Part shown: one piece after another, positions 1-64,000 of the stretch
Layout: each line of letters begins with the position of its first letter
Position numbering within the stretch: the first letter of the stretch is position 1
Source of the DNA: an uncultured Kiritimatiellota bacterium
GTDB lineage: Bacteria > Verrucomicrobiota > Kiritimatiellia > RFP12 > UBA1067
Reading direction: 5' to 3'
Length of the DNA: 64,000 bases
NCBI GenBank assembly: GCA_934675625.1
Contig: CAKURH010000004.1
Span: 640-64,639 of the forward strand
Notes under the pieces: model-generated
Told to the model about the DNA's origin: nothing
The model's database searches: none
What the model saw: the letters and a program-made list of their open reading frames with translations, nothing else
Made by a program: the position numbers and the translations under genes

Positions 1-1131
1 CGCCGCGTCGAGCGCCTGCTGGTGACGGGCAACCACGAGGTCGGGCAGTGGCCGGGCCTTTGGGACGGCATCCCGGATGCGGAGCTGCGCCGGATTCGCC
101 TTGACTATGACCGTGCGCACCTGGAGGCGAACTGGAAGCGGATCTTCCGTGAGGACTACCGGCTCGTCTGGCGGCGCGAGGTGAAGGGCGTGACGTTCAT
201 CGGCTGCCAGTATCCGCGTCCGGGCACGTGGCACAGCCCGGACATCTGCGCCGGCATCCGCGCGCTGGCGAGGGATCTGCCGGCGGACCGCCCCTTCTTC
301 TACGTCCAGCACGCCCATCCGGCGCACACGTGCTACAGCGAGGTCGGCGGTGCTGTCGCCGAGTCGGAGTCCAGCGCGGCGTTGGCGGGCTTTCCCCGGG
401 CGGTCGCGCTTTCGGGGCATTCCCACAACACGCTCTGCGACGAGCGCTCCGTCTGGCAGGGCGCGTTCACGTCCATCGGCTGCGGGTCGGTTGCGGAGGC
501 AGGCCCGTGCTATCCGGGCGTGCCGTACGACAACGGCGGCGCGCCCTATGGCCCGGAGTATGCGAGCCAGCGCATGAAGTGTCCGCCGCAGGTCGGCAAC
601 GATGGGCGGGGCTGCCTGTTCGTCGAGGTCTACGCCGACCGACTGGCCGTCCGGCGCCGGTCGCTGTCGTTCGACGAGCCGCTGGGGCCTGACTGGATCG
701 TGCCCGTGCCGGCGCGCCTGGGCGGCGACTTCGACTTCAGCCGCCGCCGGCTGGCGTGGCCGGCGCCGCAGTTCGCCGCCGTGGCGCGGGCCATGGCGGA
801 AATCCCGCCGCAGGAGCCGCCGTGCGCGGGGCCGGGGCTTGTGGGGCGGCCGGTGGTGCGCGTCTCGTTCCCGCAGGCCGAGTCCGTCGCCGGGTCGCGC
901 GTCTTCGACTACGTCGTGCAGGCGTTTGCGGGCGGACGGGAAGTGCGGCGCGCCGCCGTGCTGGCGGTCGGGTACGACTTGCCGGAATCGCGTGCCGGCA
1001 CGGGCGGCGAATGCCTGTTCGGCGTCCACGAGCTGCCGAAGGGCGTGCCGACCGTCTTCTCGGTGACGCCGCGCAACTGCTACGGCGCGTGCGGCCGGGC
1101 GCTGCTGACAGACGGCCTGATTCCCGCTTAG
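1..1131 (+). CDS. metallophosphoesterase (calcineurin-like); 5' end outside the window
   Basis: Frame-1 ORF is open to position 1. The translation contains LVTGNHEV (GNHE) and LSGHSHNT (GHxH) metallophosphatase motifs. Confidence 0.7.
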   Translation, partial: RRVERLLVTGNHEVGQWPGLWDGIPDAELRRIRLDYDRAHLEANWKRIFREDYRLVWRREVKGVTFIGCQYPRPGTWHSPDICAGIRALARDLPADRPFFYVQHAHPAHTCYSEVGGAVAESESSAALAGFPRAVALSGHSHNTLCDERSVWQGAFTSIGCGSVAEAGPCYPGVPYDNGGAPYGPEYASQRMKCPPQVGNDGRGCLFVEVYADRLAVRRRSLSFDEPLGPDWIVPVPARLGGDFDFSRRRLAWPAPQFAAVARAMAEIPPQEPPCAGPGLVGRPVVRVSFPQAESVAGSRVFDYVVQAFAGGREVRRAAVLAVGYDLPESRAGTGGECLFGVHELPKGVPTVFSVTPRNCYGACGRALLTDGLIPA

Positions 1132-1169
1132 CCGACCAAGTCCCTCTCTGTCATGGGGCGACATTAGGA

Positions 1170-1637
1170 ATGCGGTCGAAGGACGAAACGCCGGAGGGCG
1201 CGGCCTTGCCGATTCTGAACGCGCTCTATTCGACGATCCAGTATTCGATGGTTCTCGCAAGGATACGTCCCGACCACCGGGAGGTGATCCGCCATTGGCT
1301 GGACTTCTCGCGCCGCCACCGCGACGCGCTCGTGAAAGGGCGTTTCACGCCGCACCACGCCGAGAGCGGCTACACGTGGGTCGAGGGGGAAAGCGAAACC
1401 GAGCGTGTCGCCACGTCCTATTCGGGCGATGTGGCCGTGCGCACGGGCGAACCTGACCGGACGGTCGTTCTCGTCAATGCGACGGGCGCGGAGGGGATGG
1501 TTGTCGATTTCGCGGCGCGCCCGGCGACGGTTCGGCTCTTCGACGTGTTCGGGAGGCCCGCCGGGACGGCCGCGCCGGCGGCCGGGCTCGTCCGTCTGCC
1601 CGTCCCCGCGTCTGGCTTCGCCGAGGTGACGTGGTGA
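1170..1637 (+). CDS. hypothetical protein; possibly the 3' remnant of a larger (glycoside-hydrolase-like) gene
   Basis: In-frame ATG at 1170 within ORF 756..1637, with good GC3 coding bias. There is no own promoter or SD. The product is only 155 aa and looks like the C-terminal beta-sandwich end of a bigger enzyme; that resemblance is weak and rests on recollection only. Confidence 0.3.
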   Translation: MRSKDETPEGAALPILNALYSTIQYSMVLARIRPDHREVIRHWLDFSRRHRDALVKGRFTPHHAESGYTWVEGESETERVATSYSGDVAVRTGEPDRTVVLVNATGAEGMVVDFAARPATVRLFDVFGRPAGTAAPAAGLVRLPVPASGFAEVTW

Positions 1638-1660
1638 CGGCGTGGGTGAGGGGTTGATTA

Positions 1661-1669
1661 TGGTATAAT
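1661..1669 (+). promoter_or_regulatory. extended -10 element TGGTATAAT, 9 nt upstream of ATG 1679 (leaderless type)
   Basis: Exact TGnTATAAT match, flanked by GC-rich sequence. Confidence 0.55.
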
Positions 1670-1678
1670 ACGCATGTC

Positions 1679-2875
1679 ATGACGCACACGACAGAGCTGA
1701 AACCGATCAACACCTCGATCTACGACTTCCCGACGCTGATTGGGCGGGGGTTTGTGTATGTCGACAAGACGGCGCAGATCTACGAAATCGCGAAGCCGAC
1801 GGCGGACGGGATCTACTTCTTTCCGCGTCCGCGTCGCTTCGGCAAGTCGCTGCTCATTTCGACGCTGAAGGCGCTCTTCCAGGGGCGGCGCGAGCTTTTT
1901 AGGGGTTTGGCCATTGAGAAGACGGACTGGGACTGGGAGACGGAGACGTATCCCGTCCTTCATTGCTCATCGACGAGTATGATGCGCCCATCGCGGGGTT
2001 GCTCGACGGCGACGAGCTGCGCGCGCAGATTCCCGCCGTGCGCAAGGCGCTCCACGACTTCTACGTCATCGCGAAGTCGCATTGCGGCGACATGCGCTTC
2101 CTGATGGTGACGGGCGTCAGCAAGTTCGCGAAGACCTCCATCTTCTCCGCGTTCAACAACCCGACCGACCTCTCGCTCGACGCGCGAGCGGCCGATCTCG
2201 TCGGCTATACGCACGAAGAGCTGGAAACGTATTTCCACGGGCACATCCAGTCGTTCGCCGACGAGCGGCACATTTCCTACGAACAGGCGTTTGCCCAGCT
2301 GCTGGCATGGTACGATTCCTACCAGTTCTCGCCTAAGCGCCTCGTGAAAGTCGTCAATCCCGTCTCGCTTGGGCGAGCGCTCTCCAGTCGCGAACTGAGG
2401 GGTTGGTGGGAGGCGACCGCCGGCTCGACGCTGCTTTATGACGTGCTGAAGGCGGCGAACAAGTCGCCGCTCGATTTTGCATCCGCATTTGCCCTGTCGA
2501 CGCTCGATGCGCCGGACGCGCTGGAGGCGTCGGCCGTCTCGCTGCTCTACCAAGGGGGGTATCTCACGATCGAGAAGCGTCTGGACGACGAACTGGTTGG
2601 CCTTCGCATACCGAACCAGGAGGTGCGGCAGTCCCTTGAGCGAGCCGCAGCACGCGACAGGGCGTCCCGACGCCGTGCTGACGACCGAGAAGGGAATTTA
2701 CGTCTTTGAGTTCAAGTACGGACAGTCCGCCGCAGCCGCGTTGAAGCAGTGTCGTGCGCGCAACTACGCCGCGCGGTTCGTCGATATGGCGGTGCCGGTC
2801 TACTATGTCGGTCTCAACTACAATCCCGCAGACGACGTGCGCACGGTGGACGAGATTGTCTGCGAACGGGCCTGA
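1679..2875 (+). pseudogene. decayed paralog of the AAA-ATPase-like / PD-(D/E)XK nuclease gene (PF09820/PF08011 type)
   Basis: Three successive reading frames (1679-1963, 1963-c.2645, c.2645-2875) each align by eye to the intact paralog at 59579..61180. Shared blocks are FVYVDKT, RPRRFGKS, LFRGLAIE, (L)IDEYD, GVSKF and the C-terminal VFEFK. Roughly 70 and 85 codons are missing at the two frame breaks. Confidence 0.8.
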
Positions 2876-2996
2876 TTCGGGCGAATATGGGCGAGCGGGC
2901 CTCCTTACCGTATACCACAGGTTTTCCCAAAAAAGATAGTTCCGTATCTAAAAAAGTTTAGTCAGCAAAGGGTGGGTTGCGCGGGGCTGCGGGATT

Positions 2997-3005
2997 TGAT
3001 ATCAT
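2997..3005 (+). promoter_or_regulatory. extended -10 element TGATATCAT, 6 nt upstream of ATG 3012 (leaderless type)
   Basis: TGn + TATCAT lies directly before the start codon, and no SD is present. Confidence 0.45.
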
Positions 3006-3011
3006 ATTTAC

Positions 3012-3677
3012 ATGGTAAAGCGGCTCTATCATGGCAGTCAGAACGCGGAAGTCAAGCCTGAATATGGGCTTGGCGATGTTCGTCATGATTTTGGCAAGGG
3101 CTTTTACATGACCGATTCGCCTGAACTGGCCAGTGAATGGGCTGTTTACCGTCCGAAGTCGCAAGACGGATGGGTTCACGCTTTCGATTTGGACTTGAAC
3201 GGCCTCAATGTCCTGGACTTCCGACATACGGACAAAGTGTTTGCTTGGGTGGCTGAACTGATGAAGCATCGAGATGCCGACGAATCTGCGGCCTACCGTC
3301 GGCGGGCTCCGTCTTTTATCGAGAAATTTGGCATCGATACGGGAGCATGCGATGTGCAGGTCGGATGGCGCGCCGATGCCTCCTATTTCTACATTGTCAA
3401 GGCTTTTGTGCGGGACGAGGTTGATGCCGATTGCCTGCCCGACCTCTTGAAACTGGGTGGGTTTGGCGTTCAGTACGTCGTCAAATCTCCGAAGGCCTAT
3501 GAGCAATTGCGGTCGTTGCCTGAATTCCGTCAAGCGGTGCGCTTTGCCGAACATCATGAGTCGTATGAAATGCGGGATGGTGCGGCGCGTACGAAAATGC
3601 GTGAATTGATTGCCGATCCGTCCTTTAATCGCTTGGAACGACTGTTCTCAGATCTTGTCCGGGAGGTTCGCCAATGA
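3012..3677 (+). CDS. DUF3990-family protein (possible ADP-ribosyltransferase-fold enzyme)
   Basis: The motifs RLYHGS, DFGKGFYMT, ASEWA and GWRADASYFYIVKAF match my recollection of DUF3990 (PF13151). The region is lower in GC than its surroundings. Confidence 0.6.
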   Translation: MVKRLYHGSQNAEVKPEYGLGDVRHDFGKGFYMTDSPELASEWAVYRPKSQDGWVHAFDLDLNGLNVLDFRHTDKVFAWVAELMKHRDADESAAYRRRAPSFIEKFGIDTGACDVQVGWRADASYFYIVKAFVRDEVDADCLPDLLKLGGFGVQYVVKSPKAYEQLRSLPEFRQAVRFAEHHESYEMRDGAARTKMRELIADPSFNRLERLFSDLVREVRQ

Positions 3678-4123
3678 CGCATCCATACGACGCTTCCTAT
3701 CTTCAGGAGATTGCAGAGACACAAGGGGCTCTCTTCGAACGGTTGCAAGATGTCGCCCCTGCGGTGGATGGAATCGACTTCGTGCGCACGTACATGAAAA
3801 GCCAGACGCGTGCGTACATCGACAAGGGCGATGTCTATTTGGCGACATTGGGACCGGCGGGGCTGATGGACTACTATCGGCGCGAAGAGCCGACGGAGCT
3901 GAAGCCGGGTGCACCCTTAAGGGGTTTCGCGCCGAATTGGATGGGGCAGTTCTATGCCCAGTACCAGTGGCAGACCGGCATGCTGAGTTGCGATGTGGTC
4001 GAACAGGTTCCGCCTGAATGGCTGGCGACCTCCTATCAGGGCCTCCATGATCTCGACCTTCCCCTCGCCGTCAATAAAGTCGCTGCGGAAATGAAGCAGA
4101 GCGTTTTGGGGGACAGGCCCTAA
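3674..4123 (+). CDS. hypothetical protein, translationally coupled partner of the DUF3990 gene
   Basis: ATGA start/stop overlap at 3674-3677. The ORF encodes 149 aa with no motif I recognise. Confidence 0.5.
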   Translation: MTHPYDASYLQEIAETQGALFERLQDVAPAVDGIDFVRTYMKSQTRAYIDKGDVYLATLGPAGLMDYYRREEPTELKPGAPLRGFAPNWMGQFYAQYQWQTGMLSCDVVEQVPPEWLATSYQGLHDLDLPLAVNKVAAEMKQSVLGDRP

Positions 4124-4353
4124 ATGATTCGCGTGATTCAAATGAACGCTCATAAAACCTTCGCGGCTGCTGTCAAGTTCGCTTATAAAAACAGATGAAA
4201 CAGATGTAAGGTGGTGCGCCTTTCGTCTAAATGCGAATCTTGTTCGGAAAATTCTTGGCGCGAAACCAATGTCGGATGTTCACTTGTTGGGGCGCAGGGA
4301 AATCTGCCGATGAACGGAGGCGTCGGTGTGCGGCAGACAAACGAAGCGAGATT

Positions 4354-4362
4354 TGATATAAT
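4354..4362 (+). promoter_or_regulatory. extended -10 element TGATATAAT with a c.57-nt leader to ATG 4420
   Basis: TGnTATAAT match. It is followed by a 7-bp inverted repeat, ATTCCAG(11 nt)CTGGAAT, at 4361-4385. Confidence 0.45.
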
Positions 4363-4419
4363 TCCAGTGTTGGCAAATCTGGAATTAAAATCGAAATCTG
4401 TCAGAAGAGAGGGCGAGAC

Positions 4420-5679
4420 ATGTATATTCCGCGTTTCATGGACAAGTTGCTGGCGCACGCGATGGAGACGAGCAACACGGTATTGGTCACGGGGCCGAGG
4501 CAGGTCGGCAAGTCGACCCTGATTGAGCACCTGTTTCCGGATCGGCGCTATGTGACGCTTGACGACCCGTTTCTGGAGGAACAGGCAAAGACGGATTCGC
4601 GCACGTTCATCCAGCTCAATCCTCCGCCGGTGACGATTGACGAGGTGCAGCACGCGCCGATTCTCTTCCGATTCATCAAGCAGGAGGCGGACAGGAACAG
4701 GAACCGGAAGGGGCTCTATTGCCTTTCGGGGTCTCAGCCGTATCAGCTGATGCAGGGCGTGAGCGAATCATTGTCCGGGCGAGTGCGGATTTTGGAGATG
4801 AATGGCCTGTCATTGCGGGAGCTACAAGGAGATGCCTTTTGCGAGCGTGTCTTGCCGACTGACGAGTATGTTCATGCTCGGGCGAAGACGGCGAAGGATC
4901 CGGGGGGAATCTGGCCGATCATCCATCGCGGCGGATATCCGGCACTGCAAGATCCCGAACAGGACTGGAATGCGTATTACGCGGACTACGTGAAGACGTA
5001 TCTGGAACGCGACGTCCGAAGCCTCAAGGCCGTTCACGACTTGACGGCCTTTCGCCAGTTCATGGTTGCCGTCGCCTCGCGCACGGCGCAGGTTCTGAAC
5101 TATTCGAACATTGCGGACGAAATCGGAAAGGATGTCGGTACGGTCAAGAGCTGGATTTCGATTTTGGAGACGTCGGGAATTGTCTCCTTGCTGCCGCCCT
5201 ATGCGTCGTCTGAACTGAAGCGCACCATCCGGGCGCCGAAGCTTCACTTTCGGGACATGGGGCTCGTCGCTTACCTGACGCGTTGGCTGTCGCCTGAAGC
5301 ACTTGCCTGCGGCGCGATGGCCGGGGCCGTGTTCGAGAGCTTTGTCGTTTCCGAAATCCTTAAGGGATTCTCGAATGCCGGGCTTGAATACCGCGATTTC
5401 GTTTCGTACTATCGAGGCCGGGACAAGATCCGCGTGACGCGCGAGGGGCGGAAGGTGGAAGCCGAATGCGAAATCGATCTTGTCATTGAGGAAAACGGCG
5501 TCCTTTATCCGATTGAGGTGAAGAAGGAATCTTCGCCAAAGGCCAATGACGCCGAGGCTTTCGTCATTCTTGACAAGGTGAAGAACAAGGTTCGGGGACA
5601 AGGGGCGGTGGTCTGCAATTGCGCGGCGCCCCTGCATCTGCGGGAAAACCTGTTGGCCTTGCCGGTCTGGTACTTGTAG
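4420..5679 (+). CDS. AAA+ ATPase with DUF4143 C-terminal domain (PF13173/PF13635 type)
   Basis: Walker A is GPRQVGKST and the Walker-B-like motif is VTIDEVQ. A winged-helix-like middle region is followed by a C-terminal EIDLVIE..YPIEVK nuclease-like motif. Confidence 0.8.
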   Translation: MYIPRFMDKLLAHAMETSNTVLVTGPRQVGKSTLIEHLFPDRRYVTLDDPFLEEQAKTDSRTFIQLNPPPVTIDEVQHAPILFRFIKQEADRNRNRKGLYCLSGSQPYQLMQGVSESLSGRVRILEMNGLSLRELQGDAFCERVLPTDEYVHARAKTAKDPGGIWPIIHRGGYPALQDPEQDWNAYYADYVKTYLERDVRSLKAVHDLTAFRQFMVAVASRTAQVLNYSNIADEIGKDVGTVKSWISILETSGIVSLLPPYASSELKRTIRAPKLHFRDMGLVAYLTRWLSPEALACGAMAGAVFESFVVSEILKGFSNAGLEYRDFVSYYRGRDKIRVTREGRKVEAECEIDLVIEENGVLYPIEVKKESSPKANDAEAFVILDKVKNKVRGQGAVVCNCAAPLHLRENLLALPVWYL

Positions 5680-5771
5680 GCGCAGCGGCACGTCGGTCGA
5701 TGACGTAAAGCCGATGCGGCAGACCGCCGATCGACCATGGGGGCGTGTGCTACGCGCCCGTTCATGTTCTT

Positions 5772-5780
5772 TGGTATAAT
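5772..5780 (+). promoter_or_regulatory. extended -10 element TGGTATAAT, 7 nt upstream of ATG 5788 (leaderless type)
   Basis: Exact TGnTATAAT match. Confidence 0.55.
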
Positions 5781-5787
5781 ACGCGGC

Positions 5788-6312
5788 ATGAAATTGAAGT
5801 CTGTTCTTCTTGTCCTGTCCTTCCTGCTTCTTGCGTCCCTCTCCGGCTGCGGGCCGTTCTGGGTCGACCCGTACATCACGGTGAAGGAGAGTTCGCTCAA
5901 CTGGGTGATCATCCACTACTACAACATGAGCCGCGAGCCGATTCGCCGCATCGGCGTCGAGATCTACGGCAACGGACTCGTCCTCGTGAAGAAGGGCACG
6001 AGCGAACTCGTCTCGAACGACTTCGCCAAGCGGCACAAGGACGACGACTGGGGCCAGATCAAGACGTTCCGCCTGCAGATCGACCCGAAGGAGGCGAACG
6101 ACATCTTCCAGAACCTCGTCAACTTCGGCGTCCTCGACCGCGAGAAGACGTTCAAGTCGTCCAAGAAGGCGTCGCACGACCGCTTCATCGCCGTCAAGGC
6201 GAACCTCTGCAACAACACCTACTCGGACAACGTCAACATGTTCGAGGAAGACCCCGACCTCGCGGAGCAGCTCCTCGACGTCGTGCGAGAGTTCCAGAAC
6301 CCCGCCCTGTGA
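5788..6312 (+). CDS. lipoprotein of unknown function
   Basis: MKLKSVLLVLSFLLLASLSGC forms a signal peptide plus lipobox. I chose the internal ATG of ORF 5737..6312 because it follows the -10 element. Confidence 0.6.
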   Translation: MKLKSVLLVLSFLLLASLSGCGPFWVDPYITVKESSLNWVIIHYYNMSREPIRRIGVEIYGNGLVLVKKGTSELVSNDFAKRHKDDDWGQIKTFRLQIDPKEANDIFQNLVNFGVLDREKTFKSSKKASHDRFIAVKANLCNNTYSDNVNMFEEDPDLAEQLLDVVREFQNPAL

Positions 6313-6324
6313 GTGGGCCGATTT

Positions 6325-6333
6325 TGGTATAAT
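6325..6333 (+). promoter_or_regulatory. extended -10 element TGGTATAAT, 9 nt upstream of ATG 6343 (leaderless type)
   Basis: Exact TGnTATAAT match. Confidence 0.55.
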
Positions 6334-6342
6334 GCGTCCGTC

Positions 6343-7572
6343 ATGAACCTCGGAATGATCTTCAAGGTCGCGGTTCTCGCGATTCTCCGCAACAAGACGC
6401 GCGCGCTCCTCACGTGCATCGGCATCATCGTCGGCATCGCGGCGGTGATCGCCGTCCTCGCGATCGGCAAGGGCGCCTCGACGATGATGGTCCGGGAGAT
6501 CTCGTCGATGGGCAACAACCTCATGATGGTCTTTCCCGACCGTCACCGCAAGGGGCAGGTCAAGAGCGGCATGGGCGCGGGCCAGACCATGACGGCGGGC
6601 GACGCGGAGGCGATCCGCCGGGAGCTCGGCCACCTCGTCGCGGCCGTCTCGCCGACGGTGAACGTCAGCTGCCAGCTCATCCGCGAGAACCGCAACTGGA
6701 ACGCGCGCGTCTCGGGCGTGAGCTGCGACATGCCGGAGATCCGCAACTGGCAGGTCGCGGAGGGCCGGTTCTTCGAGGAGTCCGAGCAGCGGGCCTCGCG
6801 GCGCGTCTGCGTGATCGGCACGACCGTGAAGAGCAACCTCTTCGCCGAGGACGAGGACGCCGTCGGCCAGACGATCCGCATCGGCGCGATGCCGTTCAAG
6901 GTCGTGGGCGTCCTCGCGTCGAAGGGCGCGAACGGCTGGGGCCAGGACCAGGACGACACGGTGATGGCGCCCTACACGACGGTCGGGCGCGTCCTCCAGC
7001 GCTCGAAGTTCCGCTCGATCAACATGATGAACGTCTCGCTCAACTCGATGGACGACGTGGCCGAGGCGAAGCGCGAGGTGACGGCGCTCCTGCGCCAGCG
7101 GCACAAGCTCGCGGACTACGAGGACGACGACTTCGAGACGCGCGACACGACGGAGATCATGAACACGATCGGCTCGGTGACGGGGCTGATGACGGTGCTT
7201 CTCACGGCCGTCGCGGCGATTTCCCTCCTCGTGGGCGGCATCGGCATCATGAACATCATGCTCGTCTCGGTCACGGAGCGCATCAAGGAGATCGGGCTGC
7301 GCATGGCGATTGGCGCGACGCCGGCGTGCATCCTCTGGCAGTTCATCCTGGAGGCGGTCGTCCTCTCGACGGTCGGCGGCGCGATCGGCGTCGGCGTCGG
7401 GGTCGGCGTCGCGCAGGCGATCGGCGAGATCAACCACTGGCCGATCGTCATCGAGGTCTCGTCGGCGGTCTACTCCTTCCTCTTCTCGGCGTTCGTCGGG
7501 ATGTTCTTCGGGTTCTACCCGGCCTACCGCGCGTCGAAGCTCAACCCGATCGACTGCCTGCGCTACGAGTGA
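6343..7572 (+). CDS. ABC transporter permease, MacB/FtsX family
   Basis: An N-terminal TM helix is followed by a large periplasmic domain and a C-terminal FtsX module (LLVGGIGIMNIMLVSVTERIKEIGLRMAIGA). The protein ends ..ASKLNPIDCLRYE. Confidence 0.85.
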   Translation: MNLGMIFKVAVLAILRNKTRALLTCIGIIVGIAAVIAVLAIGKGASTMMVREISSMGNNLMMVFPDRHRKGQVKSGMGAGQTMTAGDAEAIRRELGHLVAAVSPTVNVSCQLIRENRNWNARVSGVSCDMPEIRNWQVAEGRFFEESEQRASRRVCVIGTTVKSNLFAEDEDAVGQTIRIGAMPFKVVGVLASKGANGWGQDQDDTVMAPYTTVGRVLQRSKFRSINMMNVSLNSMDDVAEAKREVTALLRQRHKLADYEDDDFETRDTTEIMNTIGSVTGLMTVLLTAVAAISLLVGGIGIMNIMLVSVTERIKEIGLRMAIGATPACILWQFILEAVVLSTVGGAIGVGVGVGVAQAIGEINHWPIVIEVSSAVYSFLFSAFVGMFFGFYPAYRASKLNPIDCLRYE

Positions 7573-7606
7573 GGCCGGCGGTCGTTTGACCGATAACGGC
7601 TGATTT

Positions 7607-7615
7607 TGGTATACT
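7607..7615 (+). promoter_or_regulatory. extended -10 element TGGTATACT with a c.70-nt leader to ctc
   Basis: TGnTATACT match at the head of the ribosomal-protein operon. Confidence 0.45.
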
Positions 7616-7689
7616 ATCTGCCGTTTTGGCCGTAAGAGTGTAGCGCGGGTGCGCGAGAGTATTGCGGAGAATTACCAGAAAAGGCAAAA

Positions 7690-8373
7690 ATGGATCAGAT
7701 TCGGATCAAGGCGGAGGCACGTACCGAACAGGGTACGGCGGCTGTCCGCCGTTTGCGCCGCACGGGGATGATTCCCGGTTCGGTGATGAAGATGAAGAAG
7801 GGCGGCACGGAGCTCGTGAAGCTTCCGGAGCACGACTTCATGATGGCCATGCGCGGGCGCACGGGCAAGCAGGTTCTCGTGACGCTTGACATGGACGGGC
7901 GGGAAGTCCCGGCGCTTCTGCGCGAAATGCAGAACGACGTCCTCAAGGGCACGCCCATTCACGTGGATTTCAGCGAGGTCTCGCTGTCCGAGAAGGTGCG
8001 CATCACGGTGCCGCTCTACCTCGTGGGCGAGGCGAAGGGCGTGAAGCTCGGCGGCGGCGTCCTCGAGCAGGTGCTCCGCACGATCGACATCGACGTCCTC
8101 CCGACGGACATCCCGGAGAAGTTCGACGTCGACGTGTCGGCGCTCGACCTTGACCAGACGCTGTTCGTGCGCGACCTCAAGCTCGGCGACAAGTACACGG
8201 TCGTGACGCGCGGCGAGCTGGCGCTCGCGGTCGTCAAGGCGCCGGATGACGTGCCGGCGGCGGGCGGCGCGGCGGCTGCTGCGGCGACGGACGCGGCGAA
8301 GACGCCGGAAGTCATCAAGAAGGGCAAGGAAGAGGAAGCCGGCGCGGCTGACAAGAAGGAGGAGAAGAAGTAA
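7690..8373 (+). CDS. ctc: 50S ribosomal protein L25 / general stress protein Ctc
   Basis: The N-terminus reads ..AEARTEQGTAAVRRLRRTGMIPG.. and the C-terminal tail is acidic/Lys-rich. The gene sits directly upstream of rpsF. Confidence 0.85.
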   Translation: MDQIRIKAEARTEQGTAAVRRLRRTGMIPGSVMKMKKGGTELVKLPEHDFMMAMRGRTGKQVLVTLDMDGREVPALLREMQNDVLKGTPIHVDFSEVSLSEKVRITVPLYLVGEAKGVKLGGGVLEQVLRTIDIDVLPTDIPEKFDVDVSALDLDQTLFVRDLKLGDKYTVVTRGELALAVVKAPDDVPAAGGAAAAAATDAAKTPEVIKKGKEEEAGAADKKEEKK

Positions 8374-8762
8374 TGAAGAAGTACGATGCTCTCTACATCT
8401 TCGTCGGCGTCGCCAAGGACGACGCGGTCGAAGCCCCGCTCGAAAAGGCGCTTGCGGAAGTGACGCGCCTCGGCGGCAACGTCCTGGAGAAGGTCGTCCT
8501 CGGCGGGCGCACGTTCTCGCGGCCCATGAAGAAGCGCGACCGCGGCACCTACGTGAAGGTCCGCCTTGAGCTCGATCCGGCCAAGGTCGACGAGCTCGTC
8601 AACCGCTACCACCTCGTCGAGGACGTGTTCCGCGTGCAGATTCTCGCGGTCGACGACCGTCGCGAGGCGAAGATCGCGCAGGAGCGCGCCGAGCGCGCCG
8701 AGATCCAGGCGAAGAAGGACGCGGCGGCCGCCGCGGCGCTCGCCGCCAAGATCGAGGCCTAA
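8373..8762 (+). CDS. rpsF: 30S ribosomal protein S6
   Basis: The N-terminus MKKYDALYIF is typical. The gene shows conserved rpsF-ssb-rpsR-rplI synteny and a TAATG overlap with ctc. Confidence 0.9.
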   Translation: MKKYDALYIFVGVAKDDAVEAPLEKALAEVTRLGGNVLEKVVLGGRTFSRPMKKRDRGTYVKVRLELDPAKVDELVNRYHLVEDVFRVQILAVDDRREAKIAQERAERAEIQAKKDAAAAAALAAKIEA

Positions 8763-8781
8763 GTCAAGAGGGAGTGCCACG

Positions 8782-9204
8782 ATGGCGTCTTTCAACAAAG
8801 TGATCCTGATGGGCAACCTCACGCGCGACCCGGACGTGCGCGTGACCGGCACGAGCGGCATGAAGGTCGCGCGCCTCGGTCTCGCCATCAACGAGCGCCG
8901 GAGGGACCGCAACGGCAACGTGCAGGACTTTCCCGTGTTCGTCGATGTCGACGCCTGGGACAAGCTTGCCGAGCTCTGCGGACAGTACCTGTCGAAGGGA
9001 AGTTCCGTTCTCGTCGACGGTCGGCTCCAGATGGACTGCTGGGAGAAGGACGGCGTCAAGCACCAGAAGCTCAAGGTGCGCGCGAGCACGATCAAGTTTC
9101 TGCCGAAGGGCGACCGCCTTGGAGGCGGTCCGAAGCAGCCCGTGGCGGAGCCGGTGGTCGCGTCCGAGGCGTCCGAGGGCGATTCCTCTGACATTCCGTT
9201 CTAA
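8782..9204 (+). CDS. ssb: single-stranded DNA-binding protein
   Basis: MASFNKVILMGNLTRDP opens the OB fold, and the acidic tail ends DIPF. The ATG at 8782 is preceded by GAGGGAG. Confidence 0.9.
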   Translation: MASFNKVILMGNLTRDPDVRVTGTSGMKVARLGLAINERRRDRNGNVQDFPVFVDVDAWDKLAELCGQYLSKGSSVLVDGRLQMDCWEKDGVKHQKLKVRASTIKFLPKGDRLGGGPKQPVAEPVVASEASEGDSSDIPF

Positions 9205-9231
9205 TCAACTTCAATCGTAAGGAAACCGAAA

Positions 9232-9462
9232 ATGGCTTTCAAGAAATCCAACAGCTCGGCCGGCGAGGAGTTCGCCGCGAGGAAGCGTCCGCCGCTCCGC
9301 AAGAGCGACGCGATCGACGTCAACGACATCGAGACGCTGAAGTACTACATCACCGACTACGGCAAGATCCTGCCGGCGCGCATCACGGGGGTGACCTCGC
9401 AGCAGCAGCGCCAGATCCGCCAGGGCGTCAAGCGCGCCCGCAACATGGGCCTCATGGCCTAA
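9232..9462 (+). CDS. rpsR: 30S ribosomal protein S18
   Basis: Contains ..DYGKILPARITGVTSQQQRQI..AVKRARNMGLM; synteny supports the call. Confidence 0.9.
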   Translation: MAFKKSNSSAGEEFAARKRPPLRKSDAIDVNDIETLKYYITDYGKILPARITGVTSQQQRQIRQGVKRARNMGLMA

Positions 9463-9478
9463 GGGAAGGAGCAGACAA

Positions 9479-9955
9479 ATGGCACAGCACATCGAAGTCA
9501 TGCTCATGGACAGCGTGAAGAAGCTCGGCAAGGCCGGCGAGATCGTCAAGGTCGCCCCCGGCTACGCCCGCAACTACCTCTTCACGAAGGGACTCGCCGC
9601 CGTCGCGACGGAAGCCGCGAAGCGCCGCCTGAAGAAGCTCGAGGCCGAGCGCGCCGCGCGCGCCGCCGAGGAGAAGAAGGCCGCGCTCGAACTTGCCAAG
9701 AAGCTCGAGAAGCTGGAGATCACCGTTTCCGCCCACACGACGGACGGCAAGAAGCTCTACGGCGCGGTCAGCGTCACGGACATCCTCGCGGCGATCGAGG
9801 CGAACCGCGGCGTCAAGATCGAGCGTCATCAGCTCGAGCTCGACGACGCGCTCCGCGAAGTCGGCGTCTACGAGCCGAAGATCGACCTTGGGCGTGGCGT
9901 CACGGTCAAGTTCAAGATCGTCATTCTCGACGAGGAGGCGCCGCAGGAGGCGTGA
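9479..9955 (+). CDS. rplI: 50S ribosomal protein L9
   Basis: Contains ..KLGKAGEIVKVAPGYARNYL; synteny supports the call. Confidence 0.9.
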   Translation: MAQHIEVMLMDSVKKLGKAGEIVKVAPGYARNYLFTKGLAAVATEAAKRRLKKLEAERAARAAEEKKAALELAKKLEKLEITVSAHTTDGKKLYGAVSVTDILAAIEANRGVKIERHQLELDDALREVGVYEPKIDLGRGVTVKFKIVILDEEAPQEA

Positions 9956-11769
9956 CGAAACTCGACGAGAAATGGAAACTCACGCGGGAGACGGTCGGCA
10001 ACGGCCGTCTCTCCGTAATCATGCCCCTCTACCGACTCGCTGCCGAGGCCGAGGGGAACCTGCGCGCCGTCGCCGAGCTGTTCGAGCGCCACGGCGTCGA
10101 GACGGAACTCGTGCCCGTCGATGACGGCAGCGGCGACGGAACGGACGCGATTCTCCGGGGCTTCAGCACGGCTGGGTATGCGCACGTCACGCTGAAGCCC
10201 GTCGTCTGCCCGCGCAACGGCGGCAAGGGCGCCGCGCTCCGGGCTGGGTTCGAGGCGTCGACCGGCCGCTACGTGATGCTCCTCGACGGCGACCTCGACA
10301 TCAACCCCCAGCAGACGCCGCAGTTCTTCGAGCAGATGGCCGTCAAGGCGGCGGACATCGTTGTCGGCTCCAAGCGCCATCCGCGCTCCGTCGTGCAGTA
10401 TCCGTGGCACCGGCGGCTCGTGAGCTTCTGCTATTTCACGCTCGTGCGCCTCGCGTTCGGTCTCAAGATCACCGACACGCAGACGGGCATGAAGCTCTTC
10501 AGGCGCGAGATCCTCGGCTACGCGCTGGAGCGGATGCTCGTGAAGGCGTATGCGTTCGACCTGGAGCTTCTCGCCATCGCCGCGCAGCGGGGCGCGAAGA
10601 TTGCCGAGGCTCCCGTCGTCATCAAGTTCGGCAACAAGTTCGGCGCGCTCAAGGCCGAAACCGTCTACAAGATGGTGATGGACACGCTGGCCGTCTTCTA
10701 CCGGCTTCGGATCCTCGACTACTACTCGAAATGCCTCATCCCGCAGAAGCTCGACCGAGAGCCGCTCGTCTCGATCGTGATTGCCTGCCCGAAGACGAGC
10801 GTCCTGCTCGACGAATGCCTCGCGGCGATCAGGGGCCAGAGCTACGCGAACTGGGAGGTCATCGTCCTTCCCGACGGACAGTCGGCTGACGCGGCGGCGA
10901 CCGACGACGCGCGCGTCCGCTATCTCCCGACGGGCAAGGTGCGCCCGGCCGAGAAGCGAAACCTCGGCATCCGCGCGGCGAAGGGCGAGATTGTCGCGTT
11001 CATCGACGACGACGCCTACCCCGACGCGCACTGGATCGAATACGCCGTGAAGTATTTCGGCGACCGCGACATCGGCGCGGTGGGCGGGCCCGGCGTGACG
11101 CCGCCCGGCGACAGCCGCCGCGCCGCGCTTGGCGGACGCGTTTACGACAGCTTCCTCGTCTCCGGCAACTACAACTACCGTTACCGCGCGGGCGGCGTGC
11201 GAAAGGACGTCGACGACTATCCGAGCTGCAACCTGTTCGTCCGAAAGGATGTCCTTGACAAGATTGGCGGCTATCGCACGGACTTCTGGCCGGGGGAGGA
11301 CACGCTGCTCTGCAAGGACATCATCGACAGCTGGAAGCGCATCGTCTACGATCCGTGGGTGATTGTCTACCACCATCGGCGTCCGCTCTTCCTGCCGCAT
11401 CTCCGGCAGCTGGGCCGCTATGGCTTCCACCGGGGCTATTTCTGCAAGCGGTTCCCGTCGAACTCGCGGCGGTTCGCGTATTTCGTGCCGACGCTCTTCG
11501 ACGGCTATCTCGTCGGGCTTGCGCTGGTCGCGGGCGGCACGGCGGCGGGGGGGCTCCCCGCGTCCGCGCTTGCCGTGTGCGGCGCGCCGTTGGCGCTCTA
11601 CTTCGCCTTGGTGGCGGTCTCGTCGTTTAGCCTGAAGCCGCTGGACGCTCTGTTCGTGGCGTTTGGCATTGTCGCGAGTCATGTCTGGTACGGCGTCCAG
11701 TTCCTGCGCGGACTCTGCGCGGATCGTGCGCCCTGCGAATACATTGGCAAGGATCATGCCCTCAGGTGA
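9952..11769 (+). CDS. membrane-anchored protein with two tandem family-2 glycosyltransferase domains
   Basis: A GTGA overlap with rplI. The first GT2 domain shows LSVIMPLY..DDGSGDGT..LDGDLD and the second shows VSIVIAC..FIDDDAYPD. The C-terminus is hydrophobic. Confidence 0.75.
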   Translation: MTKLDEKWKLTRETVGNGRLSVIMPLYRLAAEAEGNLRAVAELFERHGVETELVPVDDGSGDGTDAILRGFSTAGYAHVTLKPVVCPRNGGKGAALRAGFEASTGRYVMLLDGDLDINPQQTPQFFEQMAVKAADIVVGSKRHPRSVVQYPWHRRLVSFCYFTLVRLAFGLKITDTQTGMKLFRREILGYALERMLVKAYAFDLELLAIAAQRGAKIAEAPVVIKFGNKFGALKAETVYKMVMDTLAVFYRLRILDYYSKCLIPQKLDREPLVSIVIACPKTSVLLDECLAAIRGQSYANWEVIVLPDGQSADAAATDDARVRYLPTGKVRPAEKRNLGIRAAKGEIVAFIDDDAYPDAHWIEYAVKYFGDRDIGAVGGPGVTPPGDSRRAALGGRVYDSFLVSGNYNYRYRAGGVRKDVDDYPSCNLFVRKDVLDKIGGYRTDFWPGEDTLLCKDIIDSWKRIVYDPWVIVYHHRRPLFLPHLRQLGRYGFHRGYFCKRFPSNSRRFAYFVPTLFDGYLVGLALVAGGTAAGGLPASALAVCGAPLALYFALVAVSSFSLKPLDALFVAFGIVASHVWYGVQFLRGLCADRAPCEYIGKDHALR

Positions 11770-11781
11770 AAGGAACTTCAA

Positions 11782-12390
11782 ATGCGTGAACTGATTTGGA
11801 TTGTTGCGGCCTATCTCGTCGGCGGAATTCCGTTCGGCTACCTGATCGGTCGCCTGCGCGGCGTGGACGTGCGGACGGTCGGCTCGAAGAACATCGGCGC
11901 GACGAACGTCTTCCGCACGGTCGGCAAGAAGTGGGGGCTTCTCGCTTTCGCGTGCGATGTCCTCAAGGGACTTCTGCCGACGCTCGCGGCGAAGGCGTAC
12001 GGCGGCCCGGCGCTCTGGGTCGGCGTCGCGTGCGTCGTCGGTCACATGCTCACGCCCTACATGAAGTTCAAGGGCGGCAAAGGCGTGGCGACGGCGTTCG
12101 GCATGCTGATCGGCCTCATTCCCGGACTGGTCGGCGCGGCGTTCGCGCTCTTTGCGGTCGTCTTCGCCTGCTCGCACTACATTTCGCTCGGCAGCTGCTC
12201 GGCGGCCGCGTTTCTCGCGGTCGCAATCTGGTTTCCGGTGCTTGGCGCGGAGGGCGCGGCGAACCTGCCGCAGTGCGTCCTCGTCACGCTGATTGCGCTC
12301 TTCGTCGTCTGGAAGCACCGCGCGAACATCGGTCGTCTCGTGCGCGGCACGGAAAGCAAGATCTACCTCTTCCGAAAGCGTCCATTTTGA
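11782..12390 (+). CDS. plsY: glycerol-3-phosphate acyltransferase PlsY
   Basis: AAYLVGGIPFGYLIGR..GSKNIGATNVFR is the hallmark of PlsY. Confidence 0.9.
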   Translation: MRELIWIVAAYLVGGIPFGYLIGRLRGVDVRTVGSKNIGATNVFRTVGKKWGLLAFACDVLKGLLPTLAAKAYGGPALWVGVACVVGHMLTPYMKFKGGKGVATAFGMLIGLIPGLVGAAFALFAVVFACSHYISLGSCSAAAFLAVAIWFPVLGAEGAANLPQCVLVTLIALFVVWKHRANIGRLVRGTESKIYLFRKRPF

Positions 12391-12869
12391 AAATCCTCTT
12401 CCTTTGTCACGGGAACATCTGCCGTTCGCCGATGGCGGAGTTCGTCATGAAAGACCTCGTGCGGCGCGCGGGGTGCACGGACATCGGAGTCGAATCCGCC
12501 GCGCTGCACACGGACGAGATCGGCAACGACATCCATCCGGGCACGCGCGCCAAGCTGCGCGAGAAGGGCATTCCCTTTGCGCCGCGCGCGGCGTGGCTCC
12601 TGACGGCGGCGAAGGCGCGCGAATATGATCTGCTCATCGGAATGGACGCCTACAACATCGCAGACTTGAATCGTCTCGTCTATCCGGAGGATCGTCCGAA
12701 GATCCACCGGCTGCTGGCGTTCGCCGGAACGGCGCGCGACATCGCCGACCCATGGTACACCGGCAATTTCGACGCGACCTACGACGATGTTGCCGAAGGG
12801 TGCGCGGCGTTGCTGAAGCAGCTGCGTTTCACGTGCCCGGCCCATGTAGGCGCCACTGCGTCGGCGTGA
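12387..12869 (+). CDS. low-molecular-weight protein-tyrosine/arsenate-type phosphatase
   Basis: The TTG start overlaps the plsY stop. The CX5R(S) active site is LFLCHGNICRSP, and the DPWY motif is present. Confidence 0.8.
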   Translation: MKILFLCHGNICRSPMAEFVMKDLVRRAGCTDIGVESAALHTDEIGNDIHPGTRAKLREKGIPFAPRAAWLLTAAKAREYDLLIGMDAYNIADLNRLVYPEDRPKIHRLLAFAGTARDIADPWYTGNFDATYDDVAEGCAALLKQLRFTCPAHVGATASA

Positions 12870-13710
12870 AGCCGGTGTGGCGGCGGAAGGCGGCGATGAA
12901 ATACTGCGGGGAGGCGAACCCCGTCTCCGCCGCGATTTGCGCGACCGGAAGGGCGGTCGCGCGCAGCTTCTTCTGCGCCTGGCGGATGCGGAATCGGCCG
13001 AGCCAGTCCGAGGGCGTCAGGCCCGTGTGCGCCTTGAAGAGCGTGAAGAAGCGCGACTTCGAATAGCCCATGTAGGCGACGAGGCGGTCGATGCGGACGT
13101 TCTCGGCGTGGTGGACCTTCAGCCATTCGACGGCTTCCGCCATGAGGCGCGTCGACCCCTGGACGACGGGTGTGCGGCGCGGATCGGCCGCCCGGAGCAG
13201 GATTAGCGTCGCGACGGTGCGCGCGAGCGCGGTCTCGGTTGCCGAGAGGCTGCGCGCGCCGCGCGCGGCATAGCCGTCGAGTTCGGCGAAGAGCGCGGCG
13301 AGCTCCTTCGAGACGGGAATCGGGCGGCAGCGGCGCGTCAGCAGCTGCGCGACCAGGTCGCGGTAGACGCGGGAGGCGAGGCCGGCGAGCCGGAGGCGTC
13401 GCGTGTGCGGATGGGCGAGCAGCAGCTCGACGCGGTGTCCGGCCGGGTCGATCGCCTGGACGTGCCGGTGCGGGAGCCCGGCGGGGATGACGATGAAGTG
13501 CCCCGCCGGCAGGATCACGCTTTCGCGCGCCTCGAACTCGTAGCCGAACTCGCCCTTGATGCAGCAGAGCAGCTGGATCGCGTCGTGCGTGTGCCAGAAG
13601 GAGCCCGTCGCGGAAAGCGACTTGAGATGGCGGACGCCCTTCAGCCAGCCGAGCTGGAGGTGGCGTTCGTCGAGATCCGAGGGCTGTTGTCCGTAGCGTT
13701 CCGTTTCCAT
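12829..13710 (-). CDS. AraC-family transcriptional regulator (cupin sensor + HTH)
   Basis: An N-terminal cupin-like region (..FIVIPAGLPHRH) is followed by a C-terminal AraC HTH (..FASPQYFIAAFRRHTGFTPTQWR). The gene is divergent from uxaC. Confidence 0.85.
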   Translation of the reverse strand: METERYGQQPSDLDERHLQLGWLKGVRHLKSLSATGSFWHTHDAIQLLCCIKGEFGYEFEARESVILPAGHFIVIPAGLPHRHVQAIDPAGHRVELLLAHPHTRRLRLAGLASRVYRDLVAQLLTRRCRPIPVSKELAALFAELDGYAARGARSLSATETALARTVATLILLRAADPRRTPVVQGSTRLMAEAVEWLKVHHAENVRIDRLVAYMGYSKSRFFTLFKAHTGLTPSDWLGRFRIRQAQKKLRATALPVAQIAAETGFASPQYFIAAFRRHTGFTPTQWRLHGPGT

Positions 13711-13716
13711 GCGCGT

Positions 13717-13725
13717 ATTGTATCA
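13717..13725 (-). promoter_or_regulatory. extended -10 element TGATACAAT (minus strand), 6 nt upstream of ATG 13710 (leaderless type)
   Basis: The reverse complement of 13717-13725 reads TGATACAAT. Confidence 0.45.
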
Positions 13726-13782
13726 TAATTGATTAAGATTTTGTCCACTGGAATTTTCGCGTTGCCGTTTGCGGCGGGATTG

Positions 13783-13791
13783 TGCTATAAT
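13783..13791 (+). promoter_or_regulatory. extended -10 element TGCTATAAT, 7 nt upstream of ATG 13799 (leaderless type)
   Basis: TGnTATAAT match, divergent from the AraC promoter 58 bp away. Confidence 0.55.
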
Positions 13792-13798
13792 GCGCCCC

Positions 13799-15202
13799 AT
13801 GAAAATGAAGTACATGGGTTCTGACTTTCTGCTCGACACGGACGCCGCGCGCGAACTGTACCATCGTCACGCGGCGAAGATGCCGATCATCGACTACCAC
13901 TGCCACCTGCCGCCGAAGGAGATCGCCGACGACGTGCGGTGGTCTGACATCGCGCAGGTCTGGCTCGGCGGCGACCACTACAAGTGGCGCCAGATGCGCT
14001 CGAACGGCGTCGACGAGCGCTACTGCACGGGCGACGCGCCGTGGCACGACAAGTTCGTCAAGTTCGCCGAGACGATGGAGCGCCTCGTCAAGAACCCGCT
14101 CTTCGACTGGTCGCACCTCGAGCTCGCGCGCTACTTCGGCGTGAACGAGCGGCTGTGCGGCGCGTCGGCCGAGCGCATCTGGAAGAAGTGCAACGCGAAG
14201 CTGAAGCAGAAGGGCTTTTCCGCGCGTGGCCTCATGAAGAAGTCGAACGTCGACGTCGTCTGCACGACGGACGATCCGGTCGACTCGCTCGAGCACCACC
14301 TCGCGATCGCGAAGGCGCCGTTCGGCACGAAGATCCTTCCGGCGTGGCGGTCCGACAAGGCCTCGAAGATCGACAGCCTCCTGGCCTGGAACGCCTGGAT
14401 GGACCGGCTCGCGGCGGCGGCGAAGATGCCCGTGAAGACGTACGACGACTTCCTCGGCGCGATGGCGAAGCGCCACGCCTTCTTCGCGAAGGCGGGCTGC
14501 GTCGTCTCCGACTACGGCATCACCGAGGTCTTCGCCGCGCCCTACACGGACGCCGAGGTCGCGAAGATCTTCAAGAAGGCGCGCGCGGGGCGTGCCGTCA
14601 CGGCCGAGGAGGCCCTGAAATTCAAGAGCGCGTGGCTCTACGAGGGGCTGAAGGCCGACGCGGCGGCGAACTGGACGGCGCAGCTGCACTACAACTGCCT
14701 GCGGGACAACAACTCGAAGATGTTCGAGAAGCTGGGGCCCGACACGGGCTTCGACTGCATCGGCGACTGGAGCGTGACCGAGTCACTGTCGCGCCTCTTC
14801 GACCGGCTGGAGCGGGCGGACGCGCTGCCGCGCACGATCCTCTACTCGCTCAACCCGAAGGACAACGAGATGCTCGCGACGCTGATGGGCTGCTTCCAGA
14901 AGGGGCCGACGCGCGGCAAGCTGCAGCTCGGCTCGGGCTGGTGGTTCCTCGACCAGAAGGACGGCATGAAGAAGCAGATCGAGGCCCTGTCGGCGCTCGG
15001 CTGCCTCGGCAACTTCGTCGGCATGCTCACCGACTCGCGCAGCTTCCTCAGCTACACGCGCCACGAGTACTTCCGCCGCATCCTCTGCCAGAAGCTCGGC
15101 CGCGAGGTCGAGAAGGGCGAGATTCCGGACGATCTCGACTGGCTCGGCGGCCTCGTCGAGGACATCTCCTACAACAACGCGAAGCGCTACTTCGGGTTCT
15201 AA
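13799..15202 (+). CDS. uxaC: glucuronate (uronate) isomerase
   Basis: FLLDTDAARELYH..MPIIDYHCHLPP and the overall length are typical of UxaC. The start was set at the ATG that follows the -10 element. Confidence 0.9.
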   Translation: MKMKYMGSDFLLDTDAARELYHRHAAKMPIIDYHCHLPPKEIADDVRWSDIAQVWLGGDHYKWRQMRSNGVDERYCTGDAPWHDKFVKFAETMERLVKNPLFDWSHLELARYFGVNERLCGASAERIWKKCNAKLKQKGFSARGLMKKSNVDVVCTTDDPVDSLEHHLAIAKAPFGTKILPAWRSDKASKIDSLLAWNAWMDRLAAAAKMPVKTYDDFLGAMAKRHAFFAKAGCVVSDYGITEVFAAPYTDAEVAKIFKKARAGRAVTAEEALKFKSAWLYEGLKADAAANWTAQLHYNCLRDNNSKMFEKLGPDTGFDCIGDWSVTESLSRLFDRLERADALPRTILYSLNPKDNEMLATLMGCFQKGPTRGKLQLGSGWWFLDQKDGMKKQIEALSALGCLGNFVGMLTDSRSFLSYTRHEYFRRILCQKLGREVEKGEIPDDLDWLGGLVEDISYNNAKRYFGF

Positions 15203-15222
15203 CCATTCAAGTCTAATCGAAA

Positions 15223-16695
15223 GTGAGTCACATGCAAAGAAGAGAGTTCATTCGGAATGCGTTCGCCGCCGGCGCGGCGCCGCTGCTGTTCAGCGGCTGC
15301 GCGACGGGCTTCGTCGCGAACCGCAAGATCAACGTCGGCGTCATCGGCTACGGTCGCATCGCGCACACGATGGACGTCCCGGGCGTCCAGCAGTTCACCG
15401 GCCGTTGCGTCATCACGGCCGTCGCCGATCTCGACGCGAAGCGCGCGGCCTACGGCAAGAAGGTGATTGAGGAGCGGTACGCGAAGCTGGGCGTCACGCA
15501 GGCCGTCCGCACGTACGGCGACTACCGCGAGATGATCGCCGACCCGTCGATTGACGCCGTGCTCCTCTGCATCCCCGACCACCAGCACGCGATCGTCGCG
15601 ACGGACTGCCTGCTCGCGGGCAAGCACATCTACCTGCAGAAGCCGTTCGCGCAGACGATCCAGGAGGGCCGCGTCGTCGCCAACCTCGCGACGATGAAGG
15701 GCCTCGTCGTCCAGGTCGGCGCGTGGCAGCGTTCGCGTCCCCAGTTCCGCAAGGTCGTGCAGCTCGTCCGCAATGGCCGTCTCGGCGCGATCTCGCGCGT
15801 GGAGGTCGGCATCGGCCTCGACAAGTCGGGCGGCTGCCGCACACCGGAGCCGGTGCCCGCGAACCTCAACTACGACGCCTGGCTCGGGCCGACGGACCCG
15901 ACGGCGCCGTACAACTGGACGCGCGTCCACACGCAGGACCTCAAGCGCATCGGCGACCGTCCGGGGTGGATCCAGCTCGCGCCGTACGGCTGGGGCATGA
16001 TCACGAACTGGGGCGCGCACCATCTCGACATCACGGCGTGGGGCCTCAACTGCGATCCCCGCGCCGTCTCCGGCACGTGCGAATGGATGGATCTCTCCGG
16101 CACGAAGCTCTGGAACGTCCACACGACCTATGACCTTCACTACGACTGCGGCGGCACGGACGTGCACGTCAACAACAAGTTCCAGATGGGCGTGAAGTTC
16201 ATCGGCGAGAACGGCGACTGGCTCTGGTGCACGCGCGGCGCGATGAAGGTGACGCCGAGCGACCCCGAACCGAAGGTCGCGCCGGGCATGCTCGGCCCGA
16301 TCGCCGCGTCGCGGCCGGAGCTGCTCGCCGACCTCAAGCCCAGCGAGATCGTCGACGACGCGCTCGCGCACGGCGGCGAGAAGTTCCGCACGGTCGCCGA
16401 CCACTTCGAGAACTGGCTGGAGGCGATCGCGCGCGAGGATCCGCGCTACACGGTCGCGACGGCCGAGGAGGCGCACCGCTCGACGGCGTTCTGCTCGCTC
16501 GGGCGGATGTGCATGGAGCTTGGGCGCGGCAAGGCCGGCGGCGCGACGCTCGCCTGGGACGCGGCGCGCGAGGTCTCCGGCAACCCGGCGGCGGACGCGA
16601 TGCTGACGCCGTTCGCGCGCGGGAAGTACGACCTGCGTCCGGCCCTCGCGGCGGCGGGGCTCGACTACCAAAAGATGATCAAGCCGCTCGCCTGA
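15223..16695 (+). CDS. Gfo/Idh/MocA-family oxidoreductase with twin-arginine signal
   Basis: The TAT motif QRREFIRN is followed by ..FSGC, and the Rossmann fold starts at KINVGVIGYGRIA. Confidence 0.8.
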   Translation: MSHMQRREFIRNAFAAGAAPLLFSGCATGFVANRKINVGVIGYGRIAHTMDVPGVQQFTGRCVITAVADLDAKRAAYGKKVIEERYAKLGVTQAVRTYGDYREMIADPSIDAVLLCIPDHQHAIVATDCLLAGKHIYLQKPFAQTIQEGRVVANLATMKGLVVQVGAWQRSRPQFRKVVQLVRNGRLGAISRVEVGIGLDKSGGCRTPEPVPANLNYDAWLGPTDPTAPYNWTRVHTQDLKRIGDRPGWIQLAPYGWGMITNWGAHHLDITAWGLNCDPRAVSGTCEWMDLSGTKLWNVHTTYDLHYDCGGTDVHVNNKFQMGVKFIGENGDWLWCTRGAMKVTPSDPEPKVAPGMLGPIAASRPELLADLKPSEIVDDALAHGGEKFRTVADHFENWLEAIAREDPRYTVATAEEAHRSTAFCSLGRMCMELGRGKAGGATLAWDAAREVSGNPAADAMLTPFARGKYDLRPALAAAGLDYQKMIKPLA

Positions 16696-16733
16696 TACGA
16701 GACAACACCAACAAAACCAAGGAACATTCAACC

Positions 16734-18464
16734 ATGAAGCAGAAACTCAGTCTTGCGTCCGCCGCCGCCCTCGCGGCGTTCGCGTCCGTCGCCGCCCCCA
16801 CGCCCGCCTGCCCCTGCGCGGAGAAGGGGACGTGCGTGTGCCGGCCCGCCTATGTCGCCGTGGAGGACACGTCGGGCCAGAAGGCGTGGAAGATGTCGTT
16901 CAGGCTCGGCCTCGCCGGCTACACCATGCACAAGAAGAGCCTCGACGAGACGCTGGAGATCATGCGCGCGGTCGACCTGCACTATCTCTGCGTGAAGGAC
17001 TTCCACCTCAAGTACACCGCGACGGACGACGAGATCGCGGCGTTCAAGGCGAAGTGCGCGAAGTTCGGCGTCACGCCCTACGCGCTCGGCCCGCTCTACA
17101 CGAAGAGCAACGAGGAGGTGCGCGGCTACTTCGAGTTCGCCCGCCGCTTCGGCGCGAAGGTCATCGTCGGCGTGCCCTACGAGGTCGCGCCCGGCCGGCC
17201 GGACAAGTGGACGGAGCGCATCGGCTCGCGCAAGCAGCTGGAGTACATCGACTCGCTCGTCAAGGAGTTCGACATCCGCTACGCGATCCACAACCACGGG
17301 CCGAACGCCCCGCAGATGTTCCCGGACGTCGCGTACGGCTACAGCCTCGTGAAGGACCTCGACCCGCGCATCGGCTTCTGCATGGACATCGGCTGGGAGT
17401 TCGGCTGCGACCGCGATCCGGCGGAGACGATCCGCAAGTACGGCGACCGCATCTTCGACCTGCACGTGAAGAACTTCGCGCTCAACCTGCCCGGCGCGCA
17501 GAAGATCGGCAAGAACAGCTTCACGACCGTGCCGCTGCCGCGCGGCGCGATTGACTACGGCCCGGTCTTCAAGGCGTTGGCCGAGATCGGCTACGACGGC
17601 GTCGCCTCGTTCGAGTACGAGCGCGACTTCGAGAATAATCTGGAGGGGCTCGCCGAGTCCGTCGGCTACGCGCGCGGCGTGTGCGACACGGTGCGCGTCT
17701 CGCCGAAGATGCAGCCCGTGCCCGCCGGCGCGAACACGCTCACGGCGGCGGAGAAGGCCGAGGGCTGGACGCTCCTCTTCGACGGCCAGAACCTGCCGAC
17801 GGACACGTTCGTCGGCGTCAAGAAGGAATACGGCTTCAAAACGTTTCCGATGAAGGGCTGGTTCGTCAAGGACGGGTGCCTGACGATGCGGCCGGTGAAC
17901 GGCATCGCGAACGGCAAGTGGTTTCCGCTGCCGCCGGAGGACCAGAAGCTCGGCGGCGGAGGCGACATCGCGACGGTGAAGAAGTACCGCGACTTTGCGT
18001 TCTCGTTCGACTTCCGCCTGACCGAGGCGGCGAACTCGGGCGTCAAGTACTTCCTCGACGAGACGCAGAACCGCGGCACGTGCGAGGAGTACCAGATTCT
18101 GGAGAACGGCCACCCCGACTCCTCGAAGGGCGTGGACGGCAACCGCAAGGCCGCGTCGCTCTACGACATCATCCCCGCGCACGCCGACGGCCTTCTGAAG
18201 GGCATCGGGCAGTGGAACACCGGCAAGGTCGTCGCGAAGGGCGGCAAGGTCGAGCATTGGCTCAACGGCGTGAAGGTACTGGAGTACACGTGCGGCTCGC
18301 CCGCGTTCAAGGCGGCCGTGCGCGCGTCGAAGTACGCGACGTGGGGCCAGACGGCGGACGGCAAGCCGCAGGACTGGGGCGAGATTCCCGAAGGGCGCCT
18401 GCTCTTGCAGGATCATTCGGACTCGACCGTCTCGTTCTGCAACCTGAAGGTCAAGGAACTCTAA
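16734..18464 (+). CDS. secreted sugar-phosphate isomerase/epimerase (xylose-isomerase-like TIM barrel) fused to a DUF1080 domain
   Basis: A signal peptide is followed by a TIM-barrel region (..AIHNHGP..DLHVKNF..). The C-terminal part (GWTLLFDGQNL..WFVKDGCL..NSGVKYF..EYQILEN..GQWNTGKVVAKGGKVEHWLNG) is typical of DUF1080. Confidence 0.7.
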   Translation: MKQKLSLASAAALAAFASVAAPTPACPCAEKGTCVCRPAYVAVEDTSGQKAWKMSFRLGLAGYTMHKKSLDETLEIMRAVDLHYLCVKDFHLKYTATDDEIAAFKAKCAKFGVTPYALGPLYTKSNEEVRGYFEFARRFGAKVIVGVPYEVAPGRPDKWTERIGSRKQLEYIDSLVKEFDIRYAIHNHGPNAPQMFPDVAYGYSLVKDLDPRIGFCMDIGWEFGCDRDPAETIRKYGDRIFDLHVKNFALNLPGAQKIGKNSFTTVPLPRGAIDYGPVFKALAEIGYDGVASFEYERDFENNLEGLAESVGYARGVCDTVRVSPKMQPVPAGANTLTAAEKAEGWTLLFDGQNLPTDTFVGVKKEYGFKTFPMKGWFVKDGCLTMRPVNGIANGKWFPLPPEDQKLGGGGDIATVKKYRDFAFSFDFRLTEAANSGVKYFLDETQNRGTCEEYQILENGHPDSSKGVDGNRKAASLYDIIPAHADGLLKGIGQWNTGKVVAKGGKVEHWLNGVKVLEYTCGSPAFKAAVRASKYATWGQTADGKPQDWGEIPEGRLLLQDHSDSTVSFCNLKVKEL

Positions 18465-18465
18465 G

Positions 18466-19857
18466 ATGAACCGACGCGGATTTCTTGGGTCGCTGGCGGC
18501 GCTGGGCGCCGTCCAGCTTCTGCCGGGCTGCCTCTCGGCGAAGGCGTATCGGGCGAACGGCAAGGTGCGGCTCGCCGCGATTGGCTGCGGCGCGCAGGCG
18601 TGGTATGACATCCGCCGGTTCGCGCAGCACGCGGACATCTGCGAGATCGTCGCGCTCTGCGACACGGACATCGGCGCGCCGCACACGCAGGAGGCGCTGA
18701 AGGCCTATCCGGACGTGCCGCGCTTCCAGGACTTCCGCAAGATGTTCGATGTGCTGGCGGACGGAATCGACGCGGTTCTGGTCGGCACGCCCGACCACTC
18801 GCACTTCTGCGCCTGCCAGCACGCGATGCGCCTCGGCAAGGCCGTCTACGTCGAGAAGCCGCTCGCGCACTCGTTCCGCGAATGCGAGCTGCTGCGGCGG
18901 ACGGCGGCGGAGACGGGCGTCGTCACGCAGATGGGCAATCAGGGCCATTCGGGCGACAACTTCTACCAGTACCGCGCGTACGCCGCGTCGGGCGTCCTGA
19001 AGGACGTCACGAAGGTCGTCGCGCACATGAACATGCAGCGCCGCTGGCACAAGTGGGGCGGGAAGACCGCGTCCTACCCGAAAGGCGAGCCGCTGCCGAA
19101 GACGCTCGACTGGGACGCCTGGGTCTCGTCCGCGCCCTATCACGACTTCTCGAAGGATCTCGCGTACGGCGAGTGGCGCTGCTGGTACGACTACGGCAAC
19201 GGCTGCATGGGCGACTGGGGTGCGCACATCCTCGATGGCGTCCACCGCTTCACGCTCCACGGCGACCTGCCGGTCGAGGTGAAGATCTCGAACGTGACGG
19301 GGTGGAACCCGTACGTCTTCCCGATTCAGGACACGCTGACGATGGACTTCGCGGCGGGGAACGGACATGGCGACGTCACGCTCGAATGGTACGAGGGCCT
19401 CGACAACCAACCGAAGCTGCCGAAAGGCTTTCGCTACGCGAACAACGAGGGGCTGTTCCCGGCCTCGACCGCGAACGACGGGCTGATCGACCCGACGCTG
19501 AAGCCGGGCAAGGAGATCTACCTGAAGGACGGCACGGTTTGGCAGGGGCTCTCGCACGCCGCGACACTCGTGCGCGTCGGTTCGCAGGACGCGCCCGTGC
19601 CGGCGTTCGAGAAGGCGCCGTGCGACCACTGGCGCAACTTCCTGCTGGCCGTCCGGGGCGAGATGGAGGCGCACAGCCCGTTCGCCGTCACGGCTCCGCT
19701 GTCGGAGATCTTCTGCCTCGGTGTCGCCGCCCAGCGGCTGAACCGCGGCTTTCGCTTCGATCCGGCGACGCGCCGCGCCATTGGCGACGAGGAGGTCAAC
19801 CGCCTCTTGGACGGCCCCGCGCCGCGCAAGGGTTGGGAGGCGTATTACGAAAGTTGA
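18466..19857 (+). CDS. Gfo/Idh/MocA-family oxidoreductase with twin-arginine signal
   Basis: The TAT motif is NRRGFLGSLAALGA, the Rossmann fold starts at VRLAAIGCGAQ, and ..VGTPDHSH is present. Confidence 0.8.
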   Translation: MNRRGFLGSLAALGAVQLLPGCLSAKAYRANGKVRLAAIGCGAQAWYDIRRFAQHADICEIVALCDTDIGAPHTQEALKAYPDVPRFQDFRKMFDVLADGIDAVLVGTPDHSHFCACQHAMRLGKAVYVEKPLAHSFRECELLRRTAAETGVVTQMGNQGHSGDNFYQYRAYAASGVLKDVTKVVAHMNMQRRWHKWGGKTASYPKGEPLPKTLDWDAWVSSAPYHDFSKDLAYGEWRCWYDYGNGCMGDWGAHILDGVHRFTLHGDLPVEVKISNVTGWNPYVFPIQDTLTMDFAAGNGHGDVTLEWYEGLDNQPKLPKGFRYANNEGLFPASTANDGLIDPTLKPGKEIYLKDGTVWQGLSHAATLVRVGSQDAPVPAFEKAPCDHWRNFLLAVRGEMEAHSPFAVTAPLSEIFCLGVAAQRLNRGFRFDPATRRAIGDEEVNRLLDGPAPRKGWEAYYES

Positions 19858-19870
19858 TTCAGGAGCAGGA

Positions 19871-19964
19871 ATTTCAGATTTCAAATTTCAAATTGCAAAT
19901 TGAGGTCTTAATCTTAAGTCTTATCTTAGATCTTAAATTTTAAATCTTAAATCAAAAATTCAAA
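19871..19964. repeat. AT-rich degenerate 7-bp tandem repeats filling the intergenic spacer
   Basis: ATTTCAG/ATTTCAA/ATTTCAA/ATTGCAA occupy 19871-19898. About nine TCTTAA(R)-like units follow at 19905-19964. The spacer 19858-19968 has 28 G+C in 111 nt by my count. Confidence 0.8.
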
Positions 19965-19968
19965 TCAG

Positions 19969-21459
19969 ATGACAACGCAATCCAAAATGACCAACTTTCG
20001 GTGGATGATCTGCTCGCTGCTCTTCTTCGCGACGACGGTGAACTACCTCGACCGGCAGGTCCTCTCCCTCACGTGGAAGGACTTCATCGCGCCGGAGTTC
20101 CACTGGACAGACGCCGACTACGGCATCATCACGGGATACTTCTCGCTCATCTACGCCTTCTGCAACCTGTTCGCCGGCAAGTTCGTCGACTGGATGGGCA
20201 CGAAGAAGGGCTACGCCTGGGCGATCTTCATCTGGTCGCTTGCGGCCTGCCTGCACGCCTTCTGCGGCTGGGGCACGTATCACCTCGTCGACGGCGTCGA
20301 CTCGATCGCCGCGATGAAGACGCTCCAGGCCGGCAGCGCGCTCGCGCTCTCCGTCGCATCCGTCTCGGTCTGGCTCTTCCTCGGCTGCCGGTGCCTGCTC
20401 GCGCTCGGCGAGGCGGGGAACTTCCCGGCGGCGATCAAGGTGACGGCCGAATACTTCCCTCCGAAAGACCGCGCGTTCTCGACGTCGATCTTCAACGCGG
20501 GCTCGTCCGTCGGCGCGCTCGTCGCGCCCGCGACGATTCCGCTCATCGCCGAATGGTGCGGCTGGGAAATGGCGTTCATCATCATCGGCGCGCTCGGCTT
20601 CGTCTGGATGGGCTTCTGGCAGTTCCTCTACAGGAAGCCGGCGGAGAACCCGCGCGTCAACGCGGCGGAGCTCGCGTATATCAGCGAGGGAGAGGGAACG
20701 GGGAACGGGGAAGAGGGAAGTGGAAAAGGCGGTCGAACGGACGGGGCCTCGGGCGGCCCCGCGCCCCTGCCCAAGGAGAAGGGCATTTCCTACTTGAAGG
20801 CCTTCTCGCTGCGTCAGACGTGGTCGCTCATCTGCGGGCGCGTGCTGACGGATGGCGTGTGGTGGTTCTTCCTCTTCTGGACGCCGGGCTACCTCTCTGA
20901 CCAGTTCGGCTACAAGAGCTCGTCCGGCATGGGCATGGCGCTCATCGTCACGCTCTACGCGATCGTCACCTTCGCGTCGATCTACCTCTGCAAGCTGCCG
21001 ACGTACATGGTCGAGAAGAAGGGCATGAACCCGTATGAGGGCCGCATGGTCGCGATGTTCCTCTTCGCGTGCCTGCCGCTTCTCGCGCTCGGCGCGCAGC
21101 CGCTCGGCGCCGTGAGCGCGTGGTTCCCGGCGATCCTGATCGGCTTCGCGTGCGCGGGGCACCAGGCCTGGAGCGCGAACATCTACTCGTGCGTCTCGGA
21201 CATGTTCCCGAAGAGCTGCATCGGTACGCTCACGGGCATTGCGCAGTGCGCGGCGGGCCTCGGCTCCTTCGCGATCAACATCTGCGCGGGCGAGCTTTTC
21301 ACCTACGCGGCCGGGAAAGGCGACGCCTTCGCGTTCTGCGGTTACACGGGCAAGCCCGCCGGCTACATGATCGTCTTCTGCTACTGCGCCGTCGCCTACC
21401 TCATCGGCTGGGCCTGCATGAAGACGCTCGTGCCGAAATACAAGAAGGTTGAACTGTAA
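19969..21459 (+). CDS. exuT: MFS transporter, hexuronate (ExuT)-like
   Basis: FFATTVNYLDRQVLS.. is typical of the ACS/ExuT family, and about 12 TM segments are present. The genomic context is uxaC and kdgK. A Gly/Glu-rich insert sits in the central loop. Confidence 0.7.
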   Translation: MTTQSKMTNFRWMICSLLFFATTVNYLDRQVLSLTWKDFIAPEFHWTDADYGIITGYFSLIYAFCNLFAGKFVDWMGTKKGYAWAIFIWSLAACLHAFCGWGTYHLVDGVDSIAAMKTLQAGSALALSVASVSVWLFLGCRCLLALGEAGNFPAAIKVTAEYFPPKDRAFSTSIFNAGSSVGALVAPATIPLIAEWCGWEMAFIIIGALGFVWMGFWQFLYRKPAENPRVNAAELAYISEGEGTGNGEEGSGKGGRTDGASGGPAPLPKEKGISYLKAFSLRQTWSLICGRVLTDGVWWFFLFWTPGYLSDQFGYKSSSGMGMALIVTLYAIVTFASIYLCKLPTYMVEKKGMNPYEGRMVAMFLFACLPLLALGAQPLGAVSAWFPAILIGFACAGHQAWSANIYSCVSDMFPKSCIGTLTGIAQCAAGLGSFAINICAGELFTYAAGKGDAFAFCGYTGKPAGYMIVFCYCAVAYLIGWACMKTLVPKYKKVEL

Positions 21460-22532
21460 TGAAAATCAAGAAGAACGCCAAGTACGCCGTCGCCTGCCTG
21501 TCCTCGATGGGCCTGCGCATCACCCCCGAAAACCGCATGGCGGTTCACAACTCGAACCGATTCATCCTCCAGGCGACGAGCGCCGAGACGAACGTCCTCA
21601 ACGTGACGAGCTCGCTTGGACGCGAATGCCTCGTGATGACGCGCTTCGTCGAGGGCTCACCGATGGCCGCCTTCATCAAGGCGCAGCTCCGCGCGCGCAA
21701 CATCGCCTACGTCGGGCCGGACGTGCCGCAGGGCGGCCCGTGGGGCTACCGCCACCAGTTCAACATCGCCGACTCGGGCTTCGGCCTCCGCGCGCCGCGC
21801 GTCTGGAACGACCGCGCGGGCGAGGTCGGGCGCACGCTTGACGCGAAGGACTACGACACGAAGCGCCTCTTCGGCACGGACGGCGTGCAGGTGCTGCACC
21901 TCTCCGGCCTCATCGCGGCGATGTCGCCCGAGACGACGAAGTGCTGCCTCAAGCTCGCGGCGGACGCCAAGAAGTTCGGCGTGCTCGTCTCCTTCGACCT
22001 CAACTACCGCGCGACGTTCTGGAAGGGCCGCGAGGCCGAGCTCCGAAAGGCGTTCCACCAGATCGCCTCGGTCGCGGACATCCTCGTCGGCAACGAGGAG
22101 GACTTCCAGCTCTGCCTCGGCTTCAAGGGCCCGGAGGCGGGCGGCAAGGACCTCGCCGGCAAGATCGAGCGCTTCAAGGAGATGATCCTGAAGGTCACGG
22201 AGAAGTATCCGAACGCGAAGCTCTACGGCACGACGCTGCGCCAGGTCGTCTCGGCGGACGAGCATCTCTGGGGCGCGATCGTCTACGACGGGAAGAAGTT
22301 CCACGTCGAGGAGCCGCGCACGATCAAGGTGCTGGACCGCATCGGCGGCGGCGACGGCTTCACGGGCGGCCTCCTCTACGGCGTCATCAACGGCTGGGAC
22401 GCCGCGCGGTGCCTCCAGTTCGGCTGGGCCTCGGGCGTGCTCGCGGCCTCGTCGCTGAACGACTACGCCGAGCCGGCGGACGAGAAGCAGGTCTGGGACG
22501 TGTACGCGGGGAACGCCCGCGTCCAGCGGTAA
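21459..22532 (+). CDS. kdgK: PfkB-family sugar kinase, probable 2-dehydro-3-deoxygluconokinase
   Basis: The PfkB signature DRIGGGDGFTGG is present. The gene shares a TAATG overlap with the exuT-like gene and sits in a hexuronate context. Confidence 0.7.
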   Translation: MKIKKNAKYAVACLSSMGLRITPENRMAVHNSNRFILQATSAETNVLNVTSSLGRECLVMTRFVEGSPMAAFIKAQLRARNIAYVGPDVPQGGPWGYRHQFNIADSGFGLRAPRVWNDRAGEVGRTLDAKDYDTKRLFGTDGVQVLHLSGLIAAMSPETTKCCLKLAADAKKFGVLVSFDLNYRATFWKGREAELRKAFHQIASVADILVGNEEDFQLCLGFKGPEAGGKDLAGKIERFKEMILKVTEKYPNAKLYGTTLRQVVSADEHLWGAIVYDGKKFHVEEPRTIKVLDRIGGGDGFTGGLLYGVINGWDAARCLQFGWASGVLAASSLNDYAEPADEKQVWDVYAGNARVQR

Positions 22533-22569
22533 TGAATAATCGAATAGTCGAATTGGTGAATAATCGAAT
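22533..22569. repeat. AT-rich 8-bp tandem repeat / 13-bp direct repeat in the kdgK-gnd spacer
   Basis: TGAATAATCGAAT occurs at 22533-22545 and again at 22557-22569. The 8-mers AATCGAAT, AGTCGAAT, TGGTGAAT and AATCGAAT are contiguous. Confidence 0.8.
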
Positions 22570-22586
22570 CGAAAAGGTAAATTGCC

Positions 22587-24041
22587 ATGAAAAAAGCTGA
22601 CATCGGTCTCATTGGCCTCGCCGTCATGGGCGAGAACCTCATCATGAACATGGAGTCGAAGGGCTTCACCGTCGCGTGCTACAACCGTACGACGGAGAAG
22701 GTCGACGCCTTCGTCAACGGACGCGCGAAGGGCAAGAACATCATCGGCTGTCACTCGATCGCGGAACTCGTCGCGAATCTGGAGAAGCCGCGCAAGGTCT
22801 TCTGCATGGTCAAGGCGGGCGCGGCGGTCGACGCGATGATCGACCAGCTCATCCCCGCGCTGGAGCCGGGCGACATCATCATCGACGGCGGCAACAGCCA
22901 CTTCCCGGACACGATCCGCCGCACGAAGTACGTCGAGTCGAAGGGGCTGCTCTTCATCGGCACGGGCGTCTCCGGCGGCGAGGAGGGCGCGCTCAAGGGC
23001 CCGTCGATGATGCCGGGCGGCTCGCCGGCGGCGTGGCCGTTCGTCAAGCCCATCCTCCAGGCCATCTGCGCGAAGGTCGAGGACGGCTCGCCCTGCTGCG
23101 ACTGGGTCGGCGAGAACGGCGCCGGGCACTTCGTCAAGATGGTGCACAACGGCATCGAGTACGGCGACATGCAGCTCATCTGCGAGAGCTACCAGCTCAT
23201 GCGCGACCTGCTCGGAATGTCCGACGACGAGATGCACGAGGTGTTCAAAAAGTGGAACGAGACGGAGCTCGACAGCTACCTCATCGAGATTACGCGCGAC
23301 ATCCTCGCCTACAAGGACACGGACGGTTCGCCGCTCGTGGAGAAGATCCTCGACACGGCCGGACAGAAGGGCACGGGCAAGTGGACGGGCATCGCCGCGC
23401 TGGACGAGGGCGTGCCGCTGACGCTCATCGGCGAGGCCGTGTTCGCACGCTGCCTCTCTGCGATGAAGGACGACCGCGTGACGGCCGCGAAGGCCTACGC
23501 GCGCCAGATCCCCGCGTTCGCGGGCGACAAGGCGGCGTTCATCGAGTCGATCCGCCAGGCGCTCTATGCGGCGAAGATCGTCTCCTATGCGCAGGGCTAC
23601 ACGCTCATGCGCACGGCGGCGAAGACGTACGGCTGGAACCTCAACTACGGCGGCATCGCGCTCATGTGGCGCGGCGGCTGCATCATCCGCTCGGTTTTTC
23701 TCGGCAAGATCAAGGAGGCGTACGACCGCGACCCGCAGCTCGCGAACCTGCTGCTCGACCCCTACTTCAAGGGCGTGATCGAGAAGCTCGTCCCGGCGTG
23801 GCGGCAGGTCGCGGCGGCGGCGTGCCAGTACGGCATCCCGGCGCCGACGATGACCTCGGCGCTCAGCTACTTCGACGGCTACACGACGGCACGGCTGCCG
23901 GCGAACCTCCTGCAGGCGCAGCGCGACTACTTCGGCGCGCACACCTACGAGCGGCTCGACGCGCCGCGCGGCCAGTTCTTCCACACGAACTGGACGGGCC
24001 ACGGCGGCAACACGACCGCCCAGACCTACATCGCCGGCTGA
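22587..24041 (+). CDS. gnd: 6-phosphogluconate dehydrogenase, decarboxylating
   Basis: ADIGLIGLAVMGENLIMN..; the 484-aa length and motifs throughout fit Gnd. Confidence 0.9.
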   Translation: MKKADIGLIGLAVMGENLIMNMESKGFTVACYNRTTEKVDAFVNGRAKGKNIIGCHSIAELVANLEKPRKVFCMVKAGAAVDAMIDQLIPALEPGDIIIDGGNSHFPDTIRRTKYVESKGLLFIGTGVSGGEEGALKGPSMMPGGSPAAWPFVKPILQAICAKVEDGSPCCDWVGENGAGHFVKMVHNGIEYGDMQLICESYQLMRDLLGMSDDEMHEVFKKWNETELDSYLIEITRDILAYKDTDGSPLVEKILDTAGQKGTGKWTGIAALDEGVPLTLIGEAVFARCLSAMKDDRVTAAKAYARQIPAFAGDKAAFIESIRQALYAAKIVSYAQGYTLMRTAAKTYGWNLNYGGIALMWRGGCIIRSVFLGKIKEAYDRDPQLANLLLDPYFKGVIEKLVPAWRQVAAAACQYGIPAPTMTSALSYFDGYTTARLPANLLQAQRDYFGAHTYERLDAPRGQFFHTNWTGHGGNTTAQTYIAG

Positions 24042-24106
24042 CGGGCCACAGGCGGTGTCCGACGTGCGTCTGTCACGCGCGCGGCTTGCGGGCGAGCGGA
24101 GCAAGA

Positions 24107-24115
24107 TGGTATAAT
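24107..24115 (+). promoter_or_regulatory. extended -10 element TGGTATAAT, 8 nt upstream of ATG 24124 (leaderless type)
   Basis: Exact TGnTATAAT match. Confidence 0.55.
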
Positions 24116-24123
24116 CTGCGGCC

Positions 24124-25023
24124 ATGAAGATTTCAGAGATCATGGCGGCCGGGCGTCCGAGCCTGTCCTTCGAGGTGTTCCCCCCGAAGCGTCGGACGGC
24201 GTCCGATGCCGACGCGGAGCGCGCGGCGATGGAACGGACGAAGCGCGTCGTCCGCGAGATTGCCGCCGCGCACCCCGCGTTCATGTCCGTCACCTACGGG
24301 GCGGCGGGCGGCACGACGGGCGCGAACACGTGCGAACTCGCGCGGTTCGTGCAGGACGACTGCGGCGTGCCGGCGCTTGCGCACATGACGTGCATCGCCG
24401 CCGACCGCGCGAAGGTGGCGGACGAGGTGCGGGGCTTCCGCGCGGCTGGTGTCGAGAACATCCTCTGCCTGCGCGGGGACTGTCCCCCCGACACGGAGTT
24501 CCCCGGCAATCCCGCGTTCTGCCACGCGGCGGATCTCGTGCGGGCGCTGAAGGGCGAGGGCTTCTGCCTCGGCGGCGCGTGCTATCCAGAGGGGCATCCC
24601 GAATGTGCGCACCTCGCGGACGACCTTGCGCACGTGCGCGAGAAGGTCGAGGCGGGGCTGGACTTCCTCACGACGCAGATGTTCTTCGACAACAACGTCC
24701 TTTTCCACTATCTCGCGCGGCTTCGGACGGCGGGCGTGACGGTGCCGGTCGTCGCGGGCGTCATGCCCGTCACGAACGGCAAGCAGATCCAGCGCATCTG
24801 CGCGCTGTCGGGCACGTACCTGCCGCCGCGCTTCCGGGCGATTGTCGACCGCTTCGGCGACGATCCGGTCGCGATGCTGGACGCGGGCGTCGCGTACGCG
24901 ACCGAGCAGATCGTCGACCTCTTCGCGAACGACGTCCGCAACGTCCACGTCTACACGATGAACAAGCCGGAAGTCGCCATCCGGATCATGCGGAACCTCC
25001 ATGGCATCGTCGGCGCCCATTGA
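24124..25023 (+). CDS. metF: 5,10-methylenetetrahydrofolate reductase
   Basis: ..PSLSFEVFPPK.. at the N-terminus, ..CLRGD.. and ..TQMFFD.. are MetF motifs. Confidence 0.85.
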   Translation: MKISEIMAAGRPSLSFEVFPPKRRTASDADAERAAMERTKRVVREIAAAHPAFMSVTYGAAGGTTGANTCELARFVQDDCGVPALAHMTCIAADRAKVADEVRGFRAAGVENILCLRGDCPPDTEFPGNPAFCHAADLVRALKGEGFCLGGACYPEGHPECAHLADDLAHVREKVEAGLDFLTTQMFFDNNVLFHYLARLRTAGVTVPVVAGVMPVTNGKQIQRICALSGTYLPPRFRAIVDRFGDDPVAMLDAGVAYATEQIVDLFANDVRNVHVYTMNKPEVAIRIMRNLHGIVGAH

Positions 25024-25405
25024 ACGGCGCGGCCTCTGGCGGCGCGACGGCGACAGGGTCTACCTCTGCGGAACCCTGGGCGCGGCGTTCGACCGTTGGC
25101 AGCGCGCGCGCGCGGCGGTCAGCGCGGCAGAGGCCTACGAGGCCCAGCGGCTCGGCCTCGTCGAGATTGAGAGGCTGATGGACGAGCTGGAGGCGGCGGC
25201 CCGGCGGGAGGTCGAGTCCGACGGGCGCGCGCGTCTGCTGCCGCGCCGGTCGCCGGGCTACGGCGAGATGCCGCTCGCGTTGAGCCGCGAGATCCTCGAC
25301 AGGCTGGACGCGACGCGGAAAATCGGCGTCGCGCTGACCGAATCCCTGTCGCTCGTCCCGACCAAGTCGGTGACGGCCATCTGCGAAGTGGAATCGAAGA
25401 TATGA
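25001..25405 (+). CDS. stand-alone methionine-synthase activation (AdoMet-binding) domain protein
   Basis: RRSPGYGEMPL..IGVALTESLSLVPTKSVTAI resembles the C-terminal part of the MetH reactivation domain. The gene lies between metF and a MetH that lacks this domain. The exact start is uncertain. Confidence 0.55.
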   Translation: MASSAPIERRGLWRRDGDRVYLCGTLGAAFDRWQRARAAVSAAEAYEAQRLGLVEIERLMDELEAAARREVESDGRARLLPRRSPGYGEMPLALSREILDRLDATRKIGVALTESLSLVPTKSVTAICEVESKI

Positions 25406-27768
25406 AAAACGCATTGTGCATTGCCTTTCTCGATGGCGGGTTTGGGACGATGATCCAGGCGGCGGGGCTGCCCGTCGGCAAGGACCCGTGCGACTGGAAC
25501 GTCGAGAACCCGGCGGCGGTCACGGCGGTGCATCGCGCCTACGTCGCGGCCGGCTCCGAAATCGTCCTCACGAACACGTTCGGCGCGAACCGCCTCAAAT
25601 ACCACGGCGCGCACGACTTGGCGCAGCTGATTCCGGCGGCGATCGCCAACGCGCGCGCGGCGGGCGCGGCGAAGGTCGCGCTCGACCTCGGCCCGACGGG
25701 CAAGCTGCTGAAGCCGGCGGGCGACCTCGACTTCGAGGCGGCTTACGACGCCTTCGCCGAGACGGTTCGCCTGGGGCGGGAGGCCGACCTCCTCTTCATC
25801 GAGACGATGGGCGACGTCTACGAGGTCAAGGCCGCCGTGCTCGCCGCGAAGGAGAACAGCGCGCGGCCCGTCTACGTGACGGTCGCGCTCGGCGAGAACG
25901 GCCAGCTGCTGACGGGCGGCTCGGTCGAATGCGTCGCCGCGCTCCTGGAGTCGCTGGACGTCGCGGCCTATGGCTTCAACTGCGGTCTCGGCCCCGACCG
26001 GATGCTCCCGTTCGTCGAACGGCTTGCACGTGTCTCGACGAAGCCGATCATCGTCAAGCCCAACGCCGGCATGCCGAAGCTCGTGGACGGGCGGACGGTC
26101 TTTCCCGAGACGCCGGACGAGTTTGCCGCGCATGTCGCCGCGCTTGTGCGGGCCGGGGCCTCGATTGTCGGCGGCTGCTGCGGCACGACGCCTGCGCACA
26201 TCGCGGCGGTGACGGCGGCCGACCTGTCGGCGGCGGAACGCGGCGCGGTGCGGCGGACGACCCTCGTCTCCAGCGGCACGGGCGTCGTCACGCTGCGGCC
26301 GCACCAGGGGCTCGTGATCGGCGAGCGCATCAACCCGACGGGCAAGAAGCTGCTGAAGGAGGCGTACGCGAAAGGCGATGTCGCCTATGTGCTGCGCGAG
26401 GCGGTGAAGCAGGTCGATGCGGGCGCGGAGATTCTGGACGTCAACTGCGGCGTGCCGGGGCTGGACGAGGCCGCGCTCATTGAGGCGACGGTTGCGTCCG
26501 TCCAGAGCGTCGCGACGTGTCCGATCCAGATCGACACGGCCGACCCGACGGCTCTCGCGCGGGCGCTCCGGCGCGTGAACGGCAAGCCGCTCGTCAACTC
26601 GGTCAACGGCAAGCGCGCGTCGATGGACGCGGTCTTTCCGCTCGTGCGGAAATACGGCGGGGCGCTCGTCGGGCTGTGCCTGGACGAGGACGGCATCCCG
26701 GCGACGAGCGACGGGCGCGTGGCGATTGCGCGGAAGATTCTTGCGGAGGGCGCGAAATACGGCTTTGCGAAGGAGGATTTCGTCTTCGACGCGCTGACGC
26801 TTGCGGTCTCGGCCGATCCGCACGCGGCCCTCGTCACGCTGGAGACGGTGAAGCGGCTGACGGAGGAGCTCGGCGTCAACACGGTGCTTGGCGTCTCGAA
26901 CGTGAGCTTCGGTCTGCCGAACCGGCCCGTCCTCAACAGCACGATGTTCGCGCTCGCGAAGCGCGCGGGGCTGTCGGCGGCGATTGCGAATCCGTCCGTG
27001 ATCCGTGACGCGGTCGATCCGGCGGCGGAAGACGTGCTGCTCGGCCGCGACCGGAACTGCGAGCGGTGGATCGCCCTGCAGACGGCGGCGTCCGCCGCGC
27101 CGTCGTCGGGCGCAGGGGCTGCGGGTGCGGGCGGCGATCCGCTCGCCGCGCTCGCCGTCGCCGTCCGGCGGGGCCTTCGGGACGACGCGGCGGCGGCGGC
27201 CAAGGCTGCGCTGAAGGGCGGGGCGGAGACGATGACGCTGATCAACGCGGGCATCGTGCCGGCGCTGGAGGAGGTCGGCAGGGGCTTCGAGGCGGGTCGG
27301 GTGTTCCTGCCGCAGCTCCTGATGGCGGCCGATGCGGCGGGCGAGGCGTTCGCGGTCGTCAAGGCGGCGATGGCGGCGCGCGGCGATGCGCGCACGGACG
27401 CCGCCGGATACCCGATCGTGATTGCCACGGTGAAGGGCGACATCCACGACATCGGCAAGAACATCGTCCGCGCGCTGCTGGAGAACTACGGCTTTGACGT
27501 CATCGACCTCGGCCGCGACGTGCCGCCGGAGGAGATCGTCGCGGCGGCGGCGCGGACGCATGCGCGGCTCGTCGGGCTCTCGGCGCTCATGACGACGACC
27601 GTCGGGGCGATGGCGGAGACGATCCGCCAGATCAAGGCGGCGGGGCTGGCCTGCAAGACGGTCGTCGGCGGCGCAGTCGTCACGCAGGAGTTCGCCGACT
27701 CGATCGGCGCCGACTTCTACGGCGGTGACGCGATGAAGACCGTCCGCATTGCGGAGAGCCTCGGATGA
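25402..27768 (+). CDS. metH: methionine synthase (Hcy-binding, pterin-binding and B12-binding modules; no activation domain)
   Basis: ..FLDGGFGTMIQ.. marks the Hcy S-methyltransferase module, followed by a pterin-binding middle region. The B12 motif is ..VKGDIHDIGKNIV.., and the protein ends shortly after. Confidence 0.85.
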   Translation: MKNALCIAFLDGGFGTMIQAAGLPVGKDPCDWNVENPAAVTAVHRAYVAAGSEIVLTNTFGANRLKYHGAHDLAQLIPAAIANARAAGAAKVALDLGPTGKLLKPAGDLDFEAAYDAFAETVRLGREADLLFIETMGDVYEVKAAVLAAKENSARPVYVTVALGENGQLLTGGSVECVAALLESLDVAAYGFNCGLGPDRMLPFVERLARVSTKPIIVKPNAGMPKLVDGRTVFPETPDEFAAHVAALVRAGASIVGGCCGTTPAHIAAVTAADLSAAERGAVRRTTLVSSGTGVVTLRPHQGLVIGERINPTGKKLLKEAYAKGDVAYVLREAVKQVDAGAEILDVNCGVPGLDEAALIEATVASVQSVATCPIQIDTADPTALARALRRVNGKPLVNSVNGKRASMDAVFPLVRKYGGALVGLCLDEDGIPATSDGRVAIARKILAEGAKYGFAKEDFVFDALTLAVSADPHAALVTLETVKRLTEELGVNTVLGVSNVSFGLPNRPVLNSTMFALAKRAGLSAAIANPSVIRDAVDPAAEDVLLGRDRNCERWIALQTAASAAPSSGAGAAGAGGDPLAALAVAVRRGLRDDAAAAAKAALKGGAETMTLINAGIVPALEEVGRGFEAGRVFLPQLLMAADAAGEAFAVVKAAMAARGDARTDAAGYPIVIATVKGDIHDIGKNIVRALLENYGFDVIDLGRDVPPEEIVAAAARTHARLVGLSALMTTTVGAMAETIRQIKAAGLACKTVVGGAVVTQEFADSIGADFYGGDAMKTVRIAESLG

Positions 27769-27788
27769 CGGTTCGCCGCACCTCAATA

Positions 27789-27797
27789 TGGTATAAT
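27789..27797 (+). promoter_or_regulatory. extended -10 element TGGTATAAT, 11 nt upstream of ATG 27809 (leaderless or near-leaderless)
   Basis: Exact TGnTATAAT match. Confidence 0.5.
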
Positions 27798-27808
27798 ACG
27801 CCCCCGCT

Positions 27809-28222
27809 ATGACGACGGTTACGAAGACGGTGCGGTTTGATGCCGCGCACATCCTGACGAATCACCAGGGGCTCTGCAAGAACCTGCACGGGCACACGTA
27901 TCGCGTGGACGTGTCCGTCGCGCAGGAAGACGGCGCGGGCGGCGACATGGTCATCGACTTCAAGGACCTGAAGCGGATTGCGGCGGAGACGGTCTGTGAC
28001 CGCTTTGACCACGCATTCATCTACAACACGGAATCGGCGGGTGAGCGCGAGATCGCGGCGGTCGTCGAGCGACACGGCATGCGGACGGTCGCGCTGCCGT
28101 TCCGCTCCACGGCCGAGAACCTCGCGCAGATGTTCTTCGGCGAGCTCCGGGCGAAGATCCCCGGCCTTCAGTCCGTCAAGGTCTGGGAGACGGCCGACAG
28201 CTGCGCCGAGTATCGCGCATGA
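27809..28222 (+). CDS. queD: 6-carboxy-5,6,7,8-tetrahydropterin synthase
   Basis: ..VRFDAAHIL....C.NLHGHTY.V.V.. is the QueD/PTPS signature. Confidence 0.85.
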   Translation: MTTVTKTVRFDAAHILTNHQGLCKNLHGHTYRVDVSVAQEDGAGGDMVIDFKDLKRIAAETVCDRFDHAFIYNTESAGEREIAAVVERHGMRTVALPFRSTAENLAQMFFGELRAKIPGLQSVKVWETADSCAEYRA

Positions 28223-29373
28223 AACGCCATCTCCAGCTGTTCGTCGAGTTCTTCAAGATCTCCCTGTTCGTGATCGGCGGTGGCTATGCGATTCTCGCCG
28301 TCGCCGATTCGGTGTTCGCGAAGAGGAAATGGATTGAGGAGGGCGAGCTGCTGGACGAGCTGCCGGTCTTCCAGATGCTGCCGGGCATCATCGCGACGCA
28401 CACGGCCGTCTACGTCGGACGCAAGGTCGCGGGGGTTTCGGGCGCAGTCACGAGCGTCATTGCCGTTGCTTTGCCCTCGGTCGTCATCTTCACGGCCGTC
28501 GCGATGGGCTACGATGCCTTGCCGCTCGACAACCCGCATCTTCTGAGCGCGTTCGTCGGGCTTCGCAGCGCGCTGACGGGCATCATCGCCGCGACGCTCG
28601 TCCGCCTCTGGACGCGCGCGCCGAAGGACGTCTTCTTCTTTGTCGTGCTGGCGGCGGCGCTTGCCGCGCTCTTCGGCGGCGTGCCCGTCTGGATCGTGCT
28701 GCTCGCGGCGATGGCGGCCGGGCTCGCCTGTCCGCAGACGATGGGGACAGGCCCCGCCGTTCTGGGGCCAGACCCCAAAAATGCGGGGACAGGCTCCGAC
28801 GGAGACGGCACGAAGACGTTCCGTGCGGTGGCGTGGCTGCCGCTGCTGCTCTTTCTCAAGTACGGCGCGCTTTGCTTCGGTGGCGGTTTTGTGCTCGTGC
28901 CGATGTACATCGAGGATTTCGTGGGGCCGGCGGCGTCCTTCTTGCAGGTGCCCGCCGAGGAGTTCTCGAACCTGATGGCTCTCACGCAGATGACGCCGGG
29001 GCCGATCGGCGTCAACGGCGCGACGTACTTCGGCTTCCGCCTCGCGGGGATTCTGGGCGCGGCGCTCGCGTCCGCCGCGCTGTTGCTGCCGGGGTCGGTG
29101 CTCATGTACCTCGCCCTCGCGTCCATCGACCGGTTTCGGACGAACCGGGTCGTCTGCGGCATTCTGCGCGGCGCGAAGCCCGCGTCGCTCGCGCTCATGC
29201 TCGTCGCGCTCTGGGCGTTCCTCGAATTGAGCGTTTTCGCGGGCGGTGCGTTCTGCGGACTGTCGGCCGTCTTCGTGCTCGCCAGCCTCGTCGTGACGCT
29301 GAAGAAATGGATGAACCCCGTTTGGCTCATCGTCCTTCTGGCGTTTGTGGCGGTTCTGCTTCGTGCCGGCTGA
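28219..29373 (+). CDS. chrA: chromate-ion-transporter (CHR) family protein, two fused CHR domains
   Basis: ..FFKISLFVIGGGYAIL.. and a second ..GALCFGGGFVLVPMY.. are both present. The gene overlaps queD by ATGA. Confidence 0.75.
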   Translation: MKRHLQLFVEFFKISLFVIGGGYAILAVADSVFAKRKWIEEGELLDELPVFQMLPGIIATHTAVYVGRKVAGVSGAVTSVIAVALPSVVIFTAVAMGYDALPLDNPHLLSAFVGLRSALTGIIAATLVRLWTRAPKDVFFFVVLAAALAALFGGVPVWIVLLAAMAAGLACPQTMGTGPAVLGPDPKNAGTGSDGDGTKTFRAVAWLPLLLFLKYGALCFGGGFVLVPMYIEDFVGPAASFLQVPAEEFSNLMALTQMTPGPIGVNGATYFGFRLAGILGAALASAALLLPGSVLMYLALASIDRFRTNRVVCGILRGAKPASLALMLVALWAFLELSVFAGGAFCGLSAVFVLASLVVTLKKWMNPVWLIVLLAFVAVLLRAG

Positions 29374-29436
29374 CGATTGCGCAAAAAGTGATTTTATTTT
29401 GCTGAATCCGACCTTTCGGAACGGGTGCGGATTGTG

Positions 29437-29442
29437 TATAAT
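29437..29442 (+). promoter_or_regulatory. -10 hexamer TATAAT with a c.40-nt leader and AAGGAGA SD before ATG 29484
   Basis: The sequence reads TGTGTATAAT, and the SD lies at 29472-29478. Confidence 0.4.
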
Positions 29443-29483
29443 ACTTCCCATTTCGTTGGCAAAAGAAAAACAAGGAGAAAGAC

Positions 29484-30188
29484 ATGCTGAAGGAGAAGTT
29501 TGACTTGACGGGCAAGGTTGCCCTCGTGACCGGCTCGACGCGCGGCATCGGCAAGGCCATTGGCGATGCGTTCGAGGAATACGGCGCGAAGGTGATCCGC
29601 CACAACACGAAGGTCTGCGACCTGTCCGACCCGGCGGTGATCGACGCGTTCTTCGACCGGCTCGCGGCGGAGGGCGCGCTGCCGGACATCCTCGTCGCCA
29701 ACGCCTCGATCCAGGCGAAGATCCCGTGGACGGAGTTTCCGCTCGACGAGGCGCAGAAGGAGATGCAGGTCAACTTCTTCGCGACCCTGCGGATGTTCCA
29801 GCGGTGCTATCCGAAGATGAAGGCGCAGAAGTGGGGGCGGCTCATCGTGGTCGGCTCGGTGAACGAGCGGCGTCCGCATCCCGACATGTGCGTCTACGCG
29901 GCGACGAAGAGCGCGCAGGAGAACCTCGTGCGCGGCATCGGCCGCCAGGTCGCGCCGGAGGGCATCACGGTCAACAACCTCTGCCCCGGTGTGTTCAACA
30001 CCGATCGGAACCGTGACTGCCTCGCCGACCCCGTCTACGGGCCGCGCGTGACGGCGGCGATTCCGCTGCACGACTACGCCGTGCCGGAGGACGCCGCCGG
30101 GGCCGCGCTGCTCCTGGCGTCCGACGCGGGCCGCTACATCACCGGCACGACGCTGATGGTGGACGGCGGGCTGTCGATTCCGGGCTGA
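29484..30188 (+). CDS. SDR-family oxidoreductase
   Basis: The cofactor motif TGSTRGIGKAI and the catalytic YAATK are present. Confidence 0.85.
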   Translation: MLKEKFDLTGKVALVTGSTRGIGKAIGDAFEEYGAKVIRHNTKVCDLSDPAVIDAFFDRLAAEGALPDILVANASIQAKIPWTEFPLDEAQKEMQVNFFATLRMFQRCYPKMKAQKWGRLIVVGSVNERRPHPDMCVYAATKSAQENLVRGIGRQVAPEGITVNNLCPGVFNTDRNRDCLADPVYGPRVTAAIPLHDYAVPEDAAGAALLLASDAGRYITGTTLMVDGGLSIPG

Positions 30189-30227
30189 AAGGCCGAATGC
30201 CCGCCCGTCCTCTGCGCGTGTCCGTTA

Positions 30228-30236
30228 TGGTATAAT
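30228..30236 (+). promoter_or_regulatory. orphan extended -10 element TGGTATAAT with no start codon behind it
   Basis: An exact consensus copy lies 40 nt after the SDR stop. The next 170 nt hold only hairpins and repeats. Confidence 0.35.
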
Positions 30237-30243
30237 ACACGAC

Positions 30244-30268
30244 CCCCTTGTTTTAAAGGGGTTTCTTC
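30244..30268 (+). terminator. candidate intrinsic terminator (6-bp stem CCCCTT/AAGGGG, 6-nt loop, UUUCUUC tail)
   Basis: The hairpin was read directly at 30244-30261 and is followed by TTTCTTC. It could terminate the SDR transcript. Confidence 0.4.
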
Positions 30269-30320
30269 ACTTCAGTGGTCTTTTGGTGGTTCTTTGGGGG
30301 TGAAAAACGCCCCCTTGAAT

Positions 30321-30354
30321 CGCACAAGCTGTCACAAGTTCGCACAAGTTGTCA
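30321..30354. repeat. three 10-bp-phased direct repeats containing CACAAGYT
   Basis: The units are CGCACAAGCT GTCACAAGTT CGCACAAGTT GTCA. The CACAAG cores start at 30323, 30333 and 30343, upstream of a TATACT hexamer at 30381. Confidence 0.8.
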
Positions 30355-30406
30355 TGTCAGAAATCCGGCTCTCGCTCCCCTATACTGTTGAAGGAGATAT
30401 GCAAAA

Positions 30407-31009
30407 ATGAAAAGAACAGCCCTTGCGCTTGCCCTGATGTCGTCCGCCTGCCTCGTCGTTGACGTGAAGCCCTCCCATTCCGAAACGGTCAGGATCCGGG
30501 AGATGGTAAGGCACCTCGTCCCGTGGGACGCATGGCGATGGGACAGGACGGGCTTTCGCGGAACTTTCAAGGTCACGGTCTACAGGAAGACGAAGGAAGA
30601 CCTTGACCTCTTCTCGGACATAGACCTCAACTTGTCGCGTTCCGAGAGCGGGCACAAGCGGTTCGACGCCCTCATCTGCTCCGTCCTGCCTCTTGGGAAG
30701 GTCAAGGGGACAAGCCCAAAAAACCTCCTCCAAGACGGCTCTACCTTCTTCGTCTACGGGCGTTCACGGGAGAAGGTCAAGGACGTGGGCAAGCTCCTAG
30801 GAAAGGACAGCGGAGATTTTGTCGAGGCATACGTCACCGTCGAGAGGTGCGTCGGTCAGGAGCGGGACTACTGCCTCGACAGCCACAGGTGGAGCGGTGC
30901 GGGCGGGAAGGGAAGCCAGCCCGCCTACTGGCTCGTTGACGTGATGCCCGCCGCGAAGTTCGAGAGCGTCGTCAAGGTCGAGAGGGACGACTTCACGGCG
31001 TGGGAATGA
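30407..31009 (+). CDS. hypothetical lipoprotein
   Basis: MKRTALALALMSSAC forms a signal peptide plus lipobox-like Cys. An AAGGAG SD lies 10 nt upstream. I recognise no family. Confidence 0.5.
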   Translation: MKRTALALALMSSACLVVDVKPSHSETVRIREMVRHLVPWDAWRWDRTGFRGTFKVTVYRKTKEDLDLFSDIDLNLSRSESGHKRFDALICSVLPLGKVKGTSPKNLLQDGSTFFVYGRSREKVKDVGKLLGKDSGDFVEAYVTVERCVGQERDYCLDSHRWSGAGGKGSQPAYWLVDVMPAAKFESVVKVERDDFTAWE

Positions 31010-31020
31010 CCGAAAAGGGG

Positions 31021-31299
31021 TCAGAGGACGGACGCAAGCACCTTCGCGAGAAGCCCGCCAGCACCGACTAAAGAAGCAATAGCCGTCAATGAAATCACAA
31101 GGCACTTACCCAACAGCTTCAGGATTTCGGTTTTGAAGTCCTCGTGTTGCGCCTCTCCGTTGTGCTTTTCCAAGTTCGTAATCCTGTATGAGTGTTCCGC
31201 GAGCTGGTCGAGGACTGATTTCATCTGACCCGAAATCGTCCCCAGCTTCGCGCTGATGTCGGTAAAAATTTCAAGAATTTTTGTGTCCGTATTGCTCAT
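31021..31299 (-). CDS. XhlA-like small membrane protein (coiled-coil N-terminus, C-terminal TM helix)
   Basis: Internal ATG at 31299 gives 92 aa. The hydrophobic C-terminus is LVISLTAIASLVGAGGLLAKVLA. The gene overlaps the upstream gene by 4 nt. Confidence 0.45.
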   Translation of the reverse strand: MSNTDTKILEIFTDISAKLGTISGQMKSVLDQLAEHSYRITNLEKHNGEAQHEDFKTEILKLLGKCLVISLTAIASLVGAGGLLAKVLASVL

Positions 31300-31586
31300 T
31301 TTCGCTCTCCCGTTTCTATGCTTGTCCTCGTCGATTCCTTCGTCTCGACCATGCCCCAAAGATAGGAGTTCGTCGCGCAATGCTCCCTTGAAATCCTGAC
31401 CGTCTCGTTTGAGGTCGAAAAGGCTATCCCGCTCAAGTACGACACGATTTGGCACCCCATTACCTGCCCGTTGTAGGGAAGATACGCGCCGATGGTGGCT
31501 TTCGTCCCCTCCGTGTAAGTCGAGGTTTTCGTGACACAGCCGAAAACAAGAAGGAGACAGGCGGAAAGGACGAGACGGGATTTCAT
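31296..31586 (-). CDS. small lipoprotein (phage-associated)
   Basis: MKSRLVLSACLLLVFGC forms a lipobox; the product is 96 aa. Confidence 0.5.
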   Translation of the reverse strand: MKSRLVLSACLLLVFGCVTKTSTYTEGTKATIGAYLPYNGQVMGCQIVSYLSGIAFSTSNETVRISREHCATNSYLWGMVETKESTRTSIETGERK

Positions 31587-31590
31587 TTTT

Positions 31591-31833
31591 TTAGAACTCC
31601 TTTATCAGCTTCTCGACTTCCGAAATGCTCGTTTCAACTTCCTCGTCTTCTAGCTTTCCGTCAGACACGCGCGCGTTGATTCTCTTCAGGCAGTCGAGGA
31701 TTTTTGAGAGGCGTTCTATCCAAACGTTGATGGTCTTCGTGACAGTCGCAACGTTCTCGCGATTGTCTTCAAGAAGTTCGTTCACCGTCTTGATGATGTA
31801 TCTCTTCGCGATTCTGATGATTATTGATTTCAT
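31591..31833 (-). CDS. small helical hypothetical protein
   Basis: ATG at 31833 is preceded by GGAGAAAGGTGAAGG. The 80-aa product is charged and helical. Confidence 0.4.
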   Translation of the reverse strand: MKSIIIRIAKRYIIKTVNELLEDNRENVATVTKTINVWIERLSKILDCLKRINARVSDGKLEDEEVETSISEVEKLIKEF

Positions 31834-31838
31834 GTCCT

Positions 31839-32969
31839 TCACCTTTCTCCGGCTTCGATGTGATTCTTGAAGACCGACCATTTCGTGTCCGCGACATACC
31901 TGTCGTAAAGCTCCCTTGGAACGAGAATCCTGTAGTCCGCCGGGGCGTCCTCGAACTGATTCGTCCCCGACAGCGTGACGAGCGTCGAGAGGTCAGAATT
32001 CGTGCAGAGGTCGAGGACTTTCAGCCCCGGGCAGTATCGGAGAGCGTAGTTGCTGATTGCCGTGAGCGAGCCCGGCATGACGATTCGCTCGAGCGACGTG
32101 CAGCCCTTGAACGGGGTGTTTGACGAAGTGCCCTGGACTTTCTGAAGCCCGTTTGGAAGCAGGACCTCCCGCAGCTTCGGGCAGTTCATGAAGGTTTGGT
32201 GCCTGAGCGTTGTCATGGGGCTTTCGCTGATGTCAATCCGCTCGACCTCCGACATTTCGGCTAAGCCCGCGAGCGTCACGTCGGGGGCGGTGACCGAAAC
32301 GATTCCCGTCCCTTCAAGCGCGGCGTATGAGAGCTCCGTCACGCCGCCCAGGTTGACCTCCTTCGCGAACCACCCCGCTCCGACGAAAGCCCGCGTCCCG
32401 ATTTTCGCGACCGTGCCGGGAAGCCGCAGCTCGCCGCGATAGCCCGCAAGCGCATGGTTCCCGACCGTCGTCAGTTTCGTCTTCGAGAGGTCGACGAGCG
32501 TGACCCTCGGCAGGGTGTCCGCCGCGAAAAGCGGCGTCTCAGCCGTCGAGTAGACGCTTCCGTAATACTTCCCGACGCACGTCAGGCTGTCGTCGTCCGC
32601 AACCAAGGAGACGTCGCCCGCCCCGCCCGAAAGCGAGATGCCGTGAATGCCCATCACCCCGCGTTCGACGCTGAACTCCTGCGCGCCCGGATACCATTTC
32701 AGGTCGCGCTTCCAGGTTCCAGCGAGGTTCCTGTCCTGCTTGAACGAGGCGACGAAGTGCCTGTCCGCATAATACTCCTTCGTGACCTCCCTCTCCTGCT
32801 CGACCTCGACGGACAGCCCCGTGTCCTCCCCGCCCCCCATGATGCGGACGCCGCAGGGGTGAACCCGCTTGTAGAGGATGTGGAGATTGTAGTCGATTCG
32901 CTCGACCTCCTCCCCGTCGATTTGCAGGGACGACAGGCACGCCAAGTCAAGTCCGCTTTCGTCCATCAT
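31839..32969 (-). CDS. leucine-rich-repeat (BspA-type, LRR_5) protein, candidate receptor-binding protein
   Basis: Repeated F..C..L..I.LP..L..IG..AF units are present, for example FMNCPKLREVLLPNGLQKV and FKGCTSLERIVMPGSLTAISNYALRYCPGLKVLDL. A GAAGGAGG SD precedes the start. Confidence 0.7.
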   Translation of the reverse strand: MMDESGLDLACLSSLQIDGEEVERIDYNLHILYKRVHPCGVRIMGGGEDTGLSVEVEQEREVTKEYYADRHFVASFKQDRNLAGTWKRDLKWYPGAQEFSVERGVMGIHGISLSGGAGDVSLVADDDSLTCVGKYYGSVYSTAETPLFAADTLPRVTLVDLSKTKLTTVGNHALAGYRGELRLPGTVAKIGTRAFVGAGWFAKEVNLGGVTELSYAALEGTGIVSVTAPDVTLAGLAEMSEVERIDISESPMTTLRHQTFMNCPKLREVLLPNGLQKVQGTSSNTPFKGCTSLERIVMPGSLTAISNYALRYCPGLKVLDLCTNSDLSTLVTLSGTNQFEDAPADYRILVPRELYDRYVADTKWSVFKNHIEAGER

Positions 32970-33640
32970 GCCTCCTTCACGAGGAATTTCAGGACTTTCC
33001 GGGTTCCTGATATGCTGTAGGCGTAGACCTCCTTCTCGGCATATCCCTCCGGGAACGCCCCCCTTGCCTGAAATCTCCCGTCCGCCTCGTCCTTCGTGTA
33101 GGTTGAATCTCGCACGTCCTTCACCTCGTCCGCTATCGAATCCGCGTCAGGAATCGGAAACCACGAGCCGCCGACGAAAACGTTCAGGATGTCCGCCTCC
33201 GCGTATGCGTCGCCCTCGTTAGGTGATTCGGGCTTCTCGTCCAAGATGTGAAGGTAGTGGCTTGCCTTCCCCGCCGTTATTGTGCTGTCCCTGTCGAGGA
33301 CGATGAGGTCACCGACACCCAAGACATAGCCCTTCGTCTCGTTTCCGTTTTCGTCGATGCCGTCTGCTGTGACCGTGAAGCCGTTCGCAGTCTTCCCGAC
33401 CGAATCCGAGCCCGCAAGCGTCCCGACCCAACAACCGCCCGTGAGGACGCATTTCTTGCTCTCGATGGAATTGTCCGAAAAGGTCGCCGTGACGAAGACC
33501 TCCGTGATTTTCCACTGCCCTATCTTCTTCGGCACGTCGACGAGGCGAACCGAAATCGGGCTCCCCCTGAAAGTGACTATCGGCTGGAGCGGGATGTTGG
33601 CGTTCGCCGCGTGAACCTTTATGTCTCTTGTCCCTATCAT
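32966..33640 (-). CDS. tail-fibre-like hypothetical protein
   Basis: The motif STYTKDEADGRFQ resembles motifs common in phage tail-fibre proteins. The start/stop overlaps the LRR gene. Confidence 0.4.
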   Translation of the reverse strand: MIGTRDIKVHAANANIPLQPIVTFRGSPISVRLVDVPKKIGQWKITEVFVTATFSDNSIESKKCVLTGGCWVGTLAGSDSVGKTANGFTVTADGIDENGNETKGYVLGVGDLIVLDRDSTITAGKASHYLHILDEKPESPNEGDAYAEADILNVFVGGSWFPIPDADSIADEVKDVRDSTYTKDEADGRFQARGAFPEGYAEKEVYAYSISGTRKVLKFLVKEA

Positions 33641-33698
33641 TTTCTTCTCTTTCCGTTTCCGCCGCCACTAGGCGGCATGGGCTGAAAATGGGGCGGTG

Positions 33699-34697
33699 TT
33701 AAACGTCCGTCACCGCGTCGCGGAACTCGCACACGACTTCGGCTTTTCCAATGGAGATTGTCAGATGCGCATATTCCGCCGTTGCGGTCGCGGTATGGCT
33801 GAACGTCGATGGGTCCATGTTGAATGAGTGCCGCCGCTTCACTCCCTCGATGACGTTCTGCGCGGTCGCCTTGTCTATTCCGGGCGCGCCGAAGGTCGAC
33901 GCGCCGACCCGCACGGCGTATTTGTAGGTCTCGACGACATACAAGCTGTTGTCATTGACTTCCGTTGAAGAATACGCGACAGTGACGGGAACCCACGTGG
34001 CGGCGCGCTTCAGGATGAACGCCCCGTTATACTTCTGCGTGGGAAAGGGAATTGCGAGCGTGTCGAGCGCGCCAAGCTTCGCCGTGCGCGTAATACGCCC
34101 GTCCGTATTCCAAGCCCCGTTCGATTTCGACGCGCTTGCATACTCGCTGTAAATCGTGTGCGTCCCAACAATGGTTCCGATGTCGCTCTCGTCAACCGTC
34201 CCCTCCACTTCGACCGTCTCAGCTGTGACGTTTGCGGGATATCCGGCGTGCGCGATTGCGATGCCGAGCTCCCTCATGCCCCGCTGAAGTGCAAAAATCC
34301 TGTCCGCGCGAATGACCTTGCTGTCGTATTCGGGCACGGGAATCGCAAGCGACGTGCCCCTCTTTCCCTCGCGTTCCGCAACCTCCTCCAGCCAACTTCC
34401 AATTGGCGCGTCGGCGGAAAGCTCCGTCCAGTCCGTGAAGTCCGCCGTCCACGTGAAGCAGTTTCCTTCGCGGAGGTAGTCGGCAACCGCCTTCGTCATG
34501 TATTCGATAGGCTCGTCCAGCAGCCGCCGGTCGAACGTGCCGACCCTTGACGACGCGATGTCGCTTTCCCGCCCGGTGACGTGGTCGCGCTCCGCGACAG
34601 CCTCCTGGAGCCACGCGACGTCAACGCCCATCAGGCGGGTGTCGTTCCGCCGGAGCATGAGGTCTGCGGACAGGTCGATGCGGTCGAGGTCGCCCAT
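33699..34697 (-). CDS. hypothetical phage structural protein
   Basis: ATG at 34697 follows GGAGGAG by 7 nt and gives 332 aa. The longer ORF to 35252 runs antisense through rhs and is rejected. Confidence 0.5.
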   Translation of the reverse strand: MGDLDRIDLSADLMLRRNDTRLMGVDVAWLQEAVAERDHVTGRESDIASSRVGTFDRRLLDEPIEYMTKAVADYLREGNCFTWTADFTDWTELSADAPIGSWLEEVAEREGKRGTSLAIPVPEYDSKVIRADRIFALQRGMRELGIAIAHAGYPANVTAETVEVEGTVDESDIGTIVGTHTIYSEYASASKSNGAWNTDGRITRTAKLGALDTLAIPFPTQKYNGAFILKRAATWVPVTVAYSSTEVNDNSLYVVETYKYAVRVGASTFGAPGIDKATAQNVIEGVKRRHSFNMDPSTFSHTATATAEYAHLTISIGKAEVVCEFRDAVTDV

Positions 34698-34745
34698 GTA
34701 GCACTCCTCCGTGCGGCTCACGCGGGGATTCCTGCGACGCGCGTT

Positions 34746-37295
34746 CGCTACGACCCTCTCAGTCGGCTTGTGGCGCGGATGGACATCCTCGGCAACGAGA
34801 CGGCGATAGACTATTCGACGAATGGGCTGACGGCGACAGTCCTCAATCCGAACGGCTCGACGGAGATTACGTCGCGCGATGCCCGAGGCGAGGTCCGGTC
34901 TGTCACGGGCACGGCGGTCACGCCTGAATTCCGCACCTCCGGCGTGACAGCGGACGGCATCCGCTGGACGCGTGTCGTGCGCGGCGAGACGCCGGATGCG
35001 CCGCGCTTCACCCTTCGTTGCGAGAACATGCTCGGCCAGGTCGTCCGTGAGGAGCGGAGCGGCTTTCGGGGCACGGCTCTCGTGACGACCCACGCATACG
35101 ATGCCTACGGCCGCCTCGTTCGCACCGCCTCCGACGGCGAGCCGATGGTCGTTTACGCTTACGACGACTTCGGCGCACGCGTCGCCGAGACCCGCACGGT
35201 CGGGGGCGACTGTTCCGTTGATTCGCCCGAATGGCGCAAAAGCGAAACCCATGCCCGTTACTCACAGGTGGACGGCACCATTTGGCACGTCACGACCAAC
35301 GTCGACTTCTGCTCCGATGCGGCCATTGCGCCGCTCGTCGCCTCGCGGCGCATCCAGCTCACGGGACTCACGGCGGCGAATCCCGCGCGCCGCGTGAGCG
35401 TCGACGTGCGCGGCAACGTCACGGAGTTCTGGACGGAGTTCGCGGATGGCATTGTTACGACGAGGCACCGCGTTCCGGAGGTGACGAACGTCATCAGTGC
35501 CTGCGCACGGCTTGGCGTCCAGCTGGAGACCGTCTCGCTTTCGGCGGTCACAAACCGAATCGTCTACGATGCGCTCGGCCGAGCCTGTGCGGAGATTGAC
35601 GGACGCGGCAACGCGACGCGCACGGAATACGACGTCGCCGGGCGGCGTGCGGTGGCCTATGACGGCGCGGGGAACGCGACGCGCTACGCCTACGACCGGT
35701 TCGGGCGGCTCGCCGCCGTCACGAACGCGCTCGGACACGCCGTCGTCTACGAATACGACCTGCGCGGGCGCAAGACGTACGAGGGCGGCGCGACCTATCC
35801 CGTCCGCTATTCGTACGACGTCTTCGGCAACCGGATCTCGATGATGACCTACCGCGACGAATCAAAGGGGCTCGCTTCGGGCGACGTGACGCGCTGGCTC
35901 TACGACGAGGCGAGCGGCCTCATGACCAACAAGGTCTATGCGGACGGGCTGGGCCCCCGATACGAATACGACGCAAACGGCCGCCTCGTGAAGCGCACAT
36001 GGGCGCGCGGCATCGACACGTCCTACGCCTACGACGGATGGGGTGCGCTCACGAACACGGTCTATTCGGACGGCACATCGACCATCTCCACGCGGAACGA
36101 TGCGCTTGGGCGTCAGGTCGAGGCACATGACGCGGCGGGCGTGACGACGTTCGCCTACGACGCCTACGGCGCGAACACGAACGAGACGGTGATAGGCGTC
36201 GCGGGCACGAACGTCCTTGAACGCTTTACTGACGCCTACGGGCGCGATATCGGCTTCGCACTCAACGGCGAACGGCGTACGGTTCTCTCCCGCGACCCAG
36301 CGACAGGCCGTATCGCAGCAATGCGTGCGGCAGGCTGCGCAAACGATTTCGCATGGACGTATCATCCCGGATGCGACCTGAAGCATACGCTCCGCTACCC
36401 GAACGGTGCGCTCGTCACGTGGGAGTACGAGCCGCGACGCGACCTGATGACGCTCGTCTCGAACGACGTCTACTCGTCTTTCCGCTACACGTATGACGGG
36501 GCGGGCAAGCGCACCTCGAAGAACGACGAGCGCTATTCCTACAATGCGCGGGGCGAGCTGATCCTGGCGACGAACGTCGTCACGGGCACGGAGTTCGCCT
36601 ACCGCTACGATGACATCGGCAACCGGCTCTGGTCACGCGAGTTCGGCACGAACTGCACGTATGTCGCGAACGGGCTGAACCAGTACACGAACGTCGTGCG
36701 CGGCGGCGCTTCCGAGCGGTCGGCGTTCGACCTCGACGGCAACCAGACGAACGTCGTCACGGCCACGGGCGAGTGGGCGGTCGAGTACAACGGCGAGAAC
36801 CGGCCCGTGCGGTGGACGCGCACGTCGGACGGCGCGACGGTCCTGATGGCCTACGACCGCATGGGGCGGCGCGTCATGAAGAGCGACGAGACGTTCGTCT
36901 ACGACGGCTACCTGAACGTCAGTAAGACGGTCTGGGACCCGACCGAGCCCGTTGCGACGAGGCCGATAGTCTTTGACGAGACCGACTTGGTCTTTCTTTT
37001 CCATGATACGAACAAGAACGTCGTGGATGAGATTTCATTGTCAAGTGTTTACGGAAAGGAATATGCTCCATATGGAACTTTTTTAAAAGGGGAAAACATG
37101 TCGCCTTGGGGGTTTTCCTCGGAATATTTTGATCATTCATTGGCACTGATCTCGTACGGGTTTCGTGTATTGGATACTTTCTGCGGCAGATGGATGCAGC
37201 GAGATTCTTACGAGTTCGTCTTTGATTATCCCATTGTTGCGAATCAAGTTGTCAATAAAATTGATGTGCTGGGTTTATTTTTTTTATTACACTGA
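34746..37295 (+). pseudogene. rhs: rhs-family (YD-repeat) polymorphic-toxin gene, 5'-truncated; the core ends ..NKIDVLGL and stops 5 codons later
   Basis: Many YD repeats are present: RYDPLSRLV, YAYDAYGRLV, YAYDDFGARV, EYDVAGRR, YAYDRFGRLA, YEYDLRGRK, YSYDVFGNR, YEYDANGRLV, YAYDGWGAL, YTYDGAGKR and YRYDDIGNRL. The core-end motif is GRWMQRDS..IDVLGL. There is no N-terminal domain, start context or promoter. Rhs similarity begins at about 34720-34750. Confidence 0.8.
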
Positions 37296-37698
37296 ACATC
37301 CAGCTGGAACAATTCCAGGAAGTGGCTGGCCAAATCCTAATTGGACGGGTACAACAATTGTCACGAAAATGCCAGTACTTGATGTTTCTGTTCTTCATTG
37401 TATAGGCAAAAAGATAAAGTTTTATGCTGTCAGTCATGATATGCGAGTGGATACATATTATAGAGTTGAGCCTTCGTACAGATTGCGTCGTGATGAAGCA
37501 GACCATGTTTATTGTTATCGATGCTTCTACAGTGAATATGAAGCGGTTATCGCTCTGATTAAAGCCATTCCTTGTTCGTGCCCTAATGATGCAAATGCAT
37601 TGCGATTAAAGTATCTGGCTAGGCTTGTGTCGGCACAAATATCTTGCGATGCCTGTAATGCGAGATACGATCAACCGGGAGGTCCACATGGGCATTAA
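37273..37698 (+). CDS. Rhs C-terminal (toxin) domain ORF, lying in the +1 frame relative to the Rhs core
   Basis: The frame is open from before the T8 run (37278-37285) to TAA at 37698 and has no start codon of its own. Removing one T fuses ..DVLGLFF to YYTEHPAG... The domain is Cys-rich and AT-rich, and I recognise no family. Confidence 0.45.
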   Translation, partial: VYFFYYTEHPAGTIPGSGWPNPNWTGTTIVTKMPVLDVSVLHCIGKKIKFYAVSHDMRVDTYYRVEPSYRLRRDEADHVYCYRCFYSEYEAVIALIKAIPCSCPNDANALRLKYLARLVSAQISCDACNARYDQPGGPHGH

Positions 37699-38323
37699 GT
37701 CTTGCGTAGTGTCAATTATTCTAATTGCAACACTTGAATTAGATGCTGGATTATTTAATTCATTTGTCGTGACGAACTTTCATTGTCAAGCGGCGTTCAA
37801 GAGGACGGCTTGCGTCATGGCTCAAGACGCAAGGTCTGTCGTCATTGAGCCAGGCGGTCTTGATTCAGATGAACTGGCTCTTGCCAAATCCTTGGTGTTC
37901 TTGTCTCTGAGAAAGAGAAGTGTGCGTACAGAGGTTTCGCTTGACATAGATGAGCCTGTTCGACTTCGAGTCACGCCTTTTGAGGGCTGGACGGATTACG
38001 ATCTTTCCTTCTCGTATTTCGGTGCAAGAATTGATGCGTATGACGTGCAGTGCGTTCCGTTTGTCGTGACAAATCGACGCAATAACCATCGAATGAAGGT
38101 CGCGCTGTTCAAGTTCATGAAAGATGGACGTTTCGTGTTCGCCGAATATGCTAATCTGAACAATCTTCAAGTGTCACCGATTTTTGCGAGAAACTATACG
38201 ATGAGAACTTATTTGGCCTACCAGTCGGAGTTCCCGTGGCTTTCCGAAAAAGAAGTGGTGAGGCAGAAATCTTATATTGAATGGCATGGAAGCAAAGATC
38301 ATGAAGTGACATCGCAGATATGA
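37688..38323 (+). CDS. candidate immunity protein for the adjacent Rhs CT domain (N-terminal signal/anchor)
   Basis: GGAGG lies 6 nt upstream of the ATG, and the gene overlaps the toxin ORF end by 11 nt. The product is 211 aa. Its 5' half is duplicated at 42346-42591. Confidence 0.55.
   Translation: MGIKSCVVSIILIATLELDAGLFNSFVVTNFHCQAAFKRTACVMAQDARSVVIEPGGLDSDELALAKSLVFLSLRKRSVRTEVSLDIDEPVRLRVTPFEGWTDYDLSFSYFGARIDAYDVQCVPFVVTNRRNNHRMKVALFKFMKDGRFVFAEYANLNNLQVSPIFARNYTMRTYLAYQSEFPWLSEKEVVRQKSYIEWHGSKDHEVTSQI
37757..38002 (+). repeat. 246-bp direct repeat, copy 1 (inside the immunity gene)
   Basis: Aligned by eye to 42346-42591, it shows 10 substitutions and no indels. Confidence 0.9.
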
Positions 38324-38386
38324 ACGCATGCTTTTGCTTTGCCGGCAAACTCATAGCAAGTGGGGGTTCGTCGGTTGATAGGGTGC

Positions 38387-38965
38387 ATGATGAATGCTGT
38401 AAAGAAAAGAAGAAATAAGATTGTAGTCTACGTTCTCATTGGCGGTATCTTTTTAGCATCCCTTCATTGTTGCATTCCGATGATGGGCTGGCGGATGGTC
38501 TTTGACGGCGGGGACGTCAATCTGATTTCTGGGTATCGACGTGGCGAATGGTATGTCCTGCGCCAGGATGTGTTCGTTGTCAAGAGCAAAGCGTATGCTA
38601 TGGGGATGCTCGGCGTTGCCGTTCCTGAAAAGTACAAACTTCAGGGAAGTTATTACGCAGTTCCGCAGACCATTGGAGATTGGCGAAGTTCTAAAGACAG
38701 GGAACGCTTAGGTTGCAGTACTTTCAGCGATATCAGGGGTGTCATGCCCAAGGGAACGAAGATTGAGATTGTTGGAAGTAAGGTTGTCTATGCGGTCTCT
38801 TGGTGGTATGGTTTTGAGAAGGTTTTTTGCATTATGGCACAGGGCATGCTCAATGGACGAATAGTTGAATTTGAGATATCAGACCTCACAGACAGAAAAA
38901 CGAAAAAACCTTTTGAAACGTTGATTTCTCGTGATCAGGTTGGCCATAGGGAGAATATACGGTGA
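38387..38965 (+). CDS. membrane-anchored hypothetical protein (AT-rich cassette gene)
   Basis: ATG at 38387, with an N-terminal TM helix IVVYVLIGGIFLASL. I recognise no family. Confidence 0.45.
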   Translation: MMNAVKKRRNKIVVYVLIGGIFLASLHCCIPMMGWRMVFDGGDVNLISGYRRGEWYVLRQDVFVVKSKAYAMGMLGVAVPEKYKLQGSYYAVPQTIGDWRSSKDRERLGCSTFSDIRGVMPKGTKIEIVGSKVVYAVSWWYGFEKVFCIMAQGMLNGRIVEFEISDLTDRKTKKPFETLISRDQVGHRENIR

Positions 38966-39972
38966 AAATGAAGCTGAACAAATTCATTTGGAGAGGAAGC
39001 CTTGATTTCATGGTGGGGCTTGTTGTTCCTGTTGCTATCGGCATTGGAGTGGCGATGCTGTTTCTTTTGCGGCACGACTCGCCCCAAGTCCCGACGGCGA
39101 TTCGGCATGACGTCCGCCCGATTCAGACGAAGGACGTCGCAGCCCCGTCCGCGTCCCGTGCGTCGCAACCCCACACGTCAGTCGAGCCGGAAGACGTCTC
39201 GGTGGCGGTTGCCGTCGTCTGCGGACATGAGGCCGCGACCGCCGACCGCTACGAGGCGCGCAATGCCGCGCTTCTGTCTCTCTCCCGTCGCCGAGACCTG
39301 GGCGTGGACGATGTGCAGACCTTGATGGCGTATCTCCGTACGACAGGCGGCGCGTTGCACGTCGAACGCGAGGCCGCGCTGAAGAACGATGTCCTCAATC
39401 TTTTGCGGAATCAGGCGACGCTCCCGGACGGGCTTGTCGACCTGCTCATGGAAATGTTCGCCTGCAATGAGCAACCGTCGGCCGTTCGCGACTACGCGCT
39501 CCAACACCTCGGTGCCTTGCAGAAGGACGACCTTGATGCGCAGCAGCGACGAAACTGCCGAGATGTTTTTGTTGCGGCGGCGAAGGACATCCGCGAGCCT
39601 TTCGCGGGAACGGCACTCTATTCGCTGGCCGCAATCGAACAGATGTCAAAGACACAAGAAGCCGAGTTGCGTCGCCTGACGGTTGCCGCCTGTGGCGCGG
39701 CGGCGAATCCCCTCGCCCGGATGTCGGCCCTGCAGCTGGCCGGCGAGCGCGGCTACCGCGAGGTCTTGCCCGTCGTGCGGAAGCTGCTGGACGGGTCGCG
39801 TCGTAATGCGGTGACGGATATGGTCGCGGTCGGGACGCTGGGACTGCTTGGCGGTCGCGAAGACCTTTCTCGGCTGGAGCGAGTGAAGACGTGCGGCGGG
39901 CAACGTCTGCGTCCGGCGGTCGAGGTGGCCATCCGAAGAATTGAAGAACGTCTGAAACAGGAGGTGAAATGA
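38962..39972 (+). CDS. membrane-anchored HEAT/armadillo-like repeat protein
   Basis: An N-terminal TM helix is followed by repeated helical units with ..R..A...L..L motifs (PBS-lyase HEAT-like). The GTGA overlap with the upstream gene gives a possible GTG start at 38962, with ATG at 38968 as the alternative. GC rises to the host level after about 39050. Confidence 0.5.
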   Translation: MKMKLNKFIWRGSLDFMVGLVVPVAIGIGVAMLFLLRHDSPQVPTAIRHDVRPIQTKDVAAPSASRASQPHTSVEPEDVSVAVAVVCGHEAATADRYEARNAALLSLSRRRDLGVDDVQTLMAYLRTTGGALHVEREAALKNDVLNLLRNQATLPDGLVDLLMEMFACNEQPSAVRDYALQHLGALQKDDLDAQQRRNCRDVFVAAAKDIREPFAGTALYSLAAIEQMSKTQEAELRRLTVAACGAAANPLARMSALQLAGERGYREVLPVVRKLLDGSRRNAVTDMVAVGTLGLLGGREDLSRLERVKTCGGQRLRPAVEVAIRRIEERLKQEVK

Positions 39973-41060
39973 TGAAACTTGGTTTGTCTGTCGGTTTTGC
40001 CGCATTCGTGTTTGCCGCAGCGGCAACGCCGCGTCTGGAAGTCCCGTCAACGGGCGTTGCGCTCGGCGAGGTCGCCGCCGGCGAATCCGCGTCTGGAACG
40101 GTGACGATTCGGAACGCAGGTGATTCACCTCTCGGTGTCTCGCGGGTCAAGGCGTGCTGTGGTGCGACGGCGGAGCTGTCGAGCCTGGATCTTGCGCCGG
40201 GCGCGTCTGCCGTGCTGACGGTCACGCTGAAGTCGCAGTTGCCGGGCGAGATCTCGAAGTCCGTCCATCTCTATTGCGACGACCCGAAGAGCCCGGTTGC
40301 CGTCATCCTGGTGACGGGCATGGCCCGCGAGCGGCGTACGCCCGGTGCCGTGTCGCGCTTCACGCTTCCAGCTGTCGTTCTGGCTGGCGTCGCTGACGGA
40401 TTCAACCCCTGTGCGTTCTCCATCGTGATTGCGCTCGCGGGCATCCTCGCCGTCGGCGGATGGGCGTTCTGCTTCGGCTCGTTCCTGACCTACGTGCTGA
40501 TGGGGCTAGGCCTGATGCGGGCGCTCAAGGCACTGGACGGACTTGAGACCGTGCGGAATGTCGTGATGACGGCACTGGCGGTGTCGCTGTTTGTCCTCGC
40601 GTTTCTCAGCGTCCGCGACGCCTTCCGCTACCGTCGTGCCAGGGTGCCGTCGGTCATCACGCTCCATCTGCCGGATCGCGTGAAGAAGCTGATCCGCGTG
40701 GTGGCCGAGACGAGCTGGAGCGGCCCGACGGTGGTTGTCGCGGGAGTCGGGTGCGGATTCCTCGTGACGTTGCTCGACTCGCTCTGCACGGGGCAGATCT
40801 ATGTGCCCGTCCTTGCGCTCATCTCACGCGAGCCGGAATCCCTGCGCGCGTTCGCGATGCTGATCGTCTACAATCTCGCGTTCATTGCGCCGCTTGTCGC
40901 CGTGTTCGTCCTTGCGGCGAAGGGGGCGGACGCCGCGCAGATGTCCAAGTGGTCGAAGCGCAACGTCTTCCCGTCCAAGATCGGGCTTGGTGTCATGTTC
41001 GCTGTTCTGGGCGTCCTTGTCCTGCCGTGGTTCGGTGCGTGGCTGGAGAGCCTGTTCTGA
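39969..41060 (+). CDS. DUF1573 domain fused to a CcdA/DsbD-like thiol-disulfide transmembrane domain
   Basis: The N-terminal VALGEVAAGESASGTVTIRNAGDSPLGVSRVKACCGAT fits the DUF1573 pattern. It is followed by GFNPCAF.. (the NPC motif of the DsbD_2 family) and about 6 TM segments. The gene shares an ATGA overlap with the HEAT gene. Confidence 0.6.
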   Translation: MMKLGLSVGFAAFVFAAAATPRLEVPSTGVALGEVAAGESASGTVTIRNAGDSPLGVSRVKACCGATAELSSLDLAPGASAVLTVTLKSQLPGEISKSVHLYCDDPKSPVAVILVTGMARERRTPGAVSRFTLPAVVLAGVADGFNPCAFSIVIALAGILAVGGWAFCFGSFLTYVLMGLGLMRALKALDGLETVRNVVMTALAVSLFVLAFLSVRDAFRYRRARVPSVITLHLPDRVKKLIRVVAETSWSGPTVVVAGVGCGFLVTLLDSLCTGQIYVPVLALISREPESLRAFAMLIVYNLAFIAPLVAVFVLAAKGADAAQMSKWSKRNVFPSKIGLGVMFAVLGVLVLPWFGAWLESLF

Positions 41061-41077
41061 GGCTGTCGAAACACACA

Positions 41078-41653
41078 ATGTCCTCGCATATGCGCCCCCT
41101 CCGCTTCCCCGTCCCTCCGTGCCTCCGTGTGAGACGACCACGACATGCCTCGACCGATCCCTCTGCCGAGGAACTGCGCGCGGTGCGCTACCGCTTTCAG
41201 GGGCGCGAGCGCTCGGCGGCGACGGGGCTCGTCAACTTCCGCATGAGGTGGTACGATCCGGCGACGGGCCGCTGGCTCTCCAAGGATCCTATCGGACTTA
41301 GCGGCGGACTGAATTTGTATGCGTTCTGCGGGGGAAATCCTATTTTGCGGATTGATCCGCAGGGCGAAAGTGCAGCCTCAGTAACAATCACCGTTGTAGC
41401 ATTGTCATATCTTATATATAAACTTATTAAACACGCAAAATCGGTAAATGATAAAATGAAGGGCAGGGATGTGGATGATTTGTGTGATGTTGTTAATGGG
41501 GCCTTAGATGTCTGTTCGGAAACTATGTCTGCGATAACATCCCCAACAGGCATGATGCCTGATGAAAAATCGCCTTTGATAGATCCTTTGATAAGTCCTG
41601 CGATAGAAAATATGTGGAACGACACGTTTGATCGCATTAGGCCCTTAGATTAA
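41078..41653 (+). CDS. orphan Rhs C-terminal fragment: last c.50 aa of the core plus a distinct CT domain containing a TM helix
   Basis: YRFQGRERSAATGLVNFRMRWYDPATGRWLSKDPIGLSGGLNLYAFCGGNPILRIDPQGE is the canonical Rhs core end. An AT-rich c.105-aa tail follows, including VTITVVALSYLIYKLI. Whether it is translated from ATG 41078 is uncertain. Confidence 0.6.
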   Translation: MSSHMRPLRFPVPPCLRVRRPRHASTDPSAEELRAVRYRFQGRERSAATGLVNFRMRWYDPATGRWLSKDPIGLSGGLNLYAFCGGNPILRIDPQGESAASVTITVVALSYLIYKLIKHAKSVNDKMKGRDVDDLCDVVNGALDVCSETMSAITSPTGMMPDEKSPLIDPLISPAIENMWNDTFDRIRPLD

Positions 41654-41654
41654 A

Positions 41655-42074
41655 ATGAAGAGGATCTACTCTATCTGCGCGTTTCTTTTCCTGTTGGGCT
41701 CAGTGTCCGTTTACGCTGTCTTGGGCGTCCGCTTGGCTTTTTGTGCGGTGGTATTTGCGGATGCCAGTGAGTTGTCTCGTATGGCAGTGGAGGCCCTTGG
41801 TGACTTTGTTTTCTTTTGCTTATGCGCACGGATTCTTCTTTTGCTCGTGCGACAGTCTAAGATATCAAAGGCCTATGTATGGTGGTTCTTCCTTGCCGTT
41901 ACATGGATTGGTGTTATCCAGTTTTGTGCTTCTCAGTTAAGAGCCTTTCTGGAAATGTGGTTCTGCCTCTTCTTTATTTTATCACCTGTTTTTGTGGCTT
42001 TTGTGTTTTCGGTAAAGGATGTTGCCAAACGTAAAAAATTGACCCGAATCGAGGTGGATGATGCGAAATGCTGA
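41655..42074 (+). CDS. polytopic membrane protein, candidate immunity protein for the orphan CT domain
   Basis: The gene starts 1 nt after the orphan CT stop and encodes 139 aa with about 4 hydrophobic segments. It is AT-rich. Confidence 0.5.
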   Translation: MKRIYSICAFLFLLGSVSVYAVLGVRLAFCAVVFADASELSRMAVEALGDFVFFCLCARILLLLVRQSKISKAYVWWFFLAVTWIGVIQFCASQLRAFLEMWFCLFFILSPVFVAFVFSVKDVAKRKKLTRIEVDDAKC

Positions 42075-42276
42075 TTATTGCCGGACATTTAGATTGCTAA
42101 AAGCACAGGCATTGCGAGGTGTTGCCGAACTGATGTGGCTTGCGGGGACGGCGTATCGTGATGGGCATTTCCAGTGTGCCGGACAGAAGAAGGGTGTGCT
42201 CGTCCGTCGGAATGTCAGGTTGGCTTTGCATTGGCTCGAACGGGCGGCTGAAAAGCGTAGCGCTGGAGGAAAGGTG
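42058..42276 (+). other. Sel1/TPR-like repeat fragment (5' part of a chimeric ORF)
   Basis: ..AELMWLAGTAYRDG......RNVRLALHWLERAAEK resembles a single Sel1 repeat. It runs in frame into the truncated immunity copy. Confidence 0.3.
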
Positions 42277-42591
42277 ATGGACGTTAAGTGTTGTATCGCG
42301 ATGGTCGTCGCGGCCTGTGCATTAGGGCTGCATGCCGAGTTTTTCAATTCGTTTGTCGTGACGAACTTTCATTGTCAAGCGACGTTCAAGAGGACGGCTT
42401 GCGTCATGGCTCAAGACGCAAGGTCTGTCGTCATTGAGCCAGGCGGTCTTGATTCAGACGAACTGGCTCTTGCCAAATCCTTGGTGTTCTTGTCGCTGAG
42501 AAAGAGAAGTGAGCGTACCGAGGTTTCGGTTGACATAGAAGAGCCTGTTCGACTTCGCGTCACTCCTTTTGAGGGCTGGACGGATTACGAT
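42277..42591 (+). pseudogene. truncated second copy of the 37688..38323 immunity gene
   Basis: It has its own GGAGGAAAGG SD and an ATG at 42277. The signal region is divergent. The following 246 bp are 236/246 identical to copy 1, ending abruptly at the island/chromosome junction. Confidence 0.7.
42346..42591 (+). repeat. 246-bp direct repeat, copy 2
   Basis: See 37757-38002. Confidence 0.9.
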
Positions 42592-43738
42592 TTTCTGCGA
42601 CCGTGTTCTGCGCGCGCCACTGGCTCATGGTGAGGCCCGTCCGGGCCTTGAAGAGCCGCTTCAGGTAGATGGACGAGCCCCATCCGCAGAGGTTGGCGAT
42701 GGGCTCCATGATCTGGTTCGGCTTCTTCAGGAGCTCGAATACGCGCTCCATTCGGACGGAGATGATCTCTTCGACGATCGTCCGTCCCGTGGCGCTCTTG
42801 AAGCGGTTTTCGGCGGCGCGCTCGGAAAGGCCGAGGAACTTGACGACGTCCGTCGCGGTGAGCCCGTTGCAGGCCTCGCGGCGGATGTAGTCGAGCGCCT
42901 CTCCGATTGGGGTCTTTGAGGGCTTCAGCCGTCGTGAGGAGAGCCGCCGGGTGAGTCCGATCGGCGAATAGGTGAGCTTCTGCGGCTGGAGCTTGGGGTT
43001 GGCCAGGCGCTTCAGCAGGAGTTCCGCCGCGAGCCGTCCGCTGGTCCTGAAGCTCGGATGCACGCTGGTCAGCGACGGATGCGTGTTGTCGCAGAACGTC
43101 GGGTCGTCGTCCACGCCGACGACCCGGATGTCGCCCGGAACGGGTCGGCCGAGCTGGAGACAGGCGTTCAGCACGTCCGAGGCATAGGCGTCGTTGACGG
43201 CGAAGATGCCGCAGCCGACGGGAAGCCCGGCGAGGAACGGGCGCAGCCTTGCGGCGAATTCGGCCTTGTTCCCGAACGTGAGCGAATCCGTCAGGGCGAA
43301 GCACGCTTTTCCGTGCGCGGCGGCGCGGGCGGCGAAGCGGGCCTTGCGTCGGTGGCTCCACCCGACGTCTGGATTCCAGCCGACGAAGGCGAGCGAGGGA
43401 CAGTCTGCGAGTTCCTGGAAGGCGAGGTCGGCAATGGCTTCCGCATCGTTGAGCACGGTAAAGGCCGACGGGTCTTCCAGCGTCCAGTCGGGCGGGTCAA
43501 GATGGACGAGCGGGACACCGCGAAAGGTCTCCGAAGGAATCTCCCGGTTGCAGGCGCCTTCCAGGATGATGCCGACCGGCTGCCAGTAGGCGACGACATC
43601 CGCAAGCGGCTCGGTCAGGCGGACGAGCTCGACCGCCTCGATGCGCATCCCGGAACCGACGACGACTTCCTGCGCGCCCGCATACTGGTAGACGCGGGAA
43701 CGCGCATTGAGATCGGTTATGAAGAGGACGGTATCCAT
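42560..43738 (-). CDS. XylR-type regulator (periplasmic-binding-protein-like sugar sensor + AraC HTH)
   Basis: The PBP1/LacI-like N-terminal region shows ..GIFAVNDAYA..IRVVGVDDD... The C-terminal AraC HTH shows ..CGWGSSIYLKRLFKARTGLTMSQWR. The last c.10 codons and the stop lie inside repeat copy 2. Confidence 0.8.
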   Translation of the reverse strand: MDTVLFITDLNARSRVYQYAGAQEVVVGSGMRIEAVELVRLTEPLADVVAYWQPVGIILEGACNREIPSETFRGVPLVHLDPPDWTLEDPSAFTVLNDAEAIADLAFQELADCPSLAFVGWNPDVGWSHRRKARFAARAAAHGKACFALTDSLTFGNKAEFAARLRPFLAGLPVGCGIFAVNDAYASDVLNACLQLGRPVPGDIRVVGVDDDPTFCDNTHPSLTSVHPSFRTSGRLAAELLLKRLANPKLQPQKLTYSPIGLTRRLSSRRLKPSKTPIGEALDYIRREACNGLTATDVVKFLGLSERAAENRFKSATGRTIVEEIISVRMERVFELLKKPNQIMEPIANLCGWGSSIYLKRLFKARTGLTMSQWRAQNTVAENRNPSSPQKE

Positions 43739-43753
43739 TTCGACGTTGGGGGA

Positions 43754-43762
43754 ATAATACCA
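43754..43762 (-). promoter_or_regulatory. extended -10 element TGGTATTAT (minus strand), 15 nt upstream of ATG 43738
   Basis: The reverse complement of 43754-43762 reads TGGTATTAT. Confidence 0.4.
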
Positions 43763-43883
43763 TAATCGCGCTTCGGGCGCAAGCGGAAATGGTTAGTCGC
43801 GATGTGCGGTTTTGGTTAGGGGTGGGGTAGTCTCATTTGATAAACTACCTACATCGTTAAATCAGATTGTAAGGAGGCTCACG

Positions 43884-46613
43884 ATGCAGCACATCATGAC
43901 TGGCAAGCGCGTCATTCTTTCGTTTTCCCTGCTTTGCGGCACGTTCGCGGGCGCGACCGACTACTACGTCGCGACAGATGGCTCGGACACGAACGACGGG
44001 CTGACGGCGGCGACGGCGTTCGCGACGGTCGACAAGGCGGTCTCGACGGTCGGCGCGGCGGACACGATCTACGTCGCGGCAGGTACCTACACGACGACGA
44101 CCAAGTGGGGTCCGAGCTTGGAGGCGACGATGATCGGCACGGGCGACTCGCGGGATGACGTCGTTCTAGAATCAGCTGGCGATTACCGCACGCTTCGCAT
44201 GACCTCGGCGGCGGTCGTCAGCAACCTGACGATTGTCGGCAATGTGTCTTGGAAAGCCGACAAGGGCGGTGCCGTCGAGATGACAGGCGGAACGATTGAC
44301 AATTGCGTGATCAAGGGCGGCACGGCGTATGCGAAAGACAACCTCGCCGGCGGCAACGTGTACATGGACAAGAACGCGATCGTGCGGAATTGCGACATCA
44401 TCGGCGGTTCTGCGACCAATCGCGGCGGAAACGTCCACATCGTCAGCGGCAGCCTGTTGAATTGCGCGATCAAGGGCGGCAGGACGGAAGGCAACGGCGG
44501 CATCGGCGGTAATCTTTTCGTGAACGGGAGCGCCGTGGTGGTTTCGAATTGCGTCATTCAGGGCGGTTCGGCAGATGCTCGTGGCGGCAACGTGTTCCTC
44601 CTTGCCGGAACACTGGAAGACTGCCAAGTCAAGGATGGCGTTGTCGTCACCGCATCAGACCAGTATCATGGCGGTGGCAACCTCTTCGTTCAGGCTGGAA
44701 CGCTCAGCCGCTGCTCCATCACGGGAGGGTCCATTACAAGCGGGAACGAACGCGGCGGCGGCATCTTGGTGAGAAGTCAGAACTCGTCTGCCATTCTGAT
44801 TGAGGATTGCCTTGTCGCAAACAACTCGCAGGGAGGCATTTACGCCATCGACAAGGTTACGGAAATCTACAACACGACAATCGTGGACAATACGGGGTAT
44901 GGGATTTATGGCTATGGCAATTACCCAAAGTCTTTTGTGAACAACATCCTGTTCGGCAACAGAAATGCCAACGGCGCCAGAGAATGGGCGGGGAACAGGC
45001 TGGCGGACAACATTGCTTCGATAGGAACGGGCGATTCGGGGTTCAGCTCCACATTGGGATATGTCGCCATCGACGAGACGGCGTTCAAGGACTACGCGAA
45101 CGGCGACTACCGTCTGGCCGCGAATTCGGCTCTGGTCGATGCAGGGCAGGCCGATACGCGCGCGAACGCCTCTCGATTGGATCTGAATGGCGATTCCCGT
45201 ATCGTCTGGCGCGTTGACATTGGCTGCTATGAATGTCAGAAGACAGGCACGTTTGAAGTGGCAGAGGAAGAGACACATGGCAGGGCGCCTCTTTCCGTTA
45301 CGTTCAGGCGTGTCGCCGCAACTGCGTCGGATAACGTATCCTATCGCTTTGACTTTGGCGATGGAACTGCGGTCGAGACGACAACCGGAGATGAAATCAC
45401 CCATGAATATGCGATGCCCGGCGTTTTCTCCGTGAAGATAACGGCGATGGACGGCGTTTCCGAGACTGTTGAGGTTTTGAAGAATTACATTCGCGTGGCA
45501 GGTGATCGGCTGTATGTCGTGGTCGGCAACAAGTTCGCAGCATATCCGTATGATTCCAGGGAAACTGCCGCTGCGTCTTTGGCCTCCGCCTATGAGGACA
45601 TGGCAGAAGACGGGTGTGAAATCATTGTCAGTCCTGGCGTCTATGCTTCTGCGTCCACGCTGAACTTGACAAAGGCGGTGACGATTCGCAGCGAGACGGG
45701 GAATCCGAATGACGTGATTGTCAGGAATACGGGAACGGCCTCACGCGGCAACCAGTTCCGTTGCTTTCAGGTTGACAACGCGAATGCCGGGATATATGGC
45801 CTGACGATGGAAAACGGCAGCGTCTACAACGCTTTCGGAGGGTGTCTGCGGCTTGCGTCGGGCATGGTGTCCAATTGTGTCATCCGTGGCGGTGTCGTGA
45901 CGGCGGACGGCAATGCGAATGCTGGTGGCGGCGGTGTCGAGCTGTCCGGTTCCGGCATTGTTTCCCATTGCTGGATCACTAACAATGTCGTCAATGGGAC
46001 CGGCAGGGAGTCGGCCTATGTCGGCGGCGCCGTCATCTGGCCTTGGAACTCAAAGGGAAGGCTCGACAATACGCTGATCGCGTATAACACGTACATTACA
46101 TCCGGGAGTGCGCCTGTGCGAGGAGCGGCCGGGCTGCAGCTGGGCGGCGGAAATAATGGCGTCGTCATCGAGAACTGCTCCATCGTGTCGAATGTCGTTC
46201 AAGGAGCCATCTCGACAGAGTCTGCCGGTGTCTGGTTGAACGCATGGGATGTCACGTTCAGGAACTGCGTCATCGCGGGAAATTGGCAGACCGCCTCGAA
46301 TGCGTTTTCCAGCATTACGCTTCCGAGTGAGGCCTATGTTTACAAATGCGTCGCAGACGTCATGCCGACGACGACTTCATTCAAACCCGGCTCCACCGGT
46401 TTCACTCTTGCTGACAGGACGGCGATTTTCGAAGACTTCGACGGCGGCGACTTCACGCCGAGGCCGGGCGGGCGCCTGTCGAACAAGGGGACGGTGCCGA
46501 CCTTCGCGACAGACGTCGACCTCGCCGGGAATCCGCGCGTCTTCGGTCGCGCCATCGACGTCGGCTGCTACGAGGCCCAGCGCCTTCCGGGCGGCGTCTT
46601 CATCGTCCGCTGA
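43884..46613 (+). CDS. secreted right-handed beta-helix (pectate-lyase-fold) repeat protein with PKD domain
   Basis: AAGGAGG SD before the ATG at 43884, followed by a signal peptide. The YYVATDGSDTNDGLTAATAF opening is typical of beta-helix proteins, and many ..GG....N..I.. turns follow. The PKD-like segment is APLSVTF..YRFDFGDGT..HEY..GVFSVKITA. The motif DL.G..R......D.GCYE occurs twice. Confidence 0.7.
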   Translation: MQHIMTGKRVILSFSLLCGTFAGATDYYVATDGSDTNDGLTAATAFATVDKAVSTVGAADTIYVAAGTYTTTTKWGPSLEATMIGTGDSRDDVVLESAGDYRTLRMTSAAVVSNLTIVGNVSWKADKGGAVEMTGGTIDNCVIKGGTAYAKDNLAGGNVYMDKNAIVRNCDIIGGSATNRGGNVHIVSGSLLNCAIKGGRTEGNGGIGGNLFVNGSAVVVSNCVIQGGSADARGGNVFLLAGTLEDCQVKDGVVVTASDQYHGGGNLFVQAGTLSRCSITGGSITSGNERGGGILVRSQNSSAILIEDCLVANNSQGGIYAIDKVTEIYNTTIVDNTGYGIYGYGNYPKSFVNNILFGNRNANGAREWAGNRLADNIASIGTGDSGFSSTLGYVAIDETAFKDYANGDYRLAANSALVDAGQADTRANASRLDLNGDSRIVWRVDIGCYECQKTGTFEVAEEETHGRAPLSVTFRRVAATASDNVSYRFDFGDGTAVETTTGDEITHEYAMPGVFSVKITAMDGVSETVEVLKNYIRVAGDRLYVVVGNKFAAYPYDSRETAAASLASAYEDMAEDGCEIIVSPGVYASASTLNLTKAVTIRSETGNPNDVIVRNTGTASRGNQFRCFQVDNANAGIYGLTMENGSVYNAFGGCLRLASGMVSNCVIRGGVVTADGNANAGGGGVELSGSGIVSHCWITNNVVNGTGRESAYVGGAVIWPWNSKGRLDNTLIAYNTYITSGSAPVRGAAGLQLGGGNNGVVIENCSIVSNVVQGAISTESAGVWLNAWDVTFRNCVIAGNWQTASNAFSSITLPSEAYVYKCVADVMPTTTSFKPGSTGFTLADRTAIFEDFDGGDFTPRPGGRLSNKGTVPTFATDVDLAGNPRVFGRAIDVGCYEAQRLPGGVFIVR

Positions 46614-46639
46614 CCGCACACAGGCAAGGGCGACGTCTC

Positions 46640-48466
46640 ATGTTCGGCTCTATTCTCGCCGTTGCGCTCGTGGCACTCTCCCTGAGCGACTTCAAGCCCG
46701 TGCACCGGGCGCAGGTGACCCCAGAGGCCCCGAACCAGGTGCGTCTCGACCTGCCGAGCGCCGAATGGGATTCCGGCTTGCGCTGGGACCCGGTTCCGGC
46801 GGCGGACTTCTCCCAGGCGAAGTTCCTTGCCGTTGACGTGGAGAACCTTTCGACGACGCGGCAGGCGAGGCTCACGATGCACGTCTCGGCCGGCGCGGCG
46901 CAAGGCGATTCGGGCGACCACGCGACGGCGATTGCGCGAAAGAACAGGTCCGCCAACACGGGCATCGGGCTGAATCCGGGCGAAAGGCGGACGATGCGGC
47001 TGCTCCTGACGCACCCCGAAGTCTACGGGTGCCCGACGAACGCGCGCGGCCCCGCCGTCATCGACACGAAGCACGTCACCTCCGTCCAGTTCAAGATGCA
47101 GTGGCCTTTCGAGGATGAGGTGAAGGGCCTGGCCGAACTGCGGCTCTCGAACCTGCGGCTGGAGGGCGAGCCCGAATGGGCGCGATTCGTGCCCGCCGAG
47201 CGATACGTCCCGTTCATCGACAGGTACGGGCAGTTCGCCCATGCCGAATGGAAGGGGAAGGTGCATGCCGACAGGGATCTCGCCGATGACCTCGAAGCCG
47301 AGCGCAAGGCACTCGCCCCGCCGCCCGCGTCGTGGGACCGCTTCGGCGGCTGGAAGGACGGCCCGCAGCTTGCCGCGACGGGCAGCTTCCGCACCGAGAA
47401 GGTCGACGGCCGGTGGTGGCTTGTCACGCCTGACGGGCACCTCTTCTTCTCCGTCGGGCTGGACGTGACGCGGATCATGACGGACGTGACAGACGCCTCG
47501 AAGCACCCAGACTGGTATCAGGGCGAGATCCCTGCCGACAGGAAGATGGCGTTCACGGTCTGGAATCTGGAGAAGAAGTTCGGGAAGAAGGACTTTGCGG
47601 CGGACTACTTTGACTTCGTGCTGAAGCGGTTCGACTCGTGGGGACTGAACACGATCGGCAACTGGAGCGCGCCCGAACTCGGCCTGCTCTCGAAGAAGCC
47701 GTATGTCGCAAGTGTGCTCGAACGCGGCAAAGGCGTGCCGCGCCACCCGAAATTCCACATCTACGACTTCGCGGTGCCGAACTTCGAGGCGACGATGCGC
47801 GCGGCGATTCGCGAGAAGTTCGCGACGGACAGGTCGCTGAAGCACGCGGCGAAAGACCCGATGTGCATCGGCTTCTTCGTCGACAACGAGCTCCAGTTCC
47901 AGAAGTGGATTCCCGATGTCGGCGGGGAGGTCGCCGAGCCTTTTCTCGACCTCTATTTCCGCATCTGCCGCGAGGAGCTGGCGCGCGCCGCGCCGGGCAA
48001 GCTCTACCTCGGCTCGCGCTTCGTCGGCTTCCGTCAGGCGGGCGTCCTGTGGCGCACGGCGGCGAAGCATTGCGACGTCATCACGGTGAACGCCTATGCG
48101 AACTCGGTGTACAATCTTTCGGAGCGGATGTTCTCGGACGGGAACGAGAAGCCGATTCTCGTCGGCGAGTTCCATTTCGGCGCCTACGACAGGGGCATGT
48201 TCAAGCCGGGGCTCGCGCCCGTCTACGACGAGCGGGAGCGCGCCCGCAGCTTCGCGCGCTTCGTGCAGGGCTGCCTGCAGCATCCGCTGATCGTCGGCTG
48301 TCACTGGTTTCAGTATCGCGACCAGCCCCTGCTCGGACGCGGCGACGGCGAGGCCTACGAGATCGGTTTCGTGGATGTCGTCGACCGCCCCTACGAATGG
48401 CTCTGCCGTGCCGCCCGCGCACTCGGGCAGACGATGTATTTCCGGCGCGCGAAGGGGGTCTGGTGA
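46640..48466 (+). CDS. putative glycoside hydrolase (beta-sandwich N-domain + (beta/alpha)8-like catalytic domain; family not assignable by eye)
   Basis: An N-terminal hydrophobic anchor is followed by FRTEKVDGRWWLVTPDGHLFFSVG, WGLNTIGNWS, FFVDNELQF, GEFHFG and HWFQYRDQP. These resemble agarase/GH42-like hydrolases common in PVC genomes. Confidence 0.5.
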   Translation: MFGSILAVALVALSLSDFKPVHRAQVTPEAPNQVRLDLPSAEWDSGLRWDPVPAADFSQAKFLAVDVENLSTTRQARLTMHVSAGAAQGDSGDHATAIARKNRSANTGIGLNPGERRTMRLLLTHPEVYGCPTNARGPAVIDTKHVTSVQFKMQWPFEDEVKGLAELRLSNLRLEGEPEWARFVPAERYVPFIDRYGQFAHAEWKGKVHADRDLADDLEAERKALAPPPASWDRFGGWKDGPQLAATGSFRTEKVDGRWWLVTPDGHLFFSVGLDVTRIMTDVTDASKHPDWYQGEIPADRKMAFTVWNLEKKFGKKDFAADYFDFVLKRFDSWGLNTIGNWSAPELGLLSKKPYVASVLERGKGVPRHPKFHIYDFAVPNFEATMRAAIREKFATDRSLKHAAKDPMCIGFFVDNELQFQKWIPDVGGEVAEPFLDLYFRICREELARAAPGKLYLGSRFVGFRQAGVLWRTAAKHCDVITVNAYANSVYNLSERMFSDGNEKPILVGEFHFGAYDRGMFKPGLAPVYDERERARSFARFVQGCLQHPLIVGCHWFQYRDQPLLGRGDGEAYEIGFVDVVDRPYEWLCRAARALGQTMYFRRAKGVW

Positions 48467-48501
48467 CGCGGGCGACGTCCGTGCTGACGTCTTCGCGGAT
48501 A

Positions 48502-48510
48502 TGGTATAAT
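48502..48510 (+). promoter_or_regulatory. extended -10 element TGGTATAAT, 10 nt upstream of ATG 48521 (leaderless type)
   Basis: Exact TGnTATAAT match. Confidence 0.5.
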
Positions 48511-48520
48511 ATGCGGCCAA

Positions 48521-49435
48521 ATGAAATGCGAGATTTGCCATCAGGCGAACGCCGAGACGGCGATTGTCCGTGGCGAGGGCGAGACGGCGGAGGAACTCTA
48601 CGTCTGCAAGGCCTGCGCCAAGGCGGAACGTCAGCGTCGCCAGAAGAAGAGCCAGCGGACCCGTAAGGTGACGGGCCTTCCGCCGGGCGTGTCGATGTCC
48701 ATTACCCGGATCAGCCCCAGCACGGAGGAGGACGCGGCGGAAGACGAGGGCATTCCGGAGATTCTCGGCTCGTTCATCGACGCCGTGAACGGCATGGTGT
48801 CCGACCTGGAGAAGGCGGCGGACGCACACGAGAAGAAGGGCGCGCCGGACGAGAAGCGGCACGCCTTCCCCTTGACGCGCGTCGAGGCGCCGTTCCGCGT
48901 GCGCGGCCAGCTCCACCTGGAGGGACTTCACCTCATCGGCGAGCTGGAGTCCGTCCGCCGCGCGCTGCATGCGCTCAACATGGAGCTCGTCGGCGTGGAG
49001 GCGGATGGCGTGAACGAGCCGGGCCATGTCTACGGCATCGACTACACGGGGTCGTCCGAGCGGGCGAAGCGCGTGGTCGCGGACCTGCTGCGCGAGGAGC
49101 GCAACGCGCGCGTGCGCCTCTCCGAGGAGCTGCCGCGCGTCTTCGGCGACTCGCTCTGCCGCGCGCTCGCGATCCTGAAGAACTGCCGTCTCCTGTCGCC
49201 GGGCGAGCTCTTTGACCTGCTCTCGCCGCTGCGGCTTGCGGCGATGCAGAAGCTGCTGGACGGCATCACGCTGGAGGAGATCGAGAAGATGCTGCTCGAA
49301 TGCGACCTCACGGGCGCGGAGGACAAGCTGGAGCAGGAGGAGCGCGACCAGGCGGACGCCGACCGCGCGGACGAGATGAACCGCCGCTTCGAGGACGTGA
49401 TGCTGAACGAACGCGCCGAGGAGAAGTTCCTATGA
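48521..49435 (+). CDS. zinc-ribbon protein (McsA-like N-terminus) of unknown function, translationally coupled to clpC
   Basis: MKCEICHQ..(22 aa)..YVCKACAK forms a CxxC..CxxC ribbon like the first finger of Bacillus McsA. I do not recognise the remaining c.260 aa. The gene shares an ATGA overlap with clpC. Confidence 0.5.
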   Translation: MKCEICHQANAETAIVRGEGETAEELYVCKACAKAERQRRQKKSQRTRKVTGLPPGVSMSITRISPSTEEDAAEDEGIPEILGSFIDAVNGMVSDLEKAADAHEKKGAPDEKRHAFPLTRVEAPFRVRGQLHLEGLHLIGELESVRRALHALNMELVGVEADGVNEPGHVYGIDYTGSSERAKRVVADLLREERNARVRLSEELPRVFGDSLCRALAILKNCRLLSPGELFDLLSPLRLAAMQKLLDGITLEEIEKMLLECDLTGAEDKLEQEERDQADADRADEMNRRFEDVMLNERAEEKFL

Positions 49436-51885
49436 GCCTGAGCTTTACGAAACACGCCGTCGATGCGCTGAACGCGGCGTCGAGCTGCGCGCAGCAGCTC
49501 GGTCACGACCACATCGGCGCCGAACACATCTTCCTGTCGATCATCGCGATTCCGGCGTGCGGCGCGGCCCAGCGGCTCGTCTCGCTCGGCCTGGCGCTCG
49601 ACGACCTCGTCGAGTCGATGAAGTCCGTCCTCACGGGCGGCGGCGCCGGCACGCTCCAGCGCGGACAGCTGCCGCTGACGGCGCGGACGAAGAAGATCAT
49701 CGACATGGCCGCGATCGAGTCCGGCCCCGGCAACGCGGTCGCCACGGAGCACCTCGTCCTCGCCATGCTGCGCGAGGGCGAGAACGCGGCGGCGCAGCTG
49801 CTGTTCAACGCGGGCGTGACGGTCGACAAGTTCATCGCCGCCGGGACGCAGGGCGGCGCGAACGCGGCGGCGTCCGGCGCGGCGGAGGGCGACGGCGAGG
49901 GCGGTGACGCGGCGTCCGCGAAGGAGGGCGCGAACGGCAAGGCGCAGAAGACGCCGACGATCAACACCTACGGGCGCGACCTCACGGATCTCGCGCGGCA
50001 GGGCCAGCTCGACCCCGTGATCGGGCGCGCGAAGGAGCTGAAGCGCATCGTCCAGATCCTCTCGCGGCGCACGAAGAACAACGCCGTCCTCATCGGCGAG
50101 GCGGGCGTCGGCAAGACGGCCGTCGTCGAGGGCCTCGCGCAGGCGATCCACCGGGGCGAGGTGCCCGAGCGCATGCAGGCGAAGCGCGTCGTCGCGCTCG
50201 ACATGGCGCGGCTCGTCGCGGGCACGCAGTACCGCGGCCAGTTCGAGGAGCGCCTGAAGAAGGTGATCGACGAGACGAAGCGCGCGGGGAACATCATCCT
50301 CTTCCTGGACGAGATCCACACGATGGTCGGCGCGGGCGGGGCCGAGGGCGCGATGGATGCGGCGAACATCCTGAAGCCGGCCCTCGCGCGCGGCGAGCTG
50401 CAGTGCGTCGGCGCGACGACGCTGAAGGAGTACCACAAGTCCATCGAGAAGGACGCCGCGCTGGAGCGCCGCTTCCAGGCCGTCACGGTGGACGAGCCGT
50501 CCGTCGCGGACACGATTGAGATATTGAAGGGGATCGCGCCGAAGTACGAGGAATACCACTCGGCGACGTTCACGCCGGCGGCGCTGCGCGCGGCGGTCGA
50601 GCTGACGGCGCGCTACCTGCCCGCGCGGCAGCTGCCGGACAAGGCGATTGACGCGATGGACGAGACGGGCGCGCGCCTCCGGGCGAGCGCGAGCGCGCGG
50701 CCGAAGGCGCTCACGGCGATGCAGGAGAAGATCGACACGCTGCGCGGGCAGAAGGACGCCGTCGTCGCGAAGGGCGACTTTGACTCCGCCGCGAAGTTCC
50801 GCGAGGCGATCCGCGTCGCGTCCGCCGAGTTTCAGGAAGCCCTGAAGAAGTGGAAGGAGACGCACGCCGAAGAGACGCTGGAGATTTCGGAGAACGACGT
50901 CGCCGAGACGGTCTCGTCCATGAGCGGCGTGCCCGTCGAGAAGATGAACGCGACGACGGCGGAGAAGCTGCTCGCGATGGAGAAGACGCTGGGGAGCGTC
51001 GTGGTCGGGCAGATGCCCGCCGTGAAGGCGATCGCGCGCGCGCTGCGGCGGTCGCGCGCCCTGCGGGCCGACCCGAAGCGGCCGATCGGCTCGTTCCTCT
51101 TCCTCGGGCCGACCGGCGTCGGCAAGACGCATCTCGCGAAGATGCTTGCCGAAAAGGTCTACGGGGACGACAAGGCGCTCATCACGCTCGACATGTCGGA
51201 GTTTCAGGAGAAGTACTCCTCGTCGCGCCTCGTCGGCGCGCCGCCCGGCTACGTCGGCTACGACGAGGGCGGGCAGCTCACCGAGAAGGTGCGGCGGCGC
51301 CCGTATTCGGTCGTCCTCTTCGACGAGTTCGAGAAGGCGAACGGCGACGTCTGCAACATGCTGCTCCAGATCCTTGACGAGGGGCGGCTCACGGACGGGC
51401 AGGGGCGCATCATCGACTTCCGCAACACGATCATCATCTGCACGGCGAACCTCGGCTTCGACTTCGCGCGCGAGGGGCATTCGCTCGGCTTTGCGCGCGA
51501 CACGGCGGAGACGAGCTACGAGGTGCTGAAGGAGAAGCTGCTGGGCGAGGCGAAGCGCGCGTTCCGTCCCGAACTGCTGAACCGCTTCGACGAGACGGTC
51601 GTCTTCAAGAAGCTCGAGAAGGCCGACTTGGAGGCGATCCTGAATCTGGAGCTCGCGCGGCTGCAGGCGCGGCTGAAGGATTCGCACATCTCGCTGTCGC
51701 TGGACAAGAAGGCGGCGGACTTCCTGATCGAGAAGGGGTACGACGGCGCGCTCGGCGCGCGGCCGCTCCGCCGCGTCGTGCAGGACTACGTCGAGGATCC
51801 GCTCGCGGATCTCGTCCTCGCGGGCAAGGCGAAGCCGCGCCTCAAGGCGAAGCTCGCCAAGGATGGGCAGTCGCTGAGGTTCTGA
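49432..51885 (+). CDS. clpC: ATP-dependent Clp protease ATP-binding subunit ClpC
   Basis: Two Clp_N repeats are followed by two AAA+ modules (GEAGVGKTA and GPTGVGKTH). A short UVR-type middle domain and an LGF ClpP-docking loop are present. The product is 817 aa. Confidence 0.9.
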
Positions 51886-51917
51886 ACGGATTCGCCTGCG
51901 AGAAGGAGACCGATAAT

Positions 51918-51944
51918 CGTCACTATTTCTGCGAAATAGTGACG
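51918..51944. repeat. perfect 12-bp inverted repeat CGTCACTATTTC(TGC)GAAATAGTGACG
   Basis: Read directly from the sequence. It lies 33 nt after the clpC stop and 56 nt before the pflB -10 element. Confidence 0.85.
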
Positions 51945-51999
51945 AAATGTCAAGTTGTCGGAGAAACTTTTCTCAGGCTAACACCCGGTGCGCGGAATG

Positions 52000-52008
52000 T
52001 GGTATAAT
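52000..52008 (+). promoter_or_regulatory. extended -10 element TGGTATAAT, 11 nt upstream of ATG 52020 (leaderless or near-leaderless)
   Basis: Exact TGnTATAAT match. Confidence 0.5.
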
Positions 52009-52019
52009 ACGCGACCGTT

Positions 52020-54269
52020 ATGAGCAACAAAGATTGTCCCGCATGGGAAGGTTTTATCGGTGGCGAGTGGCAGGAGGAGATCGATCCGGCCGAGTTCATT
52101 CGCCTGAACTACACGCCGTATGAGGGCGATGCGTCGTTCCTCGCGGGCGCGACGGAGGCGACGACTGCCCTCTGGAACAAGCTGCAGGCCCTGCAGAAGG
52201 AGGAGCGTGCGAAGGGCGGCGTCCTTGACATGGACACCGACATCGTCTCGTCCATCACCTCGCACAAGCCGGGCTACCTCGACAAAGACCTCGAGAAGAT
52301 TGTCGGCCTCCAGACCGACAAACCGCTCAAGCGCGCGTTCATGCCCTACGGCGGCATCAAGATGGCCGAAGAGGCGCTGACGACCTACGGCTACACGCCG
52401 AACCCCGAGCTGCACCACATCTTCACGGAGTACCACAAGACGCACAACCAGGGCGTCTACGACGCGTACACGCCGGAGATGCGCCGGGCGCGCAAGAACA
52501 AGATCATCACGGGCCTGCCGGACACCTACGGGCGCGGACGCATCGTCGGCGACTACCGCCGCGTCGCGCTCTACGGCATTGACCGCCTGATCGTGGGCAA
52601 GGAGCGCGACCTGCCGATGGTCGGCGTCGGCTCGATGCCGGAGGACGTGATCCGCGGCCGCGAGGAGGTCGCCGAGCAGATCCGCGCGCTGAAGGCGATG
52701 AAGGTCATGGCGGCGAGCTACGGCTACGACATCTCCCAGCCGGCGACGAACGCGCGCGAAGCCGTGCAGTGGACGTACTTCGGCTACCTCGCGGCGATCA
52801 AGACGCAGAACGGCGCGGCGATGTCCATCGGGCGCATCTCGACGTTCCTCGACATCTTCATCGCGCGCGACCTGAAGCGCGGCATCCTCACCGAGACGGA
52901 CGCGCAGGAGCTGATCGACCACCTCGTCCTCAAGTTCCGCATGGTCAAGTTCGCGCGCATTCCCGAGTACAACCAGCTCTTCTCGGGCGATCCCGTCTGG
53001 GCGACGATCAACGTCGCGGGCATGTGCGGCGACGGCCGCAGCATGGTCACGAAGACCGACTACCGCATCCTCCACACGCTGGAGACGATGGGGCCGAGCC
53101 CGGAGCCGAACCTCACGGTCCTCTACTCGCCGCGCCTCCCGGAGGCGTTCAAGCGCTATGCCGCGAAGATCTCGATCGCGACGTCGAGCGTGCAGTACGA
53201 GAACGACGAGATCATGCGCCGCGTCTGGAGCGACGACTACGCGATCTGCTGCTGCGTCTCGGCGACGCACACCGGCAAGGAGATGCAGTTCTTCGGCGCG
53301 CGCGCCAACCTCGCGAAGTGCCTCCTGTACGCCATCAACGGCGGCGTGGACGAGAAGACGCGCGCGCAGGTGGGTCCGGAGCTCCGCCCGATCACGGGCG
53401 ACGTGCTTGACTACGCGCAGGTGCTGAAGGCCTACCACGCGATGATGGACTGGCTCGCCGGGCTCTACGTCCACACGCTGAACCTCATCCACTTCATGCA
53501 CGACCGCTACTACTACGAGGCGGCGCAGATGTCGCTCATTGACACCGACGTCGAGCGCACGTTCGCGACGGGCATCGCGGGCTTCTCGCACGCCGTCGAC
53601 TCGCTCTCGGCGATCAAGTACGCGAAGGTGAGCGTCATCCGCGACGAGACGGGGCTCGCCGTCGACTACAAGGTCGAGGGCGACTTCCCGCGCTACGGCA
53701 ATGACGATCCGCGTGCGGACGAGATCGCGAAGGCTCTCCTCAAGGAGTTCATGAACAAGATCCGCAGCCACCACACCTACCGCCACGCGACGCCGACGAC
53801 GTCGATCCTCACGATCACGTCGAACGTCGTCTACGGCAAGGCGACGGGCGCGATGCCCGACGGGCGCAAGGCGGGCGAGCCGCTGTCGCCGGGGGCGAAC
53901 CCGTCCTACGGCGCGGAGCAGCATGGGCTTCTCGCCTCGCTCAACTCGGTCGCGAAGCTGCCCTACGGCTACGCGCTCGACGGCATCTCCAACACGCAGA
54001 CGATCCACCCCTCGGCCCTCGGCAACGACGAGGCGACGCGGGAGACGACGCTGGCGCGCGTGCTGGACGGCTACTTCTCGCAGGGGGCGCATCACCTGAA
54101 CGTGAACGTCTTCGGCACGGAGAAGCTGATCGACGCGATGGAGCATCCGGAGAAGCCGGAGTACGCGAACTTCACGATCCGCGTCTCGGGCTATGCGGTG
54201 AAGTTCATCGACCTGACGCGCGAGCAGCAGCTCGACGTCATCAGCCGTACTTGCCACAAGAGCCTCTAA
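52020..54269 (+). CDS. pflB: formate C-acetyltransferase (pyruvate formate-lyase)
   Basis: The product is 749 aa. It contains the catalytic ..CCVS.. and the glycyl-radical motif ..RVSGYAVKF.. near the C-terminus. Confidence 0.95.
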
Positions 54270-54280
54270 GGCTTGAACAG

Positions 54281-54325
54281 GTTGCGCACGGCGCAACAGG
54301 AGGGGCGGGCCGCACGGCCCGCCCC
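54281..54325 (+). promoter_or_regulatory. two tandem GC-rich hairpins in the pflB-pflA spacer
   Basis: GTTGCGC(ACG)GCGCAAC lies at 54281-54297 and GGGGCGGGCC(GCAC)GGCCCGCCCC at 54302-54325. No U-tract follows. Confidence 0.6.
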
Positions 54326-54334
54326 CCGCTTGCC

Positions 54335-55069
54335 ATGAAAATACATTCGTTTGAGACATTTGGTGCGGCGGATGGGCCGGGCGTGCGGTTCATCGTCTTC
54401 CTGAGCGGCTGCCCGTTCCGCTGCCGCTACTGCCACAACCCCGACACGTGGGCGAAGCCGCCCGCCGAGGAGGCGTCGGCGGACGACGTGCTCGCCCGTG
54501 CGCTCCGCTACAAGGCGTACTGGGGCGCGGAGGGCGGCATCACCGCGTCTGGCGGCGAGCCGATGCTGCAGGCCGCCGAAGTCGCTGACCTCTTCGAGAA
54601 GGCCCACGCGGTGGGCGCGACGACGTGCCTTGACACGGCGGCGGGCTGCTTCCGGCGCGGCGACGCGGCGCAGGAACGGCTGTTGCGCGCGACGGACACC
54701 GTGCTGCTCGACTTGAAGCTCTTCGACGCGGATGCGCACCGCGCGCTCACGGGGGCGGACAATGCGCCCGTCCTCGACTGTGCGCGGTATCTCGCCGAAC
54801 GCGGCACGGACGTCTGGATTCGCCGCGTGCTCGTGCCCGGCCTCACGGACGGCGAGGACGACCTCCGGCGGACGGGCGATTTCATCCGCACGCTGCCGAA
54901 CGTCCGCCGCGTCGAGGTGCTGCCCTACCACGCGCTCGGCGTGCACAAGTGGCAGGCGCTCGGCCTCGCCTACACGCTCGCGGATGCGCGTCCGCCGACG
55001 GACGCCGAAGTCGCCCGCGCCCGCGCCCTGCTGGCGTCGGCGACGGGTGGCCCTTGTTTGGCGCGCTGA
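54335..55069 (+). CDS. pflA: pyruvate formate-lyase activating enzyme (radical SAM)
   Basis: MKIHSFETFGAADGPGVRFIVFLSGCPFRCRYCHNPDTW contains the CxxxCxxC cluster. Confidence 0.9.
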   Translation: MKIHSFETFGAADGPGVRFIVFLSGCPFRCRYCHNPDTWAKPPAEEASADDVLARALRYKAYWGAEGGITASGGEPMLQAAEVADLFEKAHAVGATTCLDTAAGCFRRGDAAQERLLRATDTVLLDLKLFDADAHRALTGADNAPVLDCARYLAERGTDVWIRRVLVPGLTDGEDDLRRTGDFIRTLPNVRRVEVLPYHALGVHKWQALGLAYTLADARPPTDAEVARARALLASATGGPCLAR

Positions 55070-55073
55070 AATA

Positions 55074-55082
55074 TGGTATCAT
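55074..55082 (+). promoter_or_regulatory. extended -10-like element TGGTATCAT, c.70 nt upstream of tRNA-Arg
   Basis: It lies directly after the pflA stop. An 8-bp inverted repeat CTGAATGT..ACATTCAG follows at 55103-55145. Confidence 0.4.
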
Positions 55083-55152
55083 ATCCGCCGTTTTGCTGAG
55101 GGCTGAATGTGCTGCGGTTCGTCGTGGCGAAAAGGACATTCAGTTCCGCGAT

Positions 55153-55226
55153 GCGACTATAGCTCAATTGGATAGAGCGTTGGCCTCCGAAGCCGAAGGT
55201 TGCTGGTTCGATCCCAGTTAGTCGCA
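55153..55226 (+). tRNA. tRNA-Arg (anticodon CCG)
   Basis: Hand-folded cloverleaf: acceptor GCGACTA/TAGTCGC, D arm GCTC/GAGC, anticodon stem TTGGC/GCCGA with loop CTCCGAA, and T arm GCTGG-TTCGATC-CCAGT. The discriminator is A, and 3' CCA is not encoded (ACCCA). Confidence 0.85.
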
Positions 55227-55279
55227 CCCAATTTACGTGAACCAAGAGGCCGTGTGCGACGTTTACGCAAGAAACGAGG

Positions 55280-56353
55280 ATGGACATCATGAAGAATATC
55301 TTGTTCTGTTTGAGTGCGTTTGCCGTGGTGACGGCTGCCGTCGCCGAACGTCCGATTGAGGCGGCGCTCGCGAAGGGCGCGGCGTTTCTCCTGTCGAAAC
55401 AGGCGGCGGACGGCCATTTCTCCGATCCGCAGATGCCGGCGCTGACCGCGCTGCCGCTCTGGGCGCTTACGGGCGTCCAAGCGGACAGGGCCGCGCGCGA
55501 GAAGGCCGCCGCGTTCGTCCTCGGCACGCAGCGCGCCGACGGCGGCTTCTACGTGCCGAAGCCGGGGCGCGGCGGTTCGGGTCTCGGCAACTACAACACG
55601 GCCGTCTGCCTCGCGGCGCTCTTCGAGTCGAAGCTCGCGCCGACGGCGCCGCTCCTGAAGGCGCGCGAATACATCGCCGCGTCGCAGCTCACGGGCGACG
55701 ACACGCTGGCGGGCGGCTTCGGCTATGACCGGGTCATGCGCCGCCGCTATGCCGACCTCTCCAACACGGCCTATGCGATGGACGCGATGGCGCGCACGGC
55801 CTCGCTGGAGGAACTGCGCACGAGCGGACAGAAGGTCGATCTCAACTGGGCGCAGGCGATTGCGTTCGTCGAGAACCTCCAGAAGAAGGAAGGCCCTGAC
55901 AAGGGCGGCGCGGCCTATAACGAGCGCACGCCGCAGGGCGGCAGTGCGACGAACCGCGCCGACAAGGTGCATCTTCGTGCGTACGGGTCGATGAGTTACG
56001 CGGCCGTCCTCTCGATGTGCTCGGCGAACCTGACGAAGGGCGATCCGCGCGTCCGCAACGCGCTCGACTACTGCTCGCGCTACTGGTCGGTCGAGGAGAA
56101 TCCCGGCATGGGCAACCAGGGGCTCTACTACTACTACGACATCCTCGCGCGCGCCCTCGACGCGGCGGGCGTGGAGGAGCTGTTCACGCCAGAGGGGCGG
56201 ACAGTCTACTGGAAGCGGGAACTCGCGGCGAAACTGCTCTCGCTCCAGAAACCGGACGGCAGCTGGGCGAACGACAACAACCGCTTCTGGGAGGCCGACC
56301 CCGTGCTCTGCACGAGCTTCGCGATGATCTGCCTGGAACTCTGCGGAAAGTAA
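55280..56353 (+). CDS. secreted prenyltransferase/squalene-oxidase-repeat (terpenoid-cyclase-like alpha/alpha toroid) protein
   Basis: A signal peptide is followed by repeated ..Q..DGGF/W.. units (QAADGHF, QRADGGFY, QKPDGSWAN). Confidence 0.65.
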   Translation: MDIMKNILFCLSAFAVVTAAVAERPIEAALAKGAAFLLSKQAADGHFSDPQMPALTALPLWALTGVQADRAAREKAAAFVLGTQRADGGFYVPKPGRGGSGLGNYNTAVCLAALFESKLAPTAPLLKAREYIAASQLTGDDTLAGGFGYDRVMRRRYADLSNTAYAMDAMARTASLEELRTSGQKVDLNWAQAIAFVENLQKKEGPDKGGAAYNERTPQGGSATNRADKVHLRAYGSMSYAAVLSMCSANLTKGDPRVRNALDYCSRYWSVEENPGMGNQGLYYYYDILARALDAAGVEELFTPEGRTVYWKRELAAKLLSLQKPDGSWANDNNRFWEADPVLCTSFAMICLELCGK

Positions 56354-56400
56354 GAAGAAGAGTAAGAAGTAAAAGGTAAAAAGGAAGAAGGAAGAGGGGG
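56345..56400 (+). repeat. 56-nt C-free purine-rich spacer (GA-rich with four T)
   Basis: GGAAAGTAAGAAGAAGAGTAAGAAGTAAAAGGTAAAAAGGAAGAAGGAAGAGGGGG was read directly. It spans the stop of the upstream gene to 5 nt before ATG 56406. Confidence 0.85.
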
Positions 56401-56405
56401 CGCGA

Positions 56406-57149
56406 ATGGAAGACGCGAACGGCAAGGAAGCGTTGAAGGCGACGGGCGTGTGTTGCGCCTACGGGAAAGGCGCGGCGCGCGTTGAGGTGCTGAAGGACTT
56501 TTCGCTCGTGCTGAAGCCGGGCGAATTTGTCGCGCTGATGGGGCCGTCCGGCTCCGGCAAATCGACGTTCCTGCATCTTGCGGCGGGGCTGCTCCTGCCA
56601 ACGGCGGGTACGATTGAAGTCGGCGGACAGGACGTGACGGCGATGAGCGACGCGGCCGCGACGAAGTTCCGCCGCCGTCACGAGGGCGTCGTCTTTCAGG
56701 CGTTCAACTTGCTGGAGACGCTGACCGTGCGGGAGAACATCGCATTGCCCGTCCGCCTCGACCACGGGCGGCCCGACGCCGCGCGCATCGCGGAACTGGT
56801 GGTGAAATTGGGCCTTGCGGGCAAGGAGGAACGGCGTCCGTCGGAGCTTTCGGGCGGCGAGCAGCAGCGCGTCGCCATTGCCCGTGCGCTCTTTGCGAAG
56901 CCGGACGTGATTCTGGCGGACGAGCCGACGGGGAATCTCGACGCGAAAGCGTCGCATGCGATCTGCGGGCTGATGCGTGAACTCAACCAGACGGAGCGGA
57001 GCGCGATTCTCCTCGTCACGCACGATCCCGTCGTCGCGGCGGCCGCGACGCGCGTCTGCTTTCTCAAGGAGGGGAAGATCGCGGCGGACTTTGCGACGAA
57101 TCACGATCCGGCGGCCATCTCGAAACGCTATTTGGAGACTTACGAGTGA
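56406..57149 (+). CDS. ABC transporter ATP-binding protein (LolD/MacB-type)
   Basis: Walker A is GPSGSGKST, the signature is LSGGEQQRVAIARAL, and Walker B is ILADEPTGNLD. Confidence 0.9.
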   Translation: MEDANGKEALKATGVCCAYGKGAARVEVLKDFSLVLKPGEFVALMGPSGSGKSTFLHLAAGLLLPTAGTIEVGGQDVTAMSDAAATKFRRRHEGVVFQAFNLLETLTVRENIALPVRLDHGRPDAARIAELVVKLGLAGKEERRPSELSGGEQQRVAIARALFAKPDVILADEPTGNLDAKASHAICGLMRELNQTERSAILLVTHDPVVAAAATRVCFLKEGKIAADFATNHDPAAISKRYLETYE

Positions 57150-59515
57150 TCTTTCGCCTGATGCTGAAAGGGTTGCGGCGGGGCAAGGCGCGGTTTGCGT
57201 GCGCCGCGTTTGGCATTGCCGTCGCCGTGGGTGCGCTCGTCTTCATGACGTCGCTCGTCGCGACGAACAACGCGCAGGCGCCGCTGACGGCGCAGGCCGC
57301 GAGCGTGCCGTGGGCCGCCTGGAAGACGGAGGGCCTGACGTTGGATTTCCGGCGGGGGAAGCGACCGTCGGCGGATGCGCGGGCGCCGAAAGGCGGGCCG
57401 TTGCCCGTCGCGCCGCGTGCGGAACCTCTACCGGCGGGCCTGCGCCCCGACCTGCGGCTGCAGGCGATGAGTCTCACGCTCGACTACCGTCCGGGCGGAC
57501 GTGTCCTGCAGGGTCCGCCGATGCGGGTCTTGTTGTCCGAAGCGCCCGCGACGAACATCTACGGCCGCCTGACGCTCGGCGAAGGCCGTTGGGTGGATGC
57601 GTCGGCTTCGGCGAAAGAGGTCGTCTGCGTCAGGCAGGCCGTGCGGCGCTTTGGCCGCGCGCCGGAACCGCCGCTTGGATCCGACCTCAAGTTCGTCGGC
57701 CGCAACGGCACGATGACGGCAAAGATCGTCGGCTATCTGGACGGCGGCAAGTTGCCGCGCGAGTTCCCGACGGTTTTCGCAAACGCCGCCGCGTTCGCCG
57801 CGCTCGCGTCCGAGCCGCCGGGGGCGGTGTCGTTCTTCCGCACGAGGCCCGAACAGCCGGTGCGTGGCCTTCTGACGCCGACGTCGGACAGCGTTGTCGC
57901 CGCCTTCATGTCGGATGACCAGAAGCGCATGGATTACGCGACGCCGCTGCTCCTCGCGGCGGCGTTCCTGACGGCGCTTGCGCTGCTCGTCAACTCGCTC
58001 ATCCTGTCCGTCGAAGCCAATCGCGCGACGCTGGCGACCTTGCGCATGGTGGGGCTGACGCGCACGGGCGTCGTCGCATTCGTGGCGTGCGAATCCGTCT
58101 TCGCCGGGTTCGTCGGCTGGGCGCTGGGCGTCGGTGGCGCGGTCGCCGCGCTGGCCGTCTACGTCGCGTGCGACGCCGTGACGTTTCCCATCGGCTGGGC
58201 GGTCGATCCGGGGCGCATCCGGCTGACGTTCGCCGTCCTGCCGCTCGTCATCGTCCTCGCCGTCCTCTTCGCGCTCGCGCCGGCCCTCAAGGTGCGCGCG
58301 ATGGACGCGGCCCAGCGGCGTCCGCGTCGGCGGCGGCGCGGCATGGTGATCACCTTCGCGTGCGGCTTCGCCGCGTTCGCCGCCGTCGAGGTCTGGGGCG
58401 CGTCCCTCATGCGCGCGTTCGTGCCGTCGCCGGAGTGGCCGGACGCGATCGTCTCGATCCTGCCGGCGGGCGTGTCGAGCTGGGACGTGGAGAAGCTGCG
58501 CGACGTCGAGGGCGTTCGGCGCATCTCCGAGCTCGTGCCGCGCCAGCTGGCGCTCGCGGCGGACGCGCGCCGCAACGCGCTCTTCCTCGCGGCGGAGTTT
58601 CTGCCGAAGTTCGCCTTCTGCGAAGGCACGTGGGACGAGGCGAACGTGGCGCTTCAGGCGGGGGACGCGGTCGTCATCACGAAGATGATGTCAAATGCCT
58701 ACGGCCTGCACAAGGGCGACACGCTGAAGGTCGTCCAGCCGGGGCGGCGCGGCGGCGCGCCGACGGAGCTGGCGTTCCCGATTGCGGGCGTCGTGGACCT
58801 CAACTGGCACATGGTGACGAGCCGTGGGCTTGTGCGTGGCCTGAACGGCGCGCCGGGCATGACGGACGGGCCGGTGTTCTGCTCGCTCGACACGATGGGC
58901 GTCATCGACTTCCGCACGTTCGTCACCGATCCGGCGCTGTCCGCGCCGCTGACGCACCTCTGGATCGACTACGACGCGGCGTCCCTGAAGAGGCACGGCG
59001 TGTTTCCGGCGGGGCGGCGCATCGAGGCCGAGATCGCGCGGCGGCTCGGCAACCCCGTCGGCTCGACGGTGCGGCTGCACGCGCGCGACGAGATTGCGGA
59101 CGGCACGCTCGCGCACGGTGGCGACGTGATCGGTCAGGTCGCGCGCGTGCCGTTCGTCTTCCTCGCGATCCTGGCGATCGGTTTCGTCGCGATGCTCGTT
59201 GCCGAGGCGGACGCCCGGCGGCGCGAATTCGCGGTCTTGCGCGCCGTCGGCGCGACGCCGGCGCAGCTCGCGTGGATGCTGACGAAGACGGCCGTGAAGA
59301 CGGCGGCGGTCGGCATTGCGGCGGGACTCCCGGTCGGCGCGCTCGTCGGCTGGCTCTTCACGTTCAAGACGGGCGCGATGTGGCCGGGACTGCCGCACTA
59401 CTTCGTCGTGCCGGTGCGGCTCGTGGCCGAAGGGGCGCTCGGCGCGCTCGTCTTCGCGCTCGTGTTCGCGGTGCCGACGGCGCTCGCGCTCGTGCGCCGC
59501 GCCACGCGGCGGTAG
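57146..59515 (+). CDS. ABC transporter permease with duplicated FtsX domains
   Basis: The gene shares a GTGA overlap with the ATPase gene. The product is 789 aa with two FtsX-like 4-TM modules (..LRMVGLTRTG.. and ..LRAVGATPAQL..). Confidence 0.8.
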   Translation: MIFRLMLKGLRRGKARFACAAFGIAVAVGALVFMTSLVATNNAQAPLTAQAASVPWAAWKTEGLTLDFRRGKRPSADARAPKGGPLPVAPRAEPLPAGLRPDLRLQAMSLTLDYRPGGRVLQGPPMRVLLSEAPATNIYGRLTLGEGRWVDASASAKEVVCVRQAVRRFGRAPEPPLGSDLKFVGRNGTMTAKIVGYLDGGKLPREFPTVFANAAAFAALASEPPGAVSFFRTRPEQPVRGLLTPTSDSVVAAFMSDDQKRMDYATPLLLAAAFLTALALLVNSLILSVEANRATLATLRMVGLTRTGVVAFVACESVFAGFVGWALGVGGAVAALAVYVACDAVTFPIGWAVDPGRIRLTFAVLPLVIVLAVLFALAPALKVRAMDAAQRRPRRRRRGMVITFACGFAAFAAVEVWGASLMRAFVPSPEWPDAIVSILPAGVSSWDVEKLRDVEGVRRISELVPRQLALAADARRNALFLAAEFLPKFAFCEGTWDEANVALQAGDAVVITKMMSNAYGLHKGDTLKVVQPGRRGGAPTELAFPIAGVVDLNWHMVTSRGLVRGLNGAPGMTDGPVFCSLDTMGVIDFRTFVTDPALSAPLTHLWIDYDAASLKRHGVFPAGRRIEAEIARRLGNPVGSTVRLHARDEIADGTLAHGGDVIGQVARVPFVFLAILAIGFVAMLVAEADARRREFAVLRAVGATPAQLAWMLTKTAVKTAAVGIAAGLPVGALVGWLFTFKTGAMWPGLPHYFVVPVRLVAEGALGALVFALVFAVPTALALVRRATRR

Positions 59516-59562
59516 GGGTGAACGGCGTCTCGAGGAGAGCTGGGCGGCACAGCCGCTGTTTG

Positions 59563-59571
59563 TGGTATAAT
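59563..59571 (+). promoter_or_regulatory. extended -10 element TGGTATAAT, 7 nt upstream of ATG 59579 (leaderless type)
   Basis: Exact TGnTATAAT match. Confidence 0.55.
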
Positions 59572-59578
59572 GTGCGGC

Positions 59579-61180
59579 ATGGAGAAGATTTCGACAGACA
59601 TCTATTCGTTCGAGGACATCCGTCAGGGCGGGTTCGTCTACGTCGACAAGACGGCGATCCTGAAGACGCTGGCGGACGGCTCGCTCGGCAAGCAGTTCTT
59701 CGTCGCGCGGCCGCGTCGCTTCGGCAAGTCGCTCGCCGTCTCGACGCTCCAGTGCCTCTTCGAGGGGCGGCGCGACCTGTTCCGTGGGCTCGCCATCGAG
59801 CCGGACTGGGACTGGAACAAGGCATGGCCCGTCCTCAAGCTCGACATGGGCAGCTGTCAGGGCGAGACGCTGGTCGAGGTGAAGGAACGGATCAGCCTCA
59901 TGCTCCTGAAGGAGTCGGAGCGCCTGAAGGTGCCCCTGCGCGGCGGGGCCGACATTTCCAACCAGTTCAACCTGCTCCTGACGGACATCGCGAACCGGAA
60001 TGTCGGGGCCGACGGGAAGCCCGACCCCGCAGGCGGGAAGGACGGCCGTGTCGTCCTGCTCGTCGACGAGTACGACAAGCCGCTCTTGGGTCATCTCGGC
60101 AAGCCGGACGTGAACGACATCCGCGATGCGCTCAAGGCGTTCTACTCCGTCATCAAGACGTGCGAGGGGCTTCAGCGGTTCGCGTTCATGACGGGCGTCT
60201 CGAAGTTCTCGAAGGTGTCGATCTTCTCCGACCTCAACAACCTCAACGAGTTCTCGATGGACGCGCGCGTCGCGACGCTCTTCGGCTACACGCACGAGGA
60301 GGTGAAGGCGAATTTCCCCGAATCGCTCGCGGCACTCGGCGCGAAGCAGGGGCTTGACGCCGAGGCGACGTTCGCGCGGCTCGTCCAGTGGTATGACGGC
60401 TACCGCTTCGAGGAGAGCGCCTTGCCGGTCTTCAACCCCGTCTCGGTCGGCAAGTGCCTCTCGTCCGGGAAGTTCGACCCCTACTGGTTCGAGACGGGGA
60501 CGCCCACGTTCCTTCTGAAGCTCATGGAGCGGAACCCCGTCCTCCTGGACGAGATCGAGGTTTCGCAGACGTCATTTTCCGTCTATGAGCCGGACAAGCC
60601 GGCCCTCATGTCGCTCCTCTACCAGACGGGCTACCTCACGATCGGCGGGACGCGCCAGGAGGGCGAGGAGCGGCTCTACCGGCTCGTCTGCCCGAACTAC
60701 GAAGTGCGCAAGGCGTTCAACGAGTCCCTGTCGGTCGCGTTCTCGCATTTGGACGCATTCGACCACGCCTCGCTCTTGACGCAGATGGTGGAGGCCCTGC
60801 GGGCGGACGACGTGGACGACATGCTGGACGCGCTCTCGTGCTTCTTCGCGAACATCCCGGCGAACATCACGCTGAAGCGCGAGAAGTACTACCAGACGCT
60901 GTTCTACGCGGTGTTCGTGCTGATCGGGGCGCGCACGCACGCGGAGTGCTGGACGAACCGGGGGCGCGTGGACGCGGTCGTGGAGACGCCGCGCGGCGTG
61001 TTCGTCTTCGAGTTCAAGCTGAACGACACGGCGGTCGCCGCGCTCGAGCAGATCAAGGCGAAGGGCTACCACGAGAAGTGGCTGCGCTGCGGCAAGAAGG
61101 TGACGCTCGTCGGCGCGGCGTTCGACGCCGGGATGCGCAACCTCTCCGACCGCCAGGTCGAGGTCGCGGCGAACGGCTAA
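59579..61180 (+). CDS. AAA-ATPase-like protein with C-terminal PD-(D/E)XK nuclease domain (PF09820/PF08011 type), intact
   Basis: FVYVDKTA, RPRRFGKS, LLVDEYDKP, GVSKFSKVSIFS and the C-terminal ..DAVVETPRGVFVFEFK.. are all present. The start was taken at the second ATG, which follows the -10 element. Confidence 0.8.
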   Translation: MEKISTDIYSFEDIRQGGFVYVDKTAILKTLADGSLGKQFFVARPRRFGKSLAVSTLQCLFEGRRDLFRGLAIEPDWDWNKAWPVLKLDMGSCQGETLVEVKERISLMLLKESERLKVPLRGGADISNQFNLLLTDIANRNVGADGKPDPAGGKDGRVVLLVDEYDKPLLGHLGKPDVNDIRDALKAFYSVIKTCEGLQRFAFMTGVSKFSKVSIFSDLNNLNEFSMDARVATLFGYTHEEVKANFPESLAALGAKQGLDAEATFARLVQWYDGYRFEESALPVFNPVSVGKCLSSGKFDPYWFETGTPTFLLKLMERNPVLLDEIEVSQTSFSVYEPDKPALMSLLYQTGYLTIGGTRQEGEERLYRLVCPNYEVRKAFNESLSVAFSHLDAFDHASLLTQMVEALRADDVDDMLDALSCFFANIPANITLKREKYYQTLFYAVFVLIGARTHAECWTNRGRVDAVVETPRGVFVFEFKLNDTAVAALEQIKAKGYHEKWLRCGKKVTLVGAAFDAGMRNLSDRQVEVAANG

Positions 61181-61249
61181 AACGTCGGCAGATTTGTCTG
61201 CGGATCCTAAAAAAGTGGCCTAGCCAGTTCGTTTTCGCGTCGCGTTCTG

Positions 61250-61258
61250 TGCTATACT
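61250..61258 (+). promoter_or_regulatory. extended -10 element TGCTATACT, 19 nt upstream of ATG 61278
   Basis: TGnTATACT match. Confidence 0.4.
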
Positions 61259-61277
61259 ACCCATCAGACAACACCTG

Positions 61278-62387
61278 ATGGAGTCACTTGTGCGCGAAGA
61301 AAAACAGAGACAGATCGTCGAGACGCTGCGAAAGGACATTTCGGATGGCCGCTATGGCCCCGGACGTCCGTTTCCGAGCGAGCGGGCGCTGGCGCGCCGC
61401 TTCGACGTGTCGCGCGCCACGGCCGGCATGGCCCTGCGCGAACTGCGCGGCAAGGGCCTCATCGTGCAGGAAACGGGGCGCGGCACGTTCCTGACGCGCA
61501 AGGCGCGGGCCCTGAGCGGCTCCATCGGCTTCCTTCTGCCGGACTTGAACTGTGGCGAGATCTTTCCGCCCATCAGCCGCGAACTCTCCCGGCTCGCCCA
61601 GAAGGAGGGGTATACGCTCCTGTTCGGCGACGCCTCGTCAGACGATCCGGCCATCCGGGCGCAACTGGCGCGCGACCTTGCGCGGAAGTTCGCCGAGACG
61701 CCCGTTTCGGGCGTCATCTACAAGCCGCTGGAGTTCGTGGCGGACATGGAGCGGATCAATCGGGAAATCGTCGCGACCTTCGACCGGGCGAAGATTCCGG
61801 TCGTCTTGCTGGACTGGGACATCGCCGTCTCTCCTGACCGCAGCGCCTACGACGTGGTCAGCATCAACAATTTCGAGGCGGGGCGACGCTTGGCGGACTA
61901 CCTGTTGCGGACGGGGGCGCGCCGCATCCGTTTCGTGACGTGGCGCAACTGCGCCAACAGCGTGCGCGATCGCGTCAGCGGCGCCCGCAGCCTGCTGCCG
62001 GACGGCGCGAAGACGGAGCTGGCGCTGGACGTGACGTCGCCGTCGGCCGTCCGCCGGGCGTTTGCGGGGCGCAACGCGCCGGATGCGGTCATCTGCGGCA
62101 ACGACACGAACGCGGCGCGCCTGCTCGCGGCCCTGCGCGCGATCGGCAAGCGCGTGCCGGACGATGTGCAGGTGGTCGGCTTTGACGACGTGCAGCACGC
62201 TTCGCTTGTGGAGCCCACGCTCACGACCGTCCATCAGCCGTGCGAAGACCTGGCGCGCCAGGCGTTTCGTTCCCTGCTGGACCGCATGGAGAACGCGTCC
62301 CTCGCGCCGCGCGAATGTCTGCTGGATGCGCCGCTGGTCGTGCGCCGCTCGACGAAGGGAGTCTTAAGGAAAGGTTGCGGAAAATGA
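61278..62387 (+). CDS. transcriptional regulator with GntR-type winged HTH and LacI/PBP1-type sugar-binding domain
   Basis: The GntR HTH is ..PSERALARRFDVSRATAGMALRELRGKGLI... The LacI-family core shows ..IGFLLPDL.., ..ICGNDTNAA.. and ..VVGFDD... Confidence 0.8.
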   Translation: MESLVREEKQRQIVETLRKDISDGRYGPGRPFPSERALARRFDVSRATAGMALRELRGKGLIVQETGRGTFLTRKARALSGSIGFLLPDLNCGEIFPPISRELSRLAQKEGYTLLFGDASSDDPAIRAQLARDLARKFAETPVSGVIYKPLEFVADMERINREIVATFDRAKIPVVLLDWDIAVSPDRSAYDVVSINNFEAGRRLADYLLRTGARRIRFVTWRNCANSVRDRVSGARSLLPDGAKTELALDVTSPSAVRRAFAGRNAPDAVICGNDTNAARLLAALRAIGKRVPDDVQVVGFDDVQHASLVEPTLTTVHQPCEDLARQAFRSLLDRMENASLAPRECLLDAPLVVRRSTKGVLRKGCGK

Positions 62388-62842
62388 GGACAAGACGATT
62401 CACGGCGACCATCATCCGGGGGCACCGCGTGGCGTCCGGGCTGGACGGGAATCCCGACTTTCCGGGCGGGACGTTGCGGATGCAGGCGCCCTACTTCAGA
62501 AAACTGGGGCTGGACCTTGCGTCCTACTATCTCGGTACGGTGAACGTGTCCCTCGCGCCGCGCCGGTACAGGGTCGTCCGCGCGCCGTGGACGTTCCCGC
62601 TCGTCAAGTGGCACCCGGTCGATCCTGCGGAGACGTTCTCGTTCTTCCATGTCTGGCGCATTCTGCCGGACGGCGGTCGGGTCGCGGGGCTTGTCTACTA
62701 TCCGCACCCCGAAACAAAGCCGAAGAACTTTCAGCCGGACGACATGCTGGAGCTCATGTTCCCGAAGATGGACGACGTCTCCTATGGTGCGACGCTGACG
62801 CTCGAAGTCGATTCGGACGAACTTGAAATCGACGAGGTGTGA
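62384..62842 (+). CDS. hypothetical protein (weak resemblance to the DUF120 / CTP-dependent riboflavin-kinase beta-barrel)
   Basis: The gene shares an ATGA overlap with the regulator gene. ..IIRGHRVASG...FPGGTLRMQ....LGL.L..YYLGTVNV.. recalls the G.V.SG...YPGTLN pattern. The family assignment is tentative. Confidence 0.35.
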   Translation: MRTRRFTATIIRGHRVASGLDGNPDFPGGTLRMQAPYFRKLGLDLASYYLGTVNVSLAPRRYRVVRAPWTFPLVKWHPVDPAETFSFFHVWRILPDGGRVAGLVYYPHPETKPKNFQPDDMLELMFPKMDDVSYGATLTLEVDSDELEIDEV

Positions 62843-62843
62843 C

Positions 62844-64000
62844 ATGACACGTGGCAGGGTCTGGTTCTTGGCGCTGGTCGCCGCGCTCGGCGGGTTCCTC
62901 TTCGGATTCGACACGATTGTCATCAACGGCGCCGAACAGGACATCCAGCGGCTCTGGTCGCTGTCGGGGCGGATGCATGGCGGCGTCGTCAGCTCCGCCC
63001 TGTGGGGCACGGTCGTCGGCGCGCTGATCGGCGGCGCCTTGTCCGACCGGTTCGGGCGCAAGCGGACGCTTCAGTCCGTCGGAGCGCTGTATCTCGTCAC
63101 GGCCGTCTGGAGCGCCTTTGCGGGAGGCCCCGGCGAAATGATCGTCGCGCGTCTCGTCGGCGGATTCGGCATCGGCATCTCGACCATTGTGGCTCCGGTC
63201 TACATCGCCGAGATCTCTCCCGCCGAAAGCCGGGGACGGCTCACGGCGCTCTTCCAGTTCAACATCGTCTTCGGCGTCCTCGCGGCCCTGACCTCGAATC
63301 TCCTCCTGAAGGACGTGGGCGCGAACGCCTGGCGGTGGATGCTGGGCGCGGAGGCGTTTCCCGCGCTGGCGTTCGTCCTGCTGACGCCGTTCCTTGTCGA
63401 GAGCCCACGATGGAGGGCGATGAAGGCAAAGGAAGAGGTAAGGGGGAAAAAGGAAGAAGCAAGGCGGGAGGCGTTCTTCTCGAAAGCCAATCTCCGCCCG
63501 ATCCTGCTGGCGTTTCTTGTGGCGTTCTTCAACCAGATGAGCGGGTGCAACGCCGTCAACTACTTTGCGCCGCGCATCTTCCAGTTGGCGGGGCTTGGAC
63601 GTGACGCGGCGTTCCTCTCGTCGTTCGGGCTCGGCATCCTCAACTTTGCCGCGACGTTCACGGGGCTGTGGCTCATCGACCGTGTCGGGCGGCGCGCCTT
63701 GCTGCTGGCGGGCGGTGTCGGCTATCTCGTGTCGCTCTTCGGCGCGGCGGTGTCGTTTGCCGTCGGGAATGGGCCGCTCGCCGCCGCCTGCATCTTCCTC
63801 TTCCTCGCCGCGCACGCCGTCGGGCAGGGCACGGTCATTTGGGTGCTGATCGCGGAGGTCTTTCCGCAGCGTTTTCGCGCGCAGGGCCAGGCTCTCGGTG
63901 CGTTCACGCACTGGATCTTCGCGGCGCTGGTGGCATTCGGATTCCCGATGGCGGCGGAGGCGGTTCCGGCTTGGGCGATCTTCGCCTTCTTCGGGACGAT
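62844..64000 (+). CDS. MFS sugar porter (XylE/GalP-like); 3' end outside the window
   Basis: My own translation from ATG 62844 stays open to the window end. It contains FLFGFDTIVINGA, SDRFGRKR, VAPVYIAEISPAESRG, VESPRW and WVLIAEVFPQRFRAQG. The gene is missing from the ORF track because no stop falls inside the window. Confidence 0.85.
   Translation, partial: MTRGRVWFLALVAALGGFLFGFDTIVINGAEQDIQRLWSLSGRMHGGVVSSALWGTVVGALIGGALSDRFGRKRTLQSVGALYLVTAVWSAFAGGPGEMIVARLVGGFGIGISTIVAPVYIAEISPAESRGRLTALFQFNIVFGVLAALTSNLLLKDVGANAWRWMLGAEAFPALAFVLLTPFLVESPRWRAMKAKEEVRGKKEEARREAFFSKANLRPILLAFLVAFFNQMSGCNAVNYFAPRIFQLAGLGRDAAFLSSFGLGILNFAATFTGLWLIDRVGRRALLLAGGVGYLVSLFGAAVSFAVGNGPLAAACIFLFLAAHAVGQGTVIWVLIAEVFPQRFRAQGQALGAFTHWIFAALVAFGFPMAAEAVPAWAIFAFFGT

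Follow-up and report, generated by a model that had tools for sequence, protein, structure and literature searches.

A variable spot in a Kiritimatiellia chromosome where a prophage end was probably joined by deletion to a broken Rhs array

Rhs or YD-repeat polymorphic toxin loci that include orphan cassettes of a C-terminal toxin and its immunity gene have been described in Enterobacteria, Serratia and bee-gut symbionts (PMC7043789, PMC5727410, PMC10539506; reviewed in PMC4436062). The locus described here lies in a 64,000-nucleotide stretch of DNA from an uncultured Kiritimatiellota bacterium (the window). It shares with the known loci a shell of YD repeats that closes with the Rhs-associated core motif, and AT-rich, variable toxin domains at the C-terminus with a small ORF after each. 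Also shared are an orphan further downstream, which keeps the last part of the core with a different toxin, and duplicated and truncated immunity genes at the array end. The locus differs from the known ones in that the lead gene is disabled by a 5′ truncation and a frameshift, in that the host belongs to the Kiritimatiellia, and in that HEAT-like and DUF1573/DsbD_TM genes belong to the Kiritimatiellia arrays. Searching the full text of papers returned no literature linking either kind of gene to Rhs, and among the Pfam matches listed for the examined loci there were no VgrG, PAAR or T6SS genes.

Cryptic (defective) prophages also exist, for example the decayed lambdoid prophages of E. coli K-12. 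As in these, a short collinear piece of a temperate-phage late region stays in the chromosome, lacking integrase, excisionase, head and terminase genes and with deletion joints to host genes. Unlike them, the window keeps only ∼4.4 kb with every remaining ORF intact, and the phage family from which this piece came is essentially uncharacterised (p332, p224 and the small proteins, listed below, have no PHROG match). The locus also resembles integrase/tRNA genomic islands, with a block that is absent from the closest relative, deviant in composition and surrounded by a short direct repeat. It departs from them in having no integrase and no tRNA, in that the repeat is a host promoter consensus, and in being a patchwork that is scarred internally and takes in a conserved trio of host genes. 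We consider it likely (probability about 0.8) that the interval is a variable spot holding the scar tissue of unrelated elements rather than a working mobile element. The locus would then represent ordinary genome decay and no new system, with a prophage end joined by deletion to a broken Rhs array. Its features are as follows.

30226–30237, + strand: left copy of TATGGTATAATA, host extended −10 consensus; the final sequence in common with sister-species MAG L011
30238–30354: AT-rich border segment, 117 bp, with hairpin and phased repeats
30407–31009, + strand: p200, secreted or lipoprotein-like; 74% identity to a 201-aa gene of prophage L008
31021–31299, − strand: p92, small phage protein with C-terminal transmembrane segment; 90% identity to L008
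31296–31586, − strand: p96, small phage protein; 80% identity to a 106-aa L008 protein
31591–31833, − strand: p80, small phage protein; 79% identity to L008
31839–32966, − strand: LRR375, BspA-type leucine-rich-repeat protein (LRR match) in a variable slot
32966–33640, − strand: p224, phage protein; 79% identity to a 200-aa L008 protein, no family match
33699–34697, − strand: p332, phage protein; first ∼10 codons gone, start now an internal Met
34717–34724: apparent deletion joint, where the clipped phage 5′ end meets the clipped Rhs 5′ end
34725–37295, + strand: 5′-truncated Rhs core with YD repeats and Rhs_assc_core end (RHS_repeat, E 2.8e-32)
37278–37285, + strand: T8 run, frame shift between Rhs core and CT1
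37286–37698, + strand: CT1, out-of-frame Rhs C-terminal toxin domain, 134 aa, Cys/His-rich, no named family
37688–38323, + strand: imm211, putative cognate immunity protein with N-terminal hydrophobic segment; overlaps the CT1 end
38360–38965, + strand: p201/p160, small AT-rich ORF with one predicted transmembrane segment
38968–39972, + strand: HEAT-repeat protein; 51% identity to the HEAT gene after Rhs-immunity in arrays L108/L109
39969–41060, + strand: DUF1573 Ig-like domain, then 6-TM domain; 72% and 69% identity to genes of arrays L108 and L111, respectively
41231–41653, + strand: CT2, orphan Rhs cassette; last 44 core residues (TIGR03696, 61 bits), then a 95-aa toxin part
41655–42074, + strand: p139, putative CT2 immunity protein with five predicted hydrophobic (TM-like) segments
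42058–42633, + strand: composite ORF of a Sel1-like fragment and a 3′-truncated second imm211 copy (repeat copy 42332–42594)
42560–43738, − strand: XylR-like regulator (Peripla_BP_3 and AraC HTH)
43884–46613, + strand: PKD/beta-helix (pectate-lyase-like) protein, trio member 2
46640–48466, + strand: p608, conserved Kiritimatiellia protein with homologues in the clade, trio member 3
48500–48511, + strand: right copy of TATGGTATAATA, promoter of the McsB_C-like gene; L011 homology restarts

The flanks have a GC content of 0.67, and 2-kb host windows correlate with the host tetranucleotide profile at 0.959 ± 0.012. Segments 30355–34723 (GC 0.585, correlation 0.74), 37201–38965 (0.44, −0.14) and 41061–42594 (0.505, 0.30) depart from this profile, which bears out the composition break that a sequence-only reading had placed at 30240–42591. 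Host genes carry TGGTATAAT 8–11 nt 5′ of the ATG (9 occurrences against 0.05 expected, all on the + strand), and GGAG-type Shine-Dalgarno sites precede the minus-strand phage-like genes. As that reading had also stated, there is no integrase or transposase among the island ORFs scanned and no tRNA at either border, the sole tRNA being at 55152.

The only close relative found for comparison was the sister-species MAG L011. The left edge is exact: L011 homology ends at 30237 and the first non-shared base is 30238. L011 fuses 30237 to 48500 via a single 12-mer, with clean flanks. The left border at 30238 and the right border proposed earlier, 42591/42592, are true breakpoints, but the block missing from L011 does not end at 42591; it is 18.3 kb long (30238–48499) and includes XylR, the PKD protein and p608. 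The claim that no direct repeat flanks the island fell, given the 263-nt repeat at the right border and the two 12-bp copies of TATGGTATAATA, at 30226 and 48500, that flank the 18.3-kb block (four copies in the window in total). Conserved blocks surround the variable spot, with ..MetH-PTPS-ChrA-SDR to the left and McsB_C-like-ClpC-PFL.. to the right. Neither junction is present in relatives more distant than L011, so the 18.3-kb difference could have either polarity and L011 could be the ancestral empty site; we infer that L011 lost the block by deletion between the two 12-bp promoter copies. The hairpin and phased repeats reported for the left border are both there, as a terminator-like hairpin at 30244–30261 and three CACAAG motifs at a 10-nt phase (30323, 30333 and 30343). 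The 117-bp segment that holds them could be what is left of the prophage arm nearest the integrase; it gave no significant alignment with L008.

The minus-strand operon had been called phage-like, and synteny with prophage L008 supports a phage origin. Window positions 30355–31833 and 33087–34700 are collinear with the distal end of this intact-looking prophage (73–79% nucleotide identity), and six window proteins are 60–90% identical to L008 proteins. The remaining L008 genes gave zero matches in the window, with none left of the terminase, portal, ClpP, xis-like and integrase genes. Homologues of p332 are rare (only three in 5.8 billion proteins), and two are in phage contexts. One of these is in L008, near GpA terminase, portal, ClpP, an HTH_17 xis-like gene and Phage_integrase (41.8 bits). 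The L008 counterpart of p200 is on the reverse strand between the late genes and xis/int. The N-terminal hydrophobic segment of p96 ends in ..LSAC, which we read as a possible lipobox. The slot of LRR375 is occupied in L008 by a different LRR-like protein of 337 aa and a 69-aa gene; LRR375 and the 337-aa protein, both in the slot after p224, match the phage BspA-type LRR families phrog_35892 and phrog_18805 and are otherwise unrelated in sequence. Apart from LRR the phage proteins matched nothing in Pfam or PHROG, and neither phage GenBank records nor IMG/VR contained a relative. AlphaFold models of phage proteins were unusable (pLDDT 47 and 33). A possible receptor-binding role for these genes is suggested by the BspA-type LRRs and gene position.

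At 34717–34724, ∼10 codons are missing from the first phage gene and ∼90 from the Rhs gene. The family N-terminus of p332 is missing, with ‘RTEECY’ still there 5′ of its Met. Both genes point away from the joint and from each other, and the native 5′ end and promoter of each are gone. The called Rhs ORF starts with an ATG at 34779, encodes 838 aa and stops five codons past the core end. Its homologues (1050–1470 aa) align only from residue ∼88 or later, so have at least 88 extra N-terminal residues, and run 130–250 aa past the window stop; the rhs gene is thus 5′-truncated, as had been noted. The toxin is not a plain in-frame C-terminus of this gene, since the T8 run puts CT1 out of frame. Removal of one T yields a 972-aa ORF collinear with the Rhs protein P0054 across the core/toxin boundary, and CT1 aligns with the C-terminus of P0054, which is in frame, at 40% identity (E 1e-34). 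The imm211 gene follows with the Shine-Dalgarno site GGGAGG.

The description of two AT-rich C-terminal cassettes that are unrelated to each other was confirmed, as were the small ORFs with predicted transmembrane segments behind each; the second cassette is an orphan. Rhs_assc_core is found in both the lead gene and CT2, whose toxin part has one transmembrane segment and shares 37% identity with the C-terminal end of a full L108 Rhs. Position and transmembrane segments point to a putative immunity role for imm211, p201 and p139, with p201/p160 as a possible orphan immunity gene. Host-like GC had been noted for the HEAT and DUF1573 genes that lie between the cassettes. They recur in arrays L108, L109, L111, L121 and L122, with HEAT-like paralogues before each Rhs gene in L108/L109, and by this recurrence appear to be standard parts of Kiritimatiellia Rhs arrays. 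The proposed DUF1573-CcdA fusion stands in part: the window protein has no DsbD/CcdA match, but its 69%-identical L111 homologue matches DsbD_TM (PF02683, 34 bits). The 263-nt direct repeat (37743–38005 and 42332–42594, 94% identity) terminates in its second copy at the right border first proposed. At the 42591/42592 joint XylR has no native stop and runs 10 codons into the imm211 remnant.

XylR, the PKD/beta-helix protein and p608 form a conserved Kiritimatiellia gene trio, kept as a unit in L104/L105 with different neighbours. The trio has a host-like GC3 of 0.84–0.88, XylR has a host promoter with one mismatch, and the centre of the PKD/beta-helix protein is hypervariable between strains.

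The alternative that we weigh most seriously, and still regard as unlikely, is that 30238–48499 is a single horizontally acquired island in the McsB_C-like promoter, with L011 as the empty site and the 12-bp TATGGTATAATA duplicated as attL/attR through site-specific or microhomology recombination. The single 12-mer and clean flanks of L011 are what it predicts, most of the block is deviant in composition, and the block contains no TGGTATAAT promoter. The phage genes begin 117 bp from the left copy, next to phased repeats that resemble those 5′ of the L008 integrase, and L008 has a TGGTATAAT motif ∼400 bp past its integrase. However, a 12-mer that is the host promoter consensus and occurs four times in the window does not require target duplication, and deletion between its copies yields an identical picture. 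The right third of the block is the host-like trio, found in other chromosomal contexts in other species, and the 28 nt between the end of p608 homology and the right 12-mer leave no room for a phage arm. The block also has three internal scars and zero mobility genes. The three scars located in the region (30237/30238, 34717–34724 and 42591/42592) support a non-mobile mosaic from serial recombination and decay, as the sequence-only reading had supposed.

The T8 run is exactly on the core/toxin boundary, a one-base slip restores the collinear ORF, and the gene that follows is immunity-like and has a strong Shine-Dalgarno site, as would suit a phase-variation or programmed-frameshift switch in a lead Rhs gene that is regulated, not dead. 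We judge this very improbable: the window and six other assemblies all have the same T8 run, restoring the frame would not bring back the ∼90 N-terminal residues conserved in the closest full-length homologues, and the native upstream region is gone too. Still less credible is a functional unit of phage block and Rhs array, in which tail or receptor-binding proteins target or deliver the Rhs toxin or the phage carries Rhs as cargo. Phage block and array lie right next to each other and are fixed in the population, the phage ORFs are all intact and an LRR protein occupies the variable slot, yet the toxin is frameshifted and both diverging genes are truncated at the joint. Rhs is absent from L008, Rhs arrays L108 and L111 have no match to the phage genes, and the L121 and L122 listings contain no phage-family gene. 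Since both genes are clipped and intact relatives keep them apart, the adjacency seems to have no logic of its own; the joint appears to be a deletion scar with no designed pairing, and the earlier suggestion of a phage module beside an Rhs locus as an arrangement is not upheld. An assembly chimera might be suspected from the metagenomic source and the repeats (the 263-nt repeat and the YD repeats), but is effectively refuted by same-species contigs (more than 40 read, 7 + 7 compared) from different samples and assemblers, which are collinear at 99.5–100% identity and span every junction. The homologies, truncations, frameshift and breakpoints are, like their fixation in the sampled population, direct observations.

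Under the decay reading that we prefer, an L008-type temperate phage would formerly have lain downstream of the SDR gene. Deletion of its xis/int end and of everything upstream of p332 (tail, head and terminase) would have left seven intact ORFs at 30355–34716. The same bulk deletion would also have taken, from the lead gene of the Rhs array now at 34725–42594, the promoter and the first ∼90 codons, leaving the clipped p332 and Rhs head to head. The array layout would be typical of the clade (Rhs, immunity, HEAT, DUF1573/DsbD_TM-like, further Rhs) but degenerate. Its lead toxin would have gone out of frame through a T7 to T8 change, and a downstream Rhs would have shrunk to an orphan core-end and toxin cassette with a 5-TM partner. 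The array would end in the Sel1 fragment and half of a second imm211, cut at XylR; the conserved trio has its place here in this human-gut Kiritimatiellia species. We infer this order of events.

The seven phage ORFs and several Rhs-array ORFs, all of them intact and fixed in the population, could reflect either recent decay or kept function. What still functions is probably mainly the immunity-type membrane proteins which, if functional, would guard against the Rhs toxins of kin, and a full-length Rhs gene elsewhere may draw on the cassettes by recombination.

Contig L011, from a MAG of a sister species and the closest relative found, was collinear with the window over 25426–30237 (90% nucleotide identity) and then directly over 48500–54325 (95%). 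Between flanks that are 90–95% identical, 30237 is joined to 48500 in L011 and the intervening block is absent. The end of the L011 homology makes the left border of the island, as drawn in the sequence-only reading, exact. The right border had been placed at 42591; 42591/2 is a true breakpoint, but the difference between the two species extends over 30238–48499 (18.3 kb). The L011/window crossover lies within the 12-mer TATGGTATAATA: where L011 has a single copy, the window has two (30226 and 48500), and a flanking direct repeat of 12 bp is thus found where none had been reported. The window has four copies of TATGGTATAATA in all, and this 12-mer equals the host promoter consensus; on present evidence, the two copies at the block ends are therefore not readable as a target-site duplication.

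The host promoter motif is real, with nine plus-strand occurrences of TGGTATAAT in the window compared to 0.05 expected.

Occurrences of the host promoter motif in the window
1661, 5772, 6325, 24107, 27789, 30228, 48502, 52000 and 59563; plus strand; TGGTATAAT (motif count)

In several genes the motif lies 8–11 nt upstream of the ATG, a spacing suggestive of leaderless-type transcription on a wide scale in this Kiritimatiellia. The genes of the flanks are nearly all on the plus strand. A second low-GC patch (0.56–0.58) was noted at 1963–5679, between the TGGTATAAT motifs at 1661 and 5772, containing an AAA-ATPase_like ORF, a DUF3990 gene and a DUF4143/AAA_14 ATPase. The AAA-ATPase_like ORF is probably 5′-truncated, since the match is confined to the C-terminal end of the model, and the patch may be another variable spot.

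The compositional break described for the island is borne out by the GC and tetranucleotide profiles of its segments. The whole window has a GC content of 64% and the flanks lie near 67–70%, with GC3 near 0.9. The tetranucleotide correlation with the rest of the window was 0.99 for the flanks (GC 0.67), the reference value for host 2-kb windows being 0.959 ± 0.012. It was 0.744 for 30355–34723, 0.867 for the Rhs core, −0.14 for 37201–38965, 0.918 for the HEAT plus DUF1573 genes, 0.30 for 41061–42594 and 0.788 for the PKD gene; the values for XylR (0.874) and p608 (0.933) are weak evidence, as noise rises in short segments. The features seen at the left border are likewise present, as a terminator-like hairpin (30244–30261) and three CACAAG elements at a 10-nt phase (30323–30348), and the minus-strand genes have GGAG-type ribosome-binding sites, in agreement with the Shine-Dalgarno sites assigned to them.

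The common sequence of the window and contig L106, a variant from the same species (99.25% identity over McsB_C–ClpC), begins only at 42592 and runs rightwards from there; being of the same species, L106 is not usable as an outgroup. At the 42591/2 joint the window XylR gene has lost its native stop, and its reading frame continues for ten codons on the antisense strand of a truncated gene copy. In L106 an IS200-like Y1 transposase gene (L106 10–717, 32 bits) abuts the XylR 3′ end, meeting it at the exact nucleotide where the window has a remnant of imm211, a putative immunity gene. No outgroup for the 18.3-kb indel was found: among SDR-centred loci from 80 species genomes, ChrA–SDR synteny was kept only by L011, and a metagenome scan with the McsB_C-like protein, encoded to the right of the block, returned distant relatives without the SDR gene and without p608 upstream. 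The SDR protein itself (29484–30188; loci L011–L089) is 82–97% identical in ∼70 Kiritimatiellia species genomes. When the nine closest SDR loci were compared at the nucleotide level, flanking sequence was common only to L011, and at most of the others homology ended at, or a few bases from, the CDS ends. Such conservation is unusually strong for a gene with changing neighbours.

Phage origin of the 'phage-like' operon of the sequence-only reading is upheld by collinearity with L008, a contig carrying an intact-looking prophage; the block also includes a plus-strand 200-aa gene that had been left unassigned. Window 30355–31833 aligned to L008 12942–14451 and window 33087–34700 to L008 10055–11660 (73–79% nucleotide identity), with six proteins 60–90% identical and their order and orientation conserved. 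In L008, genes for a terminase (GpA-type), a portal and a ClpP-type protease are accompanied by a series of late genes without annotation. After these come genes for proteins of 348, 200, 337, 69, 80, 106 and 92 aa and, on the reverse strand, one of 201 aa; an xis-like gene (HTH_17) and lastly a gene for a tyrosine integrase (41.8 bits) complete the set. In tblastn searches of the window with the L008 genes, matches were confined to genes 10001–14399 and there was none to int or xis. The window therefore has the collinearity expected of a prophage remnant; no integrase or excisionase was seen among the island ORFs scanned, and no head, portal or terminase gene of L008 has a counterpart. On these alignments, we conclude that 30355–34716 is what remains of a decayed prophage, namely its distal end, from a barely known phage group.

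One of its proteins, p332 (33699–34697, minus strand), had only three homologues among 5.8 billion proteins, one of them in L008. No match to p332 or p224 was obtained by tblastn against 50,697 phage records, and scanning IMG/VR with the p332 alignment gave no relative either. PHROGs searches with the island proteins and ten L008 structural proteins gave almost nothing, the LRR families only, and p200 had no family in Pfam or NCBIfam. AlphaFold2 models of p332 (pLDDT 47, four-sequence alignment) and p224 (pLDDT 33, single sequence) were too poor for a fold search. At the position of LRR375, L008 holds a different protein matching the same two LRR PHROG families. This slot is therefore variable, and its protein could plausibly have a role in host recognition; p200 is possibly still working. 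In the L008 prophage (1–17000), nine of the ten proteins scanned, from the late genes, lacked a convincing PHROG match (eight with none, one marginal), and no tape-measure-sized gene was visible. Four CACRAA repeats at a 10-nt phase lie immediately upstream of the L008 int gene; local alignment of the 117-bp border segment of the window with the L008 int–xis region was no better than shuffles. Phages of the L008 type may integrate at the host TGGTATAAT motif, a lead weaker than the reading of the Rhs arrays given below.

p332 lacks the first ∼10 codons of its family and starts at an internal Met. Since phage homology ends at ∼34716 and Rhs homology begins at ∼34725, the joint between the two corresponds to the 8 nt at 34717–34724. 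Both genes are clipped and diverge at this point, which we read as the signature of one deletion. The adjacency of phage and Rhs genes is without functional meaning; a functional phage–Rhs unit was rejected, as both genes are clipped at the joint and point away from each other.

The lead Rhs ORF (34581–37295) matched PF05593 (E 2.8e-32), TIGR01643 (E 8e-29) and the solved shells of Tse5 and RhsA. The end of its core, defined by a PxxxxDPxGL-type motif before the toxin, was recognized by TIGR03696 at residues 782–853 of 858 (32.9 bits; cut-off 32.5). The closest homologues are 1050–1470 aa long and start 88–460 residues, mostly ∼88, before the first aligned window residue, many with a conserved MTYNxEGKR.. 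N-terminus; the N-terminal region (plug or trafficking part) of the window protein is incomplete. Its stop codon falls five codons past the core end, within TTATTTTTTTTATTA, and the next 134 codons are in the +1 frame. Deleting one T restored an ORF that aligned across the core/toxin boundary to P0054, an Rhs protein, and the T8 run did not vary between the window and six other assemblies. The 5′ truncation and the T8 frameshift therefore leave the lead Rhs gene doubly disabled.

In P0054 the C-terminus is in frame, and CT1, the out-of-frame toxin ORF, shares 40% identity with it (E 1e-34). CT1 (37294–37698) is rich in Cys and His, and the elements H..CYR, C.CP, C..CN and a terminal PGG.HGH are common to P0054. 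Judged from its sequence, CT1 may be an undescribed Rhs toxin fold: no family was found in Pfam or NCBIfam for CT1, nor for the CT2 toxin part, imm211, p201 or p139. The stop of CT1 lies within imm211, a gene with a GGGAGG site whose product has a hydrophobic segment at its N-terminus. CT2 (41231–41653) retains only the last 44 core residues (TIGR03696, 61.2 bits, model positions 32–75 of 76). The 95 aa after them, its toxin part, match the C-terminal end of a full Rhs protein in another Kiritimatiellia array, L108; with no shell upstream, CT2 is an orphan toxin–immunity cassette. One nucleotide after CT2 begins p139, a putative immunity protein with five predicted hydrophobic (TM-like) segments. 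At the end of the array, a Sel1-like fragment runs into one half of another copy of imm211, the latter forming a 263-nt repeat with 94% identity. The immunity-type proteins are probably still working. Orphan Rhs elements have been shown to act as recombination stock elsewhere (PMC7043789, PMC5727410), and by analogy the cassettes may do so here.

The remainder of the 18.3-kb block holds XylR (minus strand), a PKD/beta-helix gene (plus) and p608 (plus). For p608, Pfam and NCBIfam gave no family, and Kiritimatiellia homologues numbered hundreds (65–87% identity). The three-gene unit is also intact in another species with different neighbours, and XylR has the host promoter with one mismatch. This trio is clade-typical chromosomal material, not foreign cargo. 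The centre of the PKD/beta-helix protein (window 44367–45924, L106 2455–3883) has no nucleotide homology between strains. A few kb from the PKD gene the two are 99% identical, and the XylR region between is only 89% identical. This pattern suggests a surface or enzyme gene that is prone to recombination.

The simplest history of the locus has five steps. At first, the trio and an Rhs array would have lain between the SDR and McsB_C-like genes, and a phage of the L008 type would have integrated downstream of SDR. A single deletion would then have taken the Rhs 5′ end along with the bulk of the prophage, and a second one xis and int. Finally, the downstream Rhs gene would have been trimmed to an orphan and the array cut where XylR begins. 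In the sister species, the block would have been lost by deletion between the two promoter copies.

Alternatively, the whole 18.3-kb block could be a single insertion at the promoter, to which we give about one chance in four; the clean L011 junction fits such an event, but the host-like trio and the internal scars fit it poorly. A single island of the tRNA/integrase type was rejected: as the sequence-only reading had stated, there is no tRNA target at the border, the window's single tRNA being at 55152, and no integrase or transposase was present among the island ORFs scanned. An assembly chimera was also rejected. Over 40 contigs of the same species were read from two look-ups, and the 7 + 7 that were compared were collinear at every joint (99.5–100% identity). 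Therefore, an assembly artefact does not account for the mosaic, which is fixed in the population sampled, the L106 variant excepted. Contigs with identical SDR or XylR proteins came from human gut metagenomes, including Hadza samples. Each of the two components is of a known kind, one being a defective prophage and the other an Rhs array with orphans, and the locus itself is ordinary genome decay.

Beside this main finding, the almost unannotatable Kiritimatiellia prophage and two recurrent genes are of some interest. The HEAT and DUF1573 genes had been taken for host-like genes caught between the cassettes; both recur in other Kiritimatiellia Rhs arrays, and they are part of the Rhs array. 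In L108 and L109, Rhs (61% identical) is followed in turn by a 155-aa ORF, HEAT (51%) and DUF1573 (72%), with a HEAT-like paralogue before each Rhs gene. A DUF1573 gene is the last member of the L121 array, and in L122 a HEAT gene lies upstream of Rhs, two genes away. In L111 a DUF1573 protein (69% identical) is encoded between two Rhs genes and matches DsbD_TM (PF02683; E 2.4e-8, 34 bits, cut-off 27.1 bits). The window DUF1573 protein has six predicted transmembrane segments and gave no PF02683 match even at E≤10; its earlier description as a DUF1573–CcdA fusion holds only through the L111 homologue. These five arrays also hold PA14, WG_beta_rep, TIR, caspase-like (Peptidase_C14) and PLA2G12 genes, and in Pfam listings no VgrG, PAAR or T6SS genes were seen beside them.

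We suggest tentatively, with the odds against it, that Rhs arrays of gut Kiritimatiellia carry an undescribed conserved accessory set that could serve toxin folding, export or self-protection, comprising a HEAT-like gene next to Rhs genes and a DUF1573–DsbD/CcdA-type membrane protein; the window would hold such an array in decayed form. The proposed membrane protein would have a periplasmic DUF1573 Ig-like domain joined to a DsbD/CcdA-type thiol-transfer domain. Literature searches gave nothing relevant on Kiritimatiellae and Rhs, nor on Rhs and DUF1573.

For annotation, the locus illustrates that a striking layout of phage genes next to Rhs can be a mere deletion joint, and the scar coordinates permit clean annotation of pseudogenes and remnants. 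More broadly, the analysis is a first look at the Rhs arrays and at one temperate phage of gut Kiritimatiellia, in a poorly studied phylum, and the recurrent HEAT-like and DUF1573/DsbD-type genes in the Rhs arrays of this clade are a testable lead.

Follow-up and report, generated by a model that had tools for sequence, protein, structure and literature searches.

Orphan rhs-CT/immunity modules, known from Salmonella, E. coli and Serratia, combine a 5′-truncated core homologous to full-length rhs with a low-GC exchangeable tip that begins within the conserved core end, a toxin that follows the D.xGL motif and an immunity gene immediately downstream (PMC3967940, PMC3150448, PMC10539506). In canonical Rhs/TcC toxins, which undergo autoproteolytic release, YD repeats and an Rhs-associated core precede a toxin that starts right after the motif (PMC8636562, PMC8765631), the role of the DPxGL autocleavage motif being described in PMC8636562. 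Two further groups of systems concern genes whose downstream domain is reached from another frame. Transcriptional slippage rescues Citrobacter/Yersinia tssM (A11), Shigella mxiE (T9), Thermus dnaX (A9) and IS elements (PMC4256274, PMC1088944), and the A/T runs involved are usually 9 or more bases long, sometimes 8 (PMC1088944). Programmed +1 frameshifting is exemplified by prfB (CUU UGA C) and by hungry-codon shifts (reviewed in PMC5009743).

The locus described here lies in a 64-kb stretch of DNA (the window) from an uncultured gut Kiritimatiellia bacterium; its features are collected in Table 1. Like an orphan module, it comprises a 5′-truncated core, a low-GC tip that begins within the core end, a toxin domain after the D.xGL motif and an immunity-like gene directly downstream, and relatives show arrays in which a full-length rhs is followed by such fragments. 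It differs from the described modules in that no full-length rhs occurs upstream, or anywhere else in the 64-kb window, the fragment adjoining a divergent gene instead; in that the toxin is one T out of frame; and in its gut Kiritimatiellia host and undescribed toxin family. With canonical Rhs/TcC toxins it shares the YD repeats, the Rhs-associated core, toxin coding right after the motif and both Asp-containing motifs (..QRDS.. and ..IDVLGL). Unlike them, it lacks the delivery domain as well as a third to half of the shell at the N-terminus, and its toxin is not translated within the shell polypeptide.

Table 1. Features of the rhs locus and its surroundings (positions in the window)
Feature	Position	Strand	Remarks
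Divergent gene, 332 aa	33699–34697	−	No known family; called in L011–L015; start codon and rhs truncation point 12 nt apart
5′-truncated rhs core fragment	34709–37277	+	ORF called 34779–37295 (838 aa); homologous coding continues upstream of the ATG to 34709, then ends
Exchangeable low-GC (43%) cassette	36966–38374	+	Last 104 core codons, T8, toxin domain, immunity gene
D-V-L-G-L, end of Rhs-associated core	37263–37277	+	Corresponds to the DPxGL autocleavage motif; aligned with D.LGL in fused homologs
T8 homopolymer	37278–37285	+	Read in the sequence and in 18/18 independent contigs; probable +1 T insertion
Toxin domain, 139 codons	37279–37698	+	+1 frame; Rhs C-terminal family ending GGPHGH
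TGA stop of the rhs frame	37293–37295	+	Five codons past DVLGL; ends ORF 34581–37295
Coupling module GGAGGTCCACATGGGCATTAA	37678–37698	+	Encodes ..GGPHGH-stop; contains the next gene's Shine-Dalgarno (GGAGG, 37678–37682) and ATG; 11-nt overlap
Immunity-like gene, 211 aa	37688–38323	+	Hydrophobic N-terminus; from translation
Second short orphan rhs tip (..WYDPATGRWLSKDPIGLSGGLNLYAFCGGNPILRIDPQGE)	41090–41653	+	In-frame toxin of a different kind; three-frame translation; called in L011; syntenic with L016
Truncated immunity-gene paralog	42342–42595	+	95% identical to 37754–38007; self-BLAST and translations
Junction peptide of the restored core-toxin fusion, ..IDVLGLFFYYTEHPAGTIPGSGWPNPNWTGTTIVTK			

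From position 37260 the rhs frame reads ATT GAT GTG CTG GGT TTA TTT TTT TTA TTA CAC TGA, and proteins P0027–P0031 all terminate accordingly in ..DVLGLFFLLH. No stop interrupts the +1 frame between 37165 and a TAA at 37696–37698 (translation ..MCWVYFFYYTEHPAGTIPG..), and removal of one T from the run yields a continuous core-toxin fusion in the window sequence (..IDVLGLFFYYTEHPAG..). The preliminary description of this DNA had reported that the T8 run displaces the toxin domain by one frame from the Rhs core, that the rhs protein stops five codons after DVLGL, that the +1 frame runs into the next gene (ATG 37688) by 11 nt and that deleting one T restores the fusion; all of this holds, and toxin homologs that sit in frame directly after D.LGL support this anatomy. 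The run is the longest homopolymer of the window, the only others of at least seven bases being G7 at 11547 and T7 at 31586. Base composition predicts ~0.07 runs of T8 or longer per 64-kb window, and an open frame of 137 codons in a 40% GC stretch occurs in 1.1e-4 of shuffles (the other two frames contain 4 and 15 stops), so that both the run and the open frame exceed chance. The sequence after the run showed no stimulatory RNA structure (z −0.37), nor does the run coincide with a transcription terminator. Frameshifting in the −1 direction was considered, as U UUU UUA stands in phase, and discarded: the −1 frame closes after ~40 codons and holds no toxin.

HMMER searches retrieved 20 homologs of the toxin domain, every one at the extreme C-terminus of its protein and usually in frame after the Rhs D.LGL; 11 are fused in frame. 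Comparison with these homologs shows the +1 ORF to be a genuine predicted toxin domain whose usual state is an in-frame fusion. The domain in the window retains all invariant residues of the family, and its AF2 model is of high confidence (pLDDT 95.8, pTM 0.86). It has no match in Pfam, NCBIfam or PHROG, and a Foldseek comparison of the fold against PDB and BFVD returned nothing at E below 0.001; the family is undescribed. The putative immunity protein was likewise without a match in Pfam, NCBIfam and PHROGs, and shares 28% identity (E 1e-19) with the product of the gene directly after toxin homolog P0010 in contig L062. The window and contigs L060, L061 and L062 all show the coupling arrangement in their sequence, and the 11-nt overlap recurs in L069 and L070 by gene coordinates.

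The family also indicates what the junction may have looked like before the frame was lost. Homologs and the restored window show the same spacing after LGL (P0006, LGL-FMDVVEH-DPGE; P0010, LGL-FFKIDETH; restored window, LGL-FFYYTEH-PAG). The junction codons of in-frame relatives are GGA TTA TTT TTC AAG in L062 and GGA TTG TTC ATG in L061, and the homopolymer run is absent from both. From this alignment we infer an ancestral T7 junction (TTA TTT TTT TAT, L-F-F-Y), from which T8 would have arisen by a +1 T insertion. Unrelated lesions separate four further family members from the core, namely a TAA in L069 and in L070, a non-homopolymer frameshift in L068 and a TGA in L060; this last contig, which carries the closest toxin homolog (P0002), extends only 19 nt upstream, and its in-frame TGA is not fully trustworthy. 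A clustering of lesions near the junction (five family members) was considered as a meaningful pattern and set aside, because clustering at 50% identity conceals full-length Rhs proteins of the library within core-based clusters and thereby over-samples short ORFs. The toxin ORF of the window carries no second lesion and keeps both its invariant residues and its confident fold; the insertion would therefore be either recent or tolerated.

The core fragment matches RHS_repeat (2.8e-32, four stretches), YD_repeat (TIGR01643, 8e-26) and, by a marginal pass, Rhs_assc_core (TIGR03696, 32.9 bits where 32.5 is required, residues 762–833), a domain that characteristically closes with a (P)xxxxD.xGL autocleavage motif. 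DNA identity to related loci begins exactly at 34709 (92% to L016, 89% to L017), and the rhs ORFs of these two contigs continue 706 and 698 codons further upstream. Relative to 1675-aa relatives (L016), ~700 N-terminal residues are missing, and full-length relatives in general carry 690–1084 more. Judged by these alignments the rhs gene is 5′-truncated and does not encode a full shell that includes the N-terminal plug and delivery region. The T8 in addition sets the toxin in a different frame from the core. Given the truncation, even a restored frame would still yield no deliverable toxin. The divergent gene that begins next to the truncation point has no match in Pfam or PHROG. The 5′ truncation had not figured in the preliminary description.

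GC content drops from 0.65 to 0.40 at the cassette, and synteny with L016 is broken exactly between 36965 and 38375; these comparisons place the cassette boundaries at the positions given in Table 1. The cassette sequence is 100% identical in every contig found, including L065 and L066, despite a 5–7% difference in the adjoining core. It follows truncated fragments of 838, 440 and 215 aa, so that the cassette was met only in truncated orphan contexts, and the 440-aa and 215-aa versions are located inside arrays in other contigs. In a comparison of the kind that the preliminary description had proposed, ~50 related Kiritimatiellia rhs cassettes all have an in-frame tip (115–282 aa), and the four disrupted members of the toxin family carry unrelated lesions.

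T8 was present in 18/18 independent short-read gut-metagenome contigs examined, which derive from several cohorts. These contigs are Illumina assemblies produced by SPAdes and MEGAHIT, several at low coverage (1.7–5.6x), and 5 of the 18 were retrieved via the immunity protein, which introduces no bias toward any tract length. The identical 838-aa, T8-terminated product is recorded on 31 contigs and the identical 211-aa protein on 41. Tract-length variants numbered zero among the 18 contigs, and none appeared among the 31 + 41 contigs indexed by protein. A toxin-domain query of 5.8e9 proteins returned no fused (T7) core-toxin protein, the only match being the 144-aa ORF of the toxin frame itself. 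A junction pattern allowing 4–12 bases between the flanks had no match in GTDB genomes or JGI metagenomes and is hence silent on T7 and T9 alleles. T8 is real and uniform.

Among the four origins that the preliminary description had offered for the run, a real inactivating mutation is the best supported. We consider it probable that T8 is an ordinary fixed mutation of this kind in an orphan rhs cassette whose carrier is itself 5′-truncated and whose immunity gene has been kept. Replication slippage in the ancestral T7, within the opening codons of the toxin domain, would have left a fixed one-base insertion that uncouples an intact toxin domain from the Rhs core. The core, an orphan without ~700 N-terminal residues belonging to the shell and delivery region, would offer the toxin neither encapsulation nor delivery. 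With the toxin uncoupled and the core truncated, the locus would amount to a silent, decaying rhs-CT/immunity module. The immunity gene, which carries its own Shine-Dalgarno and ATG, is still intact, presumably since the cell continues to gain protection from it. What had been named as the marks of a plain pseudogene were in part observed directly, as both a uniform T8 and further disabling mutations in relatives were found; lack of toxin expression we infer.

Two observations weigh against this reading: the absence of a second lesion in the toxin ORF, noted above, and the site itself, which is mechanistically slippery (U8, with UUU UUA UUA in frame 0), so that it is plausible that slippage by RNA polymerase or the ribosome makes some fused product. 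A recoding rescue built on this property, in which polymerase slips to U7 or tRNA-Phe slips +1 from UUU to UUU with the rare UUA in the A site, giving a low and possibly regulated level of fusion, is unlikely. The window does share with rescued genes an A/T homopolymer just before a premature stop and a downstream domain in another frame, a run of 8 U lies at the lower edge of productive transcriptional slippage in some bacteria (PMC1088944), and a poly-A run rescues the T6SS gene tssM in Citrobacter (PMC4256274). Slippage sites are recognized by a sufficient run preserved among homologs, whereas the window run, borderline at only 8 bases, is conserved in no homolog and stands in a gene whose upstream part is a truncated remnant. 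As for the ribosome, a P-site UUU can re-pair with the +1 UUU and, as far as sequence context goes, UUU UUA sets a slippery P-site codon before a very rare A-site codon. The frame-0 codons past the run are UUA UUA, TTA makes up 0/2760 codons in GC-rich genes of the host, and the toxin ORF is fully intact. Against this, five in-frame TTA codons occur within the cassette itself, the frame-0 stop comes only three codons past the shift site rather than at it, no clear SD-like stimulator is seen upstream and, as noted above, no structure downstream. The shift and the run recur in no related cassette or toxin-family member, these being in frame (the ~50 related cassettes and the 11 fused homologs) or broken elsewhere by stops, which speaks against the programmed +1 frameshifting suggested earlier. 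Any fused product would moreover be without shell and delivery region, the core being 5′-truncated.

Slipped-strand phase variation, also among the earlier suggestions, would make the tract a contingency switch in the DNA, with T8 as the OFF and T7 as the ON state of the toxin. The position of the window's longest homopolymer exactly at the core/toxin junction, where a single slip restores the frame, fits such a switch. The absence of any length variant, whether in the 18 contigs or in the protein-indexed sets of 31 and 41, makes it decidedly improbable, as do the shortness of T8 for a contingency tract and the finding that all contexts are truncated orphans.

The insertion also aligns the toxin with an ATG at 37264 (MCWVYFFYY.., 144 aa), so that an internal transcript could express it on its own and, with the immunity gene, form a toxin-antitoxin-like pair. 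Gene predictors call this 144-aa ORF on 9 contigs, internal promoters and starts of a Salmonella orphan rhs yield a functional toxin/antitoxin (PMC7043789), and a promoter-like site lies at 37038–37067. Stand-alone expression is nevertheless very unlikely: promoter-like matches are no more numerous than chance, the ATG at 37264 has no Shine-Dalgarno, in contrast to the GGAGG of the immunity gene, and the hydrophobic, signal-like N-termini of the family's immunity proteins, together with a Cys-rich toxin, suggest an envelope target and not a cytoplasmic toxin-antitoxin pair. Least credible of all, and in effect refuted, is a homopolymer sequencing or assembly artefact that conceals a true T7 and an intact fusion. 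Homopolymers are indeed error-prone on some platforms and several contigs have coverage of only 1.7–5.6x, yet 18 independent SPAdes and MEGAHIT assemblies from different cohorts all read T8 and no public assembly contains a fused protein.

A fixed inactivating frameshift is a textbook route to a silent polymorphic-toxin cassette with a surviving immunity gene, and in that respect the locus adds little; some value lies in a documented case from uncultured gut Kiritimatiellia, in which rhs arrays are abundant and unstudied. More useful are the undescribed family of Rhs C-terminal toxins, with a confidently predicted fold unmatched in PDB or BFVD, and the conserved C-terminal GGPHGH-stop module, in which the same codons also provide the Shine-Dalgarno and ATG for the immunity gene. 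A more speculative and, in our estimate, unlikely prospect is that T8 keeps a silent spare toxin one slip from use: if recombination placed the cassette in a full-length rhs, conversion of T8 to T7 in the DNA, or slippage of RNA polymerase or the ribosome at UUU-UUA, would produce an active, encapsulated toxin. Should bypass of T8 or switching at it prove true, this would be the first recoded, homopolymer-gated or phase-variable Rhs toxin.

Downstream of the cassette, the window contains two further elements of this kind (Table 1). One is the second orphan rhs tip; the other, the truncated immunity-gene paralog, is what remains of a second cassette copy.

The window sequence bears out every detail of the preliminary description of this junction: the run of eight T (T8), the rhs-frame stop, the open +1 frame and its 11-nt overlap with the next gene. 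From 37260 it reads ATT GAT GTG CTG GGT TTA TTT TTT TTA TTA CAC TGA. T8 is the longest homopolymer of the 64-kb window, for which base composition predicts ~0.07 such runs. The 137-codon open frame lies in a 40% GC stretch, where its length is reached in 1.1e-4 of shuffles; the remaining two frames are interrupted by 4 and 15 stops.

Features of the junction, its surroundings and related loci (asterisk, stop codon)
Feature	Sequence	Position	Strand	Remarks
Divergent gene	window	33699..34697	-	start codon 12 nt from 34709
rhs-frame ORF	window	34581..37295		ends ..NKIDVLGLFFLLH*
+1 frame	window	open from 37165 to TAA 37696-37698		reads ..MCWVYFFYYTEHPAGTIPGSGW..
T8 homopolymer	window	37278-37285		eight T
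Downstream (immunity-like) ORF	window	ATG 37688		GGAGG ahead of ATG; 11-nt overlap with +1 ORF
GGPHGH* coupling module	window; L060; L061; L062	37678-37698; 417-442; 1622-1642; 6898-6918
Core lesion	L060			TGA six codons ahead of GL; flank of 19 nt only
Core lesion	L068	1340-1420		frameshift ~25 codons upstream, not in homopolymer; toxin ORF intact
Core lesion	L069	100-115		TAA inside N.P..*.DALGL, ATG directly after (TAAATG); toxin ORF intact
Core lesion	L070	140-150		in-frame TAA in EERGG*TLYAF; toxin ORF intact

In a full HMMER scan covering 1.84 billion representative proteins, 20 homologs of the toxin domain emerged (P0002-P0021), all with the domain at the extreme C-terminus and ending in GGPHGH or a near variant. 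The domain follows the Rhs core end in frame in 11 of them, as in ..RINDVLGL-FMDVVEH-DPGE (P0006) and ..HNDFLGL-FFKIDETH (P0010); with its frame restored, the window junction would read ..KIDVLGL-FFYYTEH-PAG. The family is marked by an invariant E..H, the C-terminal GGPHGH and conserved Cys residues, and the window copy retains all invariant residues (P13, E73, H76, G134, G135, H137-H139). AlphaFold (AF2) models the domain as a five-stranded sheet with a long helical hairpin (pLDDT 95.8), with zero matches in Pfam, NCBIfam or PHROG and zero fold matches in PDB or BFVD. The +1 ORF (37279-37698) represents a previously undescribed family of Rhs C-terminal toxins. The junction DNA of two relatives, GGA TTA TTT TTC AAG (locus L062) and GGA TTG TTC ATG (locus L061), points to an ancestral window junction of TTA TTT TTT TAT with a T7 tract, T8 being a predicted +1 insertion.

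The sole match to the toxin query among 5.8 billion proteins was the 144-aa +1 ORF itself (P0001), whose look-up led to ten independent gut-metagenome contigs (Hadza, MERR22, k141 and Logan sets) that match the window at 99.8-100% identity and carry T8 in 10/10 cases. Because this look-up can return T8 alleles only, it was repeated via the immunity protein, yielding five further contigs (<=20.6 kb, 100% identical, standing for 23 contigs read), again with T8 in 5/5 and the rhs product called at 838 aa. Records of the exact 838-aa product, with its ..LGLFFLLH end, cover 31 contigs; those of the immunity protein cover 41. A T7 allele would yield a fused core-toxin protein sharing every word with the toxin query, and none was present among the 5.8 billion proteins. 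The sequencing or assembly error considered earlier is therefore ruled out as the origin of T8. Pattern scans allowing 4-12 bases between the flanks found zero copies of the cassette in GTDB genomes and JGI metagenomes. Five contigs (L011-L015), sampled from separate human cohorts (Hadza, MERR22 and k141 sets), are 100.000% identical to window 27688-48323 over <=20.6 kb; the gut Kiritimatiellia lineage seems highly clonal.

In a search of GTDB genomes, the rhs core falls among gut and rumen Kiritimatiellia MAGs. Full-length relatives possess 690-1084 extra N-terminal residues. DNA identity to L016, from the closest species (92%), and to L017 (89%) begins abruptly at window 34709; Rhs-like coding sequence (..HAGIPATRVRYDPLSRLVAR) continues 5' of ATG 34779, the called start, before breaking off. 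The 64-kb window contains no other rhs. The window gene, which has the Rhs repeats and core domain and lacks both the full shell and a toxin in frame, is a remnant without its N-terminal part.

Six minus-strand genes (80-375 aa; 31021-34697) adjoin the truncation point. One encodes a BspA-type LRR_5 protein, the others have no Pfam or PHROG function, and at 31000-32000 GC drops to about 50%. The 5' part of rhs may have been lost through insertion of this block. The syntenic rhs of L016 (5883-10910) is full length (1675 aa), with a Cys-rich tip giving weak phospholipase-A2-like matches (PF09056, 6.8e-5, below cut-off); similar tips occur in L025, L032 and L045. Four contigs with Kiritimatiellia-type rhs genes (L017, L029, L044 and L058; 48-77% protein identity to the window rhs, and 89-90% at the DNA level in L017 and L044) have been assigned to MAGs named Oscillospiraceae, Paludibacteraceae, Clostridium sp. 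CAG:138 and Bacillota, probably through binning errors.

High identity to L016 stops at 36965, past a conserved WDPTEPVATRP, and returns at 38375, bracketing a 1.4-kb cassette whose GC is 43%, against 64% for the genome. The cluster of the 838-aa protein includes products of 440 and 215 aa that likewise end ..LGLFFLLH. The contigs encoding them (L065-L067) contain the same cassette from 36966 on, T8 included, 100% identical in L065 and L066 and with one mismatch, within the immunity gene, in L067. These copies sit behind rhs fragments with differing truncation points, inside an orphan array and preceded by a HEAT-like gene; in L065 and L066, the core next to the cassette has diverged by 5-7%. 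The frameshifted cassette has thus changed loci, and a truncated core precedes it in every case. Its sequence shows no variation that would reveal selection on the +1 ORF. Leu codon TTA is used five times in the cassette's 452 codons and 0/2760 times in GC-rich host-type genes (e.g. 27809-30188, 38968-41060, 42560-46613).

In about 50 related rhs cassettes of the loci compared, a tip of 115-282 aa follows the motif in frame. Four toxin-family members have an ORF starting at the junction, each cut from its core by a different ordinary lesion (table). Meaningful clustering of lesions near the junction was rejected: full-length Rhs proteins are grouped by core in the representative library, which therefore over-samples short ORFs.

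The evidence best supports replication slippage of T7 to T8, which would leave the toxin silent. The cassette would already have been, or soon after have become, part of a non-deliverable orphan fragment. The immunity gene still has a ribosome-binding site and a start codon of its own. Among the origins proposed earlier, real inactivation fits best with the uniform T8, the truncated core and the absence of the shift from relatives. Stand-alone translation of the toxin from ATG 37264 is possible and has precedent in Salmonella orphan rhs (PMC7043789), but this ATG is without a Shine-Dalgarno sequence.

The U8 site is nevertheless slippery in ways that could allow recoding by transcriptional slippage or a +1 ribosomal shift. 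UUU UUA UUA places a codon unused by host genes (0/2760) in the A site, an arrangement typical of +1 shifts. U8 is also about the shortest run at which transcriptional slippage is productive (PMC1088944; compare tssM, PMC4256274). However, relatives do not share the shift, which counts against the programmed +1 frameshifting suggested in the preliminary description; neither a stimulatory structure nor a clear SD-like element upstream was found at the site, and the fused product would be undeliverable because the shell is truncated. For slipped-strand phase variation, also suggested there, zero length variants were observed at T8. That T8 marks a homopolymer-gated or recoded spare toxin is rated very improbable. 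For -1 frameshifting, U UUU UUA is in phase, but that frame closes after about 40 codons.

The 211-aa downstream protein is 28% identical to the protein next after P0010 in L062, which supports a cognate toxin/immunity pairing with the window toxin domain. The hydrophobic, signal-like N-termini of the family's immunity partners suggest an envelope target. The conserved end ..GGPHGH* is encoded by GGAGGNCCNCATGGNCATTAA, bases that double as the Shine-Dalgarno sequence and ATG of the gene that follows; in L062, this module recurs at the end of the immunity gene, where it opens the gene after it. Translational coupling, in addition to protein function, may thus account for the conservation of GGPHGH*.

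The window locus resembles the orphan rhs-CT/immunity modules described in enterobacteria (PMC3967940, PMC3150448), from which it differs in its additional inactivating frameshift, its uncultured gut Kiritimatiellia host and its undescribed toxin family. At 41090-41653 lies another orphan rhs tip, very short and joined in frame to a toxin of a different kind, and further on a truncated immunity-gene paralog (95% identical; 42342-42595) is fused into ORF 42058..42633; both are traces of an older array arrangement. At the corresponding place, L016 has an rhs fragment that begins at the breakpoint (window 36016) shared by L065 and L066.
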